A stretch of 64,000 nt of DNA, taken from NCBI GenBank assembly GCA_943787175.1, contig CALSLK010000016.1, positions 34,649-98,648 on the forward strand. The letters run 5' to 3'. Numbering within the stretch: the stretch's first letter is position 1; every line of letters starts with the position of its first letter. Made by a program: the position numbers and the translations under genes. This document shows, one piece after another, positions 1 to 64,000 of this stretch. This DNA is from an uncultured Alphaproteobacteria bacterium. GTDB taxonomy: Bacteria > Pseudomonadota > Alphaproteobacteria > SP197. The notes under the pieces were generated by a model. That model worked only from the letters and a program-made list of their open reading frames with translations. It made no database searches and had not been told where the DNA came from.

Positions 1-250
1 GCGATCCCAACACCTGGGGCGATGGTCTGGTTGCACAGGCCATGGCATCCATCACGTTCGTTAACGATTGATCTTAACCGACGCGGCGTTGCGCGTTTGA
101 CTACGCTTGCCCTGGAAGCTGATTGAATACCGATCCGTGCTTGCGGAGGCGGACCCATGTCTGCGGGGTTGTCGAATCGTCGGGCCGCATTCTCAGCAAG
201 CTGATGTGAGGCTCTTTGTGCTGCCAGTGCGAGACCCATTGGAACTTGGA

Positions 251-937
251 TCATGTGCGCACCTTGATAACTGCTACAACCAGATGAACGTTCGCAATGT
301 CCCTTGCCGCGAATTGTAACTCGCAAGCCGGATTGAACTGCTGGGCAATGATCTCTTGAGTTGTCCGGCGTAGCAGGCGCTTGATGTAGGCCTCTCCGTT
401 TTCCAGCTCAATAACGACGTCGTCGCCGAGACGTGGCGGGATGACCGGGTTTACGTATAGCAAATCGCCATGCCGCAGGACGGGTTCCTGGCTGTCTGAG
501 TTCATGTAGAGGGCATAGGCTGATCGCACACCCGACAGCATATGCAGGCGCGGCACATAGGAATCCACCAGCCCGTTGTCAAAGAACATACCGTCTTGCC
601 CGCCACGGGCATGCCCCATGATCGGGACGTCCGAAGGGCCATGCGCAGGCGGGGTGGGAAGAACCTCGCCAACCTCACGCTGGGGAGGTGACGGATCAAG
701 CCGACGTCCCGTTACCTGCGCAAGGCGCGAGAGCGTCCGCGTGCTCAGGACGTGTCGTGCTGAGGTATCGTTTAAAAATCGATTGAGGGTTGATGGCGAC
801 AGGCCGGCACGCCGTGCCAGTTCAGTCGGTGCCAATCCGGTTTCCATGACGAGTCGCCGCAAGTCTGCCCGAAGTGCATCCCGTTCGGTTGCGTTCGAGT
901 CGTGCGTTGACGTCGTAACTCCTGCAGCCTGGTCCAT
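251..937 (-). CDS. XRE-family HTH repressor with C-terminal S24 peptidase domain (CI/LexA-like)
   Basis: N-terminal HTH (ELARRAGLSPSTLNRF); C-terminal S24 region (YALYMNSDSQEPVLRHGDLLYV...AYIKRL). Divergent from the phage operon. Confidence 0.85.
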   Translation of the reverse strand: MDQAAGVTTSTHDSNATERDALRADLRRLVMETGLAPTELARRAGLSPSTLNRFLNDTSARHVLSTRTLSRLAQVTGRRLDPSPPQREVGEVLPTPPAHGPSDVPIMGHARGGQDGMFFDNGLVDSYVPRLHMLSGVRSAYALYMNSDSQEPVLRHGDLLYVNPVIPPRLGDDVVIELENGEAYIKRLLRRTTQEIIAQQFNPACELQFAARDIANVHLVVAVIKVRT

Positions 938-998
938 GTTTCCTCGCGCGCATTTTTTCGCTTGCTACAACCGCAATCTCCTCATATTTCATATGTAA

Positions 999-1013
999 GA
1001 ACAATTCAAGAAC
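999..1013. promoter_or_regulatory. Alphaproteobacterial LexA (SOS) box GAAC-N7-GAAC
   Basis: GAACAATTCAAGAAC matches the reverse complement of the GTTC-N7-GTTC consensus exactly. It lies in the ~90-bp divergent intergenic region, 14 nt upstream of the ATG at 1028. Confidence 0.7.
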
Positions 1014-1027
1014 ATACGGAGATCTTG

Positions 1028-1342
1028 ATGATGAGTAACTACAATCATGCAACCAGTGATGTTGCCGGGGGCAACGACGCCTTTGTTCAGATGTGGAATT
1101 CCGGCCGGGAGCTTGATGAGATTGCCATCCGATTCTCGATCTCCAAGAAGGCTGTGATCTCAAGAGCGGCCAAGTTGCGGCGAACCGGCGCAGAACTGGT
1201 CCGCCGCTCACCGAGGCGCGAATCGGAAACTGGCCAGATGCGGCGATGCCTGGGTTGCGGGCGATCCTTCATGAGTGCCCATGTTGGCAACCGTCTGTGC
1301 TGGTCCTGCAGTGATGATGAAGCCATGGGAGGGTTGATATGA
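1028..1342 (+). CDS. GcrA-like HTH regulator with C-terminal CxxC...CxxC zinc finger
   Basis: MWNSGRELDEIAIRFSISKKAVISRAAKL resembles the GcrA N-terminal HTH; CLGC...CWSC present. Start placed at ATG 1028 after GGAG. Confidence 0.6.
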   Translation: MMSNYNHATSDVAGGNDAFVQMWNSGRELDEIAIRFSISKKAVISRAAKLRRTGAELVRRSPRRESETGQMRRCLGCGRSFMSAHVGNRLCWSCSDDEAMGGLI

Positions 1343-1779
1343 TGGCATCACCTGCCTCCAGCAATGCTCCATACAGCAAGAAAAACGGACATATTCCAGG
1401 CGACCGGTGGACGGGAACCCTGATCCTGCTGCGGTTTGAGGAGGCGGCAGAAACCCTGAGGCGCCTGCCGCCTGCTGTGCGTCGCGGGAAGGTGACTTCC
1501 TGGCCCGACTATGTTCGAGGCGCTTCGGGGGAAGCGCCTCGCGTTCCGCTCCGCCTGATGGCGCGGCCCGAGGCAATCGACCGTCTGGATGAAACCATGA
1601 TCTGGCTGGGTTGGTTGCCCGGACTGACCGCGCGCATTGCCTGGGCGCGTGTCAACAAGGCAAGTTGGCGCCAGATCGCCACGCTAGCGGGCATGAGTCC
1701 GCGAACCTGTCAGAGGCGATTGACTGAGGGCTTGCTGGAGATCGCCGCACGGTTGAACAAGATGGGTGTGAGAGCATAA
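1339..1779 (+). CDS. DUF6362-like phage protein (putative late regulator)
   Basis: RFEEAAETLRRLP...WPDY...AIDRLDETMIWLGWL pattern and C-terminal HTH-like segment; 4-bp overlap with the upstream gene. Confidence 0.65.
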   Translation: MMASPASSNAPYSKKNGHIPGDRWTGTLILLRFEEAAETLRRLPPAVRRGKVTSWPDYVRGASGEAPRVPLRLMARPEAIDRLDETMIWLGWLPGLTARIAWARVNKASWRQIATLAGMSPRTCQRRLTEGLLEIAARLNKMGVRA

Positions 1780-2025
1780 ATGCGCATAGGTTTCTATTTT
1801 GTTCTTAACATGTGTGGCGCATTTTTGGTACAACTTTCATTAACGCTGGATCACCTGAAGACGGCTCTGAACTGACGGTCTTCGACGTACCAGCTGCATT
1901 CCATCAATCATGTCGTTCGCAACTGATCGCTGGCACTCCGCGAGGGGGGCCGGCGTCGTTGGTTTGCGCAAAGCGCCTGGAGAACAATCTTGGCAACACG
2001 GGAACTCCCGCACGCTGCAACGGAT

Positions 2026-2220
2026 ATGGCCGAAGTATCGGCTGAACTTGCAGACAAGATACTCGATACATTGGGCCAGGACTTCCAGGAGCATGGCGCG
2101 GCCGTTGTCACGCAACTGCGCGAGGGCGATCCAAAAAGCTATCTGACACTGTTGTGTCGGTTTGTCCCCACCGGGGGGCGTGATGGAGCGACCTCGGTCA
2201 CGGTTTCACACATCCATTGA
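2026..2220 (+). CDS. Putative terminase small subunit
   Basis: Small helical ORF (DFQEHGAAVVTQLREGDPKSYL) immediately upstream of TerL. Call is positional. Confidence 0.45.
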   Translation: MAEVSAELADKILDTLGQDFQEHGAAVVTQLREGDPKSYLTLLCRFVPTGGRDGATSVTVSHIH

Positions 2221-2234
2221 TCTAGCGGTGCGCG

Positions 2235-3677
2235 ATGGGTGACGCAATCACGCTGGCCTATCGGCCATCGGGTGAAACCCTGCGTTGTTTCCACGAGAAT
2301 GACGCCTTCATGCGGGTCGTTATCGGACCCCTGGGAAGCGGTAAGACGACAGCATGCTGCATGGAACTCTGGCGGCGGTTGATCACTCAGCGTCCCGGCC
2401 CCGACAAGGTCCGGCGCGCCCGTTGGCTTGTTGTCCGCAATACGTATCCGCAACTGGAAACCACAACCATTCCCGAGTGGCGTGGCATCTTTGATGATCG
2501 GTTCGGACGCTTTACGTTGGGTAAACCTCCAACACATCATGTGAACGTTGCCCTGGATGACGGCACGCGTGTTGAAGCCGACATCATCTTCATGGCGCTG
2601 GATGAACCTGATGGACCCGACAAGTTACGCGGCATGCAGCTTACCGGAATCTGGTTCAACGAACTGCGCGAGATCCCCAGAAGCGTCGTGACCATGGGAC
2701 TTGGCCGCGTAGGGCGGTTCCCGCCAAGACGTGATGGTGGGCCGACATGGTTTGGCGCGATATCGGATACCAACCCGTGTGATGAAGACCACTGGCTCTA
2801 TCGGGTAGCTGAGGTCAAACGGCCGGCGGGATGGCGGATTTTCCGGCAACCAGGCGGCGTTGTGCGTGACGGTGCAGAATGGCGCGACAATCTCCAGGCC
2901 GAAAACCTGGCGAACCTGCCACCGGCCTATTACGCCAACCAGATTGCTGGCGGCAGCGATGACTGGATCAAGGTGTTTCTGGCTGGAGAGTACGGCTTTG
3001 TCGTCGACGGCAAACCGGTGTTTCCTGAATACTCTGATCGTGTGCATTGCGGCGAAGTCGAACCGTTGGCCAACGTACCGGTCACGGTTGGCCTTGATTT
3101 TGGATTGTCACCTGCGGCTCTGTTCGCGCAACGTCTGCCTGATGGAAGGGTGCTGTGGTTTGATGAACTGGTGGCAACCGAGATCGGCGCGCTTCGGTTT
3201 GCGGCCCAGTTGAAAGCCCGGATCGCCGAGTGTTGGCCTGCTATGGACCTGCGCTTTGTCGGCGATCCCGCAGGTGATGCCCGGGTGCAGACCGATGAGC
3301 GTACGGTGTTCGAAATCTTGCGGGGACAGGGTTTGGCTGCGCGGGCTGCGCCGACCAATACATTTGCTTTGCGTAGGGAGGCGGTTGCCGCACCACTTTC
3401 ACGCATGATCGATGGCCACCCCGGGTTTGTCTTGCATCCACGGTGCGCAACCGCGCGCCGCGCCATGATGGGCGGATTTTGCTTTCGGCGTGTGCAATTG
3501 GCCGGACAAGTACGATTCCATGATGTCCCCGACAAGAATGCCTTCAGCCACATTGCTGATGCCGGGCAGTACGCCAACCTGGGTCTTGGAGAAGGCATGC
3601 AACGGCTTACCCAGCGGCCGACCGGGCGAACAGGCAACCTCGCGCTCAGCGAATACGACATTTACTCCGGGCTCTGA
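2235..3677 (+). CDS. Phage terminase large subunit
   Basis: Walker A GPLGSGKT, Walker B-like LRGMQLTGIWFNE, nuclease motifs GLDFGLSP and HIADAGQY; 480 aa, intact. Confidence 0.9.
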   Translation: MGDAITLAYRPSGETLRCFHENDAFMRVVIGPLGSGKTTACCMELWRRLITQRPGPDKVRRARWLVVRNTYPQLETTTIPEWRGIFDDRFGRFTLGKPPTHHVNVALDDGTRVEADIIFMALDEPDGPDKLRGMQLTGIWFNELREIPRSVVTMGLGRVGRFPPRRDGGPTWFGAISDTNPCDEDHWLYRVAEVKRPAGWRIFRQPGGVVRDGAEWRDNLQAENLANLPPAYYANQIAGGSDDWIKVFLAGEYGFVVDGKPVFPEYSDRVHCGEVEPLANVPVTVGLDFGLSPAALFAQRLPDGRVLWFDELVATEIGALRFAAQLKARIAECWPAMDLRFVGDPAGDARVQTDERTVFEILRGQGLAARAAPTNTFALRREAVAAPLSRMIDGHPGFVLHPRCATARRAMMGGFCFRRVQLAGQVRFHDVPDKNAFSHIADAGQYANLGLGEGMQRLTQRPTGRTGNLALSEYDIYSGL

Positions 3678-3712
3678 CGCCCAACCCATCCAACAGACCT
3701 GAGGAGAGAACC

Positions 3713-3913
3713 ATGAGCTTTCTGGTTCCCAAATCCAATCCTGTGCCACCGCCTCGGGTGCCACAGGTCAACGACGAAGAAGCGAACAGAGCCGCTGCCG
3801 AAGCACGTGCACGTGAGCGCAAACGGCGCGGCACTCTGGCGAGTGTCCTGACGAGCGGCCAGGGCGTGGCTTCGAATGCACCGGTACAAAGAAAAACCCT
3901 GCTGGGCGAATAG
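3713..3913 (+). CDS. Small phage virion-associated protein (66 aa)
   Basis: Strong RBS GAGGAG; Pro-rich N-terminus and RKTLLG C-terminus, typical of small genes between TerL and portal in podovirus-like phages. Confidence 0.6.
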   Translation: MSFLVPKSNPVPPPRVPQVNDEEANRAAAEARARERKRRGTLASVLTSGQGVASNAPVQRKTLLGE

Positions 3914-3941
3914 GCCAGCGTCGATATCTGGAGACAACACG

Positions 3942-4247
3942 ATGAGTATTGCGCGGACCACTGCTGATTTGACTGCAGAGAACAGCTTTAGCGATCCAAT
4001 CCGTCTAACCGGTCGATTCAACTTTCTGCTGACAGGAAGCTTCAGCGCAACGGCGCGTTTGCAGCGCTCGTTTGAAGATCCAGCCGGCACGCCGGCCTGG
4101 CACGACGTGGGTGATGCCTTTGGCAACACGGCCTATTCAGGCCCGGTAGCGTTTGTGGGCGATGAGCCCGAAGGTGCCTGGTACCGTTTCGGCGTTGAGG
4201 CTGGAGACTATACCTCTGGAACTATCGTAGGACGGTTGAGTCAATGA
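3942..4247 (+). CDS. Hypothetical phage protein (beta-rich, ~101 aa)
   Basis: RBS GGAG upstream of ATG 3942; ATGA overlap with the next gene. Confidence 0.6.
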   Translation: MSIARTTADLTAENSFSDPIRLTGRFNFLLTGSFSATARLQRSFEDPAGTPAWHDVGDAFGNTAYSGPVAFVGDEPEGAWYRFGVEAGDYTSGTIVGRLSQ

Positions 4248-5542
4248 GATTGCATCGCGCGGTCCGAGGTCTGCTGGAAGCCCTGGTAACACAAGGTAAA
4301 GAACCTGTTAACATGCGCGATGGTGCAGTGTTTTACGCGATGTCTGCACCTTCCACATCATTAGCCTTCTTACGAGAATCTACCGACAACATGTTTGATG
4401 CCGAAGGCATTCTGCGACCCCTTTCTGTGGATCAGGCCGGGTTTCCATACGCCCACGATAGTCAAACTTGGAGCCCGGCAGGTATACGCATCCTGGGCGC
4501 GCAGACCAATGCTCTACTGCACTCACGCGATGGGACTCATGCGGCTTGGAACGACACTACCGCGATCGTTACACGCGATCAGATCGGCATCGATGGAGTT
4601 GCCAATACAGCGACTATGGTTACTGATGACAGAACTTCAAGTGTGCGGCGTTTTTCGCAGGACGTTACGATTCCCGATGACTTCAATCCGGTTGCCATAT
4701 CGATTCTGGTTCGGCGTACGGGCGGCGTCCACCGCTATACAGGGTTCGAATTGCGTATGTATGGCGGTCCTGATGATCTGCGCCATCGCATCGTTGTGGA
4801 CATCGTGGCAGCGAGTTTCATTGCCCAGGACGGATTCACCGCGGGCTCAGCAACGCTAGATGTCTTGAGCGATGATTGGTTGCGGTTGGATATCACGGTA
4901 TCTAACGATCAGAGTGGAATAGGCACGGCCAACCTGCGTCTGTTTCCAGCTTACAATGCGGATGGTAGCGAGACGCCTGATGCCCAAGCCGTGGGATTTG
5001 CGGTGGTGGATTATCCTATGATGGCTGTGGGAAGTGATCACACCGGCTGGAGTTATGTTGAAACGCAGGGATCGGCTGGCACTCGCGCTGCCGACATGGC
5101 TGACGTTGATGTTTCAGCGATGGACCTATCGGACTTCAGCTTTGCTGTGGGGTGGAACGTGCAGGGCAACGAAGGTGAGTCTGCTCGAGTTTTGGAGTTC
5201 AATGACGGGACATCGGGCAATCAGGTCAACATCAGCCGATCTGGTGGGAATGTTACTTTGAATGTCGTGGCGGACGATATGGTTGAAGCCAGCCTTGTGT
5301 TGGGTTCCTGGGCGCCAGGACGCCACAAGGCGGTGGTGCGGATTGCACCTGATGACGTGGCAGGTTGCATGGAAGGCGGGGCGGTGGTGAAGGACACAAG
5401 TGTTGTTGTTCCTTCGGTCGACACCTTGCTTCTGGGGCGCTCGATAGGGGCGTCGTGGCTGAACAGCACGCTGCGAGGATATGCGATCTGGCCTGCTGCT
5501 CTGAGCGATGGAGCCTTGCAGGCGCAAAGTCTGCGTTCCTGA
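4244..5542 (+). CDS. Phage fibre/spike-like protein with carbohydrate-binding/LamG-like beta domains
   Basis: 432 aa, beta-rich. N-terminal FLRESTDNMFDAEGIL...GIRILGAQTNALLHS and GTRAAD patterns resemble phage head-spike/fibre proteins. Confidence 0.55.
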   Translation: MRLHRAVRGLLEALVTQGKEPVNMRDGAVFYAMSAPSTSLAFLRESTDNMFDAEGILRPLSVDQAGFPYAHDSQTWSPAGIRILGAQTNALLHSRDGTHAAWNDTTAIVTRDQIGIDGVANTATMVTDDRTSSVRRFSQDVTIPDDFNPVAISILVRRTGGVHRYTGFELRMYGGPDDLRHRIVVDIVAASFIAQDGFTAGSATLDVLSDDWLRLDITVSNDQSGIGTANLRLFPAYNADGSETPDAQAVGFAVVDYPMMAVGSDHTGWSYVETQGSAGTRAADMADVDVSAMDLSDFSFAVGWNVQGNEGESARVLEFNDGTSGNQVNISRSGGNVTLNVVADDMVEASLVLGSWAPGRHKAVVRIAPDDVAGCMEGGAVVKDTSVVVPSVDTLLLGRSIGASWLNSTLRGYAIWPAALSDGALQAQSLRS

Positions 5543-5615
5543 CCCAACCGGATTCATTTCATGAGAGAGGGTGCACGGGCCTGATGGCGCGTACGATCCC
5601 CTATGCGAGGTTTTA

Positions 5616-7280
5616 ATGACATCACTGGCAGACACTGTGCTGGCGCGCCAGCAGGAACTGGCGGCTGAGCGCTAGACGTGGGAGCACGCCTGGACCGACA
5701 TCGCCGATTTCGTGCTGCCGCGTCGCGCGAGCTTCACGAGTCAGCCGGAACCGGGTGCGGCGCGGGTGAAGGGTGGGCGTGTGTTTGATTCGACCGCGAT
5801 CCATGCCAACGAACTGCTGGCAGCAGGCCTGCACGGTATGCTGACCAACCCGGCGGAGCGCTGGTTTTCGCTGAAGCTGACGGGCGGTGGAGATCAGGAC
5901 GGGGCGGATGTGACACGCTGGCTTGAAGAGGTAGAGCGGCGCATGCAGAGCGTCTTTTCGAGCCCCACAAGCCGTTTTGCCCCGGCCATACACGAGCTTT
6001 ACCTGGACCTGGGCGCGTTCGGCACCGCAGCCATGTTTGTGGGCGAGCGCCTGGGCGAGGCGGGGCATGTGGCGCCGGGCGGAATTCTGTTCCGCACCTA
6101 TCACCTGGCCGAAATCTATCCCAGCGAAGGGGCGTTCGGGCAGGTCGATACGGTTTATCGCCGGTTCTCCTGGAGTGCACGCCAGATGGTGGAACGCTGG
6201 GGGCAAGAGCGCGTTAGCGAGGCTGTGCAGCGGGCCGTTTCGGCAAACCCTGAGAAAACCTTTGAGGTTGTCCATGGCGTGTTTCCCCGGCGTGAGCGAA
6301 CGGGCGCACCGGGCACCTGGAAACCCTGGGCCAGCGTCTATGTGGAGGCCGCCAGCCACCATGTGCTGGAAGATGGCGGGTTCGACGATTTTCCCTATCT
6401 GGTGCCGCGCTGGGCCAAGGTGCCAGGTGAACGCTTCGGACGCTCGCCTGCATGGACCATGCTGCCAGATATCAAGATGCTGAACGCGATGTCCAAGACC
6501 GTGATCAAGGCCGCCCAGAAGGTGGTTGATCCGCCGTTGCTGGTGGCTGATGACGGGGTGATCCAGCCCGTAACCACCGTACCGGGAGGCCTGAATTATG
6601 GCGGGGTTGATCCGGGCGGGCGCCAGTTGATCCAGCCGCTGACGACCGGCGCGCGCATTGATATTGGCCTGGATATGATGGAGCAGCGGCGCGGCGCGAT
6701 CCGTGATGCGTTCTTTGCCGCGCTGATGCAAACGCCCGAATCGCCCCAGCGCACCGCCACTCAAGTATTGCAGGAAACCGAGGAGCGCATGCGCCTGATG
6801 TCGCCTGTGCTGGGCCGCTTGCAGAGCGAACTGTTGGGCCCGCTGGTGCGCCGTGTGTTCAACCTTCTCAAAACCGCAGGCCAGCTTCCCGCACCGCCGC
6901 TTTCGGTGCTGGGGCGCAGGCTGGATGTGGATTACGTCTCACCCATTGTGCGTGCGCAACGGGCCAGCGAAATGCTGGGCGTGACGCGCACCTTTGAAGC
7001 CGTGGTGCCCTTTGCCCAGATGGAACCCGGCGTATGGGACATCTTTGACCTGGAAGCCCTGGCCCGACGCGCGGCCGATGTGAACGGCGTGCCTGCCGCC
7101 ACGCTGAGGAGCGAAGCCGAAGTGGCGCGCCGCCGCGCCGAACGTGAAGCAGAGGCAGTCCAGGCCGCCGATGCGCTGGCCCAACGCGCCGGTGCGCCCG
7201 GTGGCGGTGCTGAAATCCCGGGGGCAGCCCTGCCGCCGGGACTGGTGGGATTGATGGGAGGATTGCCCAATGTTGGATGA
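5616..7280 (+). pseudogene. T7-type portal (head-to-tail connector) with in-frame TAG at 5673-5675
   Basis: ATG 5616 is in frame with ORF 5712..7280 and reads MTSLADTVLARQQELAAER*TWEHAWTDIADFVLPRR. Portal motifs YLVPRWAKVPGERFGRSPA and TATQV...EERMRLMSPVLGRL present. Confidence 0.85.
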
Positions 7281-7542
7281 CGTGAGATTGCCGGGCTTTG
7301 CGCGCCGCCGTCGCCGGGCCGATTACCGCCAGCTTTTTGAAGGCCTGGAAGGCCGGCGTGTACTGGCCGATCTCTATTGCTTCTGCGGCATGGCAAGTCC
7401 CAGCTTTGTGCCGGGACGGCCCGATGAGACCGCCTTCAACGAAGGCAAGCGCCGCGTCTTCCTGCGCATTGCCGGGTTCATGGAGCTGGATGACGAACGT
7501 ATCCGCACCATGGCGGGCGATACCGGCGAAGAGATTGTTTGA
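7270..7542 (+). CDS. Bbp19-like phage head protein
   Basis: YRQLFEGLEGRRVLADL...TAFNEGKRRVFLRI, directly after the portal as in Bbp19-family genes. Confidence 0.75.
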   Translation: MLDDVRLPGFARRRRRADYRQLFEGLEGRRVLADLYCFCGMASPSFVPGRPDETAFNEGKRRVFLRIAGFMELDDERIRTMAGDTGEEIV

Positions 7543-7649
7543 TTGAGCCCTCAGGCCTGCGGTCTTTTTCTGAAACCGGCTGTTCACGAATGAACACAGG
7601 GGATCGGCTCGCTGGGCCGGACCCCTTCTGCTGTGCATGGAGTAAATCG

Positions 7650-8447
7650 ATGGCACGCAACAACGAGACGTTTGGGCGGGTGAGTACGCCTAGTGCCGGC
7701 GGGTCGGGTGCTGCGACCACGGTGTTTGGCGGCACGATCAACCCGGTGGCCCAGCAGCGGATGAACCAGCGCCAATTGGGTGGGCAACTGCGCGATCCCG
7801 GCGAACCGGGCCTGTTGGGGTCAGGAACCGCACGATCCCAACCAGATCATCATCGGGGATGACTGGCCCGGTGAGCCGCTGGATACGCCCCAGCCCCAGA
7901 CGCCGGAGATGGCGCGGGTCTCGGCCCTGCGCCACGCGGCGTTCCGCACCGGGGCGGAGCTGTCCCTGCTGTCGGGACTGGAGACGGTGAAGGCCCGGAC
8001 CTTCGGCAACCCTGATCTGGACGACAGCGAGGGCCGTCAGCCGGTTCCGCCAGAATGCCGCGTTGCTGACCCGTGATGCGGTGGACGGCATGGCCCGCGC
8101 GTTCGGCTCGCCCGAGGACGGGCTGGAGATGCCCACGCGCGCGGTGCTCGAAGACATCGTCGAAGGTGTGGCTTCGGATGGGGCGCGTACGCGTGCCCGT
8201 GCGCTGGAGGAGAAGGCGCTGGACGTCCTGGAAGCGGGTGCCGATGACCTGCTGGCACAGATCCGCAGCGCACCGGACCTTGCCGAGGGCTACGCCCATC
8301 ACCGATGTTGAGGGTGGCGCACATCACGTGCAGGTCTATCGCTCACCAGGTGCGTCGACCGACTTCGCGGTGATCTTTGACAAGATTGCGGGCGATTGGT
8401 GTGCGGTTTCCTCGATGGAATTGCCCAAGCTGGGTGAAGCAGCATGA
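7650..8447 (+). pseudogene. Hypothetical phage gene split over four frames
   Basis: Consecutive overlapping ORF pieces (7650..7862, 7780..8076, 8063..8311, distal part of 8073..8447) join into one ~265-aa frame with three frameshifts; RBS TGGAG before ATG 7650. Confidence 0.5.
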
Positions 8448-8719
8448 CGGATGCGACAGGGGGTGCCGCTGCGCTGATCGCCAGCGGCAACCTGGCCGTT
8501 GTTGCGCTCACCTTCATGGTCCTGTTGCTGGTCATTGCCGCGGCTGGACTGTGGCGTGCACTCCAAAAGACACAGGACGAGAAGACCGGCGTGTTCACCC
8601 AGAAATTCGAGGCGGACCTGCGGCAGGCCGAAGCCGACCGGGAGCAGGCCCAGGCGACCCGAGATCTGAGCCGGGCGATTGATCTCCTGGCCATCAAGGT
8701 GGAGGCAAGAACGTCATGA
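8444..8719 (+). CDS. Single-TM membrane protein with coiled coil (holin/spanin-like position)
   Basis: Hydrophobic LAVVALTFMVLLLVIAAAGLW followed by coiled coil; ATGA-coupled to neighbours. Confidence 0.55.
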   Translation: MTDATGGAAALIASGNLAVVALTFMVLLLVIAAAGLWRALQKTQDEKTGVFTQKFEADLRQAEADREQAQATRDLSRAIDLLAIKVEARTS

Positions 8720-8901
8720 TCTGGCCCTTTGATGTGACTCCGGCAGGCGGGCCAGGAGATTTCGATCGCAAGGCTCGAGATGCCCAGGAACGACGTGAAG
8801 CCGCACGCGATGAGCTGCGCCACGCCAATGACGGACTGCGCTTGTGCCTGAGTGAATTGTTGGTGCGATTAAGGGAGAACAACAGCCATGAATCTGCTTG
8901 A
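8716..8901 (+). CDS. Hypothetical coiled-coil protein (61 aa)
   Basis: Translationally coupled to the upstream gene (ATGA overlap). Confidence 0.5.
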   Translation: MIWPFDVTPAGGPGDFDRKARDAQERREAARDELRHANDGLRLCLSELLVRLRENNSHESA

Positions 8902-9304
8902 AGCTGTTTTCGGTTCGGGCCTTGTCTGGTACGGGCCGATTCTGTTCCTGGCGATTGCGACCATGTTTGGCTGACGACACGGGCTGTGTGGTGATCTGCG
9001 CCGCATGGGTTATGGCGACGGCATTAACCGGCTGCGCCTGGGCATCCTGTTTCTCTCTCTGGGCGTGGTGATTAATGCCACCTCCTGGGGGTTGGCTGAA
9101 CATTATCGCGCAACGGACCTGGAACATGCGGCCGGCGTTTTTGCCGGCCTGGCCTATGACCTGCGTCCGCTTGCACGATCGTCAATGGTGATCGGGTTGT
9201 TTGCCATGCTGACGGGGCTGAGTTCGCACAGGTTTGATTGGATATTCGCTGCAGTTGGAACTCTGGTGATCATGGCGCTGCATCGCCTTTGGGTGACACC
9301 ATGA
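8888..9304 (+). pseudogene. Multi-TM membrane protein with in-frame TGA at 8972-8974
   Basis: ATG 8888 is in frame with ORF 9005..9304: MNLLEAVFGSGLVWYGPILFLAIATMFG*RHGLCGDLRRMGYGDG...; TGA is probably a mutated TGG. Confidence 0.55.
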
Positions 9305-9852
9305 GCGAACGTCATGATGCACGCTTCCTCGCCGCGCTTGATATCGTATTGGCGCATGAGGGTGGCCACGCCAACGACCCCGATGATCCCGGTGGAGCGA
9401 CCAACTACGGCATCTCTTTGCGCTGGTTGCGCTCTTTGGGTGAACTCGAAGGCGACCTTGATGATGACGGGGATGTCGATGGGGAGGATATCCTGGGTCT
9501 GCGCCGAGAGGAAGCTGCGCGGTTTTATTACGAACACTGGTGGCAGCCACAGGGTTACGGGCAGTTTTCCTCAGATGCGGTCGCTGCCAAGACCTTTGAT
9601 CTCGCCATCAACATGGGGCCACGTGCGGCACATCGGATCCTGCAACGTGCCGTGCGTGCGGCCAGCGGGCAGGCGCTGATCGATGATGGTGTCATCGGCC
9701 CGAAAACCAGACTGGCTGTAGAGGCCTGCTCGGGTGGCCAGCTCACTGCGGCGATGAGATCCGAAGCCGCTGGCACATACAGGCTGATCGCAGTCGGCAA
9801 ACCCAGACTGAACAAATTCCTGCGCGGCTGGTTGAACCGCGCCTATTCCTGA
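9301..9852 (+). CDS. Glycoside hydrolase family 108 endolysin (TtsA/ZliS-like) with PG-binding C-terminus
   Basis: Catalytic motif HEGGHANDPDDPGGATNYGI, IDDGVIGPKT, and C-terminal KFLRGWLNR. Confidence 0.9.
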   Translation: MSERHDARFLAALDIVLAHEGGHANDPDDPGGATNYGISLRWLRSLGELEGDLDDDGDVDGEDILGLRREEAARFYYEHWWQPQGYGQFSSDAVAAKTFDLAINMGPRAAHRILQRAVRAASGQALIDDGVIGPKTRLAVEACSGGQLTAAMRSEAAGTYRLIAVGKPRLNKFLRGWLNRAYS

Positions 9853-9864
9853 AAGGAGAACGTG

Positions 9865-9987
9865 ATGGAGATGATGAAATCCTGGTGGCGTGAGATGCCT
9901 GCAAAATGGCGTGATCGCGTCACGAATTTGGCGATGTTTACCGTTGCCTTCCTGGCAACCGTGGTTGTTGTCGAGGTGCTGGCATGA
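9865..9987 (+). CDS. Small single-TM protein (40 aa), not in the ORF track
   Basis: RBS AAGGAG at ~9853; reads MEMMKSWWREMPAKWRDRVTNLAMFTVAFLATVVVVEVLA*; stop overlaps the holin ATG (ATGA). Confidence 0.6.
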   Translation: MEMMKSWWREMPAKWRDRVTNLAMFTVAFLATVVVVEVLA

Positions 9988-10388
9988 TCGCTGCCCTGCT
10001 GCCCCTGTTGGGAACGGTGCTCGACAAGGTGTTGCCGCGCATCGTTGGTGACAAGGACCAGGTCAACGCGATCAAGGCTGAGGTAACGTCTGCCCTGATC
10101 GCCCAGGAAGGTGAGTTACGCCAGGCCGCGGCCGACATCGTCAAAACCGAGGCGCTGGGTCATTCCTGGCTACAACGCAACTGGCGCCCGCTGTTGATGC
10201 TGACCATCGTCGCCATTGTTGCGAACAATTACCTGGTGGCGCCCTACGCGCAGGCTCTGTTTGGCGTGGGCATCGCGCTCGAACTTCCTGAGCGTCTGTG
10301 GGACCTGATGATGGTCGGTGTTGGCGGTTATGTCGTGGGGCGTTCGGTCGAACGGGGTATTGATCTCTGGCGTAAGGAAGAAAATTGA
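9984..10388 (+). CDS. 3TM-type holin (GTA_holin_3TM-like)
   Basis: EALGHSWLQRNWRPLLM and LWDLMMVGVGGYVVGRSVE family signatures. Confidence 0.85.
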   Translation: MIAALLPLLGTVLDKVLPRIVGDKDQVNAIKAEVTSALIAQEGELRQAAADIVKTEALGHSWLQRNWRPLLMLTIVAIVANNYLVAPYAQALFGVGIALELPERLWDLMMVGVGGYVVGRSVERGIDLWRKEEN

Positions 10389-10529
10389 ACCTGACTAAAG
10401 CACATCACGCTGGCATCGAATCGCCTTGTGAGTGATGCAAGCATGTGAAGATGCTCTTGCTCTATTTGGCAGAGCGAATTCACAAGATTGCTTGGTCCCA
10501 CAGGATGGGCCAAGCAATCTTGATCCGCT

Positions 10530-11048
10530 CTAAACGGTATCGGTGTCCGGGTTTTTGTCCTGGATGACAGGTTTGCTTGATGTTTCGACCAGCGCGACAT
10601 CGCCGCTGATGCGTCCGCCCTTGTCGACTTTCAGTTCACCATAACGGATAGATCCTGCGAGATCGCCGTCACCGCAAACTGTCAGGCATTCGCGGACGTG
10701 AAGGGTTCCCTCGAAACGCCCCCGGATCTCGGCGTTGGCGACATGCGCATCACCCTTCACGGAGCCACCAGCATCGATCCGCATGGTGGCTGCACGAATA
10801 GATGCTTCGACTTCACCCTCGACGATGACATCGCCCTGGGCATCGATTTCGCCCTTCAGGCGTGTTCCGCGTCCGATGACGAAGTCTGTCGGGCCGTCAT
10901 CGATCAAGGAATCCCTGGGCGGTTGCGAAGAGTTCGATCGGCCGGTGTCGGGAGTCGGATAGCGGTCCAGAATTGACTGGGTCTGTGTCGCGACGGGGGT
11001 TTTCGCCGGCGATTCGGCCGGTGTTTCTGACTTGCGGAGGTTGAGCAT
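10530..11048 (-). CDS. Bactofilin (polymer-forming cytoskeletal protein)
   Basis: FVIGRGTRLKGEIDAQGDVIVEGEVEA beta-helix repeats; start reassigned to MLNLRK. Confidence 0.85.
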   Translation of the reverse strand: MLNLRKSETPAESPAKTPVATQTQSILDRYPTPDTGRSNSSQPPRDSLIDDGPTDFVIGRGTRLKGEIDAQGDVIVEGEVEASIRAATMRIDAGGSVKGDAHVANAEIRGRFEGTLHVRECLTVCGDGDLAGSIRYGELKVDKGGRISGDVALVETSSKPVIQDKNPDTDTV

Positions 11049-11366
11049 GATGATCGTCCCTGGCTGGTTCCTGTTGCACGAGATAGCGACAGGGTTGGCC
11101 GGGGCTACTGGGAGCAAGGACGATCAGGGTCACCAATCCGTTCTGGGTGGCAACCTGGCCAATTCCCAGCACGGTGTCAGTGTCGTTCTGATTAGTCTTG
11201 CCTTGTCCGTTCATCATTCTTCCCCTGGTGCGGCAACGCGCTGCATCGTTTCGATGTCGATGCAGGCTTGCTGCCGTTCCCTGCGACCTTTGCCGCTGTG
11301 TTGCAGTCAAGGCGATGAAAGGGGCGCAACAGGGGTCGTGATGTGGTGATTGTGTGGCGTGTTGCC

Positions 11367-12269
11367 TCAAGGTGCCGGGTTGCCAGTTGATTCCGGTAGC
11401 GAAGGTTCTGGCTTGGTGGTCGCCTTGACCTTCCAGAGGTGAATGAAGCCGACGGACGCCAGAACGATGGCCCCACCGATCAGGACATAAGGCGTGAGGT
11501 GTTCGCCCAGGAACAGGACGCTTCCAATGATGCTGGTGACTGGCACCAACAGGATGAACGGAATGATCTGGTTCATTCGGTAGATGCCGATCAACCGGAA
11601 CCACAGGGCATAACCTGTTGCCGTCATGATGAGGGCCAGATAGGCGACTGCGACCCAGCCTCCCCAGCTTGCCGACTGCACCGCGGACCACTGGCCGTCC
11701 TCCACAATGAACGACGCGATCAGAAGCTGTGGTCCAGCGAAAGCCGAGAACCATGCGATAAGGCGTAACCCGCCGACCTGCCCGATCGATTTGATCAGGA
11801 TCTGGCCACCTGCCCAGATGATTCCGCCGGCAATGACCAGGATAAAGGGTAGGGGGTTGCTCTGGATTCGTGGCTCGCCGGCAATCAGGGCGACGCCGAG
11901 AATGGCAAACGCCATGGCAATCCATTGTTGCCAGGCTAGCTTGTCCTTGAAAAAGATGCCGGCAAAGAGCGAGACGAAGACGACTTCGAGCTGAACAATG
12001 AGAACAGCTGTGGAAGCGTCCATGCCGTTGAGACCGGTGAACTGAAGACTATAGGCCAGCATGCCGCCGACCAGGGCCGCCAGAAACAGCCGGCCTGCCT
12101 GGTCCCACATGGGTTTTACGAACCAGATGAGGACGAGTGCGGCGATGGAGAAGCGCATGCCCATGAGGAAGATGGGCGGGAACTGATCGAACGTGCCTTT
12201 GGCAACCGTAAATCCGGCACCCCAGATCATGGGAACCGTGATGGCAATAAGGAGGTCGAGTGGTTTCAT
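11367..12269 (-). CDS. DMT/EamA family transporter
   Basis: About ten TM segments in two EamA repeats. Confidence 0.85.
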   Translation of the reverse strand: MKPLDLLIAITVPMIWGAGFTVAKGTFDQFPPIFLMGMRFSIAALVLIWFVKPMWDQAGRLFLAALVGGMLAYSLQFTGLNGMDASTAVLIVQLEVVFVSLFAGIFFKDKLAWQQWIAMAFAILGVALIAGEPRIQSNPLPFILVIAGGIIWAGGQILIKSIGQVGGLRLIAWFSAFAGPQLLIASFIVEDGQWSAVQSASWGGWVAVAYLALIMTATGYALWFRLIGIYRMNQIIPFILLVPVTSIIGSVLFLGEHLTPYVLIGGAIVLASVGFIHLWKVKATTKPEPSLPESTGNPAP

Positions 12270-12373
12270 GGGCGGAAGCGCTCAAAGGGAATCCATTGGT
12301 GACGGGCATTGCTGCGACTGGCAAGGACAAAGCGAGGCTTGCTTGTCTGGCTGGCTGACGGCATCGTCCGCCC

Positions 12374-12820
12374 ATGCTGATGCTGACAACCATTCATGGC
12401 CTGATGACAGACGATGCGCTGCATGAGCGTCTTCATGGGTTGAGCCACAACGATGCCGTCGAGACAATCCGACTGGAGCGTCAAGATATGCAGCGCCACC
12501 GGCTTCGCGTGGAGACAGACAAGGGCACGATCTGTGCAATTGCGCTGCCACGTGACGTGTCCCTGGAAGACGGCGCCATACTGGAGATTGACGAGAACCG
12601 GGCCATTGTGGTGCGCGCGATCGAGGAGCGCTGGCTGGAACTGGTTCCACGTGACGCGGAGGCCGCACTTGAGCTTGGGTATCATGCTGGCAATCTTCAT
12701 TGGCGCGTTCAGTTCCGCGACGGACGTTTGGCAGTCGCGCTGGAAGGCCCGGAACAGGCCTATCTGGATCGTTTGACCATGTTTTTTGACGATGGACGTG
12801 CGCAGCGTGCCGATGGTTGA
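12374..12820 (+). CDS. ureE: Urease accessory protein UreE (no His-rich tail)
   Basis: RHRLRVETDKGT and ELGYHAGNLHW motifs. Confidence 0.8.
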   Translation: MLMLTTIHGLMTDDALHERLHGLSHNDAVETIRLERQDMQRHRLRVETDKGTICAIALPRDVSLEDGAILEIDENRAIVVRAIEERWLELVPRDAEAALELGYHAGNLHWRVQFRDGRLAVALEGPEQAYLDRLTMFFDDGRAQRADG

Positions 12821-13484
12821 TGCCGATAAACTCCTGAGGAGTCTGCAGATGGGGGACAGCAGTTTCCCCTCTGGCGGCTTTGCCTTTTCCTGGGGGCTCG
12901 AAACGCTGAAAACCGATGGCTTGGTAAGTGACAGGTCTGGTGTGGAGTCTTTTGCGCGCTCTCAACTGCGCTGGCGTTGGGCTACCGCCGACAGGCTGTT
13001 TCTTCGCAGGGCCGCAGATGCCAGGGATGTTGTGGAACTGGCTGAGCTGGATCGCGAAGTCGAGGTAATGACGCTTGCCAGGGAGCTGAGGGATGGCTCG
13101 CGGAGGGCAGGGCGCTCACTCCTGCGGGCCCATGAATCCATGGAGACGCCGGGTGTATCGGCATACAGAGCAGCAATCGCCGACGGTTCTGCGTTGGGAC
13201 ACCTGCCCGTTGCCCAAGGTCTTGTTTGGCATGGTATGGGCATGACGATCGATGAGATCGAGGCGGTTTCGGCCTATGCAATGGCAGCCGGTATTGCCCA
13301 GGCTGCCGTGCGACTTGCGCTGCTCGGACCGCTTGAAGCCCAGTCTATGCTTTCGATCCTGAGGAAAGATATGACGGAAGTGCTGGGGCAGAAGCCGCCG
13401 GTTCGTCCGTATGCATTCACGCCGGCGGCAGAGATTGCCGTGATGCGCCATGAGCGTGGCGATGCACGTCTATTTGCCAATTGA
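12786..13484 (+). CDS. ureF: Urease accessory protein UreF
   Basis: LQMGDSSFPSGGFAFSWGLET and MRHERGDARLFAN terminus; true start may be 12810. Confidence 0.85.
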   Translation: MTMDVRSVPMVDADKLLRSLQMGDSSFPSGGFAFSWGLETLKTDGLVSDRSGVESFARSQLRWRWATADRLFLRRAADARDVVELAELDREVEVMTLARELRDGSRRAGRSLLRAHESMETPGVSAYRAAIADGSALGHLPVAQGLVWHGMGMTIDEIEAVSAYAMAAGIAQAAVRLALLGPLEAQSMLSILRKDMTEVLGQKPPVRPYAFTPAAEIAVMRHERGDARLFAN

Positions 13485-13526
13485 TGCGCGGCAGGGTGAG
13501 TGGATTGCAGAGGGTATGAGCAAACG

Positions 13527-14150
13527 ATGAACAACAAACCAGCAAGCGCAGCACGTGTCGGCATTGGTGGGCCGGTCGGGTCCGGCAAGACTGCGTTGGT
13601 CGAGCAGGTGATTCCACGCTTTGCACGGCGCGGAACCCGTCTGGCTGTCATCACGAATGACTTGGTGACCAAAGAGGATGCCGAGCGCCTCAAACGCAGC
13701 GGGTTGATTGACCCGGAACGGGTTGTTGCTGTGGAAGCAGGTGCGTGTCCTCACACGGTCATTCGCGAGGACCCCACGCTCAACCTTGATGCCGCCGAAT
13801 TGCTGGAACTCAAGTTCGCACCGCTTGATCTGGTCCTGCTGGAATCGGGTGGGGACAATCTGGCTTCGACGTTTTCACTGGAGCTGGTCGACTACTGGAT
13901 GTTTGTGATCGACGTTGCCGGTGGCGGAGACATCCCGCGCAAACGCGGCCCCGGCGTTCTGCAATCGGACCTGCTGATCATCAACAAGTCGGACTTGGCG
14001 CCCCATGTCGGCGTTGACCTGGATCTGATGATTGCCGAGGCTGAGGCCGTCCGGGGCGGCAAGCCTGTGATCGTGACCAATTGCCACACGGGTGAGGGGG
14101 TCGATGCCATCATCGATCATGTCGCTCGTGATGTACTGTTCGACAGTTGA
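13527..14150 (+). CDS. ureG: Urease accessory GTPase UreG
   Basis: [12 protein letters not shown] metal site ([11 protein letters not shown]), ESGGDNL, INKSDL. Confidence 0.9.
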
Positions 14151-14962
14151 TGGCAGCCGTTGAGCAGATCAGTGAGGCGCGGCCACAGCTTGGGCTGACG
14201 TTCGCCCATGCGCCTTCGGGTGAGACCTATCTGAAACGTCAGTATACCCGCTTCCCCTTTCATGTGACCCAGCCATTCCATCTGGACGGGGAGGTTTCTG
14301 GCGAAGCAACCGTGATTCTCCAGGCGTTGGGGGCGGGGCTTGTCCAGGGTGATCGTATTGCCATGGATGTGCTTGTGGAATCCGGTGCGTGTGCGCATCT
14401 GACGACGCAGGGATCAACGGTTGCCCATGCCATGCCCGAAGGGAGAGCGGAACAAGATGCGCGTGTGGTCGTCTGTGAAGACGCTACGCTTCATTATCTG
14501 CCACGCCCCATGATCCTGTTTGCTGATGCCGAAGTGACCACGCGGCTGGAAATCACGGTGCAAGAAGGCGCCCGCGTGCTGTGGTGTGACGGTTATCTGG
14601 CCCACGATGCTGCAGGGAATGGCGAGCGTTTCACAAGACTCGACGCGGAAGCGGTGTTGTACGATGCCTCAGGAAAAATACTGGCGCTTGACCGTTTTGT
14701 GGTCGATGGTGCAACGCTTGATGCGCCCGGCGTGATGGCAGGCTTTCCCGTGCACGCTGGATTTGGGTGCCATGGTTATTGCGAACCAACAGTCATCGTG
14801 GAAGAGCTCGCTGCAGCGATGTTGGATGATGACGCTATCTATCTTGGCGTTTCGGAGCTGCCCGATGAACAGGGGTTGTTCGGGCGCATTCTGGCCAGAG
14901 ATGGTGTGGCTCTGAGACGGGCCATGTCGCTTGTCAGAGAGATTGTCGCAGCGTCGCCTTAA
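14147..14962 (+). CDS. ureD: Urease accessory protein UreD/UreH
   Basis: AGLVQGDRI and HLTTQGST motifs; follows ureG. Confidence 0.8.
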
Positions 14963-16137
14963 CTCAACTCACGCATGGCATCATCGAGACCTTCAAGGGT
15001 AAGAGGATACATGCGGCCATCCATGATCTCGTGAACCATGCCTATGGAGCCGGTGTAGCGCCAGCGCTCCTGCGGCACGGGATTGAGCCAGACGGCTTTG
15101 GGATAGACCTGCAGGACGCGGCGCAGCCATGTCTCTCCGGATTCCTCATTGAAGTGTTCAACGCTGCCACCGGGTACGGCAATCTCGTAGGGGCTCATGG
15201 ACGCATCACCGACCAGCACCAACTTGTAGTCACTGGGATAGGTGTGGAGCACTTCCCAGGTTGGTGTGGTTTGGCGATGACGGCGAATGTTCTCGCGCCA
15301 GACGTTTTCGTAGAGGCAGTTATGGAAGTACCAGGCTTCCAGATGCTTGAACTCTGAGCGGGCGGCAGAAAACAGTTCTTCGCAGGCGCGGATGTGCCAG
15401 TCCATGGAGCCGCCGATATCGAGCATCAGCAAGAGTTTCACCGCGTTGTGGCGTTCGGCGACCATCTTGAGGTCGAGCCAGCCTGCATTTTTGGCTGTCG
15501 AGTTGATGGTGTCGTCGATGTCGAGTTCGGTCGCTGCACCTTCGCGGGCAAATCGGCGCAGGCGGCGCAGGGCAACCTTGATGTTGCGCGTGTTGATTTC
15601 AACTTCGCCGTCAAGATCCTTGAACTCCCGCTTGTCCCAGACCTTCACGGCCGAGAAATTCCGGTTGCCGTCCTGGCCGATACGCACGCCTTCGGGATTG
15701 TAGCCATAGGCTCCGAACGGTGATGTTCCGGCGGTTCCGATCCATTTGGAGCCGCCCTGATGGCGCTTCTCCTGTTCCTCCATGCGCTGTTTCAGCGTCT
15801 CCATGAGCTTTTCCCAGCCGCCCATGGCTTCGATGGCTTCTTTCTCTTCGTCGGAAAGATTGAGCTCAGCCAGCTTCTTCAACCACTCCTCGGGAATCTC
15901 GGCTGTAGTCTCTTCGCCTTCGGGTTTTTCGAGGCCACGGAAGACATGCGCAAAGACGCGGTCAAAGCGATCCAGGTGTCGCTCGTCCTTCACCAGTGCC
16001 GTGCGGGCGAGATAGTAGAAGTCGTCGACGGATTGATCCGCGACACCGGCCTGCGTTGCCGCAAGCAGGTCGAGATATTCGCGCAGGCTGACGGGAACGC
16101 CGGCTTCCTTCAGTTCCAGGAACAGTCCGGTAAACAT
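14959..16137 (-). CDS. VWA-domain protein (CoxE-like)
   Basis: HQGGSKWIGTAGTSPFG and MIDAS-like LDIGGSM. Confidence 0.85.
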   Translation of the reverse strand: MFTGLFLELKEAGVPVSLREYLDLLAATQAGVADQSVDDFYYLARTALVKDERHLDRFDRVFAHVFRGLEKPEGEETTAEIPEEWLKKLAELNLSDEEKEAIEAMGGWEKLMETLKQRMEEQEKRHQGGSKWIGTAGTSPFGAYGYNPEGVRIGQDGNRNFSAVKVWDKREFKDLDGEVEINTRNIKVALRRLRRFAREGAATELDIDDTINSTAKNAGWLDLKMVAERHNAVKLLLMLDIGGSMDWHIRACEELFSAARSEFKHLEAWYFHNCLYENVWRENIRRHRQTTPTWEVLHTYPSDYKLVLVGDASMSPYEIAVPGGSVEHFNEESGETWLRRVLQVYPKAVWLNPVPQERWRYTGSIGMVHEIMDGRMYPLTLEGLDDAMRELS

Positions 16138-16144
16138 CGCGTTT

Positions 16145-16990
<846 letters not shown>

Positions 16991-17020
16991 GGATGAAACT
17001 CCCCTAGATCTAATCCTGAA

Positions 17021-17827
17021 TTACCAGTGTGCCTTGAATCCGAGAAGCATCGGAATGTCCTTGGCGCCATTGGTTATGTACCAGTAGCCGTCTTCGCGTT
17101 TTTCCATGTCAGGAAAGTAGCGCCAGGAGGCGAACGGATACTCTCTTACGTCGACCACGGTAAGTCCGTTCCGCTGCAAGGCGCCGAAGATATCCTGCAT
17201 GGGCCAATTGAAGGATCGCGACTCCGATTGAATCTTGTACTCCCAATCGGCGTAATCTGTGCCGCCAGCTGGCTCCAGTAGCGGCTCCTCGTTATGGAAG
17301 TAGTCATAGCGAATCTTGAAGTCCGCTGTCTCTTCGTCGAACAGCATTGCCGTTGGATGCGAATCGAGAAAGTAGAAGAAGCCGTTCTCGGCCAGGTTCT
17401 GAGCAATGGTCGCGGCCCAGGCTTCAAGGCTTTCCAGCCAGACAATTGTGCCAAGCGAGGTAAAGACGACATCGAATTTGTCTTCGCCAACCTTGCCCAG
17501 CTTCGTGACATCAGCCTCGATGAAGCGCGCCTGGTCGGAAAGTCCGGTCTTCTCGGCAAGAGCCGTTGCCTGGGCGACAGCTTCGCTTGAGAAATCAACA
17601 CCGACCACTTCTGCACCCATGCGTGCCCAGGACAGCGTATCCATACCGAAATGGCATTGCAGATGAAGCAGGCGTTTGCCCTTCACATCACCAACGGCAT
17701 GCCGTTCGATGGCGCCCAGCGTGTTGCGGCCGCCAAGGAACCCCTCGACGTCATAAAACTCGCTCTTGGTGTGCACCGGTGTGACTTCGTTCCACCAGCG
17801 TTTGTTCACGTCATGGGGGTGTTCCAT
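17021..17827 (-). CDS. Class I SAM-dependent methyltransferase
   Basis: LLHLQCHFGMDTLSWARMGAEVVGVDFS motif I. Confidence 0.85.
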   Translation of the reverse strand: MEHPHDVNKRWWNEVTPVHTKSEFYDVEGFLGGRNTLGAIERHAVGDVKGKRLLHLQCHFGMDTLSWARMGAEVVGVDFSSEAVAQATALAEKTGLSDQARFIEADVTKLGKVGEDKFDVVFTSLGTIVWLESLEAWAATIAQNLAENGFFYFLDSHPTAMLFDEETADFKIRYDYFHNEEPLLEPAGGTDYADWEYKIQSESRSFNWPMQDIFGALQRNGLTVVDVREYPFASWRYFPDMEKREDGYWYITNGAKDIPMLLGFKAHW

Positions 17828-17839
17828 GAGTTTTGATCC

Positions 17840-18691
17840 TTAGAGTTTGAACCCCGCATCGCGCGCGAAGTCGAAATAGAGTTCCCGGGCCTTCCGGTAG
17901 GCCGGGCCAGGCTGGAGTTCACGGTCATTGATCTTCGTGCAAGGAATGACCTTGCTGTAGTTGCCGGTCGAGAAGATCTCGTCAGCCTCAGACAGATCGG
18001 CATAGGTGATCGTACGTTCGATAACATCCATGCCGGAATCGCGCAGAAGATCCGTGACACGCTGGCGCGTAATACCATTCAGAAAGGTATCGTTTGGCAC
18101 GGGCGTGTGGACTTGTCCGTCTTTGGCATAAAACAGGTTGGCGGTGGCGAACTCGGCCACGTTGCCTTCGTAATCCAGCATGACGGCATTGTCGTAGCCG
18201 GTCTGGCGAGCACGACGCACTGCTTCGCCGCTGGTCGGATAGAGGCACGAAGCCTTGGCAAGCGTTGGCGCCATATCGGGCGCAGGGCGGCGGAGATCAG
18301 AAAGGCATGTCGAAAAACCCTTGGGCTCTTCCATGGGTGCGACTTCCAGCACCATCAGGAACTTCGTGAGTTCGGCGACGGCCCAGAGCGAGTCGCTGCG
18401 ACCGCTCCAGTATGTAGGGCGGATATAGAGCTGCTTGTCAGCAGGAAACTTGCGGGCCATGTCTGCAGCGAGTTCGATCAGGTCATCTGCGGTTTCCTTG
18501 GGCTCCATGCCCATGACACGCGCAGAATTGATGCAGCGATTCATGTGCCGCTCGATATCTGGCATCACACCGTCAAAGGCCCGAGCGCCATCAAAGATCA
18601 TGGTGGCAAACCAGAACGACTGATCAAGGGGCCCCATGATCATAGGGTTGCCTTCAGAGAAGTTACCCTCGTGGTAGGTCAGCTGTTCCAT
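17840..18691 (-). CDS. Class IV aminotransferase (branched-chain type)
   Basis: AKASCLY, EFATANLF, FLNGITRQ, STGNYSKV PLP motifs. Confidence 0.85.
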   Translation of the reverse strand: MEQLTYHEGNFSEGNPMIMGPLDQSFWFATMIFDGARAFDGVMPDIERHMNRCINSARVMGMEPKETADDLIELAADMARKFPADKQLYIRPTYWSGRSDSLWAVAELTKFLMVLEVAPMEEPKGFSTCLSDLRRPAPDMAPTLAKASCLYPTSGEAVRRARQTGYDNAVMLDYEGNVAEFATANLFYAKDGQVHTPVPNDTFLNGITRQRVTDLLRDSGMDVIERTITYADLSEADEIFSTGNYSKVIPCTKINDRELQPGPAYRKARELYFDFARDAGFKL

Positions 18692-18793
18692 CGTTCCTCC
18701 AGTGCGTACAGGTCGTCTGCTTAGCATGGCCACTTCGACCTGTGCAGGCCTTAACGATCCACATTGTGTGATCGGGCCTCTCCCTGTTAGAGA

Positions 18794-19861
18794 GTGGGTG
18801 TGTCCGTCCTATACCGCCTTGTCGGCCCCGTTCTTCGAGGGCTGGATCCCGAAACAGCGCACAACCTGACTCTGCGGGCGCTTGAATTGGGTTTGGCCGG
18901 CAAGGCGTCAAACAGATCCAGAGTTTCGCTCCAGGTGTCGGTTGCCGGCCTGACGTTTCCGAACCCTGTCGGTCTTGCGGCTGGGTTCGATAAGGATGCA
19001 CGGGTTCCCGGCCGAATGCTCGCGCTTGGATTTGGTTTTGTCGAAGTAGGGTCGCTCACACCCAAAGCCCAATCGGGCAACCCTTTACCCAGAATCTTCC
19101 GCCTGGCTGAGGATGAAGCCGTAATCAATCGTCTGGGTTTCAACAATGGCGGCATGGATGCTGCGGCGGCGCGCCTTGAGCAACGCAATCGTTCCTACGG
19201 CCTGGTCGGCGTCAACATCGGAAAGAACAAGACATCCCCGGACGCAATCGAGGACTACCAGTTGGTCTTTGAAAAGTTGGCGCCATTTGCAGACTACGTT
19301 GTCGTCAACGTTTCTTCGCCCAATACACCGGGGTTACGCGACCTACAGGCTGTCGAGAGCCTGCGCCCGCTTCTGACCCGTCTGTTCGAGGTGCGCTCGA
19401 ACCTGTCGGGTGAGATTTCCAGGCTGCCGATCTTTCTCAAGCTTGCTCCCGACCTTGCAATCGATGATGCCATTGCTGCTGCAGACCTTGCAGCGGCATG
19501 TGGCATGGACGGGTTGGTCATCTCGAATACAACGATTGATCGGCCTGAATTTCTCAGATCGTCGAACAAACTAGAAGCTGGCGGCCTTTCCGGGCGGCCA
19601 CTCTTCGATAAGTCCACGGAGTTACTACGCCAGGTTTATCGCGCCCAGGGCAGTCGCCTGCCAATCGTGGGCGTCGGCGGCATTGCGTCGGCACAAGACG
19701 CGTACACAAAGATCAGGGCTGGCGCCTCGCTGGTCCAACTCTACTCTGCGCTGATCTATCAGGGGCCCGGATTGGTCAGCAGTATCGTTGATGGTCTGGA
19801 GAAGCTGGTCGCAGACGATGGGTTCGCAAACGTGGCGGAAGCAATCGGCATCGATGCGTGA
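18794..19861 (+). CDS. pyrD: Quinone-dependent dihydroorotate dehydrogenase
   Basis: NPVGLAAGFDK, NRLGFNN, NVSSPNTPGLR, GGLSG. Confidence 0.95.
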   Translation: MGVSVLYRLVGPVLRGLDPETAHNLTLRALELGLAGKASNRSRVSLQVSVAGLTFPNPVGLAAGFDKDARVPGRMLALGFGFVEVGSLTPKAQSGNPLPRIFRLAEDEAVINRLGFNNGGMDAAAARLEQRNRSYGLVGVNIGKNKTSPDAIEDYQLVFEKLAPFADYVVVNVSSPNTPGLRDLQAVESLRPLLTRLFEVRSNLSGEISRLPIFLKLAPDLAIDDAIAAADLAAACGMDGLVISNTTIDRPEFLRSSNKLEAGGLSGRPLFDKSTELLRQVYRAQGSRLPIVGVGGIASAQDAYTKIRAGASLVQLYSALIYQGPGLVSSIVDGLEKLVADDGFANVAEAIGIDA

Positions 19862-19910
19862 CGTCTGAGGGGCGGGCGTGGCAAGGTTTACAGCCTAAGC
19901 CTGCAGCCAA

Positions 19911-21239
19911 GTGGATGAATGGGTGATCACAAAACTCGAAACATCAGAAGACCAGGACTTCTGGGATGTTCTCGACAGCCTTCAGGGCAGGCTGGGAGCC
20001 CTGCAGGCCGAAGATTCCTATCATGACCTGCTGCATGAAATTCCGCTGCCGGTCTGGATTGAGGACTGGTCTGCCGTCAAGGCGCGCCTGCAAACCCTGG
20101 ACATTCCGGATCCTGAGGCGTTCGAAGGCTGGCTCAATGCGCGACCCGATTTGCTGCTCGAACTTTATCACTCGATGCCGGTCATCGACACCAATGCAGC
20201 TGCTGTCACCTTTTACGGATTGCAGGAACGCGAGCAACTGATCGACAACGTCATGGCGGAACCGCCTGCAGGATCCCTGGAAGCCTGTTCGCGTTTGATT
20301 GGCGCACTGCTCTCCGGGACCTGGGGACTGGATTGGGTGCTGCCCGCACCACTAGGGCCTAACGGAAGAGAGAGATGGATGCGGGCGTTCTGTTATGTGC
20401 CGCCAGCGTCGCGCGATACCTGGAACCGCGTGGTTTACATCACCCAGGATGTAACCCGACAAAAGCATGCTGAGGACGCTCTTGCGCAGGCAAAGAGCGA
20501 GGCTGATGCAGCCAATCGTTCCAAGAGCGAGTTCCTGGCTAATGTCAGCCACGAACTGCGCACGCCGCTCAATGCAATCGCCGGATATTCGGATCTCTTG
20601 CTTGAAGAAAAGTTTGGGGACCTGGGCCATGAAGCATATCGCGACTATGCACGTGTCATTCGTGACAGTGGCGAGCATCTGCTGGATTTGATCAATGACC
20701 TGCTTGACCTCTCCCGAGTCCAGAGCGGCATGGCGTCGCTGCGCCTTGATTTGGTTGATATGCATAGCGTGATCGACAGCGCGCTGCGTCTGGTCGAAGA
20801 CCGGGCGCAGAGGGGAGGATTGAAGATATCGGTCGTCAAGGCCACGGAGAACATCGAAATCATGGCTGATGAACGAAAGCTGCGTCAGATTTTGATCAAC
20901 CTGCTGGTTAACGCAGTCAAGTTCACGCCAAATGGCGGTGAGATTAAGATCACCTGTGGAATCGACGTGTCTGGAGGCCTGTTGTTGGAAGTGGCCGACA
21001 CCGGCATTGGCATGACCGTCAACGAAGTTGAGATTGCCCTAGAGCGCTTCGGAAGAGTCGACAAGGCTTCAAGCCGCAGCATCGATGGTGCGGGCCTGGG
21101 CCTACCTCTCACCAAGGCCATGGTCGAGCTTCATGGCGGCACGCTTCAATTGCGAAGCCGGTCTGGAGAAGGGACGACGGCGATCGTGATGCTGCCTGCG
21201 GATTGTTCGGACGCTCTCCGGCATATCAATGCGACATGA
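19911..21239 (+). CDS. PAS-domain sensor histidine kinase (PleC/DivJ-like transmitter)
   Basis: H-box FLANVSHELRTPLNAI, N-box NLLVNAVKF, G-boxes DTGIG and GAGLGL. Confidence 0.9.
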   Translation: MDEWVITKLETSEDQDFWDVLDSLQGRLGALQAEDSYHDLLHEIPLPVWIEDWSAVKARLQTLDIPDPEAFEGWLNARPDLLLELYHSMPVIDTNAAAVTFYGLQEREQLIDNVMAEPPAGSLEACSRLIGALLSGTWGLDWVLPAPLGPNGRERWMRAFCYVPPASRDTWNRVVYITQDVTRQKHAEDALAQAKSEADAANRSKSEFLANVSHELRTPLNAIAGYSDLLLEEKFGDLGHEAYRDYARVIRDSGEHLLDLINDLLDLSRVQSGMASLRLDLVDMHSVIDSALRLVEDRAQRGGLKISVVKATENIEIMADERKLRQILINLLVNAVKFTPNGGEIKITCGIDVSGGLLLEVADTGIGMTVNEVEIALERFGRVDKASSRSIDGAGLGLPLTKAMVELHGGTLQLRSRSGEGTTAIVMLPADCSDALRHINAT

Positions 21240-22053
21240 GCACCGGGACCGGCATGTGGTCCATCATGGAACGGGTGACACCGCCCAGGGCGATTTCGCG
21301 AATACGTGCATGACCATAAGCACCCATGATGATGAGCTCCGATTCAAGGTCGGCAGCTGCAGCAAGGATTGTTTCTGACGTGCTGATTTTGCCACTGGGC
21401 CTGTGATGGGCGATGGCTTCAAAGCCGTGCTGCGTGAGATGTGCCGCAATATCAGAGCCCGGCAAGCGGCCCGAACTACCTTCGGCATCGACGCATAAAA
21501 CATCAACGCGGGCGCCTGGCTCCAGGATCATCATGGAGTCATGCAAGGCGCGGCTGGCCTCGCGTGTTGCATTCCAACAGAGCATTGCACGTTGGATGAC
21601 GGTCGTGTGCGTTCTGGTATAGGGAACTGCCAGGGTCGGGCGACCGGAGTTCATGGTAGCGATGGCCGCCAGGTCTTTGGGTGCCCGACCGTCTGAATCA
21701 TCTGGCGAGACCTGACCGAGAATGGCCATGTCGGTATAGCGGGCATGAAAGCCGATCCGATCGGCAGGGTCGCCATCGTCGTCACGCCAGTCACATCTGA
21801 CTCCGCTTTCTGCGGCCTTCTCGCCAAAGCGTTTCCCGGCAGCTTCGCAGGCCTGCTGATAGGCCTCGATCATGCCTTCGACAACGGGCATGGCGCCGCC
21901 AATCGGGGCGACTGGTATGACAACCGGGTAGGGCCGGACATAAAGGCCCGTTACGGTTGCCTCATGCTGCCTGGCAAGCGCCAGGGCGGCGTCTATCGTC
22001 ACGTTGTTGTGGGCATCATCGTTGACATGAACCAGGATACTTCGAAGGGGCAT
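21226..22053 (-). CDS. Universal stress protein (tandem UspA domains)
   Basis: IIMGAYGHARIREIALGGVTRSMMDHMPVPVLMSH. Confidence 0.9.
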   Translation of the reverse strand: MPLRSILVHVNDDAHNNVTIDAALALARQHEATVTGLYVRPYPVVIPVAPIGGAMPVVEGMIEAYQQACEAAGKRFGEKAAESGVRCDWRDDDGDPADRIGFHARYTDMAILGQVSPDDSDGRAPKDLAAIATMNSGRPTLAVPYTRTHTTVIQRAMLCWNATREASRALHDSMMILEPGARVDVLCVDAEGSSGRLPGSDIAAHLTQHGFEAIAHHRPSGKISTSETILAAAADLESELIIMGAYGHARIREIALGGVTRSMMDHMPVPVLMSH

Positions 22054-22256
22054 GGCATCCTCCTGCCGTTTCTATTCAGGTCAGTTTGTACGCGATGTCG
22101 TCTCGCTGCCTTGATTCAGCGCAAACAGGATCCGATTAAGTTGGCATTGGTCGAAGTCGCTCCATATCTCCACAATGAATGCGGTGAGAGGCTTGGTGCC
22201 GATCTGGTTTCCGGGTTAAACCTCAGAGCGTAGTTATGGTTGTGTGGGGCTAGCAG

Positions 22257-22895
22257 ATGGATCCTGCCCTTCTGATCACGGGTGTGATCGTGGGATTTCT
22301 TGTTGCGGCCCCCGTTGGCCCAGTGGCCGTGCTTTGCATGCAGCGCACCCTGTTGGATGGCCGACTTGTGGGCTTTGCGACTGGGCTGGGCGCGGCTCTG
22401 GGCGATACCGTTTTTGGTGGTTTGGCCATCTTCTCCGTGGCTGCCGTGGAGGGATTCCTTCTCGATAACCGCACAGTCATCCAACTTCTGGGCGGGCTGG
22501 TCCTGATTGGATTGGGCGCGCGAACGATCATGGTGCGTAACAGCCGCAAACAGGCCGACAAGGTTGCCGAAGGCTCCATTGATCATGTCACCTTGTTTCA
22601 CGCGCTCGGTTCGGCCTTTGTCATTACGATCGTCAACCCCATCACGATCCTGGCGTTTATCTCGATATTTGCAGCCATCCGTGTTTCCGAAACAGCTGAC
22701 GGCCTCTTGAGTTCGTGGACCGTCATCGGTGGAGTCTTGCTGGGTGCGGCTGCCTGGTGGTTCCTGCTTGTGAGCATCGCCTCGGTGCTGCGCCAACGCT
22801 TTACCGAAAACGGATTGCGTTGGATGAACGGAGTCTCGGGTGCCGTAATTCTCGGATTTGGTGTCTATGCTCTCCTGGCTCTGGCCTGGCGTTGA
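22257..22895 (+). CDS. LysE family translocator
   Basis: AAPVGPVAVLCMQRTL and TIVNPITIL. Confidence 0.85.
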   Translation: MDPALLITGVIVGFLVAAPVGPVAVLCMQRTLLDGRLVGFATGLGAALGDTVFGGLAIFSVAAVEGFLLDNRTVIQLLGGLVLIGLGARTIMVRNSRKQADKVAEGSIDHVTLFHALGSAFVITIVNPITILAFISIFAAIRVSETADGLLSSWTVIGGVLLGAAAWWFLLVSIASVLRQRFTENGLRWMNGVSGAVILGFGVYALLALAWR

Positions 22896-22904
22896 GCAGG
22901 CCGG

Positions 22905-23501
22905 TCACGCAACCAGGGACATAATCTTCTGGCGTAAGTCAGGAACCAGTTCGGCCTCAAACCAGGGGTTGCGTTTAAGCCAACCTGTGTTGCGCCAGGA
23001 TGGATGCGGCAAGGGAAAGTAATGCGGCAAATACTCGCGCCAGTTTGCAACTGTTTCAGTCATGGTCTTCTTGCGTTGCGGACCCAGATAGCGCTTCTGC
23101 GCGTAGGATCCGACAAGAAGGGTCAGGTGGATCTCCTGCATTCGATCAAGCACCTGTGCATGCCAGAGCGGCGCGCATTCCGGTCTGGGTGGAGAATCCC
23201 CGCCGTTCGCGTCGCGCCCGGGATAACAAAAGCCCATCGGTACGATCGCTATATATGCCTCATCGTAAAACGTGGATTTGTTCAGCGAGGTCCAGTCGCG
23301 CAATCTGTCGCCACTTCGATCATCCCAGGGAACGCCACTTTCATGGACTCTTGTTCCAGGCGCCTGACCAATGATCGCCAATCTGGCCGACGGCGAAGCA
23401 CGAACGATCGGCCGCGGCCCCAGAGGAAGATGTTCGGCGCAAACCGTGCATGCGCGAATTTGCGTCAGAATGGCGGCAAAGTCGGTTTTGGTATTGACCA
23501 T
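22905..23501 (-). CDS. Uracil-DNA glycosylase superfamily protein
   Basis: GQAPG, PMGFCYPG, LPHPSWRN. Confidence 0.85.
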   Translation of the reverse strand: MVNTKTDFAAILTQIRACTVCAEHLPLGPRPIVRASPSARLAIIGQAPGTRVHESGVPWDDRSGDRLRDWTSLNKSTFYDEAYIAIVPMGFCYPGRDANGGDSPPRPECAPLWHAQVLDRMQEIHLTLLVGSYAQKRYLGPQRKKTMTETVANWREYLPHYFPLPHPSWRNTGWLKRNPWFEAELVPDLRQKIMSLVA

Positions 23502-23515
23502 GGTTCAACACTCTC

Positions 23516-24412
23516 ATGATGAATGAAGCCGGTGGCAACCCCATGCAAGAAGTCCCTGGTATCCTCTTGGAAGTGCTGGCACGGATCGGTCGTGAGGGCC
23601 GGGACATTCAGGAAGTCAGGCAGCTGAAAGGAACCGGTAACAAGAGCCATATGGTGTCATTTTCTGATGATCGCATTGTGGTGCGGTTCGAAGGCAATGA
23701 AACCGGCGGCTTGGTCGACCGTGAACTTGAACATCGACACGGGCAACTTGCTGCTCGACAGGGGCTGGGTCCAGAAATTCTGTATGTGGATCGTGCCGAA
23801 GGGATTCTGATTACCCGATTTGTTGACGGTATCCGTTTCGATGATCTGCCCAGACCGTTTGCCCGCGCCTCACTTGGTCGCCTGGCAAAACTGATTGCAA
23901 AGCTACAGGCGTCTGATGGTTTTTCAGGAGTGATGGATCCCTGGAAGAAGGTTGCCCTTTATCTTGATGATGCCGAGGTGACTGATCCCGGAGATGCGCG
24001 CGGTTTTGGGTCGGTCTGGCCTTTGCTTGAGATTTTGCGAGAGAAGACAGCCATTGATCTCAATGATCTTGTCCCCTGCCATATCGACCCGGTGGCTGAG
24101 AACCTTTTTGATCGCGAACAGGGTGCCATATTGCTCGACTGGGAGTACGCAGCGCGCAGTCATCGACTTTGGGATCTCGCATACTTCGCCAGCGAGGCGT
24201 CGTTAACCGACAGTGAGTGCGCCACATTGCTCGAGGAATCCGGACAAGGCGAAAGACTGAATGAACTGCATCTCTGGATCGCCGTGGCAAAATCGGTATC
24301 GTTCGCCTGGTGTCTGGCACGCAGAGCCAGAGCTTCCGCGGAGCGTGAAACATGGGATATGGCCCTTGTCGAACGCCGTATAGACCTGCAACGCTGCCTG
24401 AATTCACATTGA
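23516..24412 (+). CDS. Choline/ethanolamine kinase-like phosphotransferase
   Basis: VPCHID(P) Brenner-like motif and LLDWEYA. Confidence 0.75.
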   Translation: MMNEAGGNPMQEVPGILLEVLARIGREGRDIQEVRQLKGTGNKSHMVSFSDDRIVVRFEGNETGGLVDRELEHRHGQLAARQGLGPEILYVDRAEGILITRFVDGIRFDDLPRPFARASLGRLAKLIAKLQASDGFSGVMDPWKKVALYLDDAEVTDPGDARGFGSVWPLLEILREKTAIDLNDLVPCHIDPVAENLFDREQGAILLDWEYAARSHRLWDLAYFASEASLTDSECATLLEESGQGERLNELHLWIAVAKSVSFAWCLARRARASAERETWDMALVERRIDLQRCLNSH

Positions 24413-24453
24413 TATCTGACAGGCTGTGGAAGCCGTTTTGGAAGGACGAGGAA

Positions 24454-25230
24454 ATGCCTGACTGGTCACAGATCAAGGGCCTGCTTTTTGACAAGGATGG
24501 GACCTTGATCGATTTCTTTGCAACGTGGATTCCTGCGTATTGCATGGCTGCTGACAGGATTGCCCAACAGGCAGGCAAGCCGGATGCGGCCAACGCTATG
24601 CTCCTGGCGACGGGATACAACAGGCCTGAGGATTATCTTCGGCCGGACTCGGCGCTTGCCGGGGGGACCAATCAGGAATTGATCGACATCTGGCGCAAGG
24701 TTCTGGGCACTGTGGCGCCCGAGAACATGGAAGCCATTGCCTTGGCAACCTTTACCGAACACGCAGCCCATGAGGTTTTGCCGACCGCAGATATGCCGAT
24801 GCTCTGCGGTCGGTTACGCGAAAAGGGATTCACGCTGGGCATTGCCACCAATGATGACCTGGAAACGGCAAGCTGGACGGCGGACTATCTCAAGATATCT
24901 CACCATATGGCGTTCGTGACCGGCGCTGACGCCGGACATGGAGGCAAGCCAGGCCCTGGAATGGGATTGGCATTCTGCGCTGAAACAGGTTTGTCACCGC
25001 ACGAGGTTGCGATGGTGGGTGATTCGGCCGCTGATTCACAAATGGCCCGGGCCGCTGGCTTTGGTGCGGCGATCGGCGTCTGTACGGGCGCAGCGCCTGA
25101 AGAAGTGCTGCGCCCGCATTTTGACGTCGTCCTCGACAGCGTGGCCTTGCTGCCTAATCTTCTCTGGAACGAGATGCTCTCGCAGGATTACTGCGTGAAG
25201 AGTGAAAGCGCTTCTTCCAGCTTCTCCTGA
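24454..25230 (+). CDS. HAD family hydrolase
   Basis: LLFDKDGTLID, GIATND, GKP, MVGDSAAD. Confidence 0.85.
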   Translation: MPDWSQIKGLLFDKDGTLIDFFATWIPAYCMAADRIAQQAGKPDAANAMLLATGYNRPEDYLRPDSALAGGTNQELIDIWRKVLGTVAPENMEAIALATFTEHAAHEVLPTADMPMLCGRLREKGFTLGIATNDDLETASWTADYLKISHHMAFVTGADAGHGGKPGPGMGLAFCAETGLSPHEVAMVGDSAADSQMARAAGFGAAIGVCTGAAPEEVLRPHFDVVLDSVALLPNLLWNEMLSQDYCVKSESASSSFS

Positions 25231-25436
25231 CAGGCCGCGTCGTCGCCGGTGGCGAGGAGATCCTGGCCATCGTTGCGAAGCGTGATGATCTCTCCTTCGA
25301 CCTCTTCGTTCATCGAGTCACCTGCTGTTGCCAGCTTGCTGTTCACATCGATGATGAGATCAGGGCAGGTCACGGCAAAGGCCGGCGTTGCAAAGAAGGT
25401 GGCGAGAGTAGCAGCGAGAATGATGCGAGTTTTCAT
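25188..25436 (-). CDS. Small secreted hypothetical protein (two Cys)
   Basis: Signal peptide MKTRIILAATLATFFATPAFA followed by a helical domain. Confidence 0.65.
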   Translation of the reverse strand: MKTRIILAATLATFFATPAFAVTCPDLIIDVNSKLATAGDSMNEEVEGEIITLRNDGQDLLATGDDAACQEKLEEALSLFTQ

Positions 25437-25615
25437 GGGTTGGTACCCCTAGTGGTTGGATGGACGTTCCCCCAATCAAGTCAATCTGTTGGGCTATGGT
25501 CGCTAACGCAAGATTGTAAATAGTATTTCACATCACTGCGGGTTGAATTCACCTGTGCGCGCCGTCACGATGCGGCCAGATTCATTCAATTGCAGTGACG
25601 TTTTGGGAGACCACC

Positions 25616-26725
25616 ATGAAAACTCGTGCCGCAGTAGCGCACAAAGCCGGTGCGCCGTTGACCATCGAAGAAGTTGATCTGGACGGGCCGCGAGAAGGCG
25701 AGGTGCTGGTTGAGGTCAAGGCGACCGGTATCTGTCACACCGATGCTTTCACCCTGTCGGGTGATGATCCGGAGGGAATCTTTCCCGCAATTCTTGGCCA
25801 TGAAGGTGCCGGCGTTGTGGTCGATGTCGGCCCGAACGTGACCAGCTTGAAGAAGGGCGACCACGTCATCCCTCTTTACACGCCTGAATGTCGTCAGTGC
25901 GAATACTGCACGTCAGGCAAGACCAATCTTTGTCAGGCCATTCGCGTGACGCAGGGACAGGGCCTGATGCCGGATGGATCCAGCCGGTTCTCCATCGGCG
26001 GTGAGAAGATCTTCCACTACATGGGCACCTCGACCTTTGCCAACCACACGGTGGTGCCAGAGATCGCGTTGGCCAAGGTTCGCCAGGACGCTCCGTTCGA
26101 CAAGATCTGCTACATCGGTTGCGGTGTCACGACCGGCATTGGTGCCGTGATCAACACAGCCAAGGTGGAGCCCGGCGCAAACTGCGTCGTCTTTGGTCTT
26201 GGCGGTATTGGCCTCAACGTGCTGCAGGGTTTGCGCATGGCCGGTGTGGACATGATCGTGGGCGTGGACCTCAATCCCGCCCGCAAGGAGATGGGCGAGA
26301 AGTTCGGCATGACCCATTTCGTGAACCCCAAGGACGTTGAGGGCGACCTGGTGCCTTACCTGGTGGAATTGACCAAGGGTGGCGCCGATTACAGCTTTGA
26401 ATGCATTGGTAACGTCAACACCATGCGTCAGGCCCTGGAGTGCGCTCACAAGGGATGGGGTGAATCGATCATCATCGGTGTCGCTGCCGCAGGCGCCGAG
26501 ATTTCGACGCGCCCGTTCCAGCTCGTAACCGGTCGTTCATGGCGCGGCACGGCCTTTGGCGGTGCCAAGGGACGCACGGATGTGCCAAAGATCGTGGATT
26601 GGTACATGGACGGAAAGATCAACATCGACGACATGATCACCCACACCATGCCGCTGGAAGACATCAACAAGGGCTTCGACCTGATGCATGAAGGCAAGTC
26701 TATCCGCAGTGTGGTGGTGTTCTGA
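25616..26725 (+). CDS. frmA: S-(hydroxymethyl)glutathione dehydrogenase / class III ADH
   Basis: GICHTD, GHEGAG, CRQCEYC zinc site, RPFQLVTGR. Confidence 0.95.
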
Positions 26726-26727
26726 TC

Positions 26728-27570
26728 GTGGGTGCACTCGAAACGATTTCCGAGAACAGCTGTTTTGGTGGAACGCAGGGGATCTATCGGCATGAGTCGA
26801 CAGAGATCGGGTTGCCGATGCGGTTTGCTGTTTATCGCCCTGCGCAAGCCGATGATGGCCCGGTGCCTGTGCTGTTCTACCTCTCCGGTCTGACCTGTAC
26901 GGAAGAGAACTTCACGATCAAGGCTGGCGCGCAGCGCCTTGCTGCAGAGTATGGGTTTCTCATCGTTGCCCCTGATACCAGCCCGCGCGAAACCGGTATT
27001 CCCGGTGAAGGTGACGATTGGGCATTTGGAACAGGTGCCGGATTCTATCTGGATGCCACGGCTGAACCGTGGTCGCGCCATTACCGGATGGAAAGTTACA
27101 TCGTCAGCGAACTGCCAGACCTGATCGCCGCCAACTTTGCGGTCAACAGGGATCGCATGGGCGTATTCGGCCATTCCATGGGGGGGCACGGTGCCTTGAG
27201 TCTGGCACTGAAGAATCCCGGCCTGTTCAAGTCGGTGTCGGCCTTTGCGCCGATGAACACGTTGATGGGTTGTGAACCTGGTGTGAACGCTTTGACCGGT
27301 TATCTGGGGCAGGATCGTGAAGCCTGGCGGCAATACGATGTGGTCGATCTGATCGAGAGTGGCCATCGCTGTCCGTCCATTCTGGTCGATCAGGGCACCG
27401 TCGACGAGTTCCTGCCCAACCTGCAACCCGCAAAGCTGCAACAGGCCTGCGAGGCCGCAGGGCAACCTTTGGAACTCAACATGCGGGAAGGCTACGACCA
27501 TAGTTACTGGTTCGTGCAGACCTTCATGGCTGATCACTTCCGCCACCACGCTGCTGCCCTTTGCGCCTGA
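26728..27570 (+). CDS. fghA: S-formylglutathione hydrolase
   Basis: LSGLTCTEENF, GHSMGGHG, GYDHSYWF; follows frmA. Confidence 0.9.
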   Translation: MGALETISENSCFGGTQGIYRHESTEIGLPMRFAVYRPAQADDGPVPVLFYLSGLTCTEENFTIKAGAQRLAAEYGFLIVAPDTSPRETGIPGEGDDWAFGTGAGFYLDATAEPWSRHYRMESYIVSELPDLIAANFAVNRDRMGVFGHSMGGHGALSLALKNPGLFKSVSAFAPMNTLMGCEPGVNALTGYLGQDREAWRQYDVVDLIESGHRCPSILVDQGTVDEFLPNLQPAKLQQACEAAGQPLELNMREGYDHSYWFVQTFMADHFRHHAAALCA

Positions 27571-28538
27571 CCTTCAAACGGCTGGCGGCTTTGTTTTTAG
27601 GCTGTCTGCTGACGGCGTGCTCGATCGCAGCACCTGACGGCAAGACCATCACGATCTCCAGCGAAAGTCCGCGCTTTATCGGTGAACTGCTGGCTGGTGG
27701 GGATCTTCCGGCACAACAGATCACCGGAACGCTGATCGTGCCGCAATCACCGCCGCCATGGCCGGCTGTGGTCATGCTTCACAGCGCTTCGGGGCAGGGA
27801 GCGATCGATTGGTCCTATGCAGAACTCCTGATGAGCGCCGGTTATGTGGTTCTGGCCGTCGATAGTTTTTCGCAGCGGGGCGTCTATCGAACAGTTGATG
27901 ATCAGACTCGCGTCAGCGGAGCGGCCATGGTGCTTGATGCCTATGCGGCACGTGACATTCTGGCTGCCGACCCGCGTGTCGACCCTGAGCGGATCGCTGT
28001 TCTGGGGTATTCGAAAGGCGGTATCGCCGCGCTCTATTCGGCTTTTGAACGGGTCCGTGCAGCAGCCGGAGCAGCCCCGTTCGCAGCGCATGTTGCACAT
28101 TATCCATGGTGTGGCATGCGGTTGTTGGACCCCAAAACAACAGGTGGACCCATCCTGTTGCAGATCGGTGATTCAGACAGTGTTACGCCTCTGGCATTCT
28201 GTGAGACTTTGATCGAGGAGGTCGAGGCGATCGATTCCAATGCGGATGTCACCGTGGTGGTCTACCCGGGTGCGCGCCATGCCTTCGATCACCCGGCCCT
28301 GTCCGTGCTGGGGTGGGTGCCAATTTCCGGCATGATCCCCGGTGATTGCCTGATCCAGGAGCAGGCCGACGGACGGTTTGTTGAAGTGACAACCGGAATG
28401 ATCTCAACAGGAGAAAACCTGGGAGAGGTTCTGACCGCCTGTGGTCGCAGCGCTGCAGAGGCCGGCGGTGATGTGGAAGCTGCACAATCTGCGCGCCAGC
28501 GTTTGCTGGAGTTTTTGGATGACACAATTGGTGGTTAG
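27561..28538 (+). CDS. Dienelactone hydrolase family protein, probably lipoprotein
   Basis: GYSKGG nucleophile loop and YPGARHAFD; lipobox-like LLTAC. Confidence 0.75.
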   Translation: MRLTFKRLAALFLGCLLTACSIAAPDGKTITISSESPRFIGELLAGGDLPAQQITGTLIVPQSPPPWPAVVMLHSASGQGAIDWSYAELLMSAGYVVLAVDSFSQRGVYRTVDDQTRVSGAAMVLDAYAARDILAADPRVDPERIAVLGYSKGGIAALYSAFERVRAAAGAAPFAAHVAHYPWCGMRLLDPKTTGGPILLQIGDSDSVTPLAFCETLIEEVEAIDSNADVTVVVYPGARHAFDHPALSVLGWVPISGMIPGDCLIQEQADGRFVEVTTGMISTGENLGEVLTACGRSAAEAGGDVEAAQSARQRLLEFLDDTIGG

Positions 28539-28557
28539 CCGCCCCGTGACCTAACAC

Positions 28558-28586
28558 CTTGAAACAGGTGTATAATCTGACCATAT
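28558..28586 (+). promoter_or_regulatory. RpoH (sigma32)-type promoter
   Basis: CTTGAA-N17-CCATAT upstream of the small heat-shock gene. Confidence 0.6.
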
Positions 28587-28592
28587 GAGGAT

Positions 28593-28707
28593 TACCGGCG
28601 CCCTTTGGGCCGGTTCGGATGGTTATGTCTTGAACAGGCCCGTTTGGCTGTTCTGCTTGCCAGCCGGTGTCACCAGTCTGCTCGCTCGGCAGAGGAGAAA
28701 AGGCATG
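28593..28707 (+). ncRNA. ROSE-like RNA thermometer in the ibpA 5' UTR
   Basis: Final hairpin CUC(G)CUC-GGCA-GAGGAG pairs UCGCU (28682-86) with the SD sequence, with a bulged G. Upstream hairpins ACCGG..CCGGT and GGCTG..CAGCC. Confidence 0.65.
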
Positions 28708-29169
28708 GCACGAGTCGCCACGTTCGATAGCCCACTTATGCTGGGATTTGATCGTTTCGAGCGTATGCTCGAACAGATCGCAAAGTCGTCGAACGACGGT
28801 TATCCGCCCTACAACATCGAACAGACCGGTGAACATGGCTTGCGTATCACGCTCGCTGTAGCCGGGTTTTCCATGGATGACCTCAACGTCACCATCGAGA
28901 ACAACCAACTGGTCATTCAGGGCAAGCAGGATGATGGCGGCGAGGGACGTGTTTTTCTCCATCGCGGTATTGCAGCACGACAGTTTGTGAAGACGTTTGT
29001 CCTTGCAGAAGGGATCGAGACGCTTGATGCGACTCTCGAGTCCGGACTTCTGCATATTGATCTTGAACGTCCGGTTCCGGAGGTTCTCCGGCGGACCATC
29101 AAGATCAAAGATGCAGACAAGGCAGGTGAACAAACACGTGTCATCGATGCCACGGCCGAAAAGGTATGA
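28705..29169 (+). CDS. ibpA: Small heat shock protein (Hsp20/IbpA)
   Basis: YPPYNIEQ, LAVAGFS, LHRGIAARQF. Confidence 0.9.
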   Translation: MARVATFDSPLMLGFDRFERMLEQIAKSSNDGYPPYNIEQTGEHGLRITLAVAGFSMDDLNVTIENNQLVIQGKQDDGGEGRVFLHRGIAARQFVKTFVLAEGIETLDATLESGLLHIDLERPVPEVLRRTIKIKDADKAGEQTRVIDATAEKV

Positions 29170-29208
29170 CGCAACCGGCACGCCTTTACGGGTGCGGGAG
29201 TAGAAAAA

Positions 29209-29439
29209 ATGCAGAATCTTGAAGACGATCGCCAGAATCTGGCCAATACGCTGACACCTGAAGCTTTCGCCAATATGGGCGGTCCCCAATTGGCCTATAT
29301 CGGCCCGGTCAGCACCGAGCAGGGCGAGGGATTTGGCGTCCACGCCGCCAATGGAAACCTGCTTGCTGTGCTTGCTTCGCGTGATCTTGCATTTGCTGCC
29401 GCACGGCAGCATGAACTGGAGCCCGTCAGCGTTCAGTAA
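29209..29439 (+). CDS. DUF1150 family protein
   Basis: LAYIGPV...VHAANGNLLAV...ELEPVSVQ; usual position downstream of ibpA. Confidence 0.75.
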   Translation: MQNLEDDRQNLANTLTPEAFANMGGPQLAYIGPVSTEQGEGFGVHAANGNLLAVLASRDLAFAAARQHELEPVSVQ

Positions 29440-29556
29440 CAGCCAATCTTGTTTCGCCCGGATTCACAGCCGATAGTGCCGCCCTCGCAGAAGGGCGGAC
29501 ATAATGGCGCTAACAAGCGTTTGGAATGAATGTGCTGACCCTACCTCTCGATTGGT

Positions 29557-30417
29557 GTGGTCGTGAAGGACCGTCCGATCATTGGCATTGCTTACGCTAA
29601 TGCGGCGATGCTTGCCTATGCAATCCATGACAGCAGCATCAAGGCGCTCTCTTCGAGTTTCCCGGTGCTGCAGTCACAGTTCACACGTGCGGTCATCATT
29701 TTTGCCGTTGCCATGGCCTGGCTCTATCTGTCGGGTCGCAGTCACCTTGTGCGCCCACGTCGACCAGGTCTGATCGCTTTTCGTGGGTTTTCCGGGCTTG
29801 TCGGCTTCGGTCTCTATTTTCTGGGCCTGGCCCATCTGCCGCTCGTCGATACCTATGCCCTGTTTCTGACGGGGCCAATCATGATTGCCCTACTGGGCAC
29901 CATCATCCTGAAGGAAAAACTCAGTCGACGGGGCTGGTTTGCTCTGTTTCTTGGGTTCGCTGGCGTCCTGATACTGTTGCGCCCTGGCTTTGGAAGCTTC
30001 TCCATCTGGAGCATCACCATCCTGGGCGCGGCAGCTATCTATGCACTTTCCATGGTCGCCACCCGGGAGATGACGCGGACCGATTCCAGCCTGACGATTG
30101 TCGGCTGGGCCGCCAGCCTGAGTGTGATCGTGTTGCTGCCGATCCAGCCATTCATCTGGGTGACGCCTGATGCGAGCGAGTTTCTTCTGCTCGCGGGTTT
30201 GGGCGTCACAGCCATGATCGCGCAAACCCTGACCGCCCAGGCCTATGCGCATGCGCCAACTGGAATCATTGCGCCCTTTGACTATGTTGCTCTTCTCTAT
30301 ATCGGCCTTATCAGCTGGCTGGTTTTCGATCAGTTGCCAGACATGTTCACGGTTGTCGGCGCAACATTGCTCGTTACGAGCGGAATCCTGATTCTGCGCG
30401 AAGCACAGACACGCTGA
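29557..30417 (+). CDS. DMT/EamA family transporter
   Basis: Multi-TM; APFDYVAL motif. Confidence 0.85.
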   Translation: MVVKDRPIIGIAYANAAMLAYAIHDSSIKALSSSFPVLQSQFTRAVIIFAVAMAWLYLSGRSHLVRPRRPGLIAFRGFSGLVGFGLYFLGLAHLPLVDTYALFLTGPIMIALLGTIILKEKLSRRGWFALFLGFAGVLILLRPGFGSFSIWSITILGAAAIYALSMVATREMTRTDSSLTIVGWAASLSVIVLLPIQPFIWVTPDASEFLLLAGLGVTAMIAQTLTAQAYAHAPTGIIAPFDYVALLYIGLISWLVFDQLPDMFTVVGATLLVTSGILILREAQTR

Positions 30418-30471
30418 CCACTCTCCCCGAATCTCCTTGCCAGCTATCACCGCGTCCTCTACCCGGCATAC

Positions 30472-31404
30472 ATGACACAGGCTCCAACCCCCACTTCATC
30501 GTCTGAATCAGCTGCGGTTGCGATCTTTCTGGTTTCGTTATCGATCCTCTGCTTTGGGTTATCTGATGCGTTGGTAAAGTGGATCGCCGACATTTATGAC
30601 GCCACGCAGATCATCATGATCCGCAGTCTTGTTGCTCTGCCCTTGATTGCCATTCTGCTGTCGCGAGCAGGAACCTGGAACAAGTTGAAGGACGTCCAGC
30701 AGGGCTGGCTTGTCTCGCGCGTGGTGTTTGGCGCGATGTCTTTCGTGACGTTCATTCAGGCGCTGAAATTCCTGCCGCTTGCCGAGACGATCGCTGTCAC
30801 CTTTGCCGGTCCATTGTTCATTACCGCCCTTAGCGTCCCGCTCCTGGGTGAGAAAGTCGGCCCACGTCGTTGGGCTGCGGTGGTTGTTGGTCTGGTTGGT
30901 GTGGTGATCATCATGCGGCCAGGCGCCAATGTGTTTCAGCCTGCAGCACTTTGGGCCCTGGGTTCAGCGGCGCTGTATGCGCTTGCTGCCATATCAACAC
31001 GCAAGCTTGCCATGCGGACGCCCACCAGCGTGATCCTGGCCTGGGTAAATTTCTATGTGCTGATCATGATGACGACGGGCGTTTTGATTTTTGACACGTG
31101 GGTTACACCCACGCTGTTCGATTTGATGTTTCTGGTGGGTATCGGCCTTGCCAGCACGGTGGGCCAGTATCTGGGCGTCGAAGCCTATCGCCGCGCTCAG
31201 CCGTCCATGCTTGCGCCGTTCGACTATACTGCCCTGGTCTGGGGTGCGCTGTTGGGCTTCATGATCTGGGGTGAGATACCGTCCTGGAGCCTGGCTGCAG
31301 GTTCGGTCGTTCTGGTGGCCAGCGGTCTTTACATCCTGCATCGCGAAACCGTTCGGTCCAGCCGTGCTGTCACCGGTTGGCGCGGCCTTCGTCGGTGGCG
31401 TTAG
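30472..31404 (+). CDS. DMT/EamA family transporter
   Basis: LLGEKVGPRRW and APFDYTAL; tandem paralog. Confidence 0.85.
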   Translation: MTQAPTPTSSSESAAVAIFLVSLSILCFGLSDALVKWIADIYDATQIIMIRSLVALPLIAILLSRAGTWNKLKDVQQGWLVSRVVFGAMSFVTFIQALKFLPLAETIAVTFAGPLFITALSVPLLGEKVGPRRWAAVVVGLVGVVIIMRPGANVFQPAALWALGSAALYALAAISTRKLAMRTPTSVILAWVNFYVLIMMTTGVLIFDTWVTPTLFDLMFLVGIGLASTVGQYLGVEAYRRAQPSMLAPFDYTALVWGALLGFMIWGEIPSWSLAAGSVVLVASGLYILHRETVRSSRAVTGWRGLRRWR

Positions 31405-31519
31405 AGGGCGCAATCATCCGAGCAGATTAGAATTCTGCTGTCTGGTAGTTGCCTGAAACATGTAGCAACGGGGACGGGTTTGATCTACTGGCTTTGGCAC
31501 CAGAAACCAGCCAGACAAG

Positions 31520-31879
31520 GTGTCGCACATGCAGTCCATTACCAAGCTTGATCAGGCTCCTTCCAGTGAACCAGATACCAGCGATATCGCGGGCTGGGTC
31601 GTTGTTGAGGGGAACCCGACGATGAAAACCTGGGCACTGCACACCAGCAAGGATGGCGCCATGCTTTCCGGAATCTGGGAAGCAACGCCGGGCACCTATC
31701 ATGCGACCTACTCGGCCTACGAATTTGTTCACATGATCGCTGGTCGCATTGTCATCACGCCCGATGGCGGAACCCCTGTGACGGTTCAGGCCGGCGATGC
31801 CTTTGTTGTAGAGAGCGACTTCAAGGGTACATGGAAGATCGAGGAAGCGGTGCGCAAACACTTTGATTTCAAGCTGTGA
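31520..31879 (+). CDS. Cupin (EutQ/DUF861-like)
   Basis: SGIWEATPG and EFVHMIAGRI. Confidence 0.8.
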   Translation: MSHMQSITKLDQAPSSEPDTSDIAGWVVVEGNPTMKTWALHTSKDGAMLSGIWEATPGTYHATYSAYEFVHMIAGRIVITPDGGTPVTVQAGDAFVVESDFKGTWKIEEAVRKHFDFKL

Positions 31880-31890
31880 AATCGCGTCTG

Positions 31891-32907
31891 TCACGGCTGA
31901 AAGGTGATGGTTTCGATCGTTGAGGCAATCACCTGCTCGGTGCCGTTGATATCACGCAGGACGGATACCATGCCTACATAGGTGCCCTGGGGCCATCCGG
32001 CCTCGGGCACGCGGCGGCCGACGAAGTTGAACTGGGCCGCGCGGTTGCGGTCCATTGCCACCGTGTTGGTGATGGTGTCGAAGTTGTCGGGGAACACGAG
32101 TTCAAAACGTATCTGGTCGCCTTCGAGCAAGCCAAAGAACTCGGACCAGAAGACCAGAGCGCCTGTATCCTCATGCAGAACGAAGTCGTTATAGGTGCCC
32201 TCGCGGGCAGCACGATAGTCGGCGGATTCATCGGCAAACCCCGCCTGCAGCAAACCGCCGGCGACATAGTCGAGTTGTGCCAGAGCCTGGGGACTCCACA
32301 GCGGCTCGATGGGGTCGCCACAGACGTAGGCTTCCAAGGTCCCGGCGAAGGGGTCGATATCGATCCCGTCGTGACTGACGCCAAGATGGACATGGGGGAA
32401 CTGCGTGTTCCCCGATAAACCCATCTTTCCCAGAACCTGGCCAACATTGACCGTGTCGCCCACGGCAACGATGACGCTGCCTTTCATCATGTGGGAGTAC
32501 TGCGTAATCCAGCCATCGCCGTGATCAATGCGTACGCCATTGCCGGCGTCTCGGCCGTCAAGTGCGTCGCGGCCGATGTCGTCGACGAGTATGTCCTCCA
32601 TCGAATTCCGGACTCCCACGACAATGCCTGGCGCCGAAGCCAGGACATCCACACCTTCGCGCATCTGCGTCATGGTTAGCGCACGCAGGTCGACCCCGTC
32701 ATGACCGTCATAAACGAGGGGGCCACATGTGTAGTCTGCGGCTTCCTTGCCGGGCACGTGGTCGAAGTGGTTCTGAATAAAACAGTCCACTCCCATGGCG
32801 CAGTCCAGGGGCAGTTCGAGGCTGGGCCGGTCTGCCAGGGCCGCGTGGCTGTTGCCCGCAAGCGTGATGAGGACCGCAAGGATGCGCAGAGATATCGGCA
32901 AACTCAT
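31891..32907 (-). CDS. M23 family metallopeptidase
   Basis: HDGVD (HxxxD), YSHM, PHVHL (HxH); signal peptide; start couples to the chvG stop (ATGA). Confidence 0.85.
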   Translation of the reverse strand: MSLPISLRILAVLITLAGNSHAALADRPSLELPLDCAMGVDCFIQNHFDHVPGKEAADYTCGPLVYDGHDGVDLRALTMTQMREGVDVLASAPGIVVGVRNSMEDILVDDIGRDALDGRDAGNGVRIDHGDGWITQYSHMMKGSVIVAVGDTVNVGQVLGKMGLSGNTQFPHVHLGVSHDGIDIDPFAGTLEAYVCGDPIEPLWSPQALAQLDYVAGGLLQAGFADESADYRAAREGTYNDFVLHEDTGALVFWSEFFGLLEGDQIRFELVFPDNFDTITNTVAMDRNRAAQFNFVGRRVPEAGWPQGTYVGMVSVLRDINGTEQVIASTIETITFQP

Positions 32908-34616
32908 GGAGCCTCTCTGGTGGCAGGGAGGCGCACGGTGAAACAAGCTCCCTCAGGACGATCGGGATCGTCACCAAGGTACCCCGCGCGGATCGAACCG
33001 CCATGGGCTTCAATGATCTGCTTTGAGATGCTGAGGCCAAGGCCCGAATGTGTTCCGAACTTCTCACCTTCCGGGCGGTCGCTGTAGAAGCGGCCGAAGA
33101 TAGCCTCTTCCTTGCCAGCGGGGATGCCTGGTCCCTGGTCGCTGATGGTGAGCTCGACCCAACGCCCTTCCTGGCGGCAGTCAATGAGCACGACACCCTC
33201 GGGCGGACTGAAGGACCGTGCATTGGCAAGAAGATTGCCCAGGACCTGAATGACACGATCTTCAACGCCTCGGACTAGATACCGGCCTTCGATATCGTCA
33301 CGGTCGAGTTCCGGGCCAAGCTCCAGAAACGGCCCGTCTTCTCCCCAAGTTGTGCGCAAGACGGTTGCCAAGGCACCAAGCAGCATTCCGAGGTCGATCT
33401 GCTCAGTGGTCGCGCGGCTCAATTCGGCATCAAGCCTGGAAGCGACAGAGATATCAGTGATCAGTCGATCAATTCGCCGAAGATCCTCGATGGCGATGCG
33501 CATCAGGGTCTCACGGCGTGGTTCGTCCTCGATGCGCGGGAGGATCTCCAGAGCGCTTTTCAGTGAGGAGAGCGGGTTCTTGATTTCGTGGGCAACGTCG
33601 GCGGCGAACTGTTCGGTTGCCGTCATGCGCTGTTCCAGCGCATCGGTCATGTCGATCAGTGCGCGTGAAAGCTCACCGATCTCGTCACCGCGTGCTCCGA
33701 AGTCGGGAATGGATCCAGCCTGACCACAGCCATATCGAACATTGTCTGCGGCTTCGGCAAGTCGGCGAACTGGTCGTGCAATGGTGCCTGCGAGGTAGAA
33801 GGACATAAGGACCGTGATGGCAAAGGCGACGAGTGCCAGACCCAGAATATCGCTGCGCACAGCGCGTAGCTCAGTCTCGACATCTGCCAGGTTTGAGGAA
33901 AGGAGCAGAGCTCCCTGAACCTGCCGGTAATGACTGACCGGGACGGCGACAGTCAGGATGAGGCCATCACGGCCGGCATCACGCAGGGCATGATCGACTT
34001 CGCCGACCAGGGCTGCGCCCAGTTCCGGATAATCGGCCGCCGTTTGTACGGCGTGTTCGACATAGGGTTCGTAGTGGCTGAACACCGGAGTAACACCCAG
34101 TGCGACACGGTCGATCCTGCGCAGCCAGCGCTCGAACCCAGGCTCATCGCCAGGTGGTGGCAAGGCTTCTGCCTGCACCAGACCACCCACACCCAGAAGC
34201 TGTCGGCTGTCGGCAATCATTTCACCGGTTGTCTGGAACAGGCGCGCACGGGTACCGCCAACGACCATGACACGACGTACCAGTGAGCGTGCCTGCGTTT
34301 CCATGATGTGGGTGATGGGTGGCTGTGTGATGTCGTCAAGGCCGACGGCGACGACCGTTTCACCCAAGGCGCCGGCGATGACCTGTCCATGGGCGGACAA
34401 CGAATCGACCTTGGCGGCGATCAGGCCTTCGCGGTAGTTGTCGAGGTAGAGAACACCAACAAGAAACACGGCAAGCGGCACCAGATTGATGGCCAGCAGT
34501 TTGCGCGTGAGCGAAGACGTCGGACGACGGTCGGCGGCATCGCCTTCCAGATCGTCCGCCGTCTGCTCTCGACGGTCGCGTGCAGCGCTCTCAACGGCCC
34601 CCTGTAAGCTGGTCAT
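32904..34616 (-). CDS. chvG: Sensor histidine kinase ChvG/ExoS
   Basis: SSLTRKLLAINL, HAMP, DVAHEIKNPLSS, GTHSGLGLSIS; downstream of chvI. Confidence 0.9.
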   Translation of the reverse strand: MTSLQGAVESAARDRREQTADDLEGDAADRRPTSSLTRKLLAINLVPLAVFLVGVLYLDNYREGLIAAKVDSLSAHGQVIAGALGETVVAVGLDDITQPPITHIMETQARSLVRRVMVVGGTRARLFQTTGEMIADSRQLLGVGGLVQAEALPPPGDEPGFERWLRRIDRVALGVTPVFSHYEPYVEHAVQTAADYPELGAALVGEVDHALRDAGRDGLILTVAVPVSHYRQVQGALLLSSNLADVETELRAVRSDILGLALVAFAITVLMSFYLAGTIARPVRRLAEAADNVRYGCGQAGSIPDFGARGDEIGELSRALIDMTDALEQRMTATEQFAADVAHEIKNPLSSLKSALEILPRIEDEPRRETLMRIAIEDLRRIDRLITDISVASRLDAELSRATTEQIDLGMLLGALATVLRTTWGEDGPFLELGPELDRDDIEGRYLVRGVEDRVIQVLGNLLANARSFSPPEGVVLIDCRQEGRWVELTISDQGPGIPAGKEEAIFGRFYSDRPEGEKFGTHSGLGLSISKQIIEAHGGSIRAGYLGDDPDRPEGACFTVRLPATREAP

Positions 34617-34623
34617 ACGCGGC

Positions 34624-35331
34624 TCACGCCTCCTTATACCGATAACCGACGCCATATAGGGTCTCGATCTGTGAGAATGCCCCGTCGACCGAACGGAATT
34701 TCTTGCGGATACGTTTGATGTGGCTGTCGATCGTGCGGTCATCGACATAGATGTTTTCGTCATAGGCCGCGTCAAGCAGCTGATCGCGGCTCTTCACGTG
34801 CCCGGGCCGCAGTGCAAGCGACTTCAGGATCAGGAACTCGGTGACGGTCAGGGTGACGACATCACCCTTCCATTTGCACTGATGGCGCGCGGGGTCGAGC
34901 ACGAGTTGGCCGCGCGCCATCGGCGGCTCGTCGTTTTCGTCTTCGTCGCGCAGACCCGGATGCAAGCTCCATGCGGCGCAGCACGGCACGAATGCGTTCG
35001 GTCAGGAGGCGCAGACGAGAAGGGCTTGGTGATGTAGTCGTCCGCACCCATGCGCAATCCCAGCGCCTCATCGGTCTCGTCGGCCAGCGAGGTCAGGAAA
35101 ATGACGGGCAGATCCTGCTCACGGCCGCAGCCGTGTCAGGAGTTCCATACCGTCCAGGCGCGGCATCTTGATGTCGAGGACCGCCAGGTCCGGCGGTGTC
35201 TCCGCGATCGCGTGCAGGGCCTCCACGCTGTCGGAATAGCTCCGCACCGTGTAACCCTCGGCTTCGAGCGCCATGGAAACCGACGTCAGAATGTTCCGAT
35301 CATCGTCGACTAGTGCAATGGTTTGAGTCAC
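34624..35331 (-). CDS. chvI: Response regulator ChvI (three apparent frameshifts, probably sequence errors)
   Basis: GTG start, [26 protein letters not shown], and C-terminal [15 protein letters not shown]...GVGYRY, spread over different frames. Confidence 0.85.
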
Positions 35332-35458
35332 AGGAAGATAGCTCGCGCGTTCAATGGTGGATTGTGTTGCAAGCATCAGTCTAGCACCCCCTAAGGCAGA
35401 ATTGCAGGTGGCGCCCCATGCGCCCGTTCTTGATGTGGAACCAGACCAAGGCAAGACT

Positions 35459-36166
35459 ATGACCGAACAGAGACCAATTGCAGGCGCACGTGCCCTGCTA
35501 CGCCAATGTCGATACGCATCTCTGGCCACATTGACCCGGGATGGCGCCCCGTTTGCCTCTCTGGCCGCGATGTCGAGTGATGCCTCGGGAGCGCCCCTCC
35601 TGCTGCTCTCTGATCTTGCGCGCCATAGTAAAAACATCGCTGGCGACACACGGGTTTCGCTGTTGCTTGATGCCACGGGTGATGGTGATGAGCGTCTGAC
35701 CGGAAGTCGCCTGACCTTGGCCGGAACGCTCGCAACCTGCGCACGCGATGACGGTCTTCAGCGTCGATACCTGGCGCAACATCCCGAGTCGGCCATGTTG
35801 CTGGAGATGTCCGATTTTCACTTTTACCGCATGACAGTGGAATCGGGACACCTGGTCGCCGGGTTCGGCAGGATAGATACGATTGGCCCCGATGACCTTC
35901 TCGTTGCGCCCGAATTGGCCCAGGAAATTGCTGTAATCGAGCAGGGAGCCATGGATCATATGGCTGATGATCACGCGGACGCTGTTGCGGTGTTGAGTGG
36001 GTTAGACGAGCCGTCGAAGCTTGTGGCGATCGATGCTGACGGCATGTCACTGGTTGCCGGAGCGCGGTCTGTTCGGGTCATGTTCTCCGAGCGGATCGAT
36101 GCGGCATCCCAGTTGCGCACAGCCATTGCAAAGGTTGTCAGACAAATTCGCAGAAATTTAGGATAA
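35459..36166 (+). CDS. HugZ/pyridoxamine-5'-phosphate oxidase-like protein (DUF2470)
   Basis: [30 protein letters not shown]. Confidence 0.85.
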
Positions 36167-36299
36167 ATCGCGAGTCGCCAGTTGATTCCGGCCTTGCCTT
36201 GGCGCGAACCATCGGCTTTGAATCAGAACAATATGGAACGAGTCGTGGTGCGCGACGTTCCGTTTCCGCAAGAAGACAGACCGGGAGGTCTCAAACATC

Positions 36300-37913
36300 A
36301 TGGCTATCCATGGACCAGTCCACAGCTCAGTTGGACTGGAGACACACGGCTTTTCTAATCTGGCAGACCAACATTGGAACATCGGAACCGCGGGGCTCTT
36401 TGAGCGCGCATTGCAGAATGGAGAAGGTCAAGCCGCGGCCGATGGCCCGCTTGTCGTTCTGACCGGCCAACACACAGGCAGATCAGCCAATGACAAGTTC
36501 ATTGTGCGCGACAGTGTGACCGATGAGACGGTCAACTGGGGCAAGGTCAATGTCTCCATGGACCCGGCCTATTTTCAGACCCTGAAAAGCAGGATGCTGG
36601 CCTATTATCAGGGCCGGGATGCCTATGTGCAGGATCTCTATGGCGGCGCAGACCCGGAATTCCGCGTGAAGGTACGCGTGGTGACCGAACAGGCCTGGCA
36701 TAACCTCTTTGCCAGTCACCTGCTGATTGTCCCAACCACAGACGAGCGTGCTGAGTTCGCTCCGGACTTCACGATCATTCAGGCGCCGGGCTTTTTGGCC
36801 GACCCTGCAGTCGACGGAAGCCGATCACAGACCGTGATCGCCATGGATTTCACCGAGCGACTCGTGCTGATTGCCGGCACGTCTTATGCCGGTGAGATCA
36901 AGAAGTCTGTCTTCTCGATCCTCAACTTCCAGCTTCCCCCGCGTGACGTGTTGCCGATGCATTGTTCGGTCAATGTTGGTGAATCAGGCGATTCGGCTGT
37001 GTTCTTCGGTCTGTCGGGTACCGGCAAGACGACATTGTCAGCTGATCCCCATCGTACGCTGATTGGCGATGACGAACATGGCTGGGGCGAGAATGGTGTC
37101 TTCAACTTTGAAGGCGGCTGTTACGCCAAGGTGATCCGCCTGTCCCAGGAAGCCGAGCCCGAGATCTTTGCCACGACGCAACGGTTCGGAACCGTCCTTG
37201 AGAACGTCGTGATGGACGAGCACAGCCGGAAGCTCGATCTGGACGATGCGCGCTACACCGAGAATACCCGCGCGGCCTATCCGCTGGACTTCATTCCCAA
37301 CGCTTCGCCCACCGGGCATGCGGGGCACCCCGACAATGTGGTCATGCTGACGGCCGATGCGTTCGGCGTCCTGCCCCCTATCTCCAAGCTGACGGCCGAG
37401 CAGGCGATGTACCACTTCCTGTCGGGCTACACCGCAAAGGTCGCCGGCACGGAGAAGGGCCTGGGCAACGAGCCTCAGGCGACCTTCTCGACCTGCTTTG
37501 GTGCGCCGTTCATGCCGCGCCACCCGTCGGTCTATGCTCGGATGCTGGCTGACAAGATCAACAAGCACGGCTCTGATTGCTGGTTGGTCAACACGGGCTG
37601 GTCTGGTGGCGCCTATGGCGTTGGCGAGCGCATGTCGATCCGCCACACCAGGGCGCTGCTCAACGCAGCGCTCGATGGCACCCTGGCCAAGGGCAGCTTC
37701 AAGAGGGACGAGAACTTTGGCGTTCATGGTTCCCGAAGCCTGCCCGGGTGTGCCCGATGACGTGCTGAACCCGCGTGCAACCTGGTCGGACAAGGACTGC
37801 CTATGATGCTCAGGCGCGCGATCTCTGCGCCCGGTTCCACAAGAACTTCGAGGTGTTCAACGATTACGTCGATCAGCCGGTGCGTGACGCCGGGCCTAAA
37901 TCTGGCTGCCTGA
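36300..37913 (+). CDS. pckA: ATP-dependent PEP carboxykinase (frameshifts near the C-terminus)
   Basis: [29 protein letters not shown]. Frame breaks near 37725 and 37798; the tail YDAQARDL...FHKNF continues in another frame. Confidence 0.9.
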
Positions 37914-37979
37914 TCTGGCGCTTTGCCTGCGCCTGATCTGGGGTAGTGTTCCAGTCTGTCTGGAACACGGAGCCTGGTG

Positions 37980-38806
37980 ATGGACTAGGAATGTTGCGCT
38001 TCTCGAGCGGGTCGGTCCCGTCAGTTATCTGACCCTGAACCGACCCGACAGCCTCAACGCGGTCAACGACGACCTGCGTGTGCGGTTCATGGAACTGATC
38101 GACGAGGCCGACGCCGACCCGGAAAGCCGCGTCGTGGTCGTGCGGGGCGCGGGCCGGGCCTTCTGTGCCGGCTATGACATCGCCGGCGGTGACGATGGCG
38201 ACCAGAGCTGGAAGTCCGATCCCTATGTCTGGCGCGACTATCTCCACAAATGCCTCGAATTCGAAATGCGGCCCATGGATATCGGTCCAAGCCGGTGATC
38301 GCTTCGGTCGGGGGTTATGCCGTCGGCGGCGGCTGTGAACTCGCCATGTTCTGCGACCTCACGATCTGCTCGCACGACGCCAGGTTTGGCGAGCCCGAGA
38401 TCCGGTTCTCCGATGCCGGCCCGGCCATGATCATGCCCTTCATCGTGGGCCACAAACGTGCGCGCGAGATGCTCTATATGGGCGATCTGATCGATGCCCA
38501 GACGGCGCTGGAGTGCGGCATGGTCAACCGGGTGGTTCCGGGCGGATGAGCTCGAAGAGGCAACGCGCAAGTATGCCGAACGCTCTGGCGCTGATCGATC
38601 CCGAAGCACTGACCGGCACCAAGCTTGCCTTGCGCCGCGGCCTGGAAGCCGGCGGTTTCCGCACGGCCATGCGCAGCGGTGTCGATGTCTTGGCGCCCAT
38701 GTATGCCGCGACCACAGAGAGCGGCACGAAGTTCGAGGCCATCACGGAGAAGGAAGGCCTGCGTGCGGCGCTCAAGTGGCGCAACGCCCAGTTCAAGGAG
38801 TCCTGA
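37980..38806 (+). CDS. Enoyl-CoA hydratase/isomerase family protein (several frameshifts)
   Basis: [36 protein letters not shown] found across three or more frames. Confidence 0.75.
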
Positions 38807-38810
38807 CCGG

Positions 38811-38846
38811 AAAAGAAAGGAGCCGGTTCCTCTCAGAACCGGCTCC
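38811..38846 (-). terminator. Intrinsic terminator of the csp gene (possibly bidirectional)
   Basis: Perfect 11-bp stem GGAGCCGGTTC/GAACCGGCTCC with an A-tract at 38811-18 (U-tract on the minus strand). Confidence 0.75.
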
Positions 38847-38887
38847 CGACCTTCGTCCCCATGCGGGGGGCGAATTTCTGTAGTCGC

Positions 38888-39095
38888 TCACGACAAGCTG
38901 GAGATTGTCCGCTGCCGTGCGGCCGTCGCGGCCGGGCACGGTGTCGAATTCGACCTTCTGGCCTTCTTCAAGGCTGGAAAGACCAGCCTTTTCGAGCGCA
39001 CTGATGTGAACGAACACGTCCTTGTCGCCCTGGTCGGGAGCGATAAAGCCGTAGCCTTTGGTGGCGTTGAACCACTTGATAGTACCCGTCTGCAT
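38888..39095 (-). CDS. cspA: Cold-shock protein (stop apparently lost by a 1-nt insertion)
   Basis: [18 protein letters not shown]...VFVHIS...[15 protein letters not shown] instead of GTC-TGA gives read-through into the terminator. Paralog identity uncertain. Confidence 0.85.
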
Positions 39096-39313
39096 GGGAA
39101 AGAGAGTCTCCTTGAGACCATGACGCGGATGCGCCACGGGTCGGTGATAAAAATCGGATTTTGGAGATGGGCTGCCGGTGCGAACCCGGCCAGGACGCTT
39201 TTGCGCCCTCTGCTGCTCGTAGCGACAGACCAATTCGTCCGTCCGATAGAGGGAATGTGGGACGGAACAGGGACAGAATCCAGAAAAATCGAGTCGAAAC
39301 TCAAGCTGACGAC

Positions 39314-42049
39314 TCAGTGCGCCTCGTTCCAGTTGTTCCCCGCACCGGTTTCGACGGTCAATGGAACCGAGAGATGTGCTGCGCCTTCCATGACTTCTTT
39401 CACGCAGGCAGCGGTTGTTTCGGCCTCTGATTCGGACACCTCAAACAGCAGTTCATCGTGAACCTGCAACAGCATTTTGGCGCCAAGGCCCGCGTCCTTG
39501 AGTGCACCAGGCACGCGGTTCATGGCCCGTTTGATGATGTCGGCGGCAGAACCCTGAAGAGGTGCGTTGATCGCGGCACGCTCATAGAAGCCACGTGTGG
39601 ACGGGTTTTTGTCGTTGATGCCCGGTACATGGCATTTGCGACCATAGAGCGTGGTGACATAACCAAGCTCCTTGGCTTCCATCTTGGTGCGTTCCATGTA
39701 ATCGCGAATGCCGGGGTAACGCTCGAAGTAGGCTTCGATATAGGCCTTCGATTCGTCGCGACCGATGCCAAGTTGGCGTGCCAGGCCGAACGCACTGATG
39801 CCATAGATGATGCCAAAATTGATCGCCTTGGCTTTGCGCCGGGTTTCCGCATCCATGTCTTCCAAGGGAACAGAGAACACCTGACTTGCGGTCATCGCGT
39901 GAATATCGAGACCATCCATGAATGCCTGTTTCAGCGTGTCGATATCGGCAACGTGCGCCAGAAGACGCAATTCAATCTGCGAATAGTCAGCCGACAGAAG
40001 GACATGCCCTGGTTCGGCGACAAATGCATCGCGGATACGACGGCCTTCGGCCGTACGAATCGGGATGTTCTGCAGATTGGGGTCGGATGACGCCAGCCTG
40101 CCGGTTGATGCAGCAGCCATGGCGAAGGATGTATGGACACGTCCGGTCTCTGGATTGATCTGTTGAACTAGGGCGTCGGTGTAGGTGCTCTTGAGCTTGG
40201 AAAGCTGACGCCAGTCCAGAACCTTCTGGGGAAGTGCATGGCCCTGCACGGCGAGGCCGTCCAGGATGTCGGCCCCGGTGGCATAGGCGCCGGACTTGCC
40301 CTTCTTGCCGCCCGTGAGGCCCAGTTCGTCAAAGAGCACTTCGCCAAGTTGCTTGGGGGAACCGATCTTGAAGGGGTGGCCAGCCAGTTCGTGAATTTCC
40401 TTTTCGAGGTCCTGCATGCGATGGCCGAATTCGCCTGACATGCGTTCAAGCTCGACACGGTCGACCTTCACGCCGACCTGTTCCATCTCCGCGATCACGG
40501 GGATCAACGGGCGTTCAATCGATTGGTAGATGCGGGTGACGCGTTCCGGCGCCAGTCTTGGTTTCAATTCGTGCCACAGACGCAGAGTGATATCGGCGTC
40601 CTCGGCCGCGTAGTCCCGCGCCCGGTCAAGCGGAACGAAATCGAAGGTGATCTGCGACTTGCCGCTGCCGCAAACATCCTTGAACGGGATGGTCGTGTGA
40701 CCCAGGAAGAGTTGCGCCAGCGTATCCATCTTCTGGTCGTGCTGGCCGCCCTCCAGGCAGTGAGACAGAAGCATGGTGTCGTCGACCGGACTGACAGGTA
40801 CACCGACGCGCTGCAGGATCACCATATCGTATTTGATGTTATGGCCGACCTTGAGAACGGCTGGGTCATCAAGGAGAGGGCGTAACGCTTCCAAAGCCTC
40901 CGCCATGGGAATCTGCTTTGGTTTTTCCGAAAAGGCGTCAGGCGCCTTGTGATCCAGCGGGATGTAGCATCCGTTGCCCGGTGCTGTGGAAAGCGAGACG
41001 CCCACAAGCTCTGCTGTCATTTCATCAACGCTGGTGGTCTCGGTATCGACGGCCACGACGCCAGCCGCGGTCGCCTCGGCAATCCAGCGCTCCAGATCGG
41101 CCAACTCCTGAACCAGTTCGTAGTCTGCAGTTTGCACGGCCGGCGCGGCGGCCTGATCGCCAGCAGGAACGCTTGCCTTCTCACCCAGCCAGGCTTCGAC
41201 ACGGGCAGTGATTGTCCGGAACTCCTGGGATTGCAGGAAACCCAGCAGGGGTTCGGCCTCGGGGGGGCGCCGCACCAGAGTCTCGAGGCCTTGTTCCAGG
41301 GGAACATGTTGTTCCAGTGTCACAAGCTTCAGCGACATGCGCGCATCATCGGCATGGGCCAGGAGTTTCTCGCGACGTTTCGGCTGCTTGATCTCGCCTG
41401 CACGTTCCAGCAGCGTTTCGAGATCGCCATATTCATGAATCAACTGTGCCGCGGTTTTTACACCGATACCTGGGACACCAGGAACATTGTCGGCCGAGTC
41501 TCCGGCCAGTGCTTGGACCTCGGTCACCTTGTCAGGCGTCACGCCAAACTTTTCGAAGACCTCCGGCTCTCTGATTTCTTTGGTCTTCAGGCCGTCGAGC
41601 ATCATCACGCCCTCGCCGACCAACTGCATCATGTCCTTGTCGGATGAGACGATCGTGACCTCTGCGCCGGCTTCGCGGGCAAGGCGCGTGTACGTTGCGA
41701 TGATGTCATCGGCCTCATAACCCTCCATCTCGACAACGGGCAGGTTGAAGGCGCGGGCGGCCTCGCGAATCAGCGGAAATTGTGGCACCAGTTCTTCCGG
41801 CGTATCCGGGCGATGTGCCTTGTATTGATCATACAGTTCGTTGCGGAACGTCTTGGAGCTGTAATCAAAGACACAGGCGATGTGATCCGCATCGGTGCCG
41901 TCGATCAGCTTGATGATCATGTTGCAAAAGCCCATGACCGCATTGACCGGGGTCCCGTCAGACCGCGTCATGGGTGGCAGGGCATGAAAGGCACGGAAGA
42001 TGAACCCGGACCCGTCGATCAGATAGACATGTTTTGGTGTTTCAGCCAT
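39314..42049 (-). CDS. polA: DNA polymerase I
   Basis: 5' nuclease [37 protein letters not shown]; 911 aa, intact. Confidence 0.97.
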
Positions 42050-42105
42050 GGCGTCAGCCTAGAGCAAATTGTGCGGAGGCTGCACCGAAAGTTCTGCCTG
42101 ATTTC

Positions 42106-42291
42106 TCAGGCTGCTGACGTTTCGCCCTTGAAACCCGTCCAGACAAAGCGTCGGTCGCAATAGCCGCAATCGACTGCGCCATGGGCATGGAGATCGTAAT
42201 AGACACGTGGATGCCCCAATGCGTCACCTCCGCCGTCGCAATGGACCTTGGCGTCTTGGGTTTCGATAACCTCGGGTGGATCGATGGGCAT
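42106..42291 (-). CDS. zf-CHCC zinc-finger protein
   Basis: CDGGGDALGHPRVY...CGYC. Confidence 0.85.
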   Translation of the reverse strand: MPIDPPEVIETQDAKVHCDGGGDALGHPRVYYDLHAHGAVDCGYCDRRFVWTGFKGETSAA

Positions 42292-42407
42292 GGCTGAATC
42301 TCCTGTTGGCCGGATCATACGAATAGCGCCGCCGCATGCAACGAACTTTGCAGATCGCATGCGTGTTGGCTCTGTTGTGCGTTGCAGGCTGGTGTATAAA
42401 CCGCGTC

Positions 42408-43358
42408 ATGAATCCTGAACTCGCTATCGATATTCGCGGTCTCAAGAAGACCTATGGCAAGGGCCCCAACGCCAAGGAAGCGCTCAAGGGCGTTGATCTG
42501 GATGTGCGCCGGGGCTCATTTTTTGGCCTGCTGGGCCCCAACGGAGCCGGCAAGTCGACCATGATCAACATTCTGGCGGGCCTTGTGGTCAAGACGGCCG
42601 GCGAAGCCGATATCTGGGGCTGGGATATTGCGCGCAATCCGCGTGAAGCCAAGCGGGCCATTGGTGTGGTGCCTCAGGAACTCAATATAGATCCCTTCTT
42701 CTCCCCGCGTGAGGCGCTCGAGCTGCAGGCGGGCCTTTATGGTGTGCCGAAAAAGGCGCGCCGTACCGACGAGATCCTGAATGCTGTTGGTCTGACTGAA
42801 CAGGCAGACAGCTATGCCCGCAGTCTTTCGGGAGGCATGCGCCGCAGGCTGCTGGTTGCCAAGGCAATGGTCCATAATCCGCCTGTAATCGTCCTTGATG
42901 AGCCGACGGCTGGCGTTGATGTGGAGTTGCGCCGCACCTTCTGGACCTACATTCGCGGGCTCAACGAAGAAGGTGTGACCATTCTGCTCACGACTCACTA
43001 TCTGGAAGAGGCAGAGCGCTTTTGTGACGAGATTGCCATCATCGATCATGGCGAAGTGGTTGCGCGGGACACAACAGAAGGCCTGAAACGACGCCTTGAT
43101 CGCAAAACACTGACGATCAGGTTCGATCAGCGTCTTGACGCTATTCCGGAATCTCTGTCTGGGCTTGATTGCAAACTGACTCAGCATGGCCGTTTACAGA
43201 TCCGCTATCGTTCCAGCGAAGCGCATCTCGGCACGGTTCTGGGCCAGGTCCATCAGGCCGGTTTGACGATTGCCGACCTTTCGACGACCGAAGGTGATCT
43301 TGAGGATGTCTTTGTCGCGCTGACCGGCGATAACAATCCAGCTGATGCGGCCGAATAA
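42408..43358 (+). CDS. ABC transporter ATP-binding protein (YadG-like)
   Basis: GPNGAGKST, LSGGM, LDEPT. Confidence 0.9.
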   Translation: MNPELAIDIRGLKKTYGKGPNAKEALKGVDLDVRRGSFFGLLGPNGAGKSTMINILAGLVVKTAGEADIWGWDIARNPREAKRAIGVVPQELNIDPFFSPREALELQAGLYGVPKKARRTDEILNAVGLTEQADSYARSLSGGMRRRLLVAKAMVHNPPVIVLDEPTAGVDVELRRTFWTYIRGLNEEGVTILLTTHYLEEAERFCDEIAIIDHGEVVARDTTEGLKRRLDRKTLTIRFDQRLDAIPESLSGLDCKLTQHGRLQIRYRSSEAHLGTVLGQVHQAGLTIADLSTTEGDLEDVFVALTGDNNPADAAE

Positions 43359-43864
43359 TGGAGCGCTATCGAACTTCAATCACGAGTCCGATCGGTGTTG
43401 TGTGGATGGTGATCGCCAATGGGGCACTGGAGATACTGGATTTCGCCGACGATGACAGCACGCGCCTGGACGCCTTCATGGCCCGGCACTACCCCGACGG
43501 CTTGCCGCCGGAAAGTAGAGACACCACGGGAATTGCTTCTGGCATCACGGCCTACTTCGACGGTGATTTGGCGGCAATCGACCAGATTCCGGCCAACCCC
43601 AGGGGAACGCTCTTCCAGCAAGGCGTCTGGAAGACTTTGCGCAAGATTCCCAGTGGTCAGACGATCGCCTACAAAGAATTGGCCTCTCGGGCAGGCCGGC
43701 CAAAGGCAGTCCGTGCTGCCGGTGCCGCCAATGGCCAGAATCCCGTTTCAATCGTCGTTCCCTGCCATCGTGTGATCGGGTCGGACGGCTCACTTACGGG
43801 TTACGGCGGTGGTTTGTTGCGCAAGCAATGGTTGCTGCAGCACGAGGGTGCGCTCTGCTACTAG
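43358..43864 (+). CDS. ogt: Methylated-DNA--protein-cysteine methyltransferase
   Basis: PCHRV active site; RAAGAANGQNP. Confidence 0.9.
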   Translation: MERYRTSITSPIGVVWMVIANGALEILDFADDDSTRLDAFMARHYPDGLPPESRDTTGIASGITAYFDGDLAAIDQIPANPRGTLFQQGVWKTLRKIPSGQTIAYKELASRAGRPKAVRAAGAANGQNPVSIVVPCHRVIGSDGSLTGYGGGLLRKQWLLQHEGALCY

Positions 43865-43983
43865 TTCAGTCTGGCCGGCAAAAACACCATGGAATGAGCC
43901 ATTTTTGACTTTTCCCCGAGCTTCATTTTGGTATGTTTGAGGCGAGCGCCTGGATGGGGCTATAGACTAACACGGGGATTTAC

Positions 43984-44331
43984 ATGATCGAGAAAGACGT
44001 TGTTGGCGGGCTATCTAGCTTGGTTAACGCCAGAAAACTGACGGTCGAAGCCTATTTGCGCCAGTGTGCCTATCTGGGTGTTTCGATTTCTGCCGCACTG
44101 GTCGCCATTGGCGCGACACCTCCGGCGCAAGCCTCAACCGATACGGCTCTGGATACGCTGGAACGCGTCGTTCCGGCATCGGTCGCCATCTAGATCCAGC
44201 AGCTTGGTGAATCCGCGGCAACGGGCGCGGAAACCGACCTTGCTCAGTGGTATGACTGGGGAGATTGGGGCGATTGGGGCGACTGGGTCGACTGGGGAGA
44301 TTGGGGCGACTGGGGTGACTGGTGGAACTGA
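43984..44331 (+). pseudogene. RiPP precursor paralog 1, (WxD)9 core, in-frame TAG at 44191-44193
   Basis: Reading through the TAG gives ...[49 protein letters not shown]; leader homologous to paralog 2. Confidence 0.75.
44248..44328 (+). repeat. 9-bp coding tandem repeat, 9 units (TGG-NNN-GAY)
   Basis: Read directly from the sequence. Confidence 0.95.
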
Positions 44332-44383
44332 TCCCGATCCAGTGATGTCAGTTTTCTGACTCCTAAAATTTGTGACGACCATC

Positions 44384-44422
44384 ACGCCCGTGGCGCTACA
44401 TGCGCCGCGGGCGTAGGTTTTT
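44384..44422 (+). terminator. Terminator-like hairpin after precursor 1
   Basis: ACGCCCGTGGCGC/GCGCCGCGGGCGT stem followed by a T-tract. Confidence 0.5.
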
Positions 44423-44750
44423 CCGGTTCCCGGCGTGAAGAGCACAAGTAACGCGAAACAATTGGAGCCCGCCGGCAACGGCTTGTTCCGGGGGATAGAG
44501 GGAAAATCATGGTTGCGTTCACGGCACGAGAATTTGCGACCAGGTCACGGTTTTGCCCGGTTTCGCTTTCGATGCAGATTGCGGGTCGTCTTGGGCTCCA
44601 ACATTAACCATACTGTGCGATGACTGATAGTCGGAAGTCCGCTATCGGGGGCAATGACGGAATGTGGATGGCGATGCGGAACTATTCGGATCACGCCGCA
44701 GATCAACAACCAACGTCTGGGTCGTAAGACCAAGAACCACGGGGATTAAG

Positions 44751-45293
44751 ATGATTGAGAAAAGCATCGTTACTAACCTTTCTGGCCTGGTGAAGGAGAA
44801 GAAACTCTCCGTCCCTGCCTATCTGAAGCAATGTGCCTATCTGGGCATTTCGCTCGGTCTTGCAACAGCCGCCATTGGCATTGTTGCCAAGGCGGAAGCT
44901 TCGACCGGCGACAGCAAGACAGCGACCATGTCCGCGCTTGCCAACATCGTCTCGGCCAATGAGGCCGGTGACATTGCCAGCATCCTGCACGAAAGCGGTG
45001 TTGCCGGCGCCGAAACCGACCTCGCCCAATGGTACGACTGGGGTGACTGGGTCGATTGGGGCGACTGGGGTGATTGGTATGATTGGGCGGATTGGGGCGA
45101 CTGGGGCGACTGGGGTGACTGGGTCGACTGGGCTGACTGGTCCGATTGGTACAACTGGGATGACTGGGGCGACTGGGGTGACTGGTACGATTGGGCGGAC
45201 TGGGGTGACTGGGCCGACTGGGGTGACTGGGCCGACTGGGGTGACTGGGTCGACTGGGGTGACTGGGGTGACTGGGGCGATTGGTGGAACTGA
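44751..45293 (+). CDS. RiPP precursor paralog 2, 93-aa leader plus (WxD)29 core (GrrA/OscA-like architecture)
   Basis: ATG 44751 after GGGGA; hydrophobic N-terminal segment with AEA; GAETDLAQ junction; 87-aa core of 29 W-x-D/N triplets; rSAM gene downstream. Confidence 0.8.
45030..45290 (+). repeat. 9-bp coding tandem repeat, 29 units (TGG-NNN-GAY)
   Basis: 261 nt; every first codon is TGG. Confidence 0.95.
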
Positions 45294-45390
45294 TCGCGTA
45301 CCCCGCGAACGTCTGACCGGATTTGATCCGGCCTTAGCGAACAAGACAGCTGCCTGATCCGGCAGTTGAAGCTGACAAGACGATATGCAG

Positions 45391-45424
45391 CCGGAACGGT
45401 TTGACGACCGTTGAGCCGTTCCGG
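45391..45424 (+). promoter_or_regulatory. Intergenic hairpin between precursor and maturase
   Basis: CCGGAACGG...CCGTTCCGG stem without a U-tract; may stabilise precursor mRNA (inference). Confidence 0.45.
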
Positions 45425-45453
45425 TGTGCGTATGCGTACGGAGAAACTTTGCC

Positions 45454-46704
45454 ATGACACAAGTCGCATCAGAGCAGCAGACAACATCTGCGCCAAAGCC
45501 CAAGAAAAAACGGTTGCCGCCTCACAGCGTGGGCCCTTTGAACCTGCTGGTCCTGCAGCCGACACCGTTCTGCAATCTCGATTGCGCCTATTGTTATCTG
45601 CCCGGACGCACCAAAAAGGACCGTATGCCGATCGAGACGGCCGAAAAGTCCATTGTGCGCGCGATGGAATCAGGCCTGGTGGCCAAGAAATTCTCCATTG
45701 TCTGGCACGCCGGCGAACCGCTGGTGATGGAAAAGGACTGGTACCGCGAAGCCGACAAGCTGGTGCAGAAGCACTGCAAGGGCGTCGAGGTCACACACAA
45801 CTTTCAGACCAATGCCGTGCTGGTGACCGATTCCTGGTGCGATCTTTTCAAGTCCATGAACACCCGCATGGGTGTCAGCATCGACGGGCCCCAGCACATT
45901 CATGATGCCTATCGTAAGACACGGGCTGGTAAAGGCACGCACAAGTCGGTCATGAAGGGCGTTGAGTGTCTGCACAAGAATGACATTCCATTCCACGTCA
46001 TTGCTGTGGTGACCAAGGATTTCCTTCAGGATTATGAAGCCGCACTCGACTTCTTCGAGGACGTCGGCATGACCAGTGTTGGTTTCAATGTCGAGGAATT
46101 CGAGGGCAATCATGAAGATACCTCGCTCGATCACAACGCGGGAACACGCCATCTCTTCCGCGAATTCACGCGTGAATGTTACAAGCGCCATAGCGCTGGT
46201 CGATTGAACATCCGTGAAGTGCGCGAATACGAAAAGTTCATTCAGCATGCCGACAAGCCGCGCCTCATGAAGACGCAGCAGACGGTGCCGTTCCGTATCA
46301 TCACGGTCGGCCATGACGGCGACTTCTCATCCTTCTCGCCGGAACTGCATGCCATGGAAATGAACGGTGAGCCGTTTGTCTTCGGCAACGTTCACGACAA
46401 CGCCTATCTTGACGCTTTCGCCAATCCGATGTTTGCGCGTTACATGAACGAGATCATCGAGGGCTATAGCGCGTGCAAGAAATCGTGTGCCTTCTTCGAT
46501 GTCTGTGCCGGCGGTTCGCCGGGCAACAAGCAGTTCGAGCTGGGTACGATGGCTGGAACCGAAACCCTGTTCTGTGATTATCGCGTCAAGGAAACCGTCA
46601 CCATCCTGCGTGACGAGATGGGCCTGGATCCCATTGTTGATGATCATCCAGCCCTGATGCCACAGGCTTCAGCGGCTGCTGCAGAGTTCAGCAAGACCCG
46701 ATAA
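45454..46704 (+). CDS. Radical SAM/SPASM peptide maturase, GrrM/OscB-like (cyclophane-forming)
   Basis: LLVLQPTPFCNLDCAYCYLP (CxxxCxxC), WHAGEPL, VSIDGP, SFSPEL, SPASM CKKSCAFFDVCAGGSPGNK...ETLFC. Confidence 0.85.
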   Translation: MTQVASEQQTTSAPKPKKKRLPPHSVGPLNLLVLQPTPFCNLDCAYCYLPGRTKKDRMPIETAEKSIVRAMESGLVAKKFSIVWHAGEPLVMEKDWYREADKLVQKHCKGVEVTHNFQTNAVLVTDSWCDLFKSMNTRMGVSIDGPQHIHDAYRKTRAGKGTHKSVMKGVECLHKNDIPFHVIAVVTKDFLQDYEAALDFFEDVGMTSVGFNVEEFEGNHEDTSLDHNAGTRHLFREFTRECYKRHSAGRLNIREVREYEKFIQHADKPRLMKTQQTVPFRIITVGHDGDFSSFSPELHAMEMNGEPFVFGNVHDNAYLDAFANPMFARYMNEIIEGYSACKKSCAFFDVCAGGSPGNKQFELGTMAGTETLFCDYRVKETVTILRDEMGLDPIVDDHPALMPQASAAAAEFSKTR

Positions 46705-46722
46705 TCAGACTTGAATGCAAGT

Positions 46723-46760
46723 ATCCCGGCGGCGCGTCCTGCGCCTGCCGGGATTTTTTT
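46723..46760 (+). terminator. Intrinsic terminator ending the rSAM operon
   Basis: ATCCCGGC...GCCGGGAT stem followed by a T-tract. Confidence 0.8.
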
Positions 46761-46766
46761 GTGTTT

Positions 46767-47138
46767 CTAGCGCAGAAGCGGCCATGGCGAACGGAAGTAA
46801 GTCAGTCCTTCGAACATGACTCCGTCATCGCAGGTCTTGATCAACGCAGTTCCTTCAGCCGCTGTGCCCTTCAGGACCCACCAGTACCATTCAGTCAGAA
46901 TACCGTCCTTGTCCTGAATGGTGCGATCGGTCATCTCGAAATCAAAGCTGCCACCAAGCGCAGCGGCTCGCTTTGGCCAGACTGGCATATACGCCACCAA
47001 CATGTTGGCAGTAACGGGTTTGGGGTCCACGGGGTCGTCAAATCTGAAATCCCCCGTGATCGATGCCATGAGTTTTTCGGGATCTGCATGATCCCAACCT
47101 TCTATGTAGCGTGCGCGATGGGCTTCACGTGGTGACAT
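46767..47138 (-). CDS. SnoaL/NTF2-like protein
   Basis: YIEGWDHADPEKLMASITGDFRFDDP pattern. Confidence 0.6.
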   Translation of the reverse strand: MSPREAHRARYIEGWDHADPEKLMASITGDFRFDDPVDPKPVTANMLVAYMPVWPKRAAALGGSFDFEMTDRTIQDKDGILTEWYWWVLKGTAAEGTALIKTCDDGVMFEGLTYFRSPWPLLR

Positions 47139-47276
47139 GGCCGTGTTCCTGAAGTTTGGTGATCCCCGTAAGATTGATGATCTCGCGCAGCCTGTCCATG
47201 GTTGGACAGGCTGGATCTACTCCATCACTCTGCTTGTTCCGGCATGCGTTCCGCCGTATGGTCCGCGCCGCTCAGC

Positions 47277-47353
<77 letters not shown>

Positions 47354-47531
47354 TTTGTGCTCTTCAATCAGATGGCTGGCATACTGGATTTTGGCGCTCA
47401 GGCCCTGCAGATTGGGCCAGATTGTGGCCCCAGCTCACATGAGAGGCATCGCATTCACGTTCACCAAGCTAGTGGCGGGCCCTCGGGTCAGCTATGATTG
47501 AGTTCGAGCGAAATGTCATAGAGCGGATACC

Positions 47532-48719
47532 GTGGAACGAAGACTCGCAGCGATTCTTGCAGCGGATGTCGTCAGCTATTCCAAACTCATGGAGCTGGAC
47601 GAGACGGGAACGCATGCCCGGATGCAGACTTGGGATGAGTCTGTCGTGGTGCCCGTTGTGGCAAAACACGGTGGCCGCATTGTAAAACGCATGGGCGACG
47701 GATTCCTGGTCGAGTTCCCCAGCGCCGTGGTTGCCGTTGCTTGTGCGGTCGACTGGCAGGACGCCATGGTCGAGTGGCGAGAATCCGAAGGCCATGAGAA
47801 CCCTCTGCGCATTCGCATCGGGCTTCACCTGGGCGATATCATTTCGCGCGACGACGACATTTTCGGCAATGGTGTGAACATTGCTGCGCGTCTGGAAACA
47901 CTCTCGCCGCCCGATGGAATCTGCCTGTCTGAAGATATTTACCGTCACATTACCCAGGTGCCCGGCTGGCGTTACTCGAATCTGGGGGCGCGGGAACTCA
48001 AGAACATCCAGGCATCGCTGACAGTCTGGTCACTGACCAAGGAAACAAACCAGCGACGGCAAATGCCTTTCTGGAAATTGCCCCGTCGAACCAGACGTCT
48101 GGTGACCAACCTGGCTGTTGCCGTGTCTCTGGTGGCTTCACTGGCCAAGGTCGTGGAAGTCATTAAGGCCAGAGATCTACAATCGATTGATACTGTAAAA
48201 CCAATTCTGGCGGCGACCAAAAAGACGGCCTCTGACGTTGATGTTGTTACTGAGCCTGGAACTGATGTTGCGCAGGCACTGGTCATCCTGCCTTTGGATG
48301 TCTTCGGAAAGACTGATGAGAATGAACTTGATGGCCATGCAGATGGCTTTGTCGAGGATCTGACAACCGACCTTGCGCAAAGCTCTGACTTCAGTGTGAT
48401 TTCACGCAGATCGGCCTTCAAATTCCAGGACGGAGATTACGAGATCACACAGATCGCCAAGATCCTTGATGTAGACTATCTGATTGAAGGTAGTTTCAGG
48501 CTGGTCGGCGACAAGATTCGGATCAACATCCAGTTTATTGATGGCCTCGATGGGTCTCATGAATGGGCGATCCGCGAAGATGTCATTGTTCACGACCTCG
48601 ATGATTTTCGCATCAACATCGAATCCAAAATCGTTGGATTCATGGTCCATCTAAGGGCTGTACCAGACGAGAGCATGCTCAAGGCCGAACAGCCTGAGAG
48701 GCTGGAAGAAGATATCTAG
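47532..48719 (+). CDS. Class III adenylate/guanylate cyclase with TM segment and TolB_N-like domain
   Basis: ERRLAAILAADVVSYS, MGDGFLVEF, FGNGVNIAARL; C-terminal LVILPLDV...DGFVEDLTTDL. Confidence 0.85.
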   Translation: MERRLAAILAADVVSYSKLMELDETGTHARMQTWDESVVVPVVAKHGGRIVKRMGDGFLVEFPSAVVAVACAVDWQDAMVEWRESEGHENPLRIRIGLHLGDIISRDDDIFGNGVNIAARLETLSPPDGICLSEDIYRHITQVPGWRYSNLGARELKNIQASLTVWSLTKETNQRRQMPFWKLPRRTRRLVTNLAVAVSLVASLAKVVEVIKARDLQSIDTVKPILAATKKTASDVDVVTEPGTDVAQALVILPLDVFGKTDENELDGHADGFVEDLTTDLAQSSDFSVISRRSAFKFQDGDYEITQIAKILDVDYLIEGSFRLVGDKIRINIQFIDGLDGSHEWAIREDVIVHDLDDFRINIESKIVGFMVHLRAVPDESMLKAEQPERLEEDI

Positions 48720-48915
48720 CCCGGCCTGAGGCGTCCGATTCCACAACACTGCCAGATGCTTGTCTTTAATCAGTGCATCTGTCCATCGTACGAAGTTTCT
48801 GGCGACATCGTCGCCTGGCGATGTCGTTGATTTTTCATGCAAAACCCATGAATGTGTTTCCAAAGCGGCGTCGCATATCGCGCGTTGCATGAAGCAATTG
48901 ACGGGTGATTTAGGC

Positions 48916-49803
48916 ATGAACGGCTATGAAAAACTGATGGCGCGAATCCAGGCTGGCGAGCGCATCGTCATCGATGGCGCCACGGGTACCGAGGTCGATC
49001 GTCGGGGCGTGCCGAAAATCGAGAATGCCTGGAATGGCGGAGGAACGCTCAGCCATCCTGAAATCGTGCGTGAGATTCATCAGGACTACATTCGCCATGG
49101 TGCCGAGATCGTGATTTCAAACACCTTCCCGACCCATCGCCATTGTCTGCGCGATGCCGGCGTTGAGGATCAGTTCGAGGCGTTCAATCGCCGCGCCGTA
49201 GAACTTTGCATCGAGGCACGCACGCTGATGAACAAGCCCGACGTGCTGGTTGCCGGCGGTATGTCCTACTGGTCCTTCATTGATCGCCACCCACCGCTGG
49301 AGGAGCTGCTGAAAGATGCAACGGAGCAGGCAGCGATTATGGCCAAAGCCGGTGCTGATCTTCTGATGCTTGAAATGATGGTCGACATCGACCGCATGCT
49401 GGTCTTGCTTGAGGCAGCGCAGGCGAGCGGGTTGCCTGTCTGGGTTGGGTTCTCCATGCAGCCCGATGACGCCGGAAACATGTGCCTCTTCAGCGGCGAA
49501 CCACTCAAGGATGCCCTGGCAGCTCTGGACGGACGAGGCGTGCCACTGGTCAATGTCATGCATACCGAAGTGCGCGACGTGAACGTCTGTCTTGATGTCG
49601 TTGCGGAGAACTGGAATGGCCTGGTTGGTGTTTATGCCCATACCGGCGACATGGTGGATGGCAATTGGGTCTTCGACGGGATCATTACGCCTGAGGACTA
49701 TGCTGTCGCGGCGCGTGGCTGGCTGGACCGTGACATCAACGTGGTAGGCGGCTGCTGCGGAATCTGGCCAGAACATATCGGCGCCGTCTGCGAAATTGTC
49801 TGA
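48916..49803 (+). CDS. Homocysteine S-methyltransferase family protein
   Basis: IDGATGTEV, HQDYIRHGAEIVISNTF, VGGCCG. Confidence 0.85.
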   Translation: MNGYEKLMARIQAGERIVIDGATGTEVDRRGVPKIENAWNGGGTLSHPEIVREIHQDYIRHGAEIVISNTFPTHRHCLRDAGVEDQFEAFNRRAVELCIEARTLMNKPDVLVAGGMSYWSFIDRHPPLEELLKDATEQAAIMAKAGADLLMLEMMVDIDRMLVLLEAAQASGLPVWVGFSMQPDDAGNMCLFSGEPLKDALAALDGRGVPLVNVMHTEVRDVNVCLDVVAENWNGLVGVYAHTGDMVDGNWVFDGIITPEDYAVAARGWLDRDINVVGGCCGIWPEHIGAVCEIV

Positions 49804-49896
49804 CCGGGCTGGCCTGGAGAATTTTTTGAGTTCTTCGCGTTGGCATGACGGCTGTGATCCGCGCTAGCATCCCTGCCGGACAAAGGGAGCAGATTC

Positions 49897-51138
49897 ATGG
49901 AATACCGCGACGAGGTCTATTTCGAGGCGCAGCCCGACAGGGAGCAGCCGTTTTCCGATGAGGAGTTCGCCAACCGGTTGAACCGCATCCGCCAGGCGAT
50001 GGCCGAAGCCGGGATCGACTGCCTGTTCCTGTCGTCGCCCGAAAGCATGTACTACGTCGCTGGCTATGTCTGCATGTGGTACCACACTGAAAGCCCCATG
50101 GAATGGTCGGCAACCAACGGCATTGCCGTTCATGTAGACCACGACCGCTTCATCCATTTCGAGACCGAGCGAGAGGCCGTGCTGACCCGCACGTTTTCCT
50201 GTTCGAAGGACACCCGATACTTTCCCAAGACAAGCTACCGCGATGGCATTGGCTATATCGCCGATGAGCTTAAGGCTGAGGGCTGGCTGAAGGGGAATCT
50301 CGGGCTCGAAATGCATGCCATGCGACCCAATCGAGCCGTTTCCGACCGCTTCCAGGCGGCCTTTGAAAGGGCCGGCGCAAAGGTGATCGACGGCAGTGCC
50401 ATCCTGCGCGAGGTCCGTTGGGTGAAGTCACTTGCCGAGATGGAATGTCTCAAGGAGAGCGCGCGTATCGCAACGGTTGGCCTGAAGCGGGCAGCTGAGG
50501 TGTTGCGTCCGGGTGTAACCGAGCTTGAAGTCCAGGGCGAGGTGACCTGCGCCATGGCTCGGGAAGGCGGCGAGATGCAGGCACAGTTGATGCCTGTTCT
50601 GTCGGGCAAGAAGTCCCTGGCGACCCATGCCATGGCGACAAGGCGCAAGATGCAGGCAGGTGAAACTGTTGCCATTGACGTTTGTGGTGTCTTCAAGCGC
50701 TATCACATCAATGCTGCGCGTACCTTCAGCCTGGGTGAGCCAGCCGCCGATGTGAAGGACGTCACGGATCGTGCGTCGGCTGTGATGGACGTTGTGCGCG
50801 ATTGCCTGCGGCCCAACCTTCCGATTCGCGAACTGAACGAGAAGGTGAAGGCGCATTATGACAAGGAAGACCTGTGGACCAGCCGGGGCTGGATCGGTGG
50901 TTACGAGATGGGCATTTCATTCCCATCCGATTGGGTTGGGAACTTTGTCTACGATCCGCTGTCCGAGAAGAACGCCGATCGGGTGTTCGAGCCGGGAACG
51001 GCTGTGAATCATGAAATCCAGGTTTTCATGCCGCGCCATGTCGGCCAGTTCTTCATGATCGAATCATTGTTGTTCGAAGAAGACAAAGCCAGCTTTGCCA
51101 CACCCGATGTGTCGTATGCGCTGAACGTCGTGGAATAG
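49897..51138 (+). CDS. M24 family (Xaa-Pro peptidase/creatinase-like) hydrolase
   Basis: Creatinase N-domain (RLNRIRQAMAEAGIDCLFLS) plus pita-bread domain. Confidence 0.8.
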   Translation: MEYRDEVYFEAQPDREQPFSDEEFANRLNRIRQAMAEAGIDCLFLSSPESMYYVAGYVCMWYHTESPMEWSATNGIAVHVDHDRFIHFETEREAVLTRTFSCSKDTRYFPKTSYRDGIGYIADELKAEGWLKGNLGLEMHAMRPNRAVSDRFQAAFERAGAKVIDGSAILREVRWVKSLAEMECLKESARIATVGLKRAAEVLRPGVTELEVQGEVTCAMAREGGEMQAQLMPVLSGKKSLATHAMATRRKMQAGETVAIDVCGVFKRYHINAARTFSLGEPAADVKDVTDRASAVMDVVRDCLRPNLPIRELNEKVKAHYDKEDLWTSRGWIGGYEMGISFPSDWVGNFVYDPLSEKNADRVFEPGTAVNHEIQVFMPRHVGQFFMIESLLFEEDKASFATPDVSYALNVVE

Positions 51139-51169
51139 GGATTCAATGGGCTTTTTTGGGGGTTTGGCT

Positions 51170-51448
51170 TTACCGGCCACGCACCCAGAACGCGAGGCCG
51201 ACCAAGAGAGCAATACCAACGCCCACGCCGACGATGATGGGATCAACATCGCCGAAAAGGCTGCTGATGTTGCGCATGGCGCGTGCGGCGCTGCCGGCCA
51301 GGCTGCCACCGTCGCGTTCGTTGCCGAACAGCAGCATGGCAACCACCGCACTGCCCATGAACAGGGTCGCGATGGCAAAGGTCTTGCAGATTTGTTTGAA
51401 CATGGGGTTGTTCCAGGCGGTGAACTCGATTGCTGCGGTCTGCGCCAT
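51170..51448 (-). CDS. Small two-TM hypothetical protein
   Basis: Two hydrophobic segments; RBS-like GGGAAAG upstream. Confidence 0.5.
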   Translation of the reverse strand: MAQTAAIEFTAWNNPMFKQICKTFAIATLFMGSAVVAMLLFGNERDGGSLAGSAARAMRNISSLFGDVDPIIVGVGVGIALLVGLAFWVRGR

Positions 51449-51709
51449 TGTCTCTTTCCCTTCGGTGACCCCGCTACCTCCATGTGGAGGCCGGTGGTTT
51501 TGCGTCCCGACGTCGCCGCCGGTTTGCCGTTTCGAGGATCCGTGTCCCGTTGACTGAGAGATTGTGCCTATTTGTATCAAATCCAGTGACAGGAAACACA
51601 ATTATCGGCTGCGGCGCTCCCAAACCGGAAATTTCGGTGATCGCGGTCACTGGGCAGTGACCGGAACTGCTTTGGCGCGCTAAGGTCAGATCAACCAAGG
51701 GAGGTCTTC

Positions 51710-52921
51710 ATGGCAGCGTGGATTCGTGGCGGGCAGGTCTATGACGTGCACACAGGAGAATACCGGGAAGTCGATATTCAGACCCAGGATGGCCGTATTG
51801 CCTCGGTTGGCGCTTCTGGCTCCCCCTCAGGCGATGACACGGTTGTTGATGTTGCTGGCGCATATCTCTTTCCTGGTTTCATCGACTGCCATGTCCATCT
51901 GTGCATGCCCACGGAAGACGGCAATCCGGCCAACCCCTGGATGGGAAAACTCCCGGGCGAGACGGCCATTTACGCCGCACAGGCAGCTGAACGCACCCTC
52001 ATGGGCGGTGTGACCACGGCGCGCGATGTGGGCGGCTGGGATTATCACGAGATTGCCGTTCGCAACCTGATCAACCGCGGCAAGCTGAAGGGGCCACGGC
52101 TGTTCTGTGCAGGCAAACTGCTTTCGATCACGACTTCGACCACCGCCTACTACCCCGGCATGTATGATACTGCCAATGGTGTCGATGAAGTGCGTGCGAT
52201 GGCCCGCAAGCAATTGGCAATGGGCGCAGACCTCATCAAGATCATGGGGACGGGCGCGCTCACCAGCACCGAATATGAGGACGCGCGCGCCATCCAGTTC
52301 CAGCTGGATGAGGTCAAGGCGGCTGTCGCGATTGCTGAAGAAAACTACAAACACTGTGCCGCGCACGCTCATGCCTGCGAGGGTATCCGCAATGCTGCGC
52401 TGGCGGGTTGTCGCAGTGTGGAGCACGGCAGCTTCGGTGACGAAGACACCTATGCCCTGATGGCCGAGAAGGGCACGTTCCTGGTGCCCACCGTATGTGT
52501 CCATTCTGCGCTGACAGCCGATCAAACCGCCTTTGACAATCTTCTGCCGCATATTCGCCAGCGCTATATCGATTGTGAGGAAGCGCATCTGAAGAACACA
52601 AAACTGGCTCAGCACGTCGGTGTATCGATTGCCATGGGTACCGATGCGGGAACACCCGGCAATCATCACGGCGACAACATGCAGGAGATCGAACGCATGG
52701 TGACAGGTGCCGGCCTGACGCCGCGTCAGGCAATCGAGTCCGCAACCATGGGCGGTGCCAATCTTTTACGCCGTGAGAATGAGCTGGGCTCGCTGGACGC
52801 TGGCAAGTTCGGAGATATCGTCGGTTTTACCGCAGATCCGCTTGCAGATATCCATGCCATTCGCGACGTCGCGTTGGTCATCAAGGGCGGCGAAACCATG
52901 CGCAACGACCTGAACGGATAA
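51710..52921 (+). CDS. Amidohydrolase family metal-dependent hydrolase
   Basis: FPGFIDCHVH, IKIMGTG, AAHAH, SVEHG, GTDAG. Confidence 0.9.
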   Translation: MAAWIRGGQVYDVHTGEYREVDIQTQDGRIASVGASGSPSGDDTVVDVAGAYLFPGFIDCHVHLCMPTEDGNPANPWMGKLPGETAIYAAQAAERTLMGGVTTARDVGGWDYHEIAVRNLINRGKLKGPRLFCAGKLLSITTSTTAYYPGMYDTANGVDEVRAMARKQLAMGADLIKIMGTGALTSTEYEDARAIQFQLDEVKAAVAIAEENYKHCAAHAHACEGIRNAALAGCRSVEHGSFGDEDTYALMAEKGTFLVPTVCVHSALTADQTAFDNLLPHIRQRYIDCEEAHLKNTKLAQHVGVSIAMGTDAGTPGNHHGDNMQEIERMVTGAGLTPRQAIESATMGGANLLRRENELGSLDAGKFGDIVGFTADPLADIHAIRDVALVIKGGETMRNDLNG

Positions 52922-52928
52922 GGAAGCC

Positions 52929-53732
52929 ATGGCTGCACGACTGACCCAACAACAGGTGGCGCAGTATCACGAAGACGGGCTGGTCATTCCCGACTGGCGC
53001 CTGCCCGACGATGTCCTTGAGCGTCTGCGCGACAACTACGATCGGCTTCTGGCAGCCAATCGTGGTGTCGAAGGCGCCAGCGAAGATTTCATGGTCGGTG
53101 CGCATGTTGAAAGCAAGAACGCCATGGGTGTACGCGGCATGCCCGAGTTACTGGAAGTCATTCGACTGCCTGAAATCCTAGATATGGTCGAACAGGTCGC
53201 TGGTCCTGATCTGGTTCTCTGGGGCACGACGGTCTTTGGCAAACCGGCCGGTACCGGCAAGGCAACGCCCTGGCATCAGGACGGGGACTATTACCCCATC
53301 GAACCGCTTGAGACGACGACTGTCTGGGTGTCTCTCGACCACGCCAGACCTGAAAACGGCTGCATGCGTTACATCGCAGGCTCGCACAAGGAGCGGCGAT
53401 TGTTCCCTCATCACTGGAACGAGCGGCCCGACTACACGCTCTATCAGGAAATTGATGAGGAATTTGCACCCGCGGATCGTGCCCGCGACATTGTTCTTGA
53501 GCCCGGGCAAATCTCCATCCACGACGTCTATCTGGTGCATGGCTCAGAGGCCAATACGTCGAGCGAGCGCCGTGCCGGTCTGGTGTTTCGCATCATGCCT
53601 GGCTCCAGCCACTACAATCACGCAAAGGGCGGGGCCAGCGACAACCCCAGCCACGACTACTCACGTCGCCCCTTGTTCCCGTTACGTGGTGAAGACCGAA
53701 CGGGGCAGAACGACTTCCAGATTGGCCATTAG
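52929..53732 (+). CDS. Phytanoyl-CoA dioxygenase (PhyH) family Fe(II)/2OG dioxygenase
   Basis: TPWHQDGDY (HxD) and LVHGSEANTSSERR. Confidence 0.85.
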   Translation: MAARLTQQQVAQYHEDGLVIPDWRLPDDVLERLRDNYDRLLAANRGVEGASEDFMVGAHVESKNAMGVRGMPELLEVIRLPEILDMVEQVAGPDLVLWGTTVFGKPAGTGKATPWHQDGDYYPIEPLETTTVWVSLDHARPENGCMRYIAGSHKERRLFPHHWNERPDYTLYQEIDEEFAPADRARDIVLEPGQISIHDVYLVHGSEANTSSERRAGLVFRIMPGSSHYNHAKGGASDNPSHDYSRRPLFPLRGEDRTGQNDFQIGH

Positions 53733-53738
53733 TCGACC

Positions 53739-54647
53739 ATGAGGCGTGTCTCGGGGTTCCTCATGGTCGGGCGCGCTCAGCTTTCCGTCATGCTGGGTGC
53801 TTGCCTGTTGTCTTTGTCCATCCTTCCGGCAGTTCCCGCATCAGCCGGCGACGACCCTGTTACTTTCTTTGAAGGGTTCGAAACAGATGATCTCGACCAG
53901 TGGTGGACTGGTCAGTTGCATGAAGGTGAGTTCTGGTTGGAGCAGGAGATTGTGCGCCAGGGAGATGGAGCATTGGCAATCCAGATGGAAGCCCAGAATC
54001 GGGCTTGCGGTCCAAACTGCCAGCGCAATGAGATCCGAATTGCCGATCAAATGCGTCTGCCGTTTGGTTCCGACGCCTGGTATGGCTTCAGCTTCCGTGT
54101 CGAAAGTCAGGACACGCCCAATGACAGTGTTCGCTGGGTTATGGGCCAATGGAAACAACAAAACGGACGCAGCCCGTTTCTGGCACAACGTTACGACAAT
54201 CAGGTCTTCCACATCACCGTCCAGGATGAGGGCTGCCGGTTTACCATTGCGTCTGCCAGTGGAAATCCCGATGGCATGGCCTGGATGCGCGAAGACGGAC
54301 CGTCACGGCCTATGGAGGCCAACGGTGAAAGTGGCGACACGCCGTGTGTCAGTGATGTTGCGTTGGAATGGGGCGCCGACCCTATTCTGCCTGACCCGGG
54401 CGAAGCTTGGGTCGACATGATCTACCACGTTGTTGGTGGACGTGATGGAACCGGACTGATCGAAGTCTGGGCAAACGGCCGCTTTATCGTGCGGGCAACT
54501 GGCTCGATCGGCTATGACGACGCCAGCGAGCCTGACCAGTACTTCAAGTTTGGCATTTACCGGAATGTGCTCGCCAGCTCGGCGGTTGCCTACCTGGATA
54601 ACTTCAGGCGCGGTGGCAGTTACGAAGAGGTGGATCCCGCGCAGTAG
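53739..54647 (+). CDS. Secreted polysaccharide lyase-like (heparin lyase I-like) protein
   Basis: Signal peptide; QRNEI, WYGFSF, GQWKQ, YFKFGIYR jelly-roll motifs. Confidence 0.7.
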   Translation: MRRVSGFLMVGRAQLSVMLGACLLSLSILPAVPASAGDDPVTFFEGFETDDLDQWWTGQLHEGEFWLEQEIVRQGDGALAIQMEAQNRACGPNCQRNEIRIADQMRLPFGSDAWYGFSFRVESQDTPNDSVRWVMGQWKQQNGRSPFLAQRYDNQVFHITVQDEGCRFTIASASGNPDGMAWMREDGPSRPMEANGESGDTPCVSDVALEWGADPILPDPGEAWVDMIYHVVGGRDGTGLIEVWANGRFIVRATGSIGYDDASEPDQYFKFGIYRNVLASSAVAYLDNFRRGGSYEEVDPAQ

Positions 54648-54662
54648 GCAATCAGAGTCAAG

Positions 54663-54693
54663 AAAGGCCCTGCTGTGAAACAGCAGAGCCTTT
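54663..54693. terminator. Bidirectional terminator-like hairpin between the lyase and tRNA-Ala
   Basis: AAAGGC-C-CTGCTG...CAGCAG-A-GCCTTT. Confidence 0.6.
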
Positions 54694-54702
54694 GATGAAT
54701 TC

Positions 54703-54778
<76 letters not shown>

Positions 54779-54889
54779 AAAATCTTTGTCTGCGCGATGC
54801 TGGGTTGTTCGCGCGGGCGGGAAAATAGGCTTCGATGTGGTTGGACGCAAGAGCGATGTTGCTCCCACGTCTCAAACCATCGTCAGCCC

Positions 54890-55240
54890 TCAGCTATCGT
54901 CGTCGTCACTGCTGCCGGGCTTCTTCACGCCGACATCTTCGAGGTCATCATCATCCTCGTCGTCGTCAGGCAGCAGATCGGCGGCATCATCGTCATCATC
55001 TTCAATGTCTTCGACATCATCGACAACGACCTCGTCTTCTTCAGTCTCGTCCTTGGGTTTGGCGACCAAAGGCTTCTTCTTGGCAGCAGGAGCTGCGGGG
55101 GCCGCGCGGGATTTGCGTTTGGTCTCCACCTCATGCACGACACCACAGGCTGGGCAGGTCGGTGGCTTCTTTTTCAGATCATAGAATTTGGCACCACATC
55201 CTTCGCAAAGATGCTTGTCGCCGAGATCGGCATTTGGCAA
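54890..55240 (-). CDS. TIGR02300/FYDLN_acid family protein
   Basis: CEGCGAKFYDLKKKPPTCPAC with an acidic tail; TTG start after GGAGG. Confidence 0.9.
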   Translation of the reverse strand: MPNADLGDKHLCEGCGAKFYDLKKKPPTCPACGVVHEVETKRKSRAAPAAPAAKKKPLVAKPKDETEEDEVVVDDVEDIEDDDDDAADLLPDDDEDDDDLEDVGVKKPGSSDDDDS

Positions 55241-55435
55241 CGCTAGATCCTCCGGTGGAGATCACGTGATGAACAGTTGGGCCGCGCGAATATCGTCTCA
55301 CCAGCCGTCTGTCAAAAGGAAACAGCCGGAATGTGACCAGATACGGGAAGAAATTCCTCACGAATCAGGAAGCGTGAGCCAGATCCTGTGTTTCCTGCTT
55401 CGTCCATTGGAAGTGGCCATGATAGAAACCGCATC

Positions 55436-56794
55436 ATGAACACACAGGACCTATCTGCCATTCGCGCACATGCCGCACCCCTGACTGCCACTTCCGTGGA
55501 TCAGCTGCAGGGCAGGATTCGTGTGCCGGGTGATAAATCCATTTCCCACCGCGCTCTCATTCTGGGTGCACTGACTGTGGGTGAAACCGTCGTGCATGGC
55601 CTGCTTGAAGGCGAAGATGTTCTGGCGACCGCTGATGCCATGCGGTCCTTGGGTGCCGACCTTCAGAGAAGCCCTGAAGGGACCTGGCATATTCACGGCT
55701 GTGGCGTTGGCGGTTTGGCCGAACCCGCCGGGGTGCTTGATATGGGCAATGCCGGTACGGGGGTTCGCCTTCTGATGGGCGTCGTTGCTGGATATCCTTT
55801 TACGACATTCCTGACCGGTGACGCCTCGTTGTGCCGCAGGCCCATGGGAAGGGTCAGCAAGCCTCTTGAAGGCATGGGCGCGCAGTTCCTGACACGAAGC
55901 CAGGATCGCCTCCCGCTAGCCGTCACGGGGGGCTCGCCGCTGCTGCCGATGGTCTATGAGCTTTCTGTGCCGTCTGCACAGGTAAAATCAGCGGTTCTGC
56001 TGGCGGGCCTGCATGCTCCGGGCGTGACGACCGTGATCGAAACTGTGCCCACACGTGATCATACAGAACGCATGCTGCGTGGATTTGGTGCTGACGTTTC
56101 GGTTGAGGTGGATGGCGCGGGCCGGACGATCATTTCCCTGGCGGGCCATCAGGAACTGAAACCAACGTCCATTCACGTGCCCGGTGACCCTTCATCGGCG
56201 GCTTTTCCGGTGGTTGCTGCAGCCTGCCTGCCGGGCTCGCAGGTCTGTGTCGAAGGGCTTGGCATCAACCCCATGCGCATTGGGCTGTTCGATACCTTGC
56301 GCGAAATGGGTGCCGTGGTCCGATTCGAGAATGAGCGCGAGGAAGGCGGAGAGCCGGTTGCCGACGTTCATATCGAGGGTCGTGAACTCAAGGGGGTAGA
56401 GGTGCCGCCTGAAAGAGCGCCATCGATGATTGATGAGTACCCGGTCCTCGCCGTCGCGGCTGCCTGTGCATCAGGTCGAACCGTCATGCGTGGCCTGGCC
56501 GAATTGCGGGTCAAGGAGAGCGACCGCCTGGCCGCTGTTGCCAAAGGACTGACGGATAACGGTGTTTCGGTTGAAGAACTCGACGATGGTCTCATTGTCA
56601 CGGGCAACGGTGGACGCCCTGCAGGTGGAGGTATGGTTGCAAGTCAGCTTGATCACCGGATCGCCATGGCATTTCTGGTTCTCGGCATGGTCTCAAAGGA
56701 TGGTGTGAGCATCGATGACGACGCCCCCATCGCGACCAGTTTCCCCGGATTTGTTGAGCTGATGACAGAACTGGGAGCCGGGTTTCAGACATGA
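55436..56794 (+). CDS. aroA: EPSP synthase
   Basis: [37 protein letters not shown]. Confidence 0.95.
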
Positions 56795-57448
56795 GCGGAG
56801 CGTTGGTCATCGCGATTGACGGCCCCGTAGCGGCGGGCAAGGGAACGCTGGCACGGCGGCTGGCGGTACATCTGGGTTTGCGGCACCTCGACAGCGGCAT
56901 GATCTACCGTGCGACGGCGGCCCGTCTTCTGGCATCAGGGGGCGACCCGGATGATGTGGCGGGAGCAGAAAAAGCCGCGCTTTCGCTTCAGGCTGAAGAT
57001 CTCGTGCAGTCCAACCTGCGCGATCAGGAAATTGGAGGGCGTAGCTTCGCGTATCGCTGTACTGCAGCCCGTAAGAGACGCCCTGCTGGCATTTCAGCGG
57101 AGCTTTGCGGCAGAGGAGCCCGGTGCGGTGATCGATGGCCGCGACATCGGCACGGTCGTGTGCCCCGATGCCGATGTAAAACTCTATGTAACGGCTGGTC
57201 TTGAGGAGCGCGCGACTCGTCGATTCGAAGAGCTTGTTTCGCGGGGTGAGGCGGCAAATCTGAATGACATCAGCAAAGAGATTGCAGAGCGGGACCGGCG
57301 CGATATGGAACGTGCGGTTGCGCCACTGCGACAGGCTGACGATGCGATCCTTGTCGATACATCCAGGTTGGATGCGGATGCAGCGTTTGAGATGGCGATT
57401 GAAATCGTCGTTAAGCAGTTGAACGCCAGGGGCAAGACCTCTATATAG
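56791..57448 (+). CDS. cmk: Cytidylate kinase (one +1 frameshift near 57037)
   Basis: [13 protein letters not shown] in one frame; [13 protein letters not shown] in the next. Confidence 0.9.
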
Positions 57449-57588
57449 TCGCGCGCTCAGCTGAAAGGCTGGCGTTTGGCCAAAAAGGCCAGACCTGTGT
57501 CTGTCTCACTCCGATCTGATCGGCGTGAAATCCCAACGGGCACGGGGAGGAAGCGAAAAAACGCTTCCCAAGGAATCCAGGAGACAAC

Positions 57589-59368
57589 ATGACCGACACA
57601 AGCGTGGCGCAGGATGCATCTGCGTCCGAAGAGAATTTTGAAGACCTTTTCAACGAGTTTATTGGCCGCGTCGATATCATCGAAGGCGCTGTCGTCAACG
57701 GCACAATCGTGTCCGTACAGGGCGATGCCATTCTGATCGACGTGGGCTTGAAGGCCGAAGGCCGTGTCGCCCTGCGCGAGTTTGCCCCTCCGGGCGGCAA
57801 AGCTACCGTGGGCGTTGGCGACGTGGTCGAGGTTTTTGTCGAACGGTTGGAAAACCGTAACGGCGAGATCGTCCTGTCGCGCGAGAAAGCGCAGCGTGAA
57901 GAGGTCTGGAACCAGCTTGAGAAGGCGTTCGAAACGAACGACCGGGTCAAGGGTTACATCGTCCAACGTGTGAAGGGCGGTTTCACCGTCAACATGAATG
58001 GTGCCTTGGCCTTCCTGCCGGGCAGCCAGGTCGACATCCGCCCCGTGCGCGATGTCACCCCGCTGATGGGCATGAGCCGAATTCCAGCATCCTGAAAATG
58101 GATCGCGCCGCGGCAACATCGTGGTTTCGCGCCGTGCCGTCTGGAAGACGACCCGCGCCGATCAGCGCGCCGATCTGATTCCGAGCCTGACCGAAGGCCA
58201 GGTGCTCGACGGTGTGGTCAAGAACATCACCGATTACGGTGCGTTCGTGGATCTGGGCGGCATCGACGGCTTGCTCCATGTCACCGACATTTCCTGGCAG
58301 CGCGTCAATCATCCGACCGAAGCGCTCAGCATCGGCCAGACGGTCGATGTGCAGGTCATCCGCTTCAACCCGGAAACCCAGCGCATCAGCCTTGGCATGA
58401 AGCAGCTGGAAGCCGATCCATGGGAAGGCGTCGAAGCCAAGTATCCCGTGGCGCACGCTTCAAGGGCCGTGTCACCAACATCACCGACTACGGCGCCTTC
58501 GTGGAACTGGAAGCCGGGCATCGAAGGTCTGGTCCACGTGTCCGAGATGAGCTGGACGCAAGAAGAACGTGCATCCGGGCAAGATCGTCTCGACCAGCCA
58601 GGAAGTTGAAGTTGAAGTCCTGGATGTCGATGCCGAAAGCGTCGCATCAGCCTGGGCCTCAAGCAGACCCAGGACAATCCCTGGGACATCTTCTGCCAGC
58701 GTATCCGCCGACAGCAGGTCGAAGGCGAGATCAAGAACATCACCGAATTCGGTCTGTTCATCGGCCTTGCAAGGCGATCTCGACGGCATGGTCCACATGT
58801 CCGACTCTCAGCTGGGACACGACCGGGCGAAGAAGCCATCCTGGACTACAAGAAGGGCGACAGGTCAAGGCCAAGCGTGCTCGATGTCGATACCGACAAA
58901 GAGCGCATCAGCCTGGGCGTGAAGCAACTTGAAGCCGATCCACTCGCAGGCGCCATGGATGGCGTGCAGCGCGGTTCGGTGGTGACCTGTCAGGTGACCA
59001 GGATCATGGACAACGGTATTGAAGTCCTGGTCGATGGCACTCTGCCTGGTTTCATCCGCAAGGCCGAGCTTGCCCGTGAACGTGGTGATCAGCGTCCTGA
59101 CCGGTTTGCCGAAGGCGACCGTCTGGATGCCAAGGTGACCGCCATCGACAAGGGCACGCGTCGTCTCTCCCTCTCGATCAAGGCACTCGAGATCGAGGAA
59201 GAGAAGAAGGCGATGAAGACCTACGGTTCTGCCGACAGCGGTGCCACCCTGGGCGATATCCTGGGTGCGGCGATGGCGGCCAAGGGAACCGATGACGACG
59301 ACGATGCTGCTGAGGAGCCTGAGGCCGAAGTCGAGGAGGCCGCCGAAGAGGCAGCACTCCGAGGCTGA
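57589..59368 (+). CDS. rpsA: 30S ribosomal protein S1 (multiple apparent frameshifts)
   Basis: S1 repeats (KNITDYGAFVDLGG etc.) across several frames; C-terminal SGATLGDILG. Confidence 0.95.
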
Positions 59369-59450
59369 CGCTGCAGAGGAGAGCGGCTGTCTGAGGAAGA
59401 CGAAAACAAGTCGTAAGACAAGACTTGGCTGACGAACGGAGGCGGTGCTG

Positions 59451-60370
59451 ATGGCCCATGACGCGGAAACCCTGGTTGAGCGTCAGAAGCTGCGGCGCCG
59501 CCTTCTTTTTTGGCGCATCCTCTTTGTCGTGGCTCTCATTGTCGTGGGCATCCTCGCCTTCGGCCGGGTTCAAGGGGGAGGCATCGGGCGCCTATGTTGC
59601 CCTGCTCGACGTCACCGGCGTGATCGAATCGGACCGCGTGCGCGACGAAGGCGATCGAGAGATGTGGCCGCAGGACGGCAATGCCACAGGCGCTGGTCCT
59701 GCGCATCAACAGCCCCGGTGGCACGTTCGTCGGCGGCGAGGCGCTCTTTCATTGCGCTGCAGCGCGTTGCCGAGAGAGAAGCCTGTTGTTGTGGTGATGG
59801 ACGACGTTGCCGCATCGGCCGGCTACATGATCGCCATGGCCGGCGAACACATCATTGCCCGCCGCGGCACCATCACCGGCTCGATCGGCGTCATCTTCCC
59901 GACCACCGATGTCGTCGATTTCTTCGACAACCTCGGCATCACCTTCGAGAACATCAAGAGCGACCCCCTCAAGGCCAACCCGTCGCCCTTCGAGCGCACC
60001 TTGCCCGAGGCCCGGGCCTGGGCCCAGGTCGTCGTGGACGACATGCAGAAGGTGTTTGTCGGTATCGTCGATGACGGACGCCCCAACCTTGATCGCGCGG
60101 CTATCGAGCTCCTGGCTGACGGTCGGAATCTACACCGGCACGCAGGCACTCGAGAACGGCCTGATCGACGAACTGGGCGGTGAACGCGAAGCACGGGCCT
60201 GGCTGCTGGCGCAGCACGACATCAGTGAGGCTCTTCCGGTTCGCAATGTCGAGGTGGAAGAAGAGCTTCCCTGGTACCTGGAAATGGTGCGTGAGACCGG
60301 AAAAAGCGTTCTACCAGAACCACTTACCCTTGACGGCCTCCTGGCGCTCTGGCAACCTGATTTCAACTAG
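59451..60370 (+). CDS. sppA: Signal peptide peptidase SppA (frameshifted)
   Basis: INSPGG, VAASAGYMIA, TGSIGV, GLIDELG across frames. Confidence 0.85.
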
Positions 60371-60426
60371 GGCGCTAGTTCCGGCTCATTTGATCCGATG
60401 ACGGCGCCTTCACCGGGATTGCCGAT

Positions 60427-60721
60427 ATGACAAAGTCGGAACTGATCGCCCGCTTGTCGGAGCGTTATCCGCATCTCTATCAGCGCGATGTCGAGCGTAT
60501 CGTCAACACGGTGTTCGATGAGATCACGGCTGCGCTGGCGGACGGTGATCGCGTTGAGCTGCGCGGATTTCGGCTCGTTCTCGGTACGGCGCCGCAACGC
60601 CCGCGTCGGCCGCAATCCCCGCACCGGTGCCACGGTCAACGTGGAAGAGAAGTTCCTGCCCTTCTTCAAGACCGGCAAGGAGCTGCGTGAACGCCTCAAT
60701 GCCGACGGCGAGGAGGGCTGA
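60427..60721 (+). CDS. ihfB: Integration host factor beta (one frameshift near 60568)
   Basis: MTKSELI...RVELRGF, then FSVRRR...GRNPRTG...[14 protein letters not shown]. Confidence 0.9.
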
Positions 60722-60732
60722 CACGGCACCGT

Positions 60733-61113
60733 ATGCGCAAACTCCGTCAACCTCGTGATCGGCTTTCTGGCGCTCCTCGTCGCCCTGGTCATCATCGCGT
60801 TTGTCCTGGCGAACAGGGAAGCGGTGCAGGTTTCGTTCTCGCCGTTGCCCTGGGACCACCAATCCGCACCCGCTCTGGCTGGTGATCCTGGTCTTCTTTG
60901 CGTCTGGGGGCCATCCTGGGGGGTTTGTTTGTCTGGGCCAGCGCACACAAGAGCCGCTCGATCTCGAGGCAGCGCAAACGGCGCATCAAGGAGCTTGAGA
61001 AGGAGCTGGCCGCAAGCCAGGACTCGGGTCGGATGCGCTCGAGAGCTGACGCACGCAAGCAGCTTGCCGCCCAGCGCTCCGTTGCCATGGTCGAAGACCA
61101 GAGTGCCGCCTGA
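60733..61113 (+). CDS. LapA/DUF1049 family membrane protein (frameshifted)
   Basis: FVLANREAVQVSFSP and a coiled-coil tail; conserved position after ihfB. Confidence 0.7.
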
Positions 61114-61147
61114 AGCTCTTCTAGACTGATAGACTCGGGAGAGTTCG

Positions 61148-62113
61148 ATGATGCGCATGGTGTCTGCTGAGGACGTCCATCGCCTGCTCGACTATCCCTC
61201 GCTGGTCGAGGGGCTGAAGCAGTTTCATCTTCAGGATCTGGACGCAGCAGAAGAGATGCTTCTGGCACAGCCCGCTCCGACGGGAAGCGAGAATGTCTTC
61301 CTGGCTTTGCCGGCCTGGCAGCGCGATCAGGCCATCGGCGTCAAGCTGATCACGGTCTTTCCCGACAACGAAAGCGCCGGGAACCGGCTTGCCCTCCGTT
61401 CACGGCATCTACGCTCTCTTTGATGGTCGCAATGGCGCGCCCCAGGCAATTGTCGATGGCATCGCCCTCACGCTGCGCAAGACAGCCGGGGATTCCGCAA
61501 CCGGTGCCAGCTTCCTCGCCCGCCAGGACGCCCGGACCATGGTCATGGTGGGAGCAGGGGCCATGGCACCCCATCTCATCATGGCGCATTCGGAGATTCA
61601 GCCCTTCCATCAGGCAACGTCATGATCTGGAACCGCAACGTGAGGAGCGCGCCCGCAGGCTGGCCGCCGACCTCAAGCTTGAGGGGATTGACGATTTCTG
61701 CTGTCGAGGACCTGGAGGCCGCGGTGCGTGAGGCTGACGTGATCTCCTGCGCGACCATGGCAACGGAACCCCTCATCAAGGGTGCCTGGCTGAAACCCGG
61801 CGCACACCTTGATCTGGTCGGCGGCTATCAGACCCATATGCGTGAGTCCGATGATGACTGCGTTCGCGTGGCCCGGGTTTACGTTGATTCGCGCATGTTC
61901 ACGCTTGGCAATGTCGGGAGATATCGCGCAACCCATCGATGCTGGGGTGCTGGCCGAAGAGCGACATCGTGGGCGACCTCTATGACCTCTCGCGGGGCAA
62001 GTGTCCGGGCCGCCAGAGCGCTGAGGAGATCACGTTCTACAAGAACGCCGGCGGCGGTCACCTGGATCTGGGAACGGCCCGATTCCTCCTGGAGCGGCTC
62101 GACAGCCTCCTGA
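61148..62113 (+). CDS. Ornithine cyclodeaminase/mu-crystallin family protein (frameshifted)
   Basis: GVKLITVFPDN, GAGAMA, ADVISCAT, GAHLDLVG, YKNAGGGHLD across frames. Confidence 0.85.
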
Positions 62114-62188
62114 AGGCAGAACTTCTGCTGACGCAGGGTCCTGCCATCTGTTATAAGCCCGCCGCACACAGAGAAACGGATCGGAACC

Positions 62189-62911
62189 ATGGATCGCAGC
62201 CAGGCAGCGGCGCGCTTGTTGTGCGCGGTCGATACGACGGACCTGACCGCGGGCCAAGGCGCTCGCCCAGCGGCTGGACGGCCATGTTGGCGGGCTCAAG
62301 CTCGGCCTGGAGTTCTTCTGCGCGCACGGGCCCAGCGGCGTGCCGGCCGATGTCGTGGGCCAGAAACATGGCTCTGTTCCTCGATCTGAAGCTCCACGAC
62401 ATTCCCAACACCGTCGCCGGCGGCCTCCACGGCGCCGCGCTGATGAAGCCGTTCCTGACCACCATTCATGCCTCCGGCGGCGCCGCGATGATGCGCGCTG
62501 CCATGGATGCGGTTGAATCCCCTCGGCGCACAGGCCGCCCCAAGGTGGTCGCTGTGACCATGTTGACCAGCATGGACGATGCGGACCTGCAGTCCGTCGG
62601 CATGCAGACTCCGGTCGGCGATCAGGTCCTGCGGCTTGCCGAACTTGCCCAGGCCAATGGCGTCGATGGCGTCGTGTGTTCCGCCCATGAGGCCGAGCGT
62701 CTGCGCAAAACAGTGCGGGGACGACTTCCTGCTGGTGGTTCCCGGGGTGCGCCCCTCCTGGGCTTCGATCCGACGACCAGAAGCGCATCATGACCCCCGG
62801 CGAGGCGGTTGCGGCCGGCGCCAGCTACCTTGTCGTCGGCCGGCCCATCACCCGGGCTGATGACCCCGCACTGATGCGGCCGACCGCATCGTCGAAGACA
62901 TGGCGGGCTGA
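62189..62911 (+). CDS. pyrF: Orotidine-5'-phosphate decarboxylase (frameshifted)
   Basis: [33 protein letters not shown]. Confidence 0.9.
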
Positions 62912-62912
62912 C

Positions 62913-63556
62913 ATGAAGGTTAGGAAGCCAAGATCTGTGGCCTGAGCACCCATGAGGGGCTTGATGCTGCGCTCAAGTACGGCGCAGCCATGGTGGGGTT
63001 TAACTTCTTTGCCAACAGCCCGCGGTTTGTAACCTGGGATCAGGCGGCTTCGTTCAGTGCCAGAGTATCCCCTGGTGTCGAGCGTTTTGGTGTCATGGTT
63101 GATCCTGATGACGATTTTCTGGGCCAGGCCATCACTGCTGGAAATCTCTCGGTTGTACAGTTGCACGGCTCCGAAGATGCACAGCGTGTCGCTGCGGTAC
63201 GTGATCAGTTTGGTGTGAAGGTCATGAAGGTGATTCGAATCTCCGAGCCTTCGGATCTCGAACAGGTACCCGCATTCGAAGCGGTTGCCGATCTGCTGAT
63301 GTTTGATGCCAAACCACCCAAGGATGCAACGCGGCCAGGTGGCAATGCGGTGGCCTTTGACTGGCGCATCCTGGCAGGCAAGAGCTGGAAGCGGCCATGG
63401 TTGCTTTCGGGTGGCCTGGATGCGCGAAATGTGCGCCAAGCGGTCGAGATTACCGGCGCTGGGTTCGTAGATGTTGCTTCTGGCGTGGAAAACGCAACAG
63501 GGGCAAAGGATCCGGCTCTGATTCGGGAGTTTCTGGAGGAAGTCGGGTCGATCTGA
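62913..63556 (+). CDS. trpF: Phosphoribosylanthranilate isomerase (frameshifted near the start)
   Basis: [24 protein letters not shown]. Confidence 0.9.
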
Positions 63557-63641
63557 CCCGCCTCCAAACGCGTAACAGTGAGATTGCGGACCAAGGCTGA
63601 AAAGGGCATGGTCCGGCCTCCAAATTTGAAACGGACAGGGA

Positions 63642-64000
63642 ATGGAAACGGTCAACACCTATCGCGAGGGCCCCGATGAAGAGGGCCATTTTGGCATGTT
63701 CGGCGGGCGTTATGTCGCTGAAACCTTGATGCCGCTCATTCTGGACCTGGAACAGGCCTGGAAAGATGCCAAGGATGACCCTTCCTTCCAGGCTGAGATC
63801 GACCATTGGGCGAAGCATTATATCGGCCGCCCCAGCCCGCTCTATTTTGCCGAGCGGCTGACCGAGCATCTGGGTGGGGCGAAAGTCTATTTCAAACGCG
63901 ACGAGTTGAACCATACCGGCAGTCACAAGATCAACAATTGCCTGGGCCAGATCCTGCTGGCCAAACGCATGGGCAAAACCCGGTTGATCGCCGAGACCGG
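63642..64000 (+). CDS. trpB: Tryptophan synthase beta chain (5' part, runs off the window)
   Basis: [30 protein letters not shown]...[15 protein letters not shown]. Confidence 0.95.

Follow-up and report, generated by a model that had tools for sequence, protein, structure and literature searches.

Gene content of the element

The window, i.e. the whole stretch of DNA analysed, was 64,000 nt long (assembly GCA_943787175.1, contig CALSLK010000016.1, 34,649-98,648, forward strand), and came from a genome (G000) that is about 92% complete. A cluster of about 10 kb was placed between fecR/alkZ and a bactofilin gene. The genes to its left were a helicase gene, lysS, an SDR gene, an alkZ-like gene and a fecR-like gene that ends at position 71. 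The cluster contained 17 ORFs, tightly packed with overlapping stops and starts. An intact divergent switch, a packaging-plus-portal block and a lysis cassette were retained. The features were as follows (window positions, strand, description).

72..250, no strand: left boundary, non-coding spacer from the end of the fecR-like gene (71) to the repressor stop codon
251..937, minus: repressor of predicted CI/LexA type, 228 aa, HTH plus Peptidase_S24
938..1027, no strand: divergent switch region, conserved in the relatives G018, G020 and G027
1028..1342, plus: first operon gene, 104 aa, start ATG 1028, N-terminal HTH-like segment and CxxC...CxxC zinc ribbon, phrog_13335
1339..1779, plus: DUF6362 protein, 146 aa, C-terminus sigma-70 region-4-like or HTH
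1990..2220, plus: small terminase (TerS) candidate, overlapping the TerL start, 83 aa in other assemblies
2235..3677, plus: large terminase (TerL), 480 aa, intact, Terminase_6N, phrog_2, Walker A motif GPLGSGKT
3713..3913, plus: 66-aa protein (p66), phrog_831, conserved 3' of TerL in relatives
3942..4247, plus: p101, small all-beta protein, 68-70% identity to G027-type elements, absent from G020
4244..5542, plus: p432, two tandem concanavalin-A-like (laminin-G-like) beta-sandwich domains
5712..7280, plus: T7/HTVC010P-type portal (head-tail connector), 522 aa, intact, PF12236
7270..7542, plus: Bbp19-like protein, 90 aa, by family scan
7650..8311, plus: stump of a virion-protein gene, 219 codons, N-terminal part of a gene 680 aa long in G020
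8297..8443, no strand: deletion scar, by comparison with G020
8444..9304, plus: three small genes (p91, p61 and p99) between the scar and the endolysin gene
9301..9852, plus: endolysin, 183 aa, GH108 muramidase plus PG_binding_3
9865..9987, plus: p40, single-TM peptide, overlapping the holin start
9984..10388, plus: holin, 134 aa, 3-TM, PF11351 (GTA_holin_3TM), phrog_3427
10530..11117, minus: bactofilin, by family scan

The original prediction had read most of these genes correctly. Family scans recovered the repressor, DUF6362, TerL, portal, Bbp19, endolysin, holin and bactofilin genes, and the bactofilin gene does adjoin the end of the module. The two genes described there as beta-rich are p101 and p432.

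The Pfam scan placed HTH_31/HTH_3 at residues 22-81 and Peptidase_S24 at residues 105-212 of the repressor. This architecture, an N-terminal HTH followed by a C-terminal S24 domain, fits the CI/LexA-type autocleavable class. The 104-aa ORF that had been called GcrA-like exists, but it gave no Pfam match, and the name therefore reflects motif resemblance only. The DUF6362 protein is likely a regulator of late genes. The TerS candidate had no family match, and was called from its position and its homology to the same ORF in relatives. TerL was full length relative to its homologues in relatives. The portal covered profile positions 29-487 of 489 in PF12236 (E 2.5e-133), and also matched phrog_332 (E 3e-129).

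p432 is a lectin-like protein of the tail-fibre or receptor-binding type. It is not a capsid protein. In the lysis region, p91 has one N-terminal TM segment and a coiled coil and is spanin-like, and p99 has three hydrophobic segments.

A probable single internal deletion

In the congener G020, the same cluster spans 18 kb from repressor to holin. Between Bbp19 and holin it carries genes for a scaffold (phrog_3742), a major head protein (phrog_3437, E 3e-87), tail tube A (phrog_394), tail tube B (phrog_376, E 2e-213) and a fibre. About 11.5 kb of G020 lies between the counterparts of window positions 8297 and 8443. It holds the remainder of the 680-aa gene, an ankyrin gene, the scaffold, major head and decoration protein genes, both tail tube genes, an internal virion protein gene and the fibre gene. 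The G027-type contigs from IMG/VR carry p101 and p432, and downstream of these a homolog of the 680-aa protein, the scaffold and the capsid; these contigs stop at the capsid gene.

Window positions 7885-8296 aligned only with residues 32-174 of the 680-aa protein of G020. The stump ORF terminated four codons past the junction where similarity ended (EGYA before it, HHRC-stop after it). The gene of 7650..8447 in the original prediction is present, but its real extent is the truncated ORF at 7650-8311. Since scaffold and capsid genes (and in G020 also the tail tubes and fibre) occupy the position of the stump in both kinds of fuller copy, the window copy is an internal-deletion derivative. Relative to homologs at the same site, a 680-aa gene has been reduced to 219 codons and about 11.5 kb is gone, the loss of essential genes that marks a defective prophage. 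A single deletion of about 11 kb or more would have taken out everything between about codon 216 of the virion-protein gene and the end of the fibre gene.

The deletion was present in 7/7 of the other assemblies of the species that span the stump-to-p91 junction (10 others shown), and these seven were 99.85-99.96% identical to the window. The deletion looks fixed in the species.

The fuller copies are at least 18 kb long. Their pooled order runs from the repressor, across the switch, to the 104-aa regulator, DUF6362, TerS, TerL, p66, p101, p432, portal and Bbp19. It continues with the 650-680-aa virion protein, scaffold, major head, decoration, tail tubes A and B, internal protein, fibre and lysis genes. 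This order was seen whole in no single copy, G020 being without p101 and p432. On the other hand, p91, p61, p99 and the endolysin gene are present in G000 and missing from G020. The two copies are mosaic relatives, not simply parent and derivative.

Lineage-specific amino-acid changes were counted in G000 vs G020 for TerL (41 vs 37), portal (22 vs 31) and repressor (21 vs 31). As the changes in G000 were no more numerous than those in G020, simple neutral decay was not demonstrated.

Frame lesions in this assembly

Three 1-nt insertions, at 2204, 7817 and 8031, were private to this assembly and absent from all four other assemblies of the species aligned there. The extra T at 2204 shortens the TerS candidate from 83 to 76 aa, and the extra G at 7817 and at 8031 break the frame of the virion-protein stump in the window only. 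The frame of recA is broken in this assembly as well, and the insertions are therefore probably assembly errors. The nonsense lesions that had been taken as a sign of decay were thus not borne out. Decay of a prophage is the suggestion that the evidence supports, but this decay consists of the one large internal deletion. With single-base indel errors reaching even recA, frameshift lesions here need a second assembly before they are read as biology.

Genes looked for and absent

The element and its flanks lack genes for capsid, scaffold, tail tube, replication and integrase, as the original prediction had noted for the module itself. For integrase this covered the element and 20 kb on either side. 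Replication genes were also absent to the left, where their presence, like that of an integrase, had been named as evidence against a GTA-like element. No primase, replication initiator or excisionase gene was found in the element, and a search of the left boundary and for end repeats gave no att-like repeats at its ends.

An orphan capsid or tail locus elsewhere had been proposed as a search target. No homolog of the capsid, scaffold, tail-tube or fibre proteins of G020 was found in the G000 assembly. The HK97-type capsid (PF05065) gave no match in this genome, with a positive control in Caulobacter, and GTA_TIM (the g15-type host-attachment protein) gave none either. With completeness at about 92%, a capsid locus could in principle lie in the missing part.

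The switch region

A credible LexA box (GAAC-N7-GAAC) was located at 999-1013, inside the switch region; the search of the promoter region for the alphaproteobacterial form GTTC-N7-GTTC, the mark of the SOS regulon, was positive at these positions. The box was at the identical aligned position in G000, G018 and G020, and had one mismatch in G027. The same motif precedes recA and lexA of G000. There were 114 sites of this motif genome-wide, and therefore only about 0.003 would be expected by chance in the 90-nt switch region. The SOS control suggested in the original prediction as a GTA-like trait is consistent with this conserved predicted box.

The same site in other species

Full, partial or minimal remnants of the element were found at the same site, between alkZ and bactofilin, in at least eight species of two genera. 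None of the copies seen, in any species, had an integrase. TerL was present in 5/33 genomes of the family, and within the genus 18/23 genomes had no trace of the element. Sister species differed in site occupancy. In G018 the repressor has five internal stops and tail tube B is a frameshifted pseudogene. Only about 0.7 kb was kept in G007 and G014, including repressor codons 57-228.

These two species are not sisters, and their repressor-holin junctions were identical. In two species of the other genus (g2) the holin gene was broken at exactly this nucleotide and the repressor gene at another position. Holin codon 79 (nt 10221) is the nucleotide-exact breakpoint of all four minimal remnants. 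The repressor and holin fragments in the minimal remnants had dN/dS of 0.02-0.16, without a conserved start codon. In genus g2 their nucleotide conservation exceeded that of the flanking genes.

Divergence of the locus followed that of its flanks, as expected from a chromosomal locus inherited with them. Among assemblies of the species, the density of nucleotide differences was higher within the element (13 differences) than in its flanks (4). A search for an empty site or a circular junction in this species yielded neither, but was uninformative. Absence from close relatives or mosaicism had been named in advance as evidence against the GTA-like view, and here the outcome was mixed. Relatives lack the locus or carry eroded remnants, and the copies are mosaic, which fits decay, but no integrase lies to the left. 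The GTA-like traits, i.e. the missing integrase and replication genes and the SOS control, stood, together with one chromosomal site kept across two genera.

Comparison with known systems

By portal, the closest cultured relatives are the HTVC010P-type pelagiphages (44% identity over 89% of the protein). These are temperate/lytic podoviruses of SAR11 (Du et al. 2021, PMC8477408). HTVC010P shares with the element the order of a small gene, TerL, small genes, the portal and a gene of about 78 aa at the position of Bbp19; a putative scaffold gene, the major head protein, tail proteins and the endolysin then follow. The phages are 34-36 kb long with capsid and tail genes, whereas the window copy is 10 kb, with two extra genes (p101 and p432) between TerL and portal. 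Of the marks of a T7/HTVC010P-type podovirus, the PF12236 portal and the large terminase were found; the major head and scaffold genes by the portal and tail tubes A and B were not. The integrase and terminal att repeats of a Campbell-type temperate prophage were also lacking.

Like defective (cryptic, 'grounded') prophages, the element consists of phage genes fixed at a chromosomal site with essential functions deleted and the repressor and lysis cassette kept, and its stages of erosion differ among related species. Unlike them, it has no integrase in any copy seen and a site common to two genera, and the single exact breakpoint of the four minimal remnants is not predicted by random erosion.

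With RcGTA-type agents it shares the lack of integrase and replication genes, the LexA-linked SOS box, the PF11351 holin and inheritance with its flanks. In contrast, the RcGTA portal is of the HK97-cluster type and that of the element is T7-type. The element also has its own CI-type repressor, its genome lacks the PF05065 capsid and GTA_TIM, and rather than being conserved across the host clade it has disappeared or eroded in most relatives. Phage-inducible chromosomal islands (PICIs), including the capsid-forming ones, are similarly compact, with terminase, portal and an incomplete virion set. They differ from the element in having an integrase and a replication module, and cf-PICIs in having a capsid gene; the gaps here are accounted for by the deletion scar. 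The integrase and primase/initiator module of satellites (PICI, cf-PICI, P4-like) was matched by 0 of the 17 ORFs.

Interpretation

We interpreted window positions 72-10388 as probably a defective copy, with an internal deletion, of a temperate podovirus-type element whose portal and tail tubes are HTVC010P/T7-like. Removal of all shell and tail genes by one internal deletion argues for a defective prophage and against a functioning gene transfer agent. Two repressors would keep the operon silent, the S24 repressor encoded by the element and host LexA at the conserved box. DNA damage would relieve this repression, and its sole possible outcome would be expression of the terminase, portal and holin-endolysin set; by itself the element should neither build particles nor replicate or move. 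The surviving ORFs may be intact for either of two reasons: too little time has passed since the deletion, given the mutation rate, or the repressor-lysis part still has a use.

The latter leads to a domesticated remnant, in which the repressor-switch-lysis part, possibly with terminase and portal, came under selection after the structural genes were lost. It could serve in immunity to related phages, or as an SOS-triggered cassette for altruistic lysis or release. Every clean assembly of the species has all 17 ORFs intact, the rate of change is not raised in comparison with G020, the switch and its LexA box are conserved between species, and the low dN/dS and the conservation in genus g2 of the more reduced remnants point the same way. 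On the other hand, the element is nearly lost in the close relatives G007 and G014, decayed to pseudogenes in G018 and without trace in most of the genus. Differences are also denser in it than in the flanks, and nothing hints at what terminase and portal would do in the absence of a capsid. We consider domestication unlikely, though its probability is not negligible.

A helper-dependent satellite would use its own TerS/TerL, portal, p432 and lysis genes and borrow those for capsid and tail from a relative that infects the cell. Its packaging genes, portal and fibre-like protein are indeed intact, and complete elements related to it are in circulation within the bacterial family (G029 and IMG/VR contigs). 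This proposal of the original prediction fares poorly without the defining integrase, excisionase, primase and replication initiator, and with no helper prophage of matching capsid in the genome. The scar inside a gene accounts for the missing genes and looks like accident rather than design, making a satellite very unlikely. A split GTA, also proposed there, would have its head and tail genes at another locus, with this module as the packaging and lysis half. It would suit the absence of integrase and replication genes, the SOS/LexA control and a holin of the family that takes its name from the release holin of RcGTA. However, the assembly has no homologs of the structural proteins, no HK97 capsid and no GTA_TIM, the structural genes of relatives lie inside this very cluster, and the element is absent or eroded in most of the genus. 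We regard a split GTA as extremely improbable.

As a defective prophage without its virion genes, the module alone is ordinary. Surveys should count it neither as a GTA nor as a satellite, and the family name 'GTA holin' is no evidence for a GTA. Less ordinary is the lineage, a T7-portal element of podovirus type that lacks integrase and replication genes and occupies one site in two genera, with a conserved predicted operator for host LexA and a reproducible breakpoint in its minimal remnants.

There is a slim chance that the interior, from repressor codon 56 (143 in the other genus) to holin codon 78, is a unit cut out, and perhaps reinserted, by a precise site-specific reaction without a recognisable recombinase. 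Host-resident 3' halves of repressor and holin would then complete the element's own genes upon integration. Such a reaction would explain the junction shared by G007 and G014, the holin breakpoint in the other genus, the coding-like fragments, the variable occupancy and the absence of integrase. Should a genuine recombination reaction underlie the breakpoint, it would represent a new route for a tailed-phage-like element into or out of a chromosome. In a related reading, the 18-kb copy of G020, which has a LexA box and no integrase or replication gene, would be a podovirus-derived GTA.

Gene content and borders of the element

The 10-kb element (window 72-10388; the window is C16:34649-98648) lay in a 3.9-Mb assembly of 38 contigs that was about 92% complete (G000, the genome under study). 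Profile scans of the element recovered the gene list of the original prediction.

Genes of the element
251-937, minus strand: repressor, 228 aa, HTH plus Peptidase_S24 (profile scan)
ATG at 1028, plus strand: 104-aa protein, first of the plus-strand operon
Plus-strand operon, after the 104-aa gene: DUF6362 protein (profile scan)
Plus-strand operon, before TerL: small TerS candidate
Plus-strand operon: TerL, Terminase_6N (profile scan)
Plus strand: 66-aa protein (p66), phrog_831
Plus strand, between TerL and portal: p101 and p432, two beta-rich proteins
Plus strand: T7-type portal, PF12236, E 2.5e-133
Plus strand: Bbp19-like protein (profile scan)
Plus strand, after the Bbp19-like gene: small membrane proteins
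Plus strand: endolysin, GH108 and PG_binding_3
Plus strand: three-TM holin, PF11351

On the left, a fecR-like gene stopped at window 71, and beyond it lay an alkZ-like gene, a 168-aa ORF, SDR, class-I lysS and a helicase gene. On the right, the bactofilin gene (minus strand) lay 140 bp beyond the end of the element. No integrase, replication gene or tRNA was found at the element or in its left flank. The original prediction had left it possible that such genes lay just left of the window, and housekeeping genes alone were found there.

No att-like direct repeats were detected at the element ends. Rfam gave no structured RNA, and PADLOC gave no defence system except one weak, short match. The sigma-70 promoter scan returned 0 sites with a model that may not suit an alphaproteobacterium, and terminators were counted at background level.

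Single-base insertions in the assembly

The original prediction had read nonsense lesions in the module. When four other assemblies were aligned across these places, the window alone had one extra base in each of three short homopolymers (T at 2204, G at 7817, G at 8031). Removal of the extra bases gave a TerS of 83 aa that overlapped the start of TerL, and turned window 7650-8311 into a single open frame of 219 codons.

In the same assembly, recA (C8:131255-132042) was broken, its frame falling into four pieces that contained stops. Single-base indel errors are thus present in the assembly, and the three insertions are most simply explained as such errors; the lesions were private to one assembly. 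The species was assembled on at least 19 contigs, and the ten places shown, from different samples, had identical gene order and 99.85-100% identity. The differences from the best-matching assembly were five, all of them (5/5) within the element and 0 in 10 kb of flanks, and real strain-specific frameshifts at 2204, 7817 and 8031 are possible. Interpreting any other frameshift in this assembly calls for a second one.

Loss of the virion genes by an internal deletion

A congener with a near-complete genome in two contigs (G020) carried an 18-kb cluster. Its repressor, 104-aa gene product, DUF6362 protein, TerS, TerL, p66, portal, Bbp19 and holin were homologous to those of the element, at 66-85% amino acid identity.

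Products encoded between Bbp19 and holin in G020
680-aa protein, weak C-terminal GH108/PG_binding_3 signals
Ankyrin protein
Scaffold-like protein, phrog_3742
Major head protein, phrog_3437
Decoration-type protein, phrog_486
Tail tubular proteins A and B, phrog_394 and phrog_376
Acetyltransferase-like internal virion protein
Fibre

Residues 32-174 of the 680-aa protein alone had a counterpart in the window (7885-8296), and the 219-codon frame terminated four codons past the end of this similarity. Two IMG/VR contigs of the type found in G027, a genome of a second genus, carried p101 and p432 between TerL and portal, followed by a 650-aa homolog, scaffold and capsid. Because these p101/p432-bearing contigs continue into scaffold and capsid, the window element is a deletion derivative of this variant. 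The absence of the capsid is explained by one internal deletion. Integrase and replication genes were found neither to the right of the G020 holin nor in the G027-type element as far as its capsid gene.

The possibility of an orphan capsid locus elsewhere in the genome had been raised with the original prediction, and the whole-genome search found none. In tblastn searches with all G020 structural proteins, no homolog was found in the G000 assembly; PF05065 (HK97-type) capsids and GTA_TIM each numbered 0 in the genome.

The model of p432 was confident (pLDDT 91.9) and contained two concanavalin-A-like sandwiches, with phage tail-fibre and baseplate-fibre proteins as the best structural matches. 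With two lectin domains that match tail fibres in the predicted structure, p432 was rejected as a hidden capsid protein. The family consists of double ConA-like lectin proteins of about 400 aa (2734 representatives at E<=0.001), without Pfam annotation among the few indexed matches. Relatives are common in phages, and the N-terminal fibre shaft is usually missing.

Two further features were observed in G020. A 460-bp direct repeat (L015, C1:288951-292420), 99.1% identical and lying over the 3' part of the repressor gene, bounded a lower-GC island of 2.5 kb that coded for an N6/N4 methylase and an XcyI-like restriction enzyme. Right of the holin was another candidate restriction-modification pair, consisting of a C5 methylase and an ORF of 263 aa.

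The same site in related genomes

Portal and TerL homologs occurred in few of the 33 family genomes, and the site was occupied much more widely.

State of the site in relatives (g1, own genus; g2 and g4, other genera)
G000, g1: 10-kb copy with the internal deletion
G007 and G014, g1: both flanks as in G000; about 0.7 kb remains, repressor codons ~57-228 joined to holin 79-134
G018, g1: both flanks as in G000; five internal stops in the repressor; switch, p40 and holin present; frameshifted tail-tube-B pseudogene
G020, g1: 18-kb cluster; right flank common, left flank rearranged
G027, g2: G000 layout adjoining alkZ; contig stops after Bbp19
G023 and G030, g2: remnant between bactofilin and alkZ in which repressor codons 144-228 adjoin the holin from codon 79 to its end
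G029, g4: larger relative (30 kb or more) at a different site

The amino acid identity of the element genes paralleled that of the flanking genes across these species. Between G000 and G007 it was 87-93% for the element and 85-95% for the flanks. Between G000 and G027 it was 59-79% for most element genes (TerS 40%, p432 36%) and 57-73% for the flanks. The TerL/portal tree joined G000 with G020, then G027, then G029, in agreement with host taxonomy. Of the vertical synteny put forward for the bactofilin-adjacent site, the site itself was found across two genera and the tree followed the hosts; the cluster was not conserved.

In G018 (L020, 7501-8457), the reading frame of the tail-tube-B pseudogene ran on into unrelated sequence (RHLNKKSGGKASYRGLGSIDFLAAARS...) that had no Pfam match and is perhaps part of an NTPase from a different mobile element. 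G029 (L018/L019, C20:3279-33173) had this set of genes as well (TerL, portal, Bbp19, scaffold, capsid, tube and fibre), spaced apart by several inserted blocks. This relative is a candidate for an intact prophage of the lineage.

Shared remnant junctions

The junctions in G007 (L021) and G014 (L022) were identical to within a nucleotide, at window 767/768 in the repressor and 10220/10221 in the holin. In the tree from flank identity, ((G000,G007),G018), with G014, G020 and G021 outside, these two genomes were not sisters. The holin breakpoint was equal to the nucleotide in all four minimal remnants of the two genera (the g2 remnants being G030 L051 and G023 L052, where the holin fragment begins TCGCCAACAAC). 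The g2 repressor breakpoint was different and fell exactly at a Met codon, leaving an 84-aa ORF; public data contained ORFs of exactly 84 aa at 71-100% identity. The holin fragment had no conserved start codon. The remnant fragments evolved as coding sequence (dN/dS 0.02-0.16 in g1), and in g2 they were 91-94% identical in nucleotides versus 81-88% in the flanks.

Such shared breakpoints are unexpected from random deletion. Recurrent precise excision by a recombinase would be one explanation, but no recombinase was found in any copy. The empty-site and circle junctions of the G000 species gave 0 matches in JGI metagenome contigs, and the circle junction gave 0 in IMG/VR, where the occupied-site control also gave 0. 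Alternatively, the deletion alleles would be old, and homologous recombination with related elements would later have filled them again.

Regulation

The switch region was alignable among G000, G018, G020 and G027. The first gene of the operon had its ribosome-binding site about 15 nt downstream of a GAAC-N7-GAAC box; in this four-species alignment the box was kept in three and had one mismatch in the fourth. The motif occurred at 114 sites in the G000 genome, including upstream of recA and lexA. Because the box is conserved and the same motif precedes these two genes, host LexA could credibly repress the operon in addition to the S24 repressor that the element encodes.

Decay, retention and known systems

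Progressive erosion at the site in neighbouring species, the truncated gene at 7650-8311 and the greater density of inter-assembly differences within the element (13 versus 4 in the flanks) favoured decay. Against simple decay, all 17 ORFs (17/17) were open in clean assemblies, and the replacements specific to G000 were, for TerL, portal and repressor, no commoner than those of G020. Pairwise dN/dS was low throughout (0.05-0.25), with synonymous sites saturated and most of each path older than the deletion. A branch-specific dN/dS for the G000 lineage carries no weight, with dS saturated at 1-3 and GC3 strongly different between genomes. We take it as established that the element is a defective prophage; the repressor and lysis part might still be under selection.

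The closest cultured relatives are the HTVC010P-type pelagiphages (44% portal identity), whose local gene order is the same (PMC8477408). The gene transfer agent of the original prediction was abandoned: the genome differs from one with an RcGTA-type agent in capsid, GTA_TIM and conservation. Phage satellites are expected to carry integrase and replication genes, whereas the element has neither, and the satellite reading was dropped as well. The decaying or decayed prophage, also proposed there, was upheld by the deletion scar seen on comparison with relatives, and in its features the element agrees with defective prophages. Among defective prophages of the podovirus type the element is ordinary. 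The lineage is somewhat unusual: without an integrase it is fixed at a single site in two genera, and it has a putative LexA operator and a reproducible remnant junction.

To the right of bactofilin (window 11367-15500), a block made up of an EamA-family transporter gene and genes for urease accessory proteins (ureE, ureF, ureG-like and ureD) was syntenic in both genera. Between holin and bactofilin (10396-10552) lay a dispersed repeat of about 135-157 nt with a 16-nt hairpin at 10483-10522. At least seven further copies were present in G000 (C3, C4, C5, C11, C22, C24 and C27), and G007 and G021 had copies too. In appearance the repeat is REP- or MITE-like.

Follow-up and report, generated by a model that had tools for sequence, protein, structure and literature searches.

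OscB, the radical SAM enzyme of the GrrA/GrrM (OscA/OscB) triceptide family, has been reported to join C-7 of Trp to the Cβ of Asn or Asp, and Trp-x-Asp is among its reported substrate motifs (PMC11002830). PMC11851443 cites a 2024 study of OscB with Gly-rich precursors. Directly consecutive W-x-D motifs make up the arrays of cyanobacterial proteins carrying the NCBI name "GrrA/OscA1 family cyclophane-containing rSAM-modified RiPP." Both the formation of Trp-to-Cβ cyclophanes on W-x-D/N motifs and precursors of the repeat type are already known, and the locus described here therefore opens no new class.

The locus at positions 43984 to 46760 of the window (the whole stretch of 64,000 nucleotides that was analyzed) is a genuine precursor and radical SAM gene pair of the GrrA/GrrM (OscA/OscB) triceptide family. 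We consider it quite probable that it constitutes a minimal triceptide RiPP cassette of the GrrA/GrrM (OscA/OscB) type, the explanation favored here. It is unusual only in its leader, which differs, and in the length of its array, which has 29 motifs and reaches 67 in relatives. New are a separate alphaproteobacterial clade with arrays of 25 to 67 motifs, a conserved leader outside the reach of TIGR04260, the lack of companion, protease, or transporter genes, and the cassette described below. The initial annotation had not recognized the Asp-based perfect repeat as a described family and had credited known triceptides with only a few rings. Neither view can be upheld, since the cyanobacterial GrrA/OscA1 arrays share the same leader-core junction and the known family typically has 8 to 12, and up to 18, contiguous motifs.

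The cassette and its precursor genes

The 3.4-kb cassette is bounded on the left by ogt (methylated-DNA-protein-cysteine methyltransferase; 43358..43864, +), which lies outside the system, and on the right by tRNA-Arg(CCG) (47277..47353, +). It is missing or decayed in sister genomes, and where it is missing the distance from ogt to tRNA-Arg is 80 to 130 bp. The cassette is an accessory unit located between these two genes. No direct repeats or att-like duplications were found at its flanks, and an Rfam scan of the cassette returned no RNA element except the flanking tRNA. The cassette contains no companion, protease, or transporter gene, and a genome-wide search found one GrrM and two precursor copies. 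The genome gave no match to the companion gene that follows the radical SAM gene in the nearest outgroup (L023), a weak result from a search without a positive control. A SnoaL-like gene (46767..47138) was rejected as a partner because L001 lacks it and because it is a convergent gene on the opposite strand, past the terminator.

The precursor gene grrA2 (44751..45293, +) encodes 180 amino acids. Translation and counting bear out the earlier description of a 93-amino-acid leader, ending in GAETDLAQ, and 29 uninterrupted W-x-D/N triplets, which form an 87-amino-acid core (45030..45293, +, including the stop codon) and are the predicted Trp-to-Cβ cyclophane sites. All 29 triplets begin with W, and position 3 is occupied by D in 27 of them and by N in the other 2. 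K and R are absent from the core, which has 30 W and 28 D in total. The array is more than a DNA repeat artifact, because its 9-bp period is conserved only to 76% at the DNA level, its codons are mixed (Asp, 20 GAC and 8 GAT; Gly, 9 GGT and 5 GGC), and W and D/N are invariant across orthologues in which position 2 and copy number vary. In two relatives, position 2 is occupied by D/E/T/S/Y and is not Gly-rich. The array repeat keeps other frames open, on both strands. For annotation, such open alternative frames are a warning that the precursor is readily overlooked or fused to the frame of the enzyme.

The grrA2 leader (44751..45029, +) matched no Pfam or NCBIfam model. By alignment, hydropathy, and AlphaFold2, it comprises a conserved segment of 27 residues (1 to 27) that precedes a hydrophobic segment (28 to 46; Kyte-Doolittle mean of about 2), an AxA|ST motif (48 to 52), a helical pro-region, and the junction ETDLAQ. 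The A-x-A-S-T after the hydrophobic segment is conserved in all alphaproteobacterial copies in the leader alignment. Together, the hydrophobic stretch and AxA|ST suggest a putative Sec export signal, and cyanobacterial GrrA proteins have classical signal peptides. This reading is qualified by the 27-residue segment ahead of the hydrophobic stretch and weakened by the AlphaFold2 model, a small helical leader of moderate confidence (pLDDT 67.7) in which the hydrophobic stretch forms short broken helices and not one long helix, and by the far lower hydrophobicity of this stretch in the more distant relative L023. When the leader model was compared with the PDB by Foldseek, no match had an E value below 4.

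The upstream paralog grrA1 (43984..44331, +) has a leader and the nine WxD/N triplets attributed to it in the initial annotation, but the gene is not intact. An in-frame amber codon (TAG, codon 70; 44191..44193, +), which aligns with GAA (Glu) in a relative, splits the leader from the (WxD)9 core. As it stands, grrA1 is probably a pseudogene or would depend on read-through. Programmed TAG read-through was judged unlikely because a relative (L002) carries an independent TAA six codons beyond the position of the grrA1 TAG and another genome has frameshifts. The intact orthologue P0002 has 133 amino acids and 15 triplets; in grrA1, the nonsense codon itself shows a gene in apparent decay.

Downstream of grrA1 lies a terminator-like hairpin followed by U5 (44384..44414, +; 13-bp stem with 11 G-C pairs; −33.8 kcal/mol, z = −4.95). 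Three hairpins without a U-run are located between the precursor gene and the enzyme gene (45294..45380, +; −30.2 kcal/mol, z = −2.9), where they might possibly cause partial attenuation or mRNA processing. The intrinsic terminator previously proposed to close the unit is present at 46722..46758 (+), with a stem at about 46722 to 46751 followed by U7 (−30.4 kcal/mol, z = −5.2 versus shuffles).

The radical SAM enzyme and its predicted reaction

The radical SAM gene reported to follow the precursor was found at 45454..46704 (+). This gene, grrM, encodes a 416-amino-acid radical SAM/SPASM peptide maturase of the GrrM/OscB family (Pfam Radical_SAM, 7e-19). The suggested GrrM/OscB likeness was confirmed by the profile check, in which the protein scored 369.1 bits against NCBIfam TIGR04261 (cutoff, 310) over profile positions 1 to 360 of 363. 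The opposing case, in which grrM would be an anaerobic sulfatase maturase, is not what was found, as the score against TIGR03942 was 168.3 bits (cutoff, 349.45). Because the former model was passed and the latter failed, a cyclophane mechanism is supported, and so is the assignment of grrM as a cyclophane-forming radical SAM enzyme of the GrrM/OscB family, with cross-linking as its predicted activity.

The CX3CX2C motif is formed by C40, C44, and C47, and the C-terminal Cys residues 341, 345, 351, and 374 align with Cys residues of a 555-bit cyanobacterial GrrM; the Pfam SPASM model reached 13.4 bits, under its cutoff. A protein with 79% identity to grrM bears the NCBI name "GRRM system radical SAM/SPASM domain protein." The clade that includes grrM (8 rows) has 100% support in the tree. 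Identity to a canonical cyanobacterial GrrM is 36% and the branch is long, so that grrM might link a different position of the indole ring or even catalyze a reaction with another outcome.

In the proposed mechanism, grrA2 would be translated to the 180-amino-acid precursor, a step for which the reading frame and its conservation are observed. Cytoplasmic GrrM would take a hydrogen from the Cβ of the position 3 Asp/Asn in W-x-D/N, and this Cβ would then be joined to the indole of the position 1 Trp (at C-7 in OscB). Each ring would be a three-residue cyclophane costing 2 Da. We infer the cross-linking step from family membership and the published OscB chemistry. As the motifs stand back-to-back, the core could carry as many as 29 contiguous rings. 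Enzyme recognition is probably the role of the conserved N-terminal segment of the leader. There is about an even chance that the hydrophobic stretch and AxA|ST act as a Sec signal peptide, in which case the modified pro-peptide would need no transporter or protease of its own to leave the cytoplasm.

Distribution and alternative explanations

GrrA/GrrM was found in 5 of 23 genomes of the alphaproteobacterial genus, and the precursor adjoins the radical SAM gene in all five. This arrangement, a radical SAM gene with an adjacent repeated-motif precursor, is seen at the locus in the window and at L001, L002, L004, and L019. The co-occurrence expected of a true pair was thereby observed, as all related genomes with the enzyme also carry (WxD/N)n precursors. 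Array copy numbers in the clade are 25, 26, 29, 37, 47, and 67. Within the genus, the precursor and radical SAM genes occupy at least two different genomic sites, and in G023 they decay jointly. In G017, the radical SAM frame stays open through the array.

It is very unlikely that grrM forms no cyclophane and instead oxidizes the Asp/Asn side chain (formylglycine or aminomalonate type) or acts like a sulfatase maturase on another substrate. The sulfatase maturase model is the third-best match to grrM at 168 bits, and the two families are therefore related. However, this score is far under the cutoff of 349, whereas TIGR04261 is over its own; without exception, grrM of the relatives directly adjoins a W-x-D/N array, and pure Asp oxidation would leave the invariant position 1 Trp without sense. 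Signal peptide-like features of the leader, a protein-sized product (87 to 200 amino acids of repeats), and a cassette without protease or transporter would also fit an acidic repeat protein, such as one that binds cations, that is secreted or anchored in the membrane and carries no modification, with the radical SAM gene as a mere neighbor. This explanation we hold to be highly improbable, because the two genes travel and decay together, and the core and junction match known GrrM substrates.

The other reading frames and those of the opposite strand also contain long open stretches, which, together with the radical SAM frame that is open through the array in G017, could be taken to mean that the WxD frame is untranslated and that the array is a noncoding 9-bp tandem repeat, open in several frames by chance. 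Against this stand the conserved 93-amino-acid leader, which is read in the same frame as the array, a start context common to both paralogs (CACGGGGATT-N2-ATG), the invariance of W and D/N despite changes in copy number, codon choice, and the residue at position 2, and the presence of the same protein family in cyanobacteria. The probability of a noncoding array is accordingly minute, and a GrrA/GrrM cassette remains the preferred explanation.

A bolder reading, which we consider unlikely, is that GrrA/GrrM of this genus makes a protein-sized, fully stapled, rigid polyanionic rod in which 29 to 67 Trp-Asp/Asn rings follow one another without a gap. Such a rod would be exported by Sec through a leader doubling as a signal peptide, would have a structural, surface, or cation-binding role and not an antibiotic one, and would be tuned in length by fast-changing copy number. 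If so, the GrrA/GrrM product in this genus would no longer be a small peptide. The structural, surface, or metal-binding role raised in the initial annotation is speculative. The locus is an extreme of its family, with arrays three to six times longer than elsewhere among 1.8 billion representative proteins. Its conserved leader is missed by current annotation models, and its two genes form a cassette without helper genes. This makes it a compact test case both for whether contiguous rings can be installed along about 90 to 200 residues and for whether GrrA-type precursors are exported by the general secretory pathway.

Relationship to known systems

The closest described system is GrrA/GrrM (OscA/OscB; TIGR04260 and TIGR04261), with which the locus shares the order of precursor followed by radical SAM gene, the back-to-back W-x-D/N core, the leader-core junction, and a hydrophobic, possibly signal-like segment followed by a helical pro-region. 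The junction AQWYDWGDW is common to grrA2 and cyanobacterial P0003 to P0014, and phmmer connects the grrA2 group with the cyanobacterial group (E = 5e-14 to P0004). The leader differs in having an extra conserved 27-amino-acid N-terminal segment and in being unrecognized by TIGR04260, which did not match grrA2 or its alphaproteobacterial relatives even at E ≤ 10. Cyanobacterial P0004 scores 32.7 on this model (cutoff, 31), and one cyanobacterial GrrA/OscA1 that passes it adjoins the 555-bit GrrM. Further differences are the arrays of 25 to 67 motifs, compared with 8 to 12 (at most 18) elsewhere, the enzyme, which at 36% identity to the cyanobacterial one falls in a clade of its own, and the alphaproteobacterial host. 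No gene follows the radical SAM gene as a member of the unit, whereas one is present in the cyanobacterial locus and in the relatives L023 and L024.

AmcB (NF041718), a cyclophane-forming radical SAM peptide maturase, is the second-best model for grrM, with a full-length alignment at 302.7 bits; this is under its cutoff of 425, and grrM is therefore not an AmcB equivalog. A search of the available literature on AmcB found no relevant paper. The other triceptide maturases XyeB/XncB, FxsB/MscB, and YhhB, as well as DarE/DynA (darobactin/dynobactin), belong to the same SPASM/anaerobic sulfatase maturase-related superfamily and likewise form aromatic-to-Cβ cross-links on three-residue motifs, but grrM scores far under their cutoffs and their precursors have one to few motifs in place of a long unbroken array. 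The anaerobic sulfatase maturases share a homologous fold and the Cys pattern with grrM; unlike them, grrM falls under the family cutoff, has no sulfatase context, and is adjacent to a precursor-type gene.

Gene content and coding status of the cassette

Three genes on the same strand, grrA1 (43984..44331), grrA2 (44751..45293), and grrM (45454..46704), are flanked in the window by ogt (43358..43864) on the left and tRNA-Arg(CCG) (47277..47353) on the right. The long precursor gene, grrA2, encodes 180 amino acids: a 93-amino-acid leader ending in ...GAETDLAQ and an 87-amino-acid core of 29 uninterrupted triplets, with Trp at position 1 in 29 of 29, Asp (27) or Asn (2) at position 3, and Gly (14), Ala (5), Tyr (4), Val (3), Ser (1), Asp (1), or Trp (1) at position 2. 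The core contains 30 Trp and 28 Asp and neither Lys nor Arg; translation reproduced exactly the leader length, triplet number, and composition of the initial annotation. With 28 carboxylates, the product would be highly acidic, and it would also be rich in Trp.

The grrA2 repeat is genuine coding sequence, and the remaining open frames across it are shadows of the repeat. The array is in frame with the conserved leader, its 9-bp period is conserved at the DNA level to merely 76%, and codon spelling is mixed (GAC 20 and GAT 8; GGT 9 and GGC 5). Among orthologues, W and D/N are constant while position 2 and copy number vary. The start context CACGGGGATT-N2-ATGATYGAGAAA is common to grrA1 and grrA2.

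Downstream of the radical SAM/SPASM gene grrM (416 amino acids), which has a ribosome-binding site of the GGAGA type, a G+C-rich stem of 13 bp precedes U7 (-30.4 kcal/mol; z = -5.2). Another strong hairpin that has a U-run lies 3' of grrA1 (z = -4.95), and three hairpins, none with a U-run, were found between grrA2 and grrM. Just past the terminator, a convergent gene (46767-47138, reverse strand) encodes a SnoaL/NTF2-like protein of 123 amino acids (Pfam SnoaL_2; E = 3.4e-5, under the Pfam cut-off); it was also found in the related locus L002 and is absent from L001.

The upstream paralog grrA1 has the annotated nine triplets behind a leader of the grrA2 kind but is broken as it stands, with TAG in place of Glu at codon 70 (44191-44193) and the reading frame continuing beyond into the core. 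In L002, grrA1 carries TAA at Glu76 (5293-5295). These are two independent nonsense mutations, and in both genes the core past the nonsense codon is still in frame; the L002 core additionally shows a W-to-C change. An intact 133-amino-acid version is present in another assembly. We read the short paralog as undergoing loss.

Family assignment of GrrM and the predicted modification

The GrrM/OscB-type cyclophane mechanism suggested initially is well supported by homology. GrrM scored 369.1 bits against NCBIfam TIGR04261, [quoted passage not shown] (cut-off, 310), compared with 302.7 bits for the AmcB model (under its cut-off of 425) and less than 168.3 bits for each of the other peptide maturase models. 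An affiliation with the anaerobic sulfatase maturases, which would have spoken against the initial proposal of a cyclophane RiPP system, was not found, the corresponding model giving 168.3 bits, under its cut-off of 349. The CX3CX2C motif is formed by C40/C44/C47, and the C-terminal cysteines 341, 345, 351, and 374 align to cysteines of a cyanobacterial GrrM (555 bits) with which GrrM shares 36% identity. NCBI annotates a protein with 79% identity as [quoted passage not shown]. Homologues number in the thousands across many phyla; in a tree built from 120 members of the family, GrrM falls in an eight-row clade that has 100% support and a long stem (0.82), grouped with a few other proteobacterial sequences and apart from the cyanobacterial GrrM.

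Enzyme family membership, substrate type, and the co-occurrence of precursor and enzyme were established in this analysis. By analogy with the family, GrrM would remove a C-beta hydrogen from the position 3 Asp or Asn, coupling that carbon to the indole of the position 1 Trp and giving one ring per triplet (-2 Da each) and up to 29 rings in GrrA2.

Residues 28 to 46 of the GrrA2 leader are hydrophobic (Kyte-Doolittle mean of about 2) and are followed by a conserved AxA|ST, together resembling a Sec signal whose N-region is long. These features, the textbook signal peptides of cyanobacterial GrrA, and a cassette containing no protease or transporter gene suggest that stapling in the cytoplasm could precede Sec export and signal-peptidase cleavage. 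Against export count the AlphaFold2 model of the leader (pLDDT, 67.7), in which five short helices take the place of a single long hydrophobic one, and the weak hydrophobicity of the equivalent stretch in locus L023; we consider the export route an evenly balanced possibility.

Distribution and history of the cassette

The window's genome contains one grrM and two precursor copies. A GrrM above the TIGR04261 cut-off was found in 5 of the 23 genomes of the genus, and a sixth, G023, retains a decayed whole cassette at the same site as the window's (L020; G023:C1:3403000-3414000), with the radical SAM gene split into four fragments and carrying a TAG, and with a frameshifted remnant of grrA1. The immediate upstream neighbour of the cassette is ogt in the window, G015, G009, and G023. 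From ogt to tRNA-Arg it occupies 3.4 kb in the window (43865-47276), whereas only 80 to 130 bp separate these genes in the cassette-free sister genomes G010 and G016 (L030 and L031), identifying the 3.4 kb as a presence/absence island. In G017 and G027 the cassette is at other sites, in G017 adjoining a transposase-like gene. A search for flanking repeats around the window cassette found none. Given the empty sites, the decay in G023, and the other locations in G017 and G027, sequence comparison identifies an accessory cassette that has been gained, moved, and lost.

Relation to cyanobacterial and other GrrA/GrrM systems

Searching 5.8 billion proteins with the GrrA2 sequence yielded two near relatives and a group of proteins of 104 to 133 amino acids, one of which is placed by NCBI in a cyanobacterium (Synechococcales). 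In proteins of this group, a classical signal peptide is succeeded by a helical region and then by a W-x-D array ending in ...YNY. NCBI lists the cyanobacterial protein P0004 as "GrrA/OscA1 family cyclophane-containing rSAM-modified RiPP"; it exceeds the cut-off of the precursor model TIGR04260 (32.7 versus 31) and is encoded immediately upstream of the 555-bit GrrM, so that back-to-back W-x-D arrays are the family's canonical substrate. According to a review, OscB cross-links join Trp C7 to C-beta of Asn or Asp (PMC11002830). The earlier view that an Asp-based perfect repeat was not a described family is thus wrong.

The gene after the cyanobacterial grrM (L021, 6824-7936; incomplete at the contig end) encodes a product without a family match, whose C-terminal part is very acidic and contains Trp (...DDDWDEDGEWSD...DWPDPDLDDWEDWEAD). 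Two further proteins, P0031 and P0047, have Tyr-based arrays (Y-x-D/N repeats, e.g., YSDYYSNYSDYYNYSDY) after a hydrophobic N-terminal segment and may be Tyr analogues of the W-x-D/N precursors.

A further gene lies directly behind the enzyme gene in the cyanobacterial locus, L023, and L024, whereas none follows grrM in the window cassette; the L023 companion had no match in the window's genome. Neither GrrA2 nor any alphaproteobacterial relative matched TIGR04260, even at E = 10, the leader having its own pattern of an M-I-E-K... start, a hydrophobic stretch, and A-x-A-S-T. A weaker form of this N-terminal segment occurs in the L023 precursor (six F/W-x-N motifs) and in L025, whose enzyme is 64% identical to GrrM. 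There, an 81-amino-acid gene 50 bp upstream of the enzyme gene (3704-3949) has the same leader type and ends in ...PDPSLFILIWI; its product has no W-x-D array and may have a different or truncated core.

The precursor of L004 in G017 (299 amino acids), used as a query, matched only P0001 among proteins of 165 to 525 amino acids and was itself missing from the matches in the protein collection. In this locus the radical SAM frame is open backwards across the whole array as a 642-amino-acid ORF (6273-8201), so gene callers can fuse or misplace genes there.

Position 2 is Gly rich in the window, whereas acidic or polar residues occupy it in G017 and G027. Among 162 proteins fetched by two precursor searches, the mode was 8 to 10 motifs, and the longest array outside the alphaproteobacterial clade had 18, compared with 25 contiguous motifs in P0001, 26 in L002, 29 in the window, 37 in L001, 47 in L019 (G027; W-x-D/N/E), and 67 in L004. 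The predicted system of the window is a leader-divergent GrrA/GrrM triceptide system with much longer motif arrays.

What the first reader, a model, noticed from the sequence alone, without database searches (positions are those of the whole stretch)
43984..45293. Duplicated precursors with conserved termini and variable repeat number (9 vs 29)
Seen: both cores start WYDWGD and end [18 protein letters not shown]. Both leaders end GAETDLAQ but use different synonymous codons (GGCGCGGAAACCGACCTTGCTCAG vs GGCGCCGAAACCGACCTCGCCCAA). Both starts are preceded by CACGGGGATT-N3-ATG. Inference: this is an old duplication under purifying selection, with GAETDLAQ as maturase-recognition or cleavage site and fixed terminal units. 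The 9-bp repeat lets product length change by slippage, like a modular ruler.
Basis: partly seen in the sequence, partly recalled or inferred. Interest (0 to 1): 0.6.

Follow-up and report, generated by a model that had tools for sequence, protein, structure and literature searches.

The report
Giant Trp-x-Asp cyclophane precursor, dead twin
Two neighbouring genes encode peptides made only of Trp-x-Asp triplets (9 and 29 units) beside an enzyme of the known family that staples such triplets into rings. The long gene is intact and its length varies between strains, while the short gene is broken here and broken differently or deleted in every relative examined.

Summary
Both cores start WYDWGD and end [18 protein letters not shown], with 9 and 29 units. 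Both leaders end GAETDLAQ with different synonymous codons, and both starts follow CACGGGGATT-N3-ATG.

This finding's text does not mention that copy 1 has an in-frame TAG at 44191-44193 (leader codon 70). Independent assemblies reproduce it.

The gene just downstream (45454-46704) scores 369 bits on NCBIfam TIGR04261, cut-off 310. That family is the GrrM/OscB cyclophane-forming radical SAM enzymes. OscB is reported to link Trp-C7 to C-beta of Asp/Asn two residues on, which fits W-x-D. I read the locus as a triceptide-type RiPP (ribosomally made, enzyme-modified peptide) system with an unusually long, gap-free array.

Among 22 same-genus marine alphaproteobacterial MAGs, the long precursor and the enzyme co-occur. 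Complete long arrays hold 25 to 68 units, and one genome has the whole locus decayed. Copy 1 carries a different lesion in each lineage: TAG, TAA, ATG>ATC, lost start or deletion. Its ortholog dN/dS is still 0.10, so the losses are recent and independent.

Unit number differs between near-identical strains, which supports slippage. Only [DE]-[LIV]-A-Q before the first Trp is conserved, not the full GAETDLAQ.

Verdict: a new variant of a known kind. This scan had already noted (W-x-N)n peptides beside GrrM/OscB enzymes on other DNA.

The parts
43971..43980 (+). Shine-Dalgarno-like CACGGGGATT, 3 nt before the copy 1 ATG
   Evidence: The same 10-mer precedes copy 2. In G007 the copy 1 version is altered to CTCGGGAATT.
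43984..44331 (+). Precursor copy 1: an 88-codon leader plus 9 W-x-D units, interrupted by a stop. Most likely a recent pseudogene.
44191..44193 (+). In-frame TAG at leader codon 70 of copy 1
   Evidence: The same letters are in L028 and in contigs of DNA runs X3 and X6. No in-frame ATG, GTG or TTG lies between this stop and the core.
44248..44328 (+). Copy 1 core, 9 W-x-[DN] units. Length is polymorphic: run X6 has 2 extra WGD units behind 44274.
44384..44424 (+). Intrinsic-terminator-like hairpin (13-bp stem, 11 GC pairs, T run) after copy 1, so copy 1 looks like its own transcription unit
   Evidence: An RNA-library contig ends at 44440.
44738..44747 (+). Shine-Dalgarno-like CACGGGGATT before copy 2
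44751..45293 (+). Precursor copy 2, intact, 180 aa: a 93-aa leader plus 29 units
44751..44900 (+). Leader residues 1-50, the most conserved part. It looks like a signal peptide: basic N-region, 17-19 hydrophobic residues, then invariant A-x-A|S-T.
   Evidence: Alignment A1. Judged by inspection only; no signal-peptide predictor was available.
45015..45029 (+). Leader-core junction T-D-L-A-Q. [DE]-[LIV]-A-Q is conserved in all long copies, and A/V-Q-W is also seen in a distant (W-x-N)n family.
45030..45290 (+). Copy 2 core, 29 contiguous W-x-[DN] units (27 D, 2 N). Holds exact in-register direct repeats of up to 34 nt.
45454..46704 (+). GrrM/OscB-family cyclophane-forming radical SAM maturase, 416 aa. 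C40-x3-C44-x2-C47 plus four invariant C-terminal Cys.
46736..46762 (+). Terminator-like hairpin with T run after the maturase

Best explanation
This is a minimal triceptide-type RiPP cassette in an uncultured marine alphaproteobacterium.

**Proposed mechanism (inferred).** Copy 2 (44751-45293) is the working precursor. Its core is nothing but 29 back-to-back Trp-x-Asp/Asn triplets. The GrrM/OscB-family radical SAM enzyme encoded just downstream would abstract a hydrogen from C-beta of each Asp/Asn and join it to the indole of the Trp two residues before. In OscB this position is C7. The result would be one three-residue cyclophane per unit, so almost every core residue would sit inside a ring. 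The conserved N-terminal half of the leader looks like a Sec signal peptide with an A-x-A|S-T cleavage site. That would explain why no protease or transporter gene accompanies the pair. The [DE]-[LIV]-A-Q|W junction is a candidate recognition or trimming site.

**Length variation.** The 9-bp units carry exact in-register repeats of up to 34 nt. Slippage or unequal recombination therefore changes unit number often (25-68 units seen). The interior is free to vary, while the first unit W-Y-[DN] is fixed.

**Copy 1.** Copy 1 (43984-44331) is an old paralog with its own ribosome-binding site and terminator. It was kept by selection until recently. It is now a pseudogene here (TAG at codon 70) and is being lost independently in each lineage.

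**Shown versus inferred.** Shown: the sequence features, enzyme family membership, co-occurrence and co-decay of peptide and enzyme, length polymorphism, and the lesions. Inferred: the chemistry, export, cleavage and function.
For: **Enzyme**
- TIGR04261 scores 369 bits against a cut-off of 310. It is the only copy in the genome.
- The review PMC11002830 states that OscB links Trp-C7 to C-beta of Asn or Asp at i+2.

**Core**
- Trp is in register at every third residue, with D or N at position 3, in 25-68 units across seven complete arrays.

**Coupling of peptide and enzyme**
- The long precursor lies directly upstream of the enzyme in G000, G007, G014, G011 and G002.
- In G018 both precursor copies and the enzyme are decayed.
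- Neither gene was found in the other same-genus genomes searched, apart from G021. There the precursor is cut by the contig end and the enzyme was not found.
- A second alphaproteobacterial family has (W-x-N)5-6 precursors of the same layout, followed by a TIGR04261 enzyme scoring 418 bits.

**Selection**
- Ortholog dN/dS is 0.07 for copy 2 and 0.10 for copy 1.

**Copy 1 lesions**
- TAG at codon 70 in G000, L028, X3 and X6.
- TAA at codon 76, an altered ribosome-binding site and a W>C change in G007.
- ATG>ATC in L030, which is 97.8% identical to G007 in DNA.
- Lost start plus TAG at codon 5 in G014 and L032.
- Clean deletion in L029.
- Decay in G018.

**Length changes between near-identical DNA**
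- +18 nt in X6.
- One 9-nt unit is the only indel in 3.9 kb between G014 and L032.
- 29 versus 38 units in L029.

**Other**
- No conserved protease or transporter gene lies beside the pair in G000, G011 or G002.
- Contigs from two RNA libraries cover copy 1, copy 2 and the enzyme. They do not cover ogt or the spacer. This is a weak hint of transcription.
Against: - No chemistry was measured. Nothing shows that 29 adjacent motifs can all be cross-linked; characterised triceptide precursors named in the papers read carry 3-5 cross-links.
- The precursor matches no Pfam or NCBIfam model, including at E up to 10. It is therefore not a member of the described GrrA/OscA precursor family.
- Pfam found no SPASM domain, and only four C-terminal Cys are invariant. 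The auxiliary cluster set may differ from that of the characterised enzymes.
- The signal-peptide reading rests on inspection alone. The N-region is unusually long and conserved, so it could instead be a membrane anchor or the enzyme's recognition sequence.
- Copy 1 has dN/dS 0.10 and appears to be transcribed, so a residual role cannot be excluded. In G014 a gene caller predicted a 92-aa product from a TTG start (P0007).
Confidence: 0.7

Rival explanations
1. Copy 1 is still functional. The stops and weak starts are leaky through readthrough or alternative initiation, and they act as a throttle that keeps a second, short product at a low level.
For: - Ortholog dN/dS is 0.10 despite dS 0.65.
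- Each lineage mostly carries single-nucleotide lesions rather than frameshifts.
- Both nonsense codons lie within 7 codons of each other, and both are followed by A.
- RNA-library contigs cover copy 1.
- A gene caller predicted a TTG-started product in G014 (P0007).
Against: - TAG is an ordinary stop in this genome; ogt ends in TAG.
- No in-frame start codon lies between the stop and the core.
- G007 also has an altered ribosome-binding site and a W>C change in the core.
- L029 has deleted the gene outright and G021 lacks it.
- The copy 1 N-terminal region changes faster than that of copy 2: 7/62 versus 1/67 residues, p = 0.03.
- Two clustered stops are not statistically remarkable, given how few codons can mutate to a stop.
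Confidence: 0.12
2. The array is a multi-core cassette and not one long product. After cross-linking it would be cut between units into many copies of small cyclic W-x-D tripeptides. Unit number would then set yield, not length.
For: - Unit number varies freely without apparent cost.
- The units have no spacers.
- Repeat precursors cut into uniform pieces by a protease are known for the WprA/WprP2 system (abstract of PMC12957482, listed).
Against: - No protease gene is conserved beside the pair.
- The first unit (WY[DN]) is conserved across all arrays, and the last unit (WWN) within the closest clade. This suggests the ends matter.
- Cutting between two adjacent rings with no spacer has no precedent that I could find.
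Confidence: 0.15
3. The W-x-D protein is an ordinary secreted acidic repeat protein. It is not modified by the neighbouring enzyme, and the adjacency is incidental.
For: - The precursor has no family match.
- The leader looks like a plain signal peptide.
Against: - The two genes are strictly adjacent in five genomes, and they decay together in G018.
- The repeat matches the motif reported for OscB.
- A distant family shows the same pairing.
Confidence: 0.04
4. The two copies, or the TAG, are assembly or sequencing artefacts of a repeat-rich region in a metagenome-assembled genome.
For: - The genome is a MAG in 38 contigs.
- Short-read contigs break inside the copy 2 array (records 13 and 14).
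Against: - The leaders differ at 47% of residues.
- L027 and L028, from two other metagenomes, are 100% identical to the window over 1.9 kb each. They include the TAG and the 29 units.
- Contigs of runs X3 and X6 keep the TAG.
- Orthologous two-copy loci exist in G007 and G014.
Confidence: 0.01

Closest known systems
GrrA/GrrM = OscA/OscB triceptide system (NCBIfam TIGR04260 precursor, TIGR04261 maturase; Nguyen et al. 2020 Nat Chem, as cited in PMC11002830)
   Same: - The maturase passes the curated TIGR04261 cut-off.
- The substrate motif is Trp-x-Asp/Asn, the motif on which OscB forms Trp-C7 to C-beta links.
- The precursor gene sits directly upstream of the enzyme.
   Different: - The precursor does not match TIGR04260.
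- The array is gap-free and 25-68 units long, not a handful of motifs in a Gly-rich region.
- The host is a marine alphaproteobacterium, not a cyanobacterium.
- The leader has a strongly conserved signal-peptide-like half.
- Only four C-terminal Cys are invariant in the enzyme.
(W-x-N)5-6 precursors with TIGR04261 enzymes in another alphaproteobacterial family
   Same: - Same layout: signal-like N-terminus, helical middle, A/V-Q-W junction, contiguous Trp triplets.
- The enzyme lies directly downstream and scores 418 bits.
   Different: - Only 5-6 units.
- Asn instead of Asp at position 3.
- Unrelated leader sequence.
- A C-terminal tail follows the array.
Repeat-type radical SAM RiPP precursors such as WprA (three WPR motifs, PMC11851443) and TvgA (TVGG repeats giving poly-cyclopropylglycine, PMC9062424)
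   Same: One radical SAM enzyme acts repeatedly on a short motif repeated along one precursor.
   Different: - Different enzyme families and different chemistry.
- Those motifs are separated by spacers and are few in number.
- Those clusters carry partner proteins, proteases or transporters.
Contingency loci: tandem-repeat length variation by slipped-strand mispairing in bacterial surface genes (general knowledge)
   Same: An in-frame short tandem repeat whose copy number differs between near-identical strains.
   Different: Here the change alters product length and does not switch the gene on or off. No link to host or phage interaction is known.

Membership tests
GrrM/OscB cyclophane-forming radical SAM maturases (TIGR04261) | Score above the curated cut-off of the family model | tested here: met
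   369.1 bits against a cut-off of 310, covering model positions 1-360 of 363.
GrrM/OscB cyclophane-forming radical SAM maturases (TIGR04261) | CxxxCxxC radical SAM cluster motif | tested here: met
   C40-NLD-C44-AY-C47, invariant in five aligned relatives. Pfam PF04055 E = 7e-19.
GrrM/OscB cyclophane-forming radical SAM maturases (TIGR04261) | SPASM-type C-terminal auxiliary Fe-S cluster cysteines | tested here: inconclusive
   Four invariant C-terminal Cys (C341, C345, C351, C374), enough for one cluster. Pfam gave no SPASM match at E <= 0.01.
Triceptides (three-residue cyclophane RiPPs) | Precursor with aromatic-x-x motifs encoded next to the enzyme | tested here: met
   29 contiguous W-x-[DN] units end 160 nt upstream of the enzyme gene. 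The same arrangement holds in four other genomes.
Triceptides (three-residue cyclophane RiPPs) | C-C bond between the aromatic ring of residue 1 and C-beta of residue 3 | not testable with these tools
   Needs co-expression, mass spectrometry and NMR.
GrrA/OscA precursor family (TIGR04260) | Match to the family model | tested here: not met
   No NCBIfam hit for the whole protein, the leader or the copy 1 tail, even at E <= 10.
Sec signal peptide | Basic N-region, hydrophobic core and A-x-A cleavage motif | tested here: inconclusive
   All three are present by inspection. A48-x-A50-S51-T52 is invariant in seven leaders. No predictor was available, and the N-region is unusually long (28 residues) and conserved.
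Pseudogene (copy 1) | A disabling lesion that is real and not a sequencing error | tested here: met
   The TAG is reproduced in L028, X3 and X6. Independent lesions or deletion occur in G007, L030, G014, L029 and G018.

The most novel reading that the evidence does not exclude
The copy 2 product would be a protein-sized chain of 25-68 fused three-residue cyclophanes, with essentially every residue locked in a ring. It would be exported by the general secretion pathway as a rigid, strongly acidic rod, for example for cation binding or as envelope material. Its length would be tuned at population level by repeat slippage. That would be a material-like RiPP without precedent among characterised triceptides.
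Probability: 0.25. Interest if true: 0.75.

Novelty: new variant of a known kind. Interest (0 to 1): 0.5.

Why it matters
Triceptide chemistry has been characterised on peptides with a few motifs. This locus offers a natural substrate with 29 adjacent motifs, and relatives reach 68. It tests whether one radical SAM enzyme can work processively along a whole polypeptide.

The gene pair is small enough to express directly. The natural series of 25-68 units, plus short broken paralogs, is a ready-made set of length variants.

The repeated independent loss of the short paralog, against a background of recent purifying selection, is a tidy small case of parallel gene loss in wild marine populations.

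Tried and rejected
- **Assembly duplication:** rejected.
- **TAG as a sense codon:** rejected, because ogt ends in TAG.
- **Restart after the stop:** no in-frame ATG, GTG or TTG lies between the TAG and the core.
- **Recent gene conversion between the two cores:** rejected. The shared C-terminal 18 codons differ at most synonymous sites, and the longest shared exact stretch is 22 nt.
- **Clustering of nonsense codons at codons 70-76 as a programmed feature:** only two unbiased cases exist. P0009 ends near codon 72 but may be cut by a contig end. Not significant, so dropped.
- **Known RNA element in the 418-nt spacer:** no Rfam match.
- **Sigma-70 promoter scan:** nothing found.
- **Conserved partner genes:** none shared between G000, G011 and G002.
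- **ESM Atlas:** only unnamed clusters scoring below 0.9.
- **Leader tree:** deep forks are unresolved, so I cannot say whether copy 1 of G014 is orthologous to copy 1 of G000.
- **L026 (Bryobacteraceae):** a weak hit with no Trp repeat.
- **Tool limits:** All sequencing runs were available only as contigs, so allele frequencies at the TAG and true repeat-length distributions could not be measured. No contig spans the whole copy 2 array in X3 or X6.

Full report
**1. Observation**

The window holds two genes on the + strand, 43984-44331 (copy 1) and 44751-45293 (copy 2).

- Copy 2 translates to an open 180-residue protein, with a 93-residue leader and a core of exactly 29 triplets. Trp is at every first position and Asp (27) or Asn (2) at every third.
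- Copy 1 has an 88-codon leader and 9 such triplets.
  - the shared core start WYDWGD;
  - the shared end [18 protein letters not shown];
  - GAETDLAQ encoded with different synonymous codons;
  - CACGGGGATT three bases before each ATG.
- Tandem Repeats Finder reports the 9-bp period.
- This finding's text does not mention that copy 1 contains an in-frame TAG at 44191-44193, at leader codon 70. Another note of this scan (e1-5223595) does record it.

**2. Neither the duplication nor the TAG is an artefact**

- The two leaders are only 53% identical, with synonymous divergence near saturation (dS 1.13).
- Two contigs from other metagenomes are 100% identical to the window over about 1.9 kb each. 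L028 carries copy 1 with the TAG, and L027 carries copy 2 with 29 units.
- Contigs of two further DNA runs from different studies (X3, X6) cover the TAG without change.
- TAG is a normal stop in this genome, since the ogt gene just upstream ends with it.

**3. What the locus is**

- The ORF 160 nt downstream of copy 2 (45454-46704) scores 369 bits on NCBIfam TIGR04261, cut-off 310. This model is [quoted passage not shown].
- The enzyme has the C-x3-C-x2-C motif. It is the only such gene in the genome, and the two precursors are the only ones.
- A review (PMC11002830) summarises OscB as forming C-C links between Trp-C7 and C-beta of Asn or Asp at position i+2. The core here is a pure run of that motif.
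- The precursor matches no Pfam or NCBIfam model even at E = 10.
- A profile of seven leaders found only five fragmentary hits among 1.84 billion representative proteins, all from this same gene family. The enzyme therefore belongs to a known family, and the precursor type is not catalogued.

**4. Relatives**

The genome is an uncultured marine alphaproteobacterium; titles of related records read "Rhodospirillaceae bacterium" or "Alphaproteobacteria bacterium" MAG.

- Among 22 same-genus genomes, the long precursor sits directly upstream of an intact enzyme in G007, G014, G011 and G002.
- In G021 the precursor is cut by a contig end.
- In G018 both precursor copies and the enzyme are riddled with stops and frameshifts.
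- Neither gene was found in the other same-genus genomes searched.
- This co-occurrence and co-decay is the main evidence that peptide and enzyme work together.
- No protease or transporter is shared by the loci.
- A pattern search in 400 genomes of the class found a second family with (W-x-N)5-6 precursors of the same layout, followed by a TIGR04261 enzyme scoring 418 bits. The contiguous Trp-triplet design is thus wider than this genus. What sets this genus apart is the enormous expansion of the array.

**5. Leader anatomy**

- In the alignment of seven long-copy leaders, the invariant positions are concentrated in residues 1-52. These form NLSxLV..KL..AYLxQCAYLGxSL, a hydrophobic stretch, then A-x-A-S-T.
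- By inspection this is a signal peptide with a long, unusually conserved N-region.
- Residues 53-88 vary.
- At the junction only [DE]-[LIV]-A-Q is kept. "GAE" is not conserved.
- A/V-Q-W also precedes the array in the distant (W-x-N)n family. The junction is therefore a fair candidate for recognition or trimming, but the N-terminal half is at least as good a candidate for enzyme recognition.

**6. Length variation**

- Copy 2 has the following unit counts:

| Source | Units |
|---|---|
| P0004 | 25 |
| G007 | 26 |
| G000, L027 | 29 |
| G014 | 37 |
| L029 | 38 |
| G011 | 47 |
| G002 | 68 |
| L031 (cut by contig end) | at least 20 |

- Copy 1 has 9 units here but 11 in run X6, in otherwise near-identical sequence.
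- Copy 1 has 10 units in G007 and 15 in L030, which are 97.8% identical in DNA.
- Copy 1 has 5 units in G014 and 4 in L032. There the 9-nt unit is the only indel in 3.9 kb at 99.7% identity.
- The array holds exact in-register repeats of up to 34 nt.
- The first unit W-Y-[DN] is the same in every array. The last unit WWN is shared only within the closest clade.

**7. Fate of copy 1**

Between G000 and G007, copy 1 has dS 0.65, dN 0.067 and ratio 0.10. This is far from neutral (Fisher p = 2e-11) and not distinguishable from copy 2 at 0.07. Yet no intact copy 1 was found anywhere:

| Lineage | State of copy 1 |
|---|---|
| G000 population | TAG at codon 70 |
| G007 | TAA at codon 76, two changes in the ribosome-binding site, Trp>Cys in the core |
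| L030 (same species as G007) | Sense codon GAA at codon 76, but ATG>ATC start |
| G014, L032 | Lost start, TAG at codon 5, junction Q>G |
| L029 | About 390 nt holding the gene is cleanly missing |
| G021, G011, G002 | No copy 1 |
| G018 | All three genes decayed |

- From the ratio, copy 1 can have evolved neutrally for only a small share of the G000-G007 divergence. My rough estimate is under about 12%.
- Its N-terminal region already changes faster than that of copy 2 (7/62 versus 1/67 residues, p = 0.03).
- The simplest reading is an old paralog that was useful until recently and is now being lost independently in each lineage.
- It has its own ribosome-binding site and a strong terminator at 44384-44424.
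- Contigs from RNA libraries still cover it. This is weak evidence of transcription, because contigs cannot show strand or level.
- A leaky, throttled copy 1 cannot be excluded and is listed as a rival.

**8. Mechanism and product**

- Shown: family membership of the enzyme, motif match, genetic coupling, purifying selection on copy 2 and the enzyme, and length polymorphism.
- Inferred: cytoplasmic cross-linking of each W-x-D unit, Sec export and signal-peptidase cleavage, and the nature of the final product.
- The product would be either one acidic poly-ring chain or, less likely, many small cyclic tripeptides.
- The papers read describe 3-5 cross-links per precursor. Whether 29-68 adjacent sites can all be processed is the open and interesting question.

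**9. Verdict**

The duplication is old, past purifying selection is real, and slippage is real. Copy 1 is now dead, and the proposed GAETDLAQ site shrinks to [DE]-[LIV]-A-Q.
- This is a new variant of a known kind: GrrM/OscB-type triceptide systems.
- The scan had already seen (W-x-N)n peptides beside GrrM/OscB enzymes on other DNA (e1-1113747). The pairing itself is therefore not new. The size and hypervariability of the array and the parallel loss of the short paralog are new.

Noticed in passing
window 45454-46704; alignment A2: The maturase and four relatives share only four invariant C-terminal cysteines (C341, C345, C351, C374), and Pfam finds no SPASM domain. This alphaproteobacterial GrrM group may carry one auxiliary Fe-S cluster rather than two.
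   Followed up: partly
L034:1219-1572 (+), L035:1483-1833 (-); enzymes L034:1628-2749 and L035:306-1424: Another alphaproteobacterial family (G313, G160) has (W-x-N)6 precursors with a signal-like N-terminus and a V-Q-W junction. A TIGR04261 enzyme (418 bits) lies directly downstream and overlaps the precursor's end in another frame.
   Followed up: partly
L033:1477-1809 (-), L037:1483-1806 (-) (genome G428): One genome holds two (W-x-N)5 precursor genes at separate sites. One lies next to a B12-binding radical SAM protein (BchE/PhpK-like hits). The other has no radical SAM gene within 1.5 kb. No GrrM-type enzyme lies beside either one.
   Followed up: no
L017:7900-10400 (genome G018): A whole-cassette pseudogene. 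Copy 1 has several stops and 4 units. Copy 2 is frameshifted and its array has collapsed to about 2 units. The maturase carries at least five stops.
   Followed up: yes
L019:3948-5672 (-) (genome G002): A DDE transposase gene lies about 1 kb beyond the maturase in the genome with the longest array (68 units). This hints that the cassette can sit in mobile context.
   Followed up: no
window 44270 and 44274: In runs X3, X6 and the RNA-library run X15, the third unit of copy 1 reads WVD instead of WGD (G>T), together with a synonymous T>C change. This is a population variant of the already broken gene.
   Followed up: partly
protein P0009 (73 aa, from the representative library): A further copy-1-like fragment with a divergent N-terminus (YLRQRIYLG in place of YLRQCAYLG). 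It ends two residues after the position of the G000 TAG.
   Followed up: no
window 47277-47353: A tRNA-Arg (CCG) gene lies about 570 nt downstream of the cassette. A SnoaL-like ORF on the opposite strand lies between them (46767-47138).
   Followed up: no
window 49897-51138 and L018:6339-7502: An M24 peptidase (creatinase/prolidase type in L018 by Pfam) lies within a few kb of the cassette in both G000 and G011, although their synteny otherwise differs. For the window ORF, similarity was judged by eye only. This is probably coincidental.
   Followed up: no
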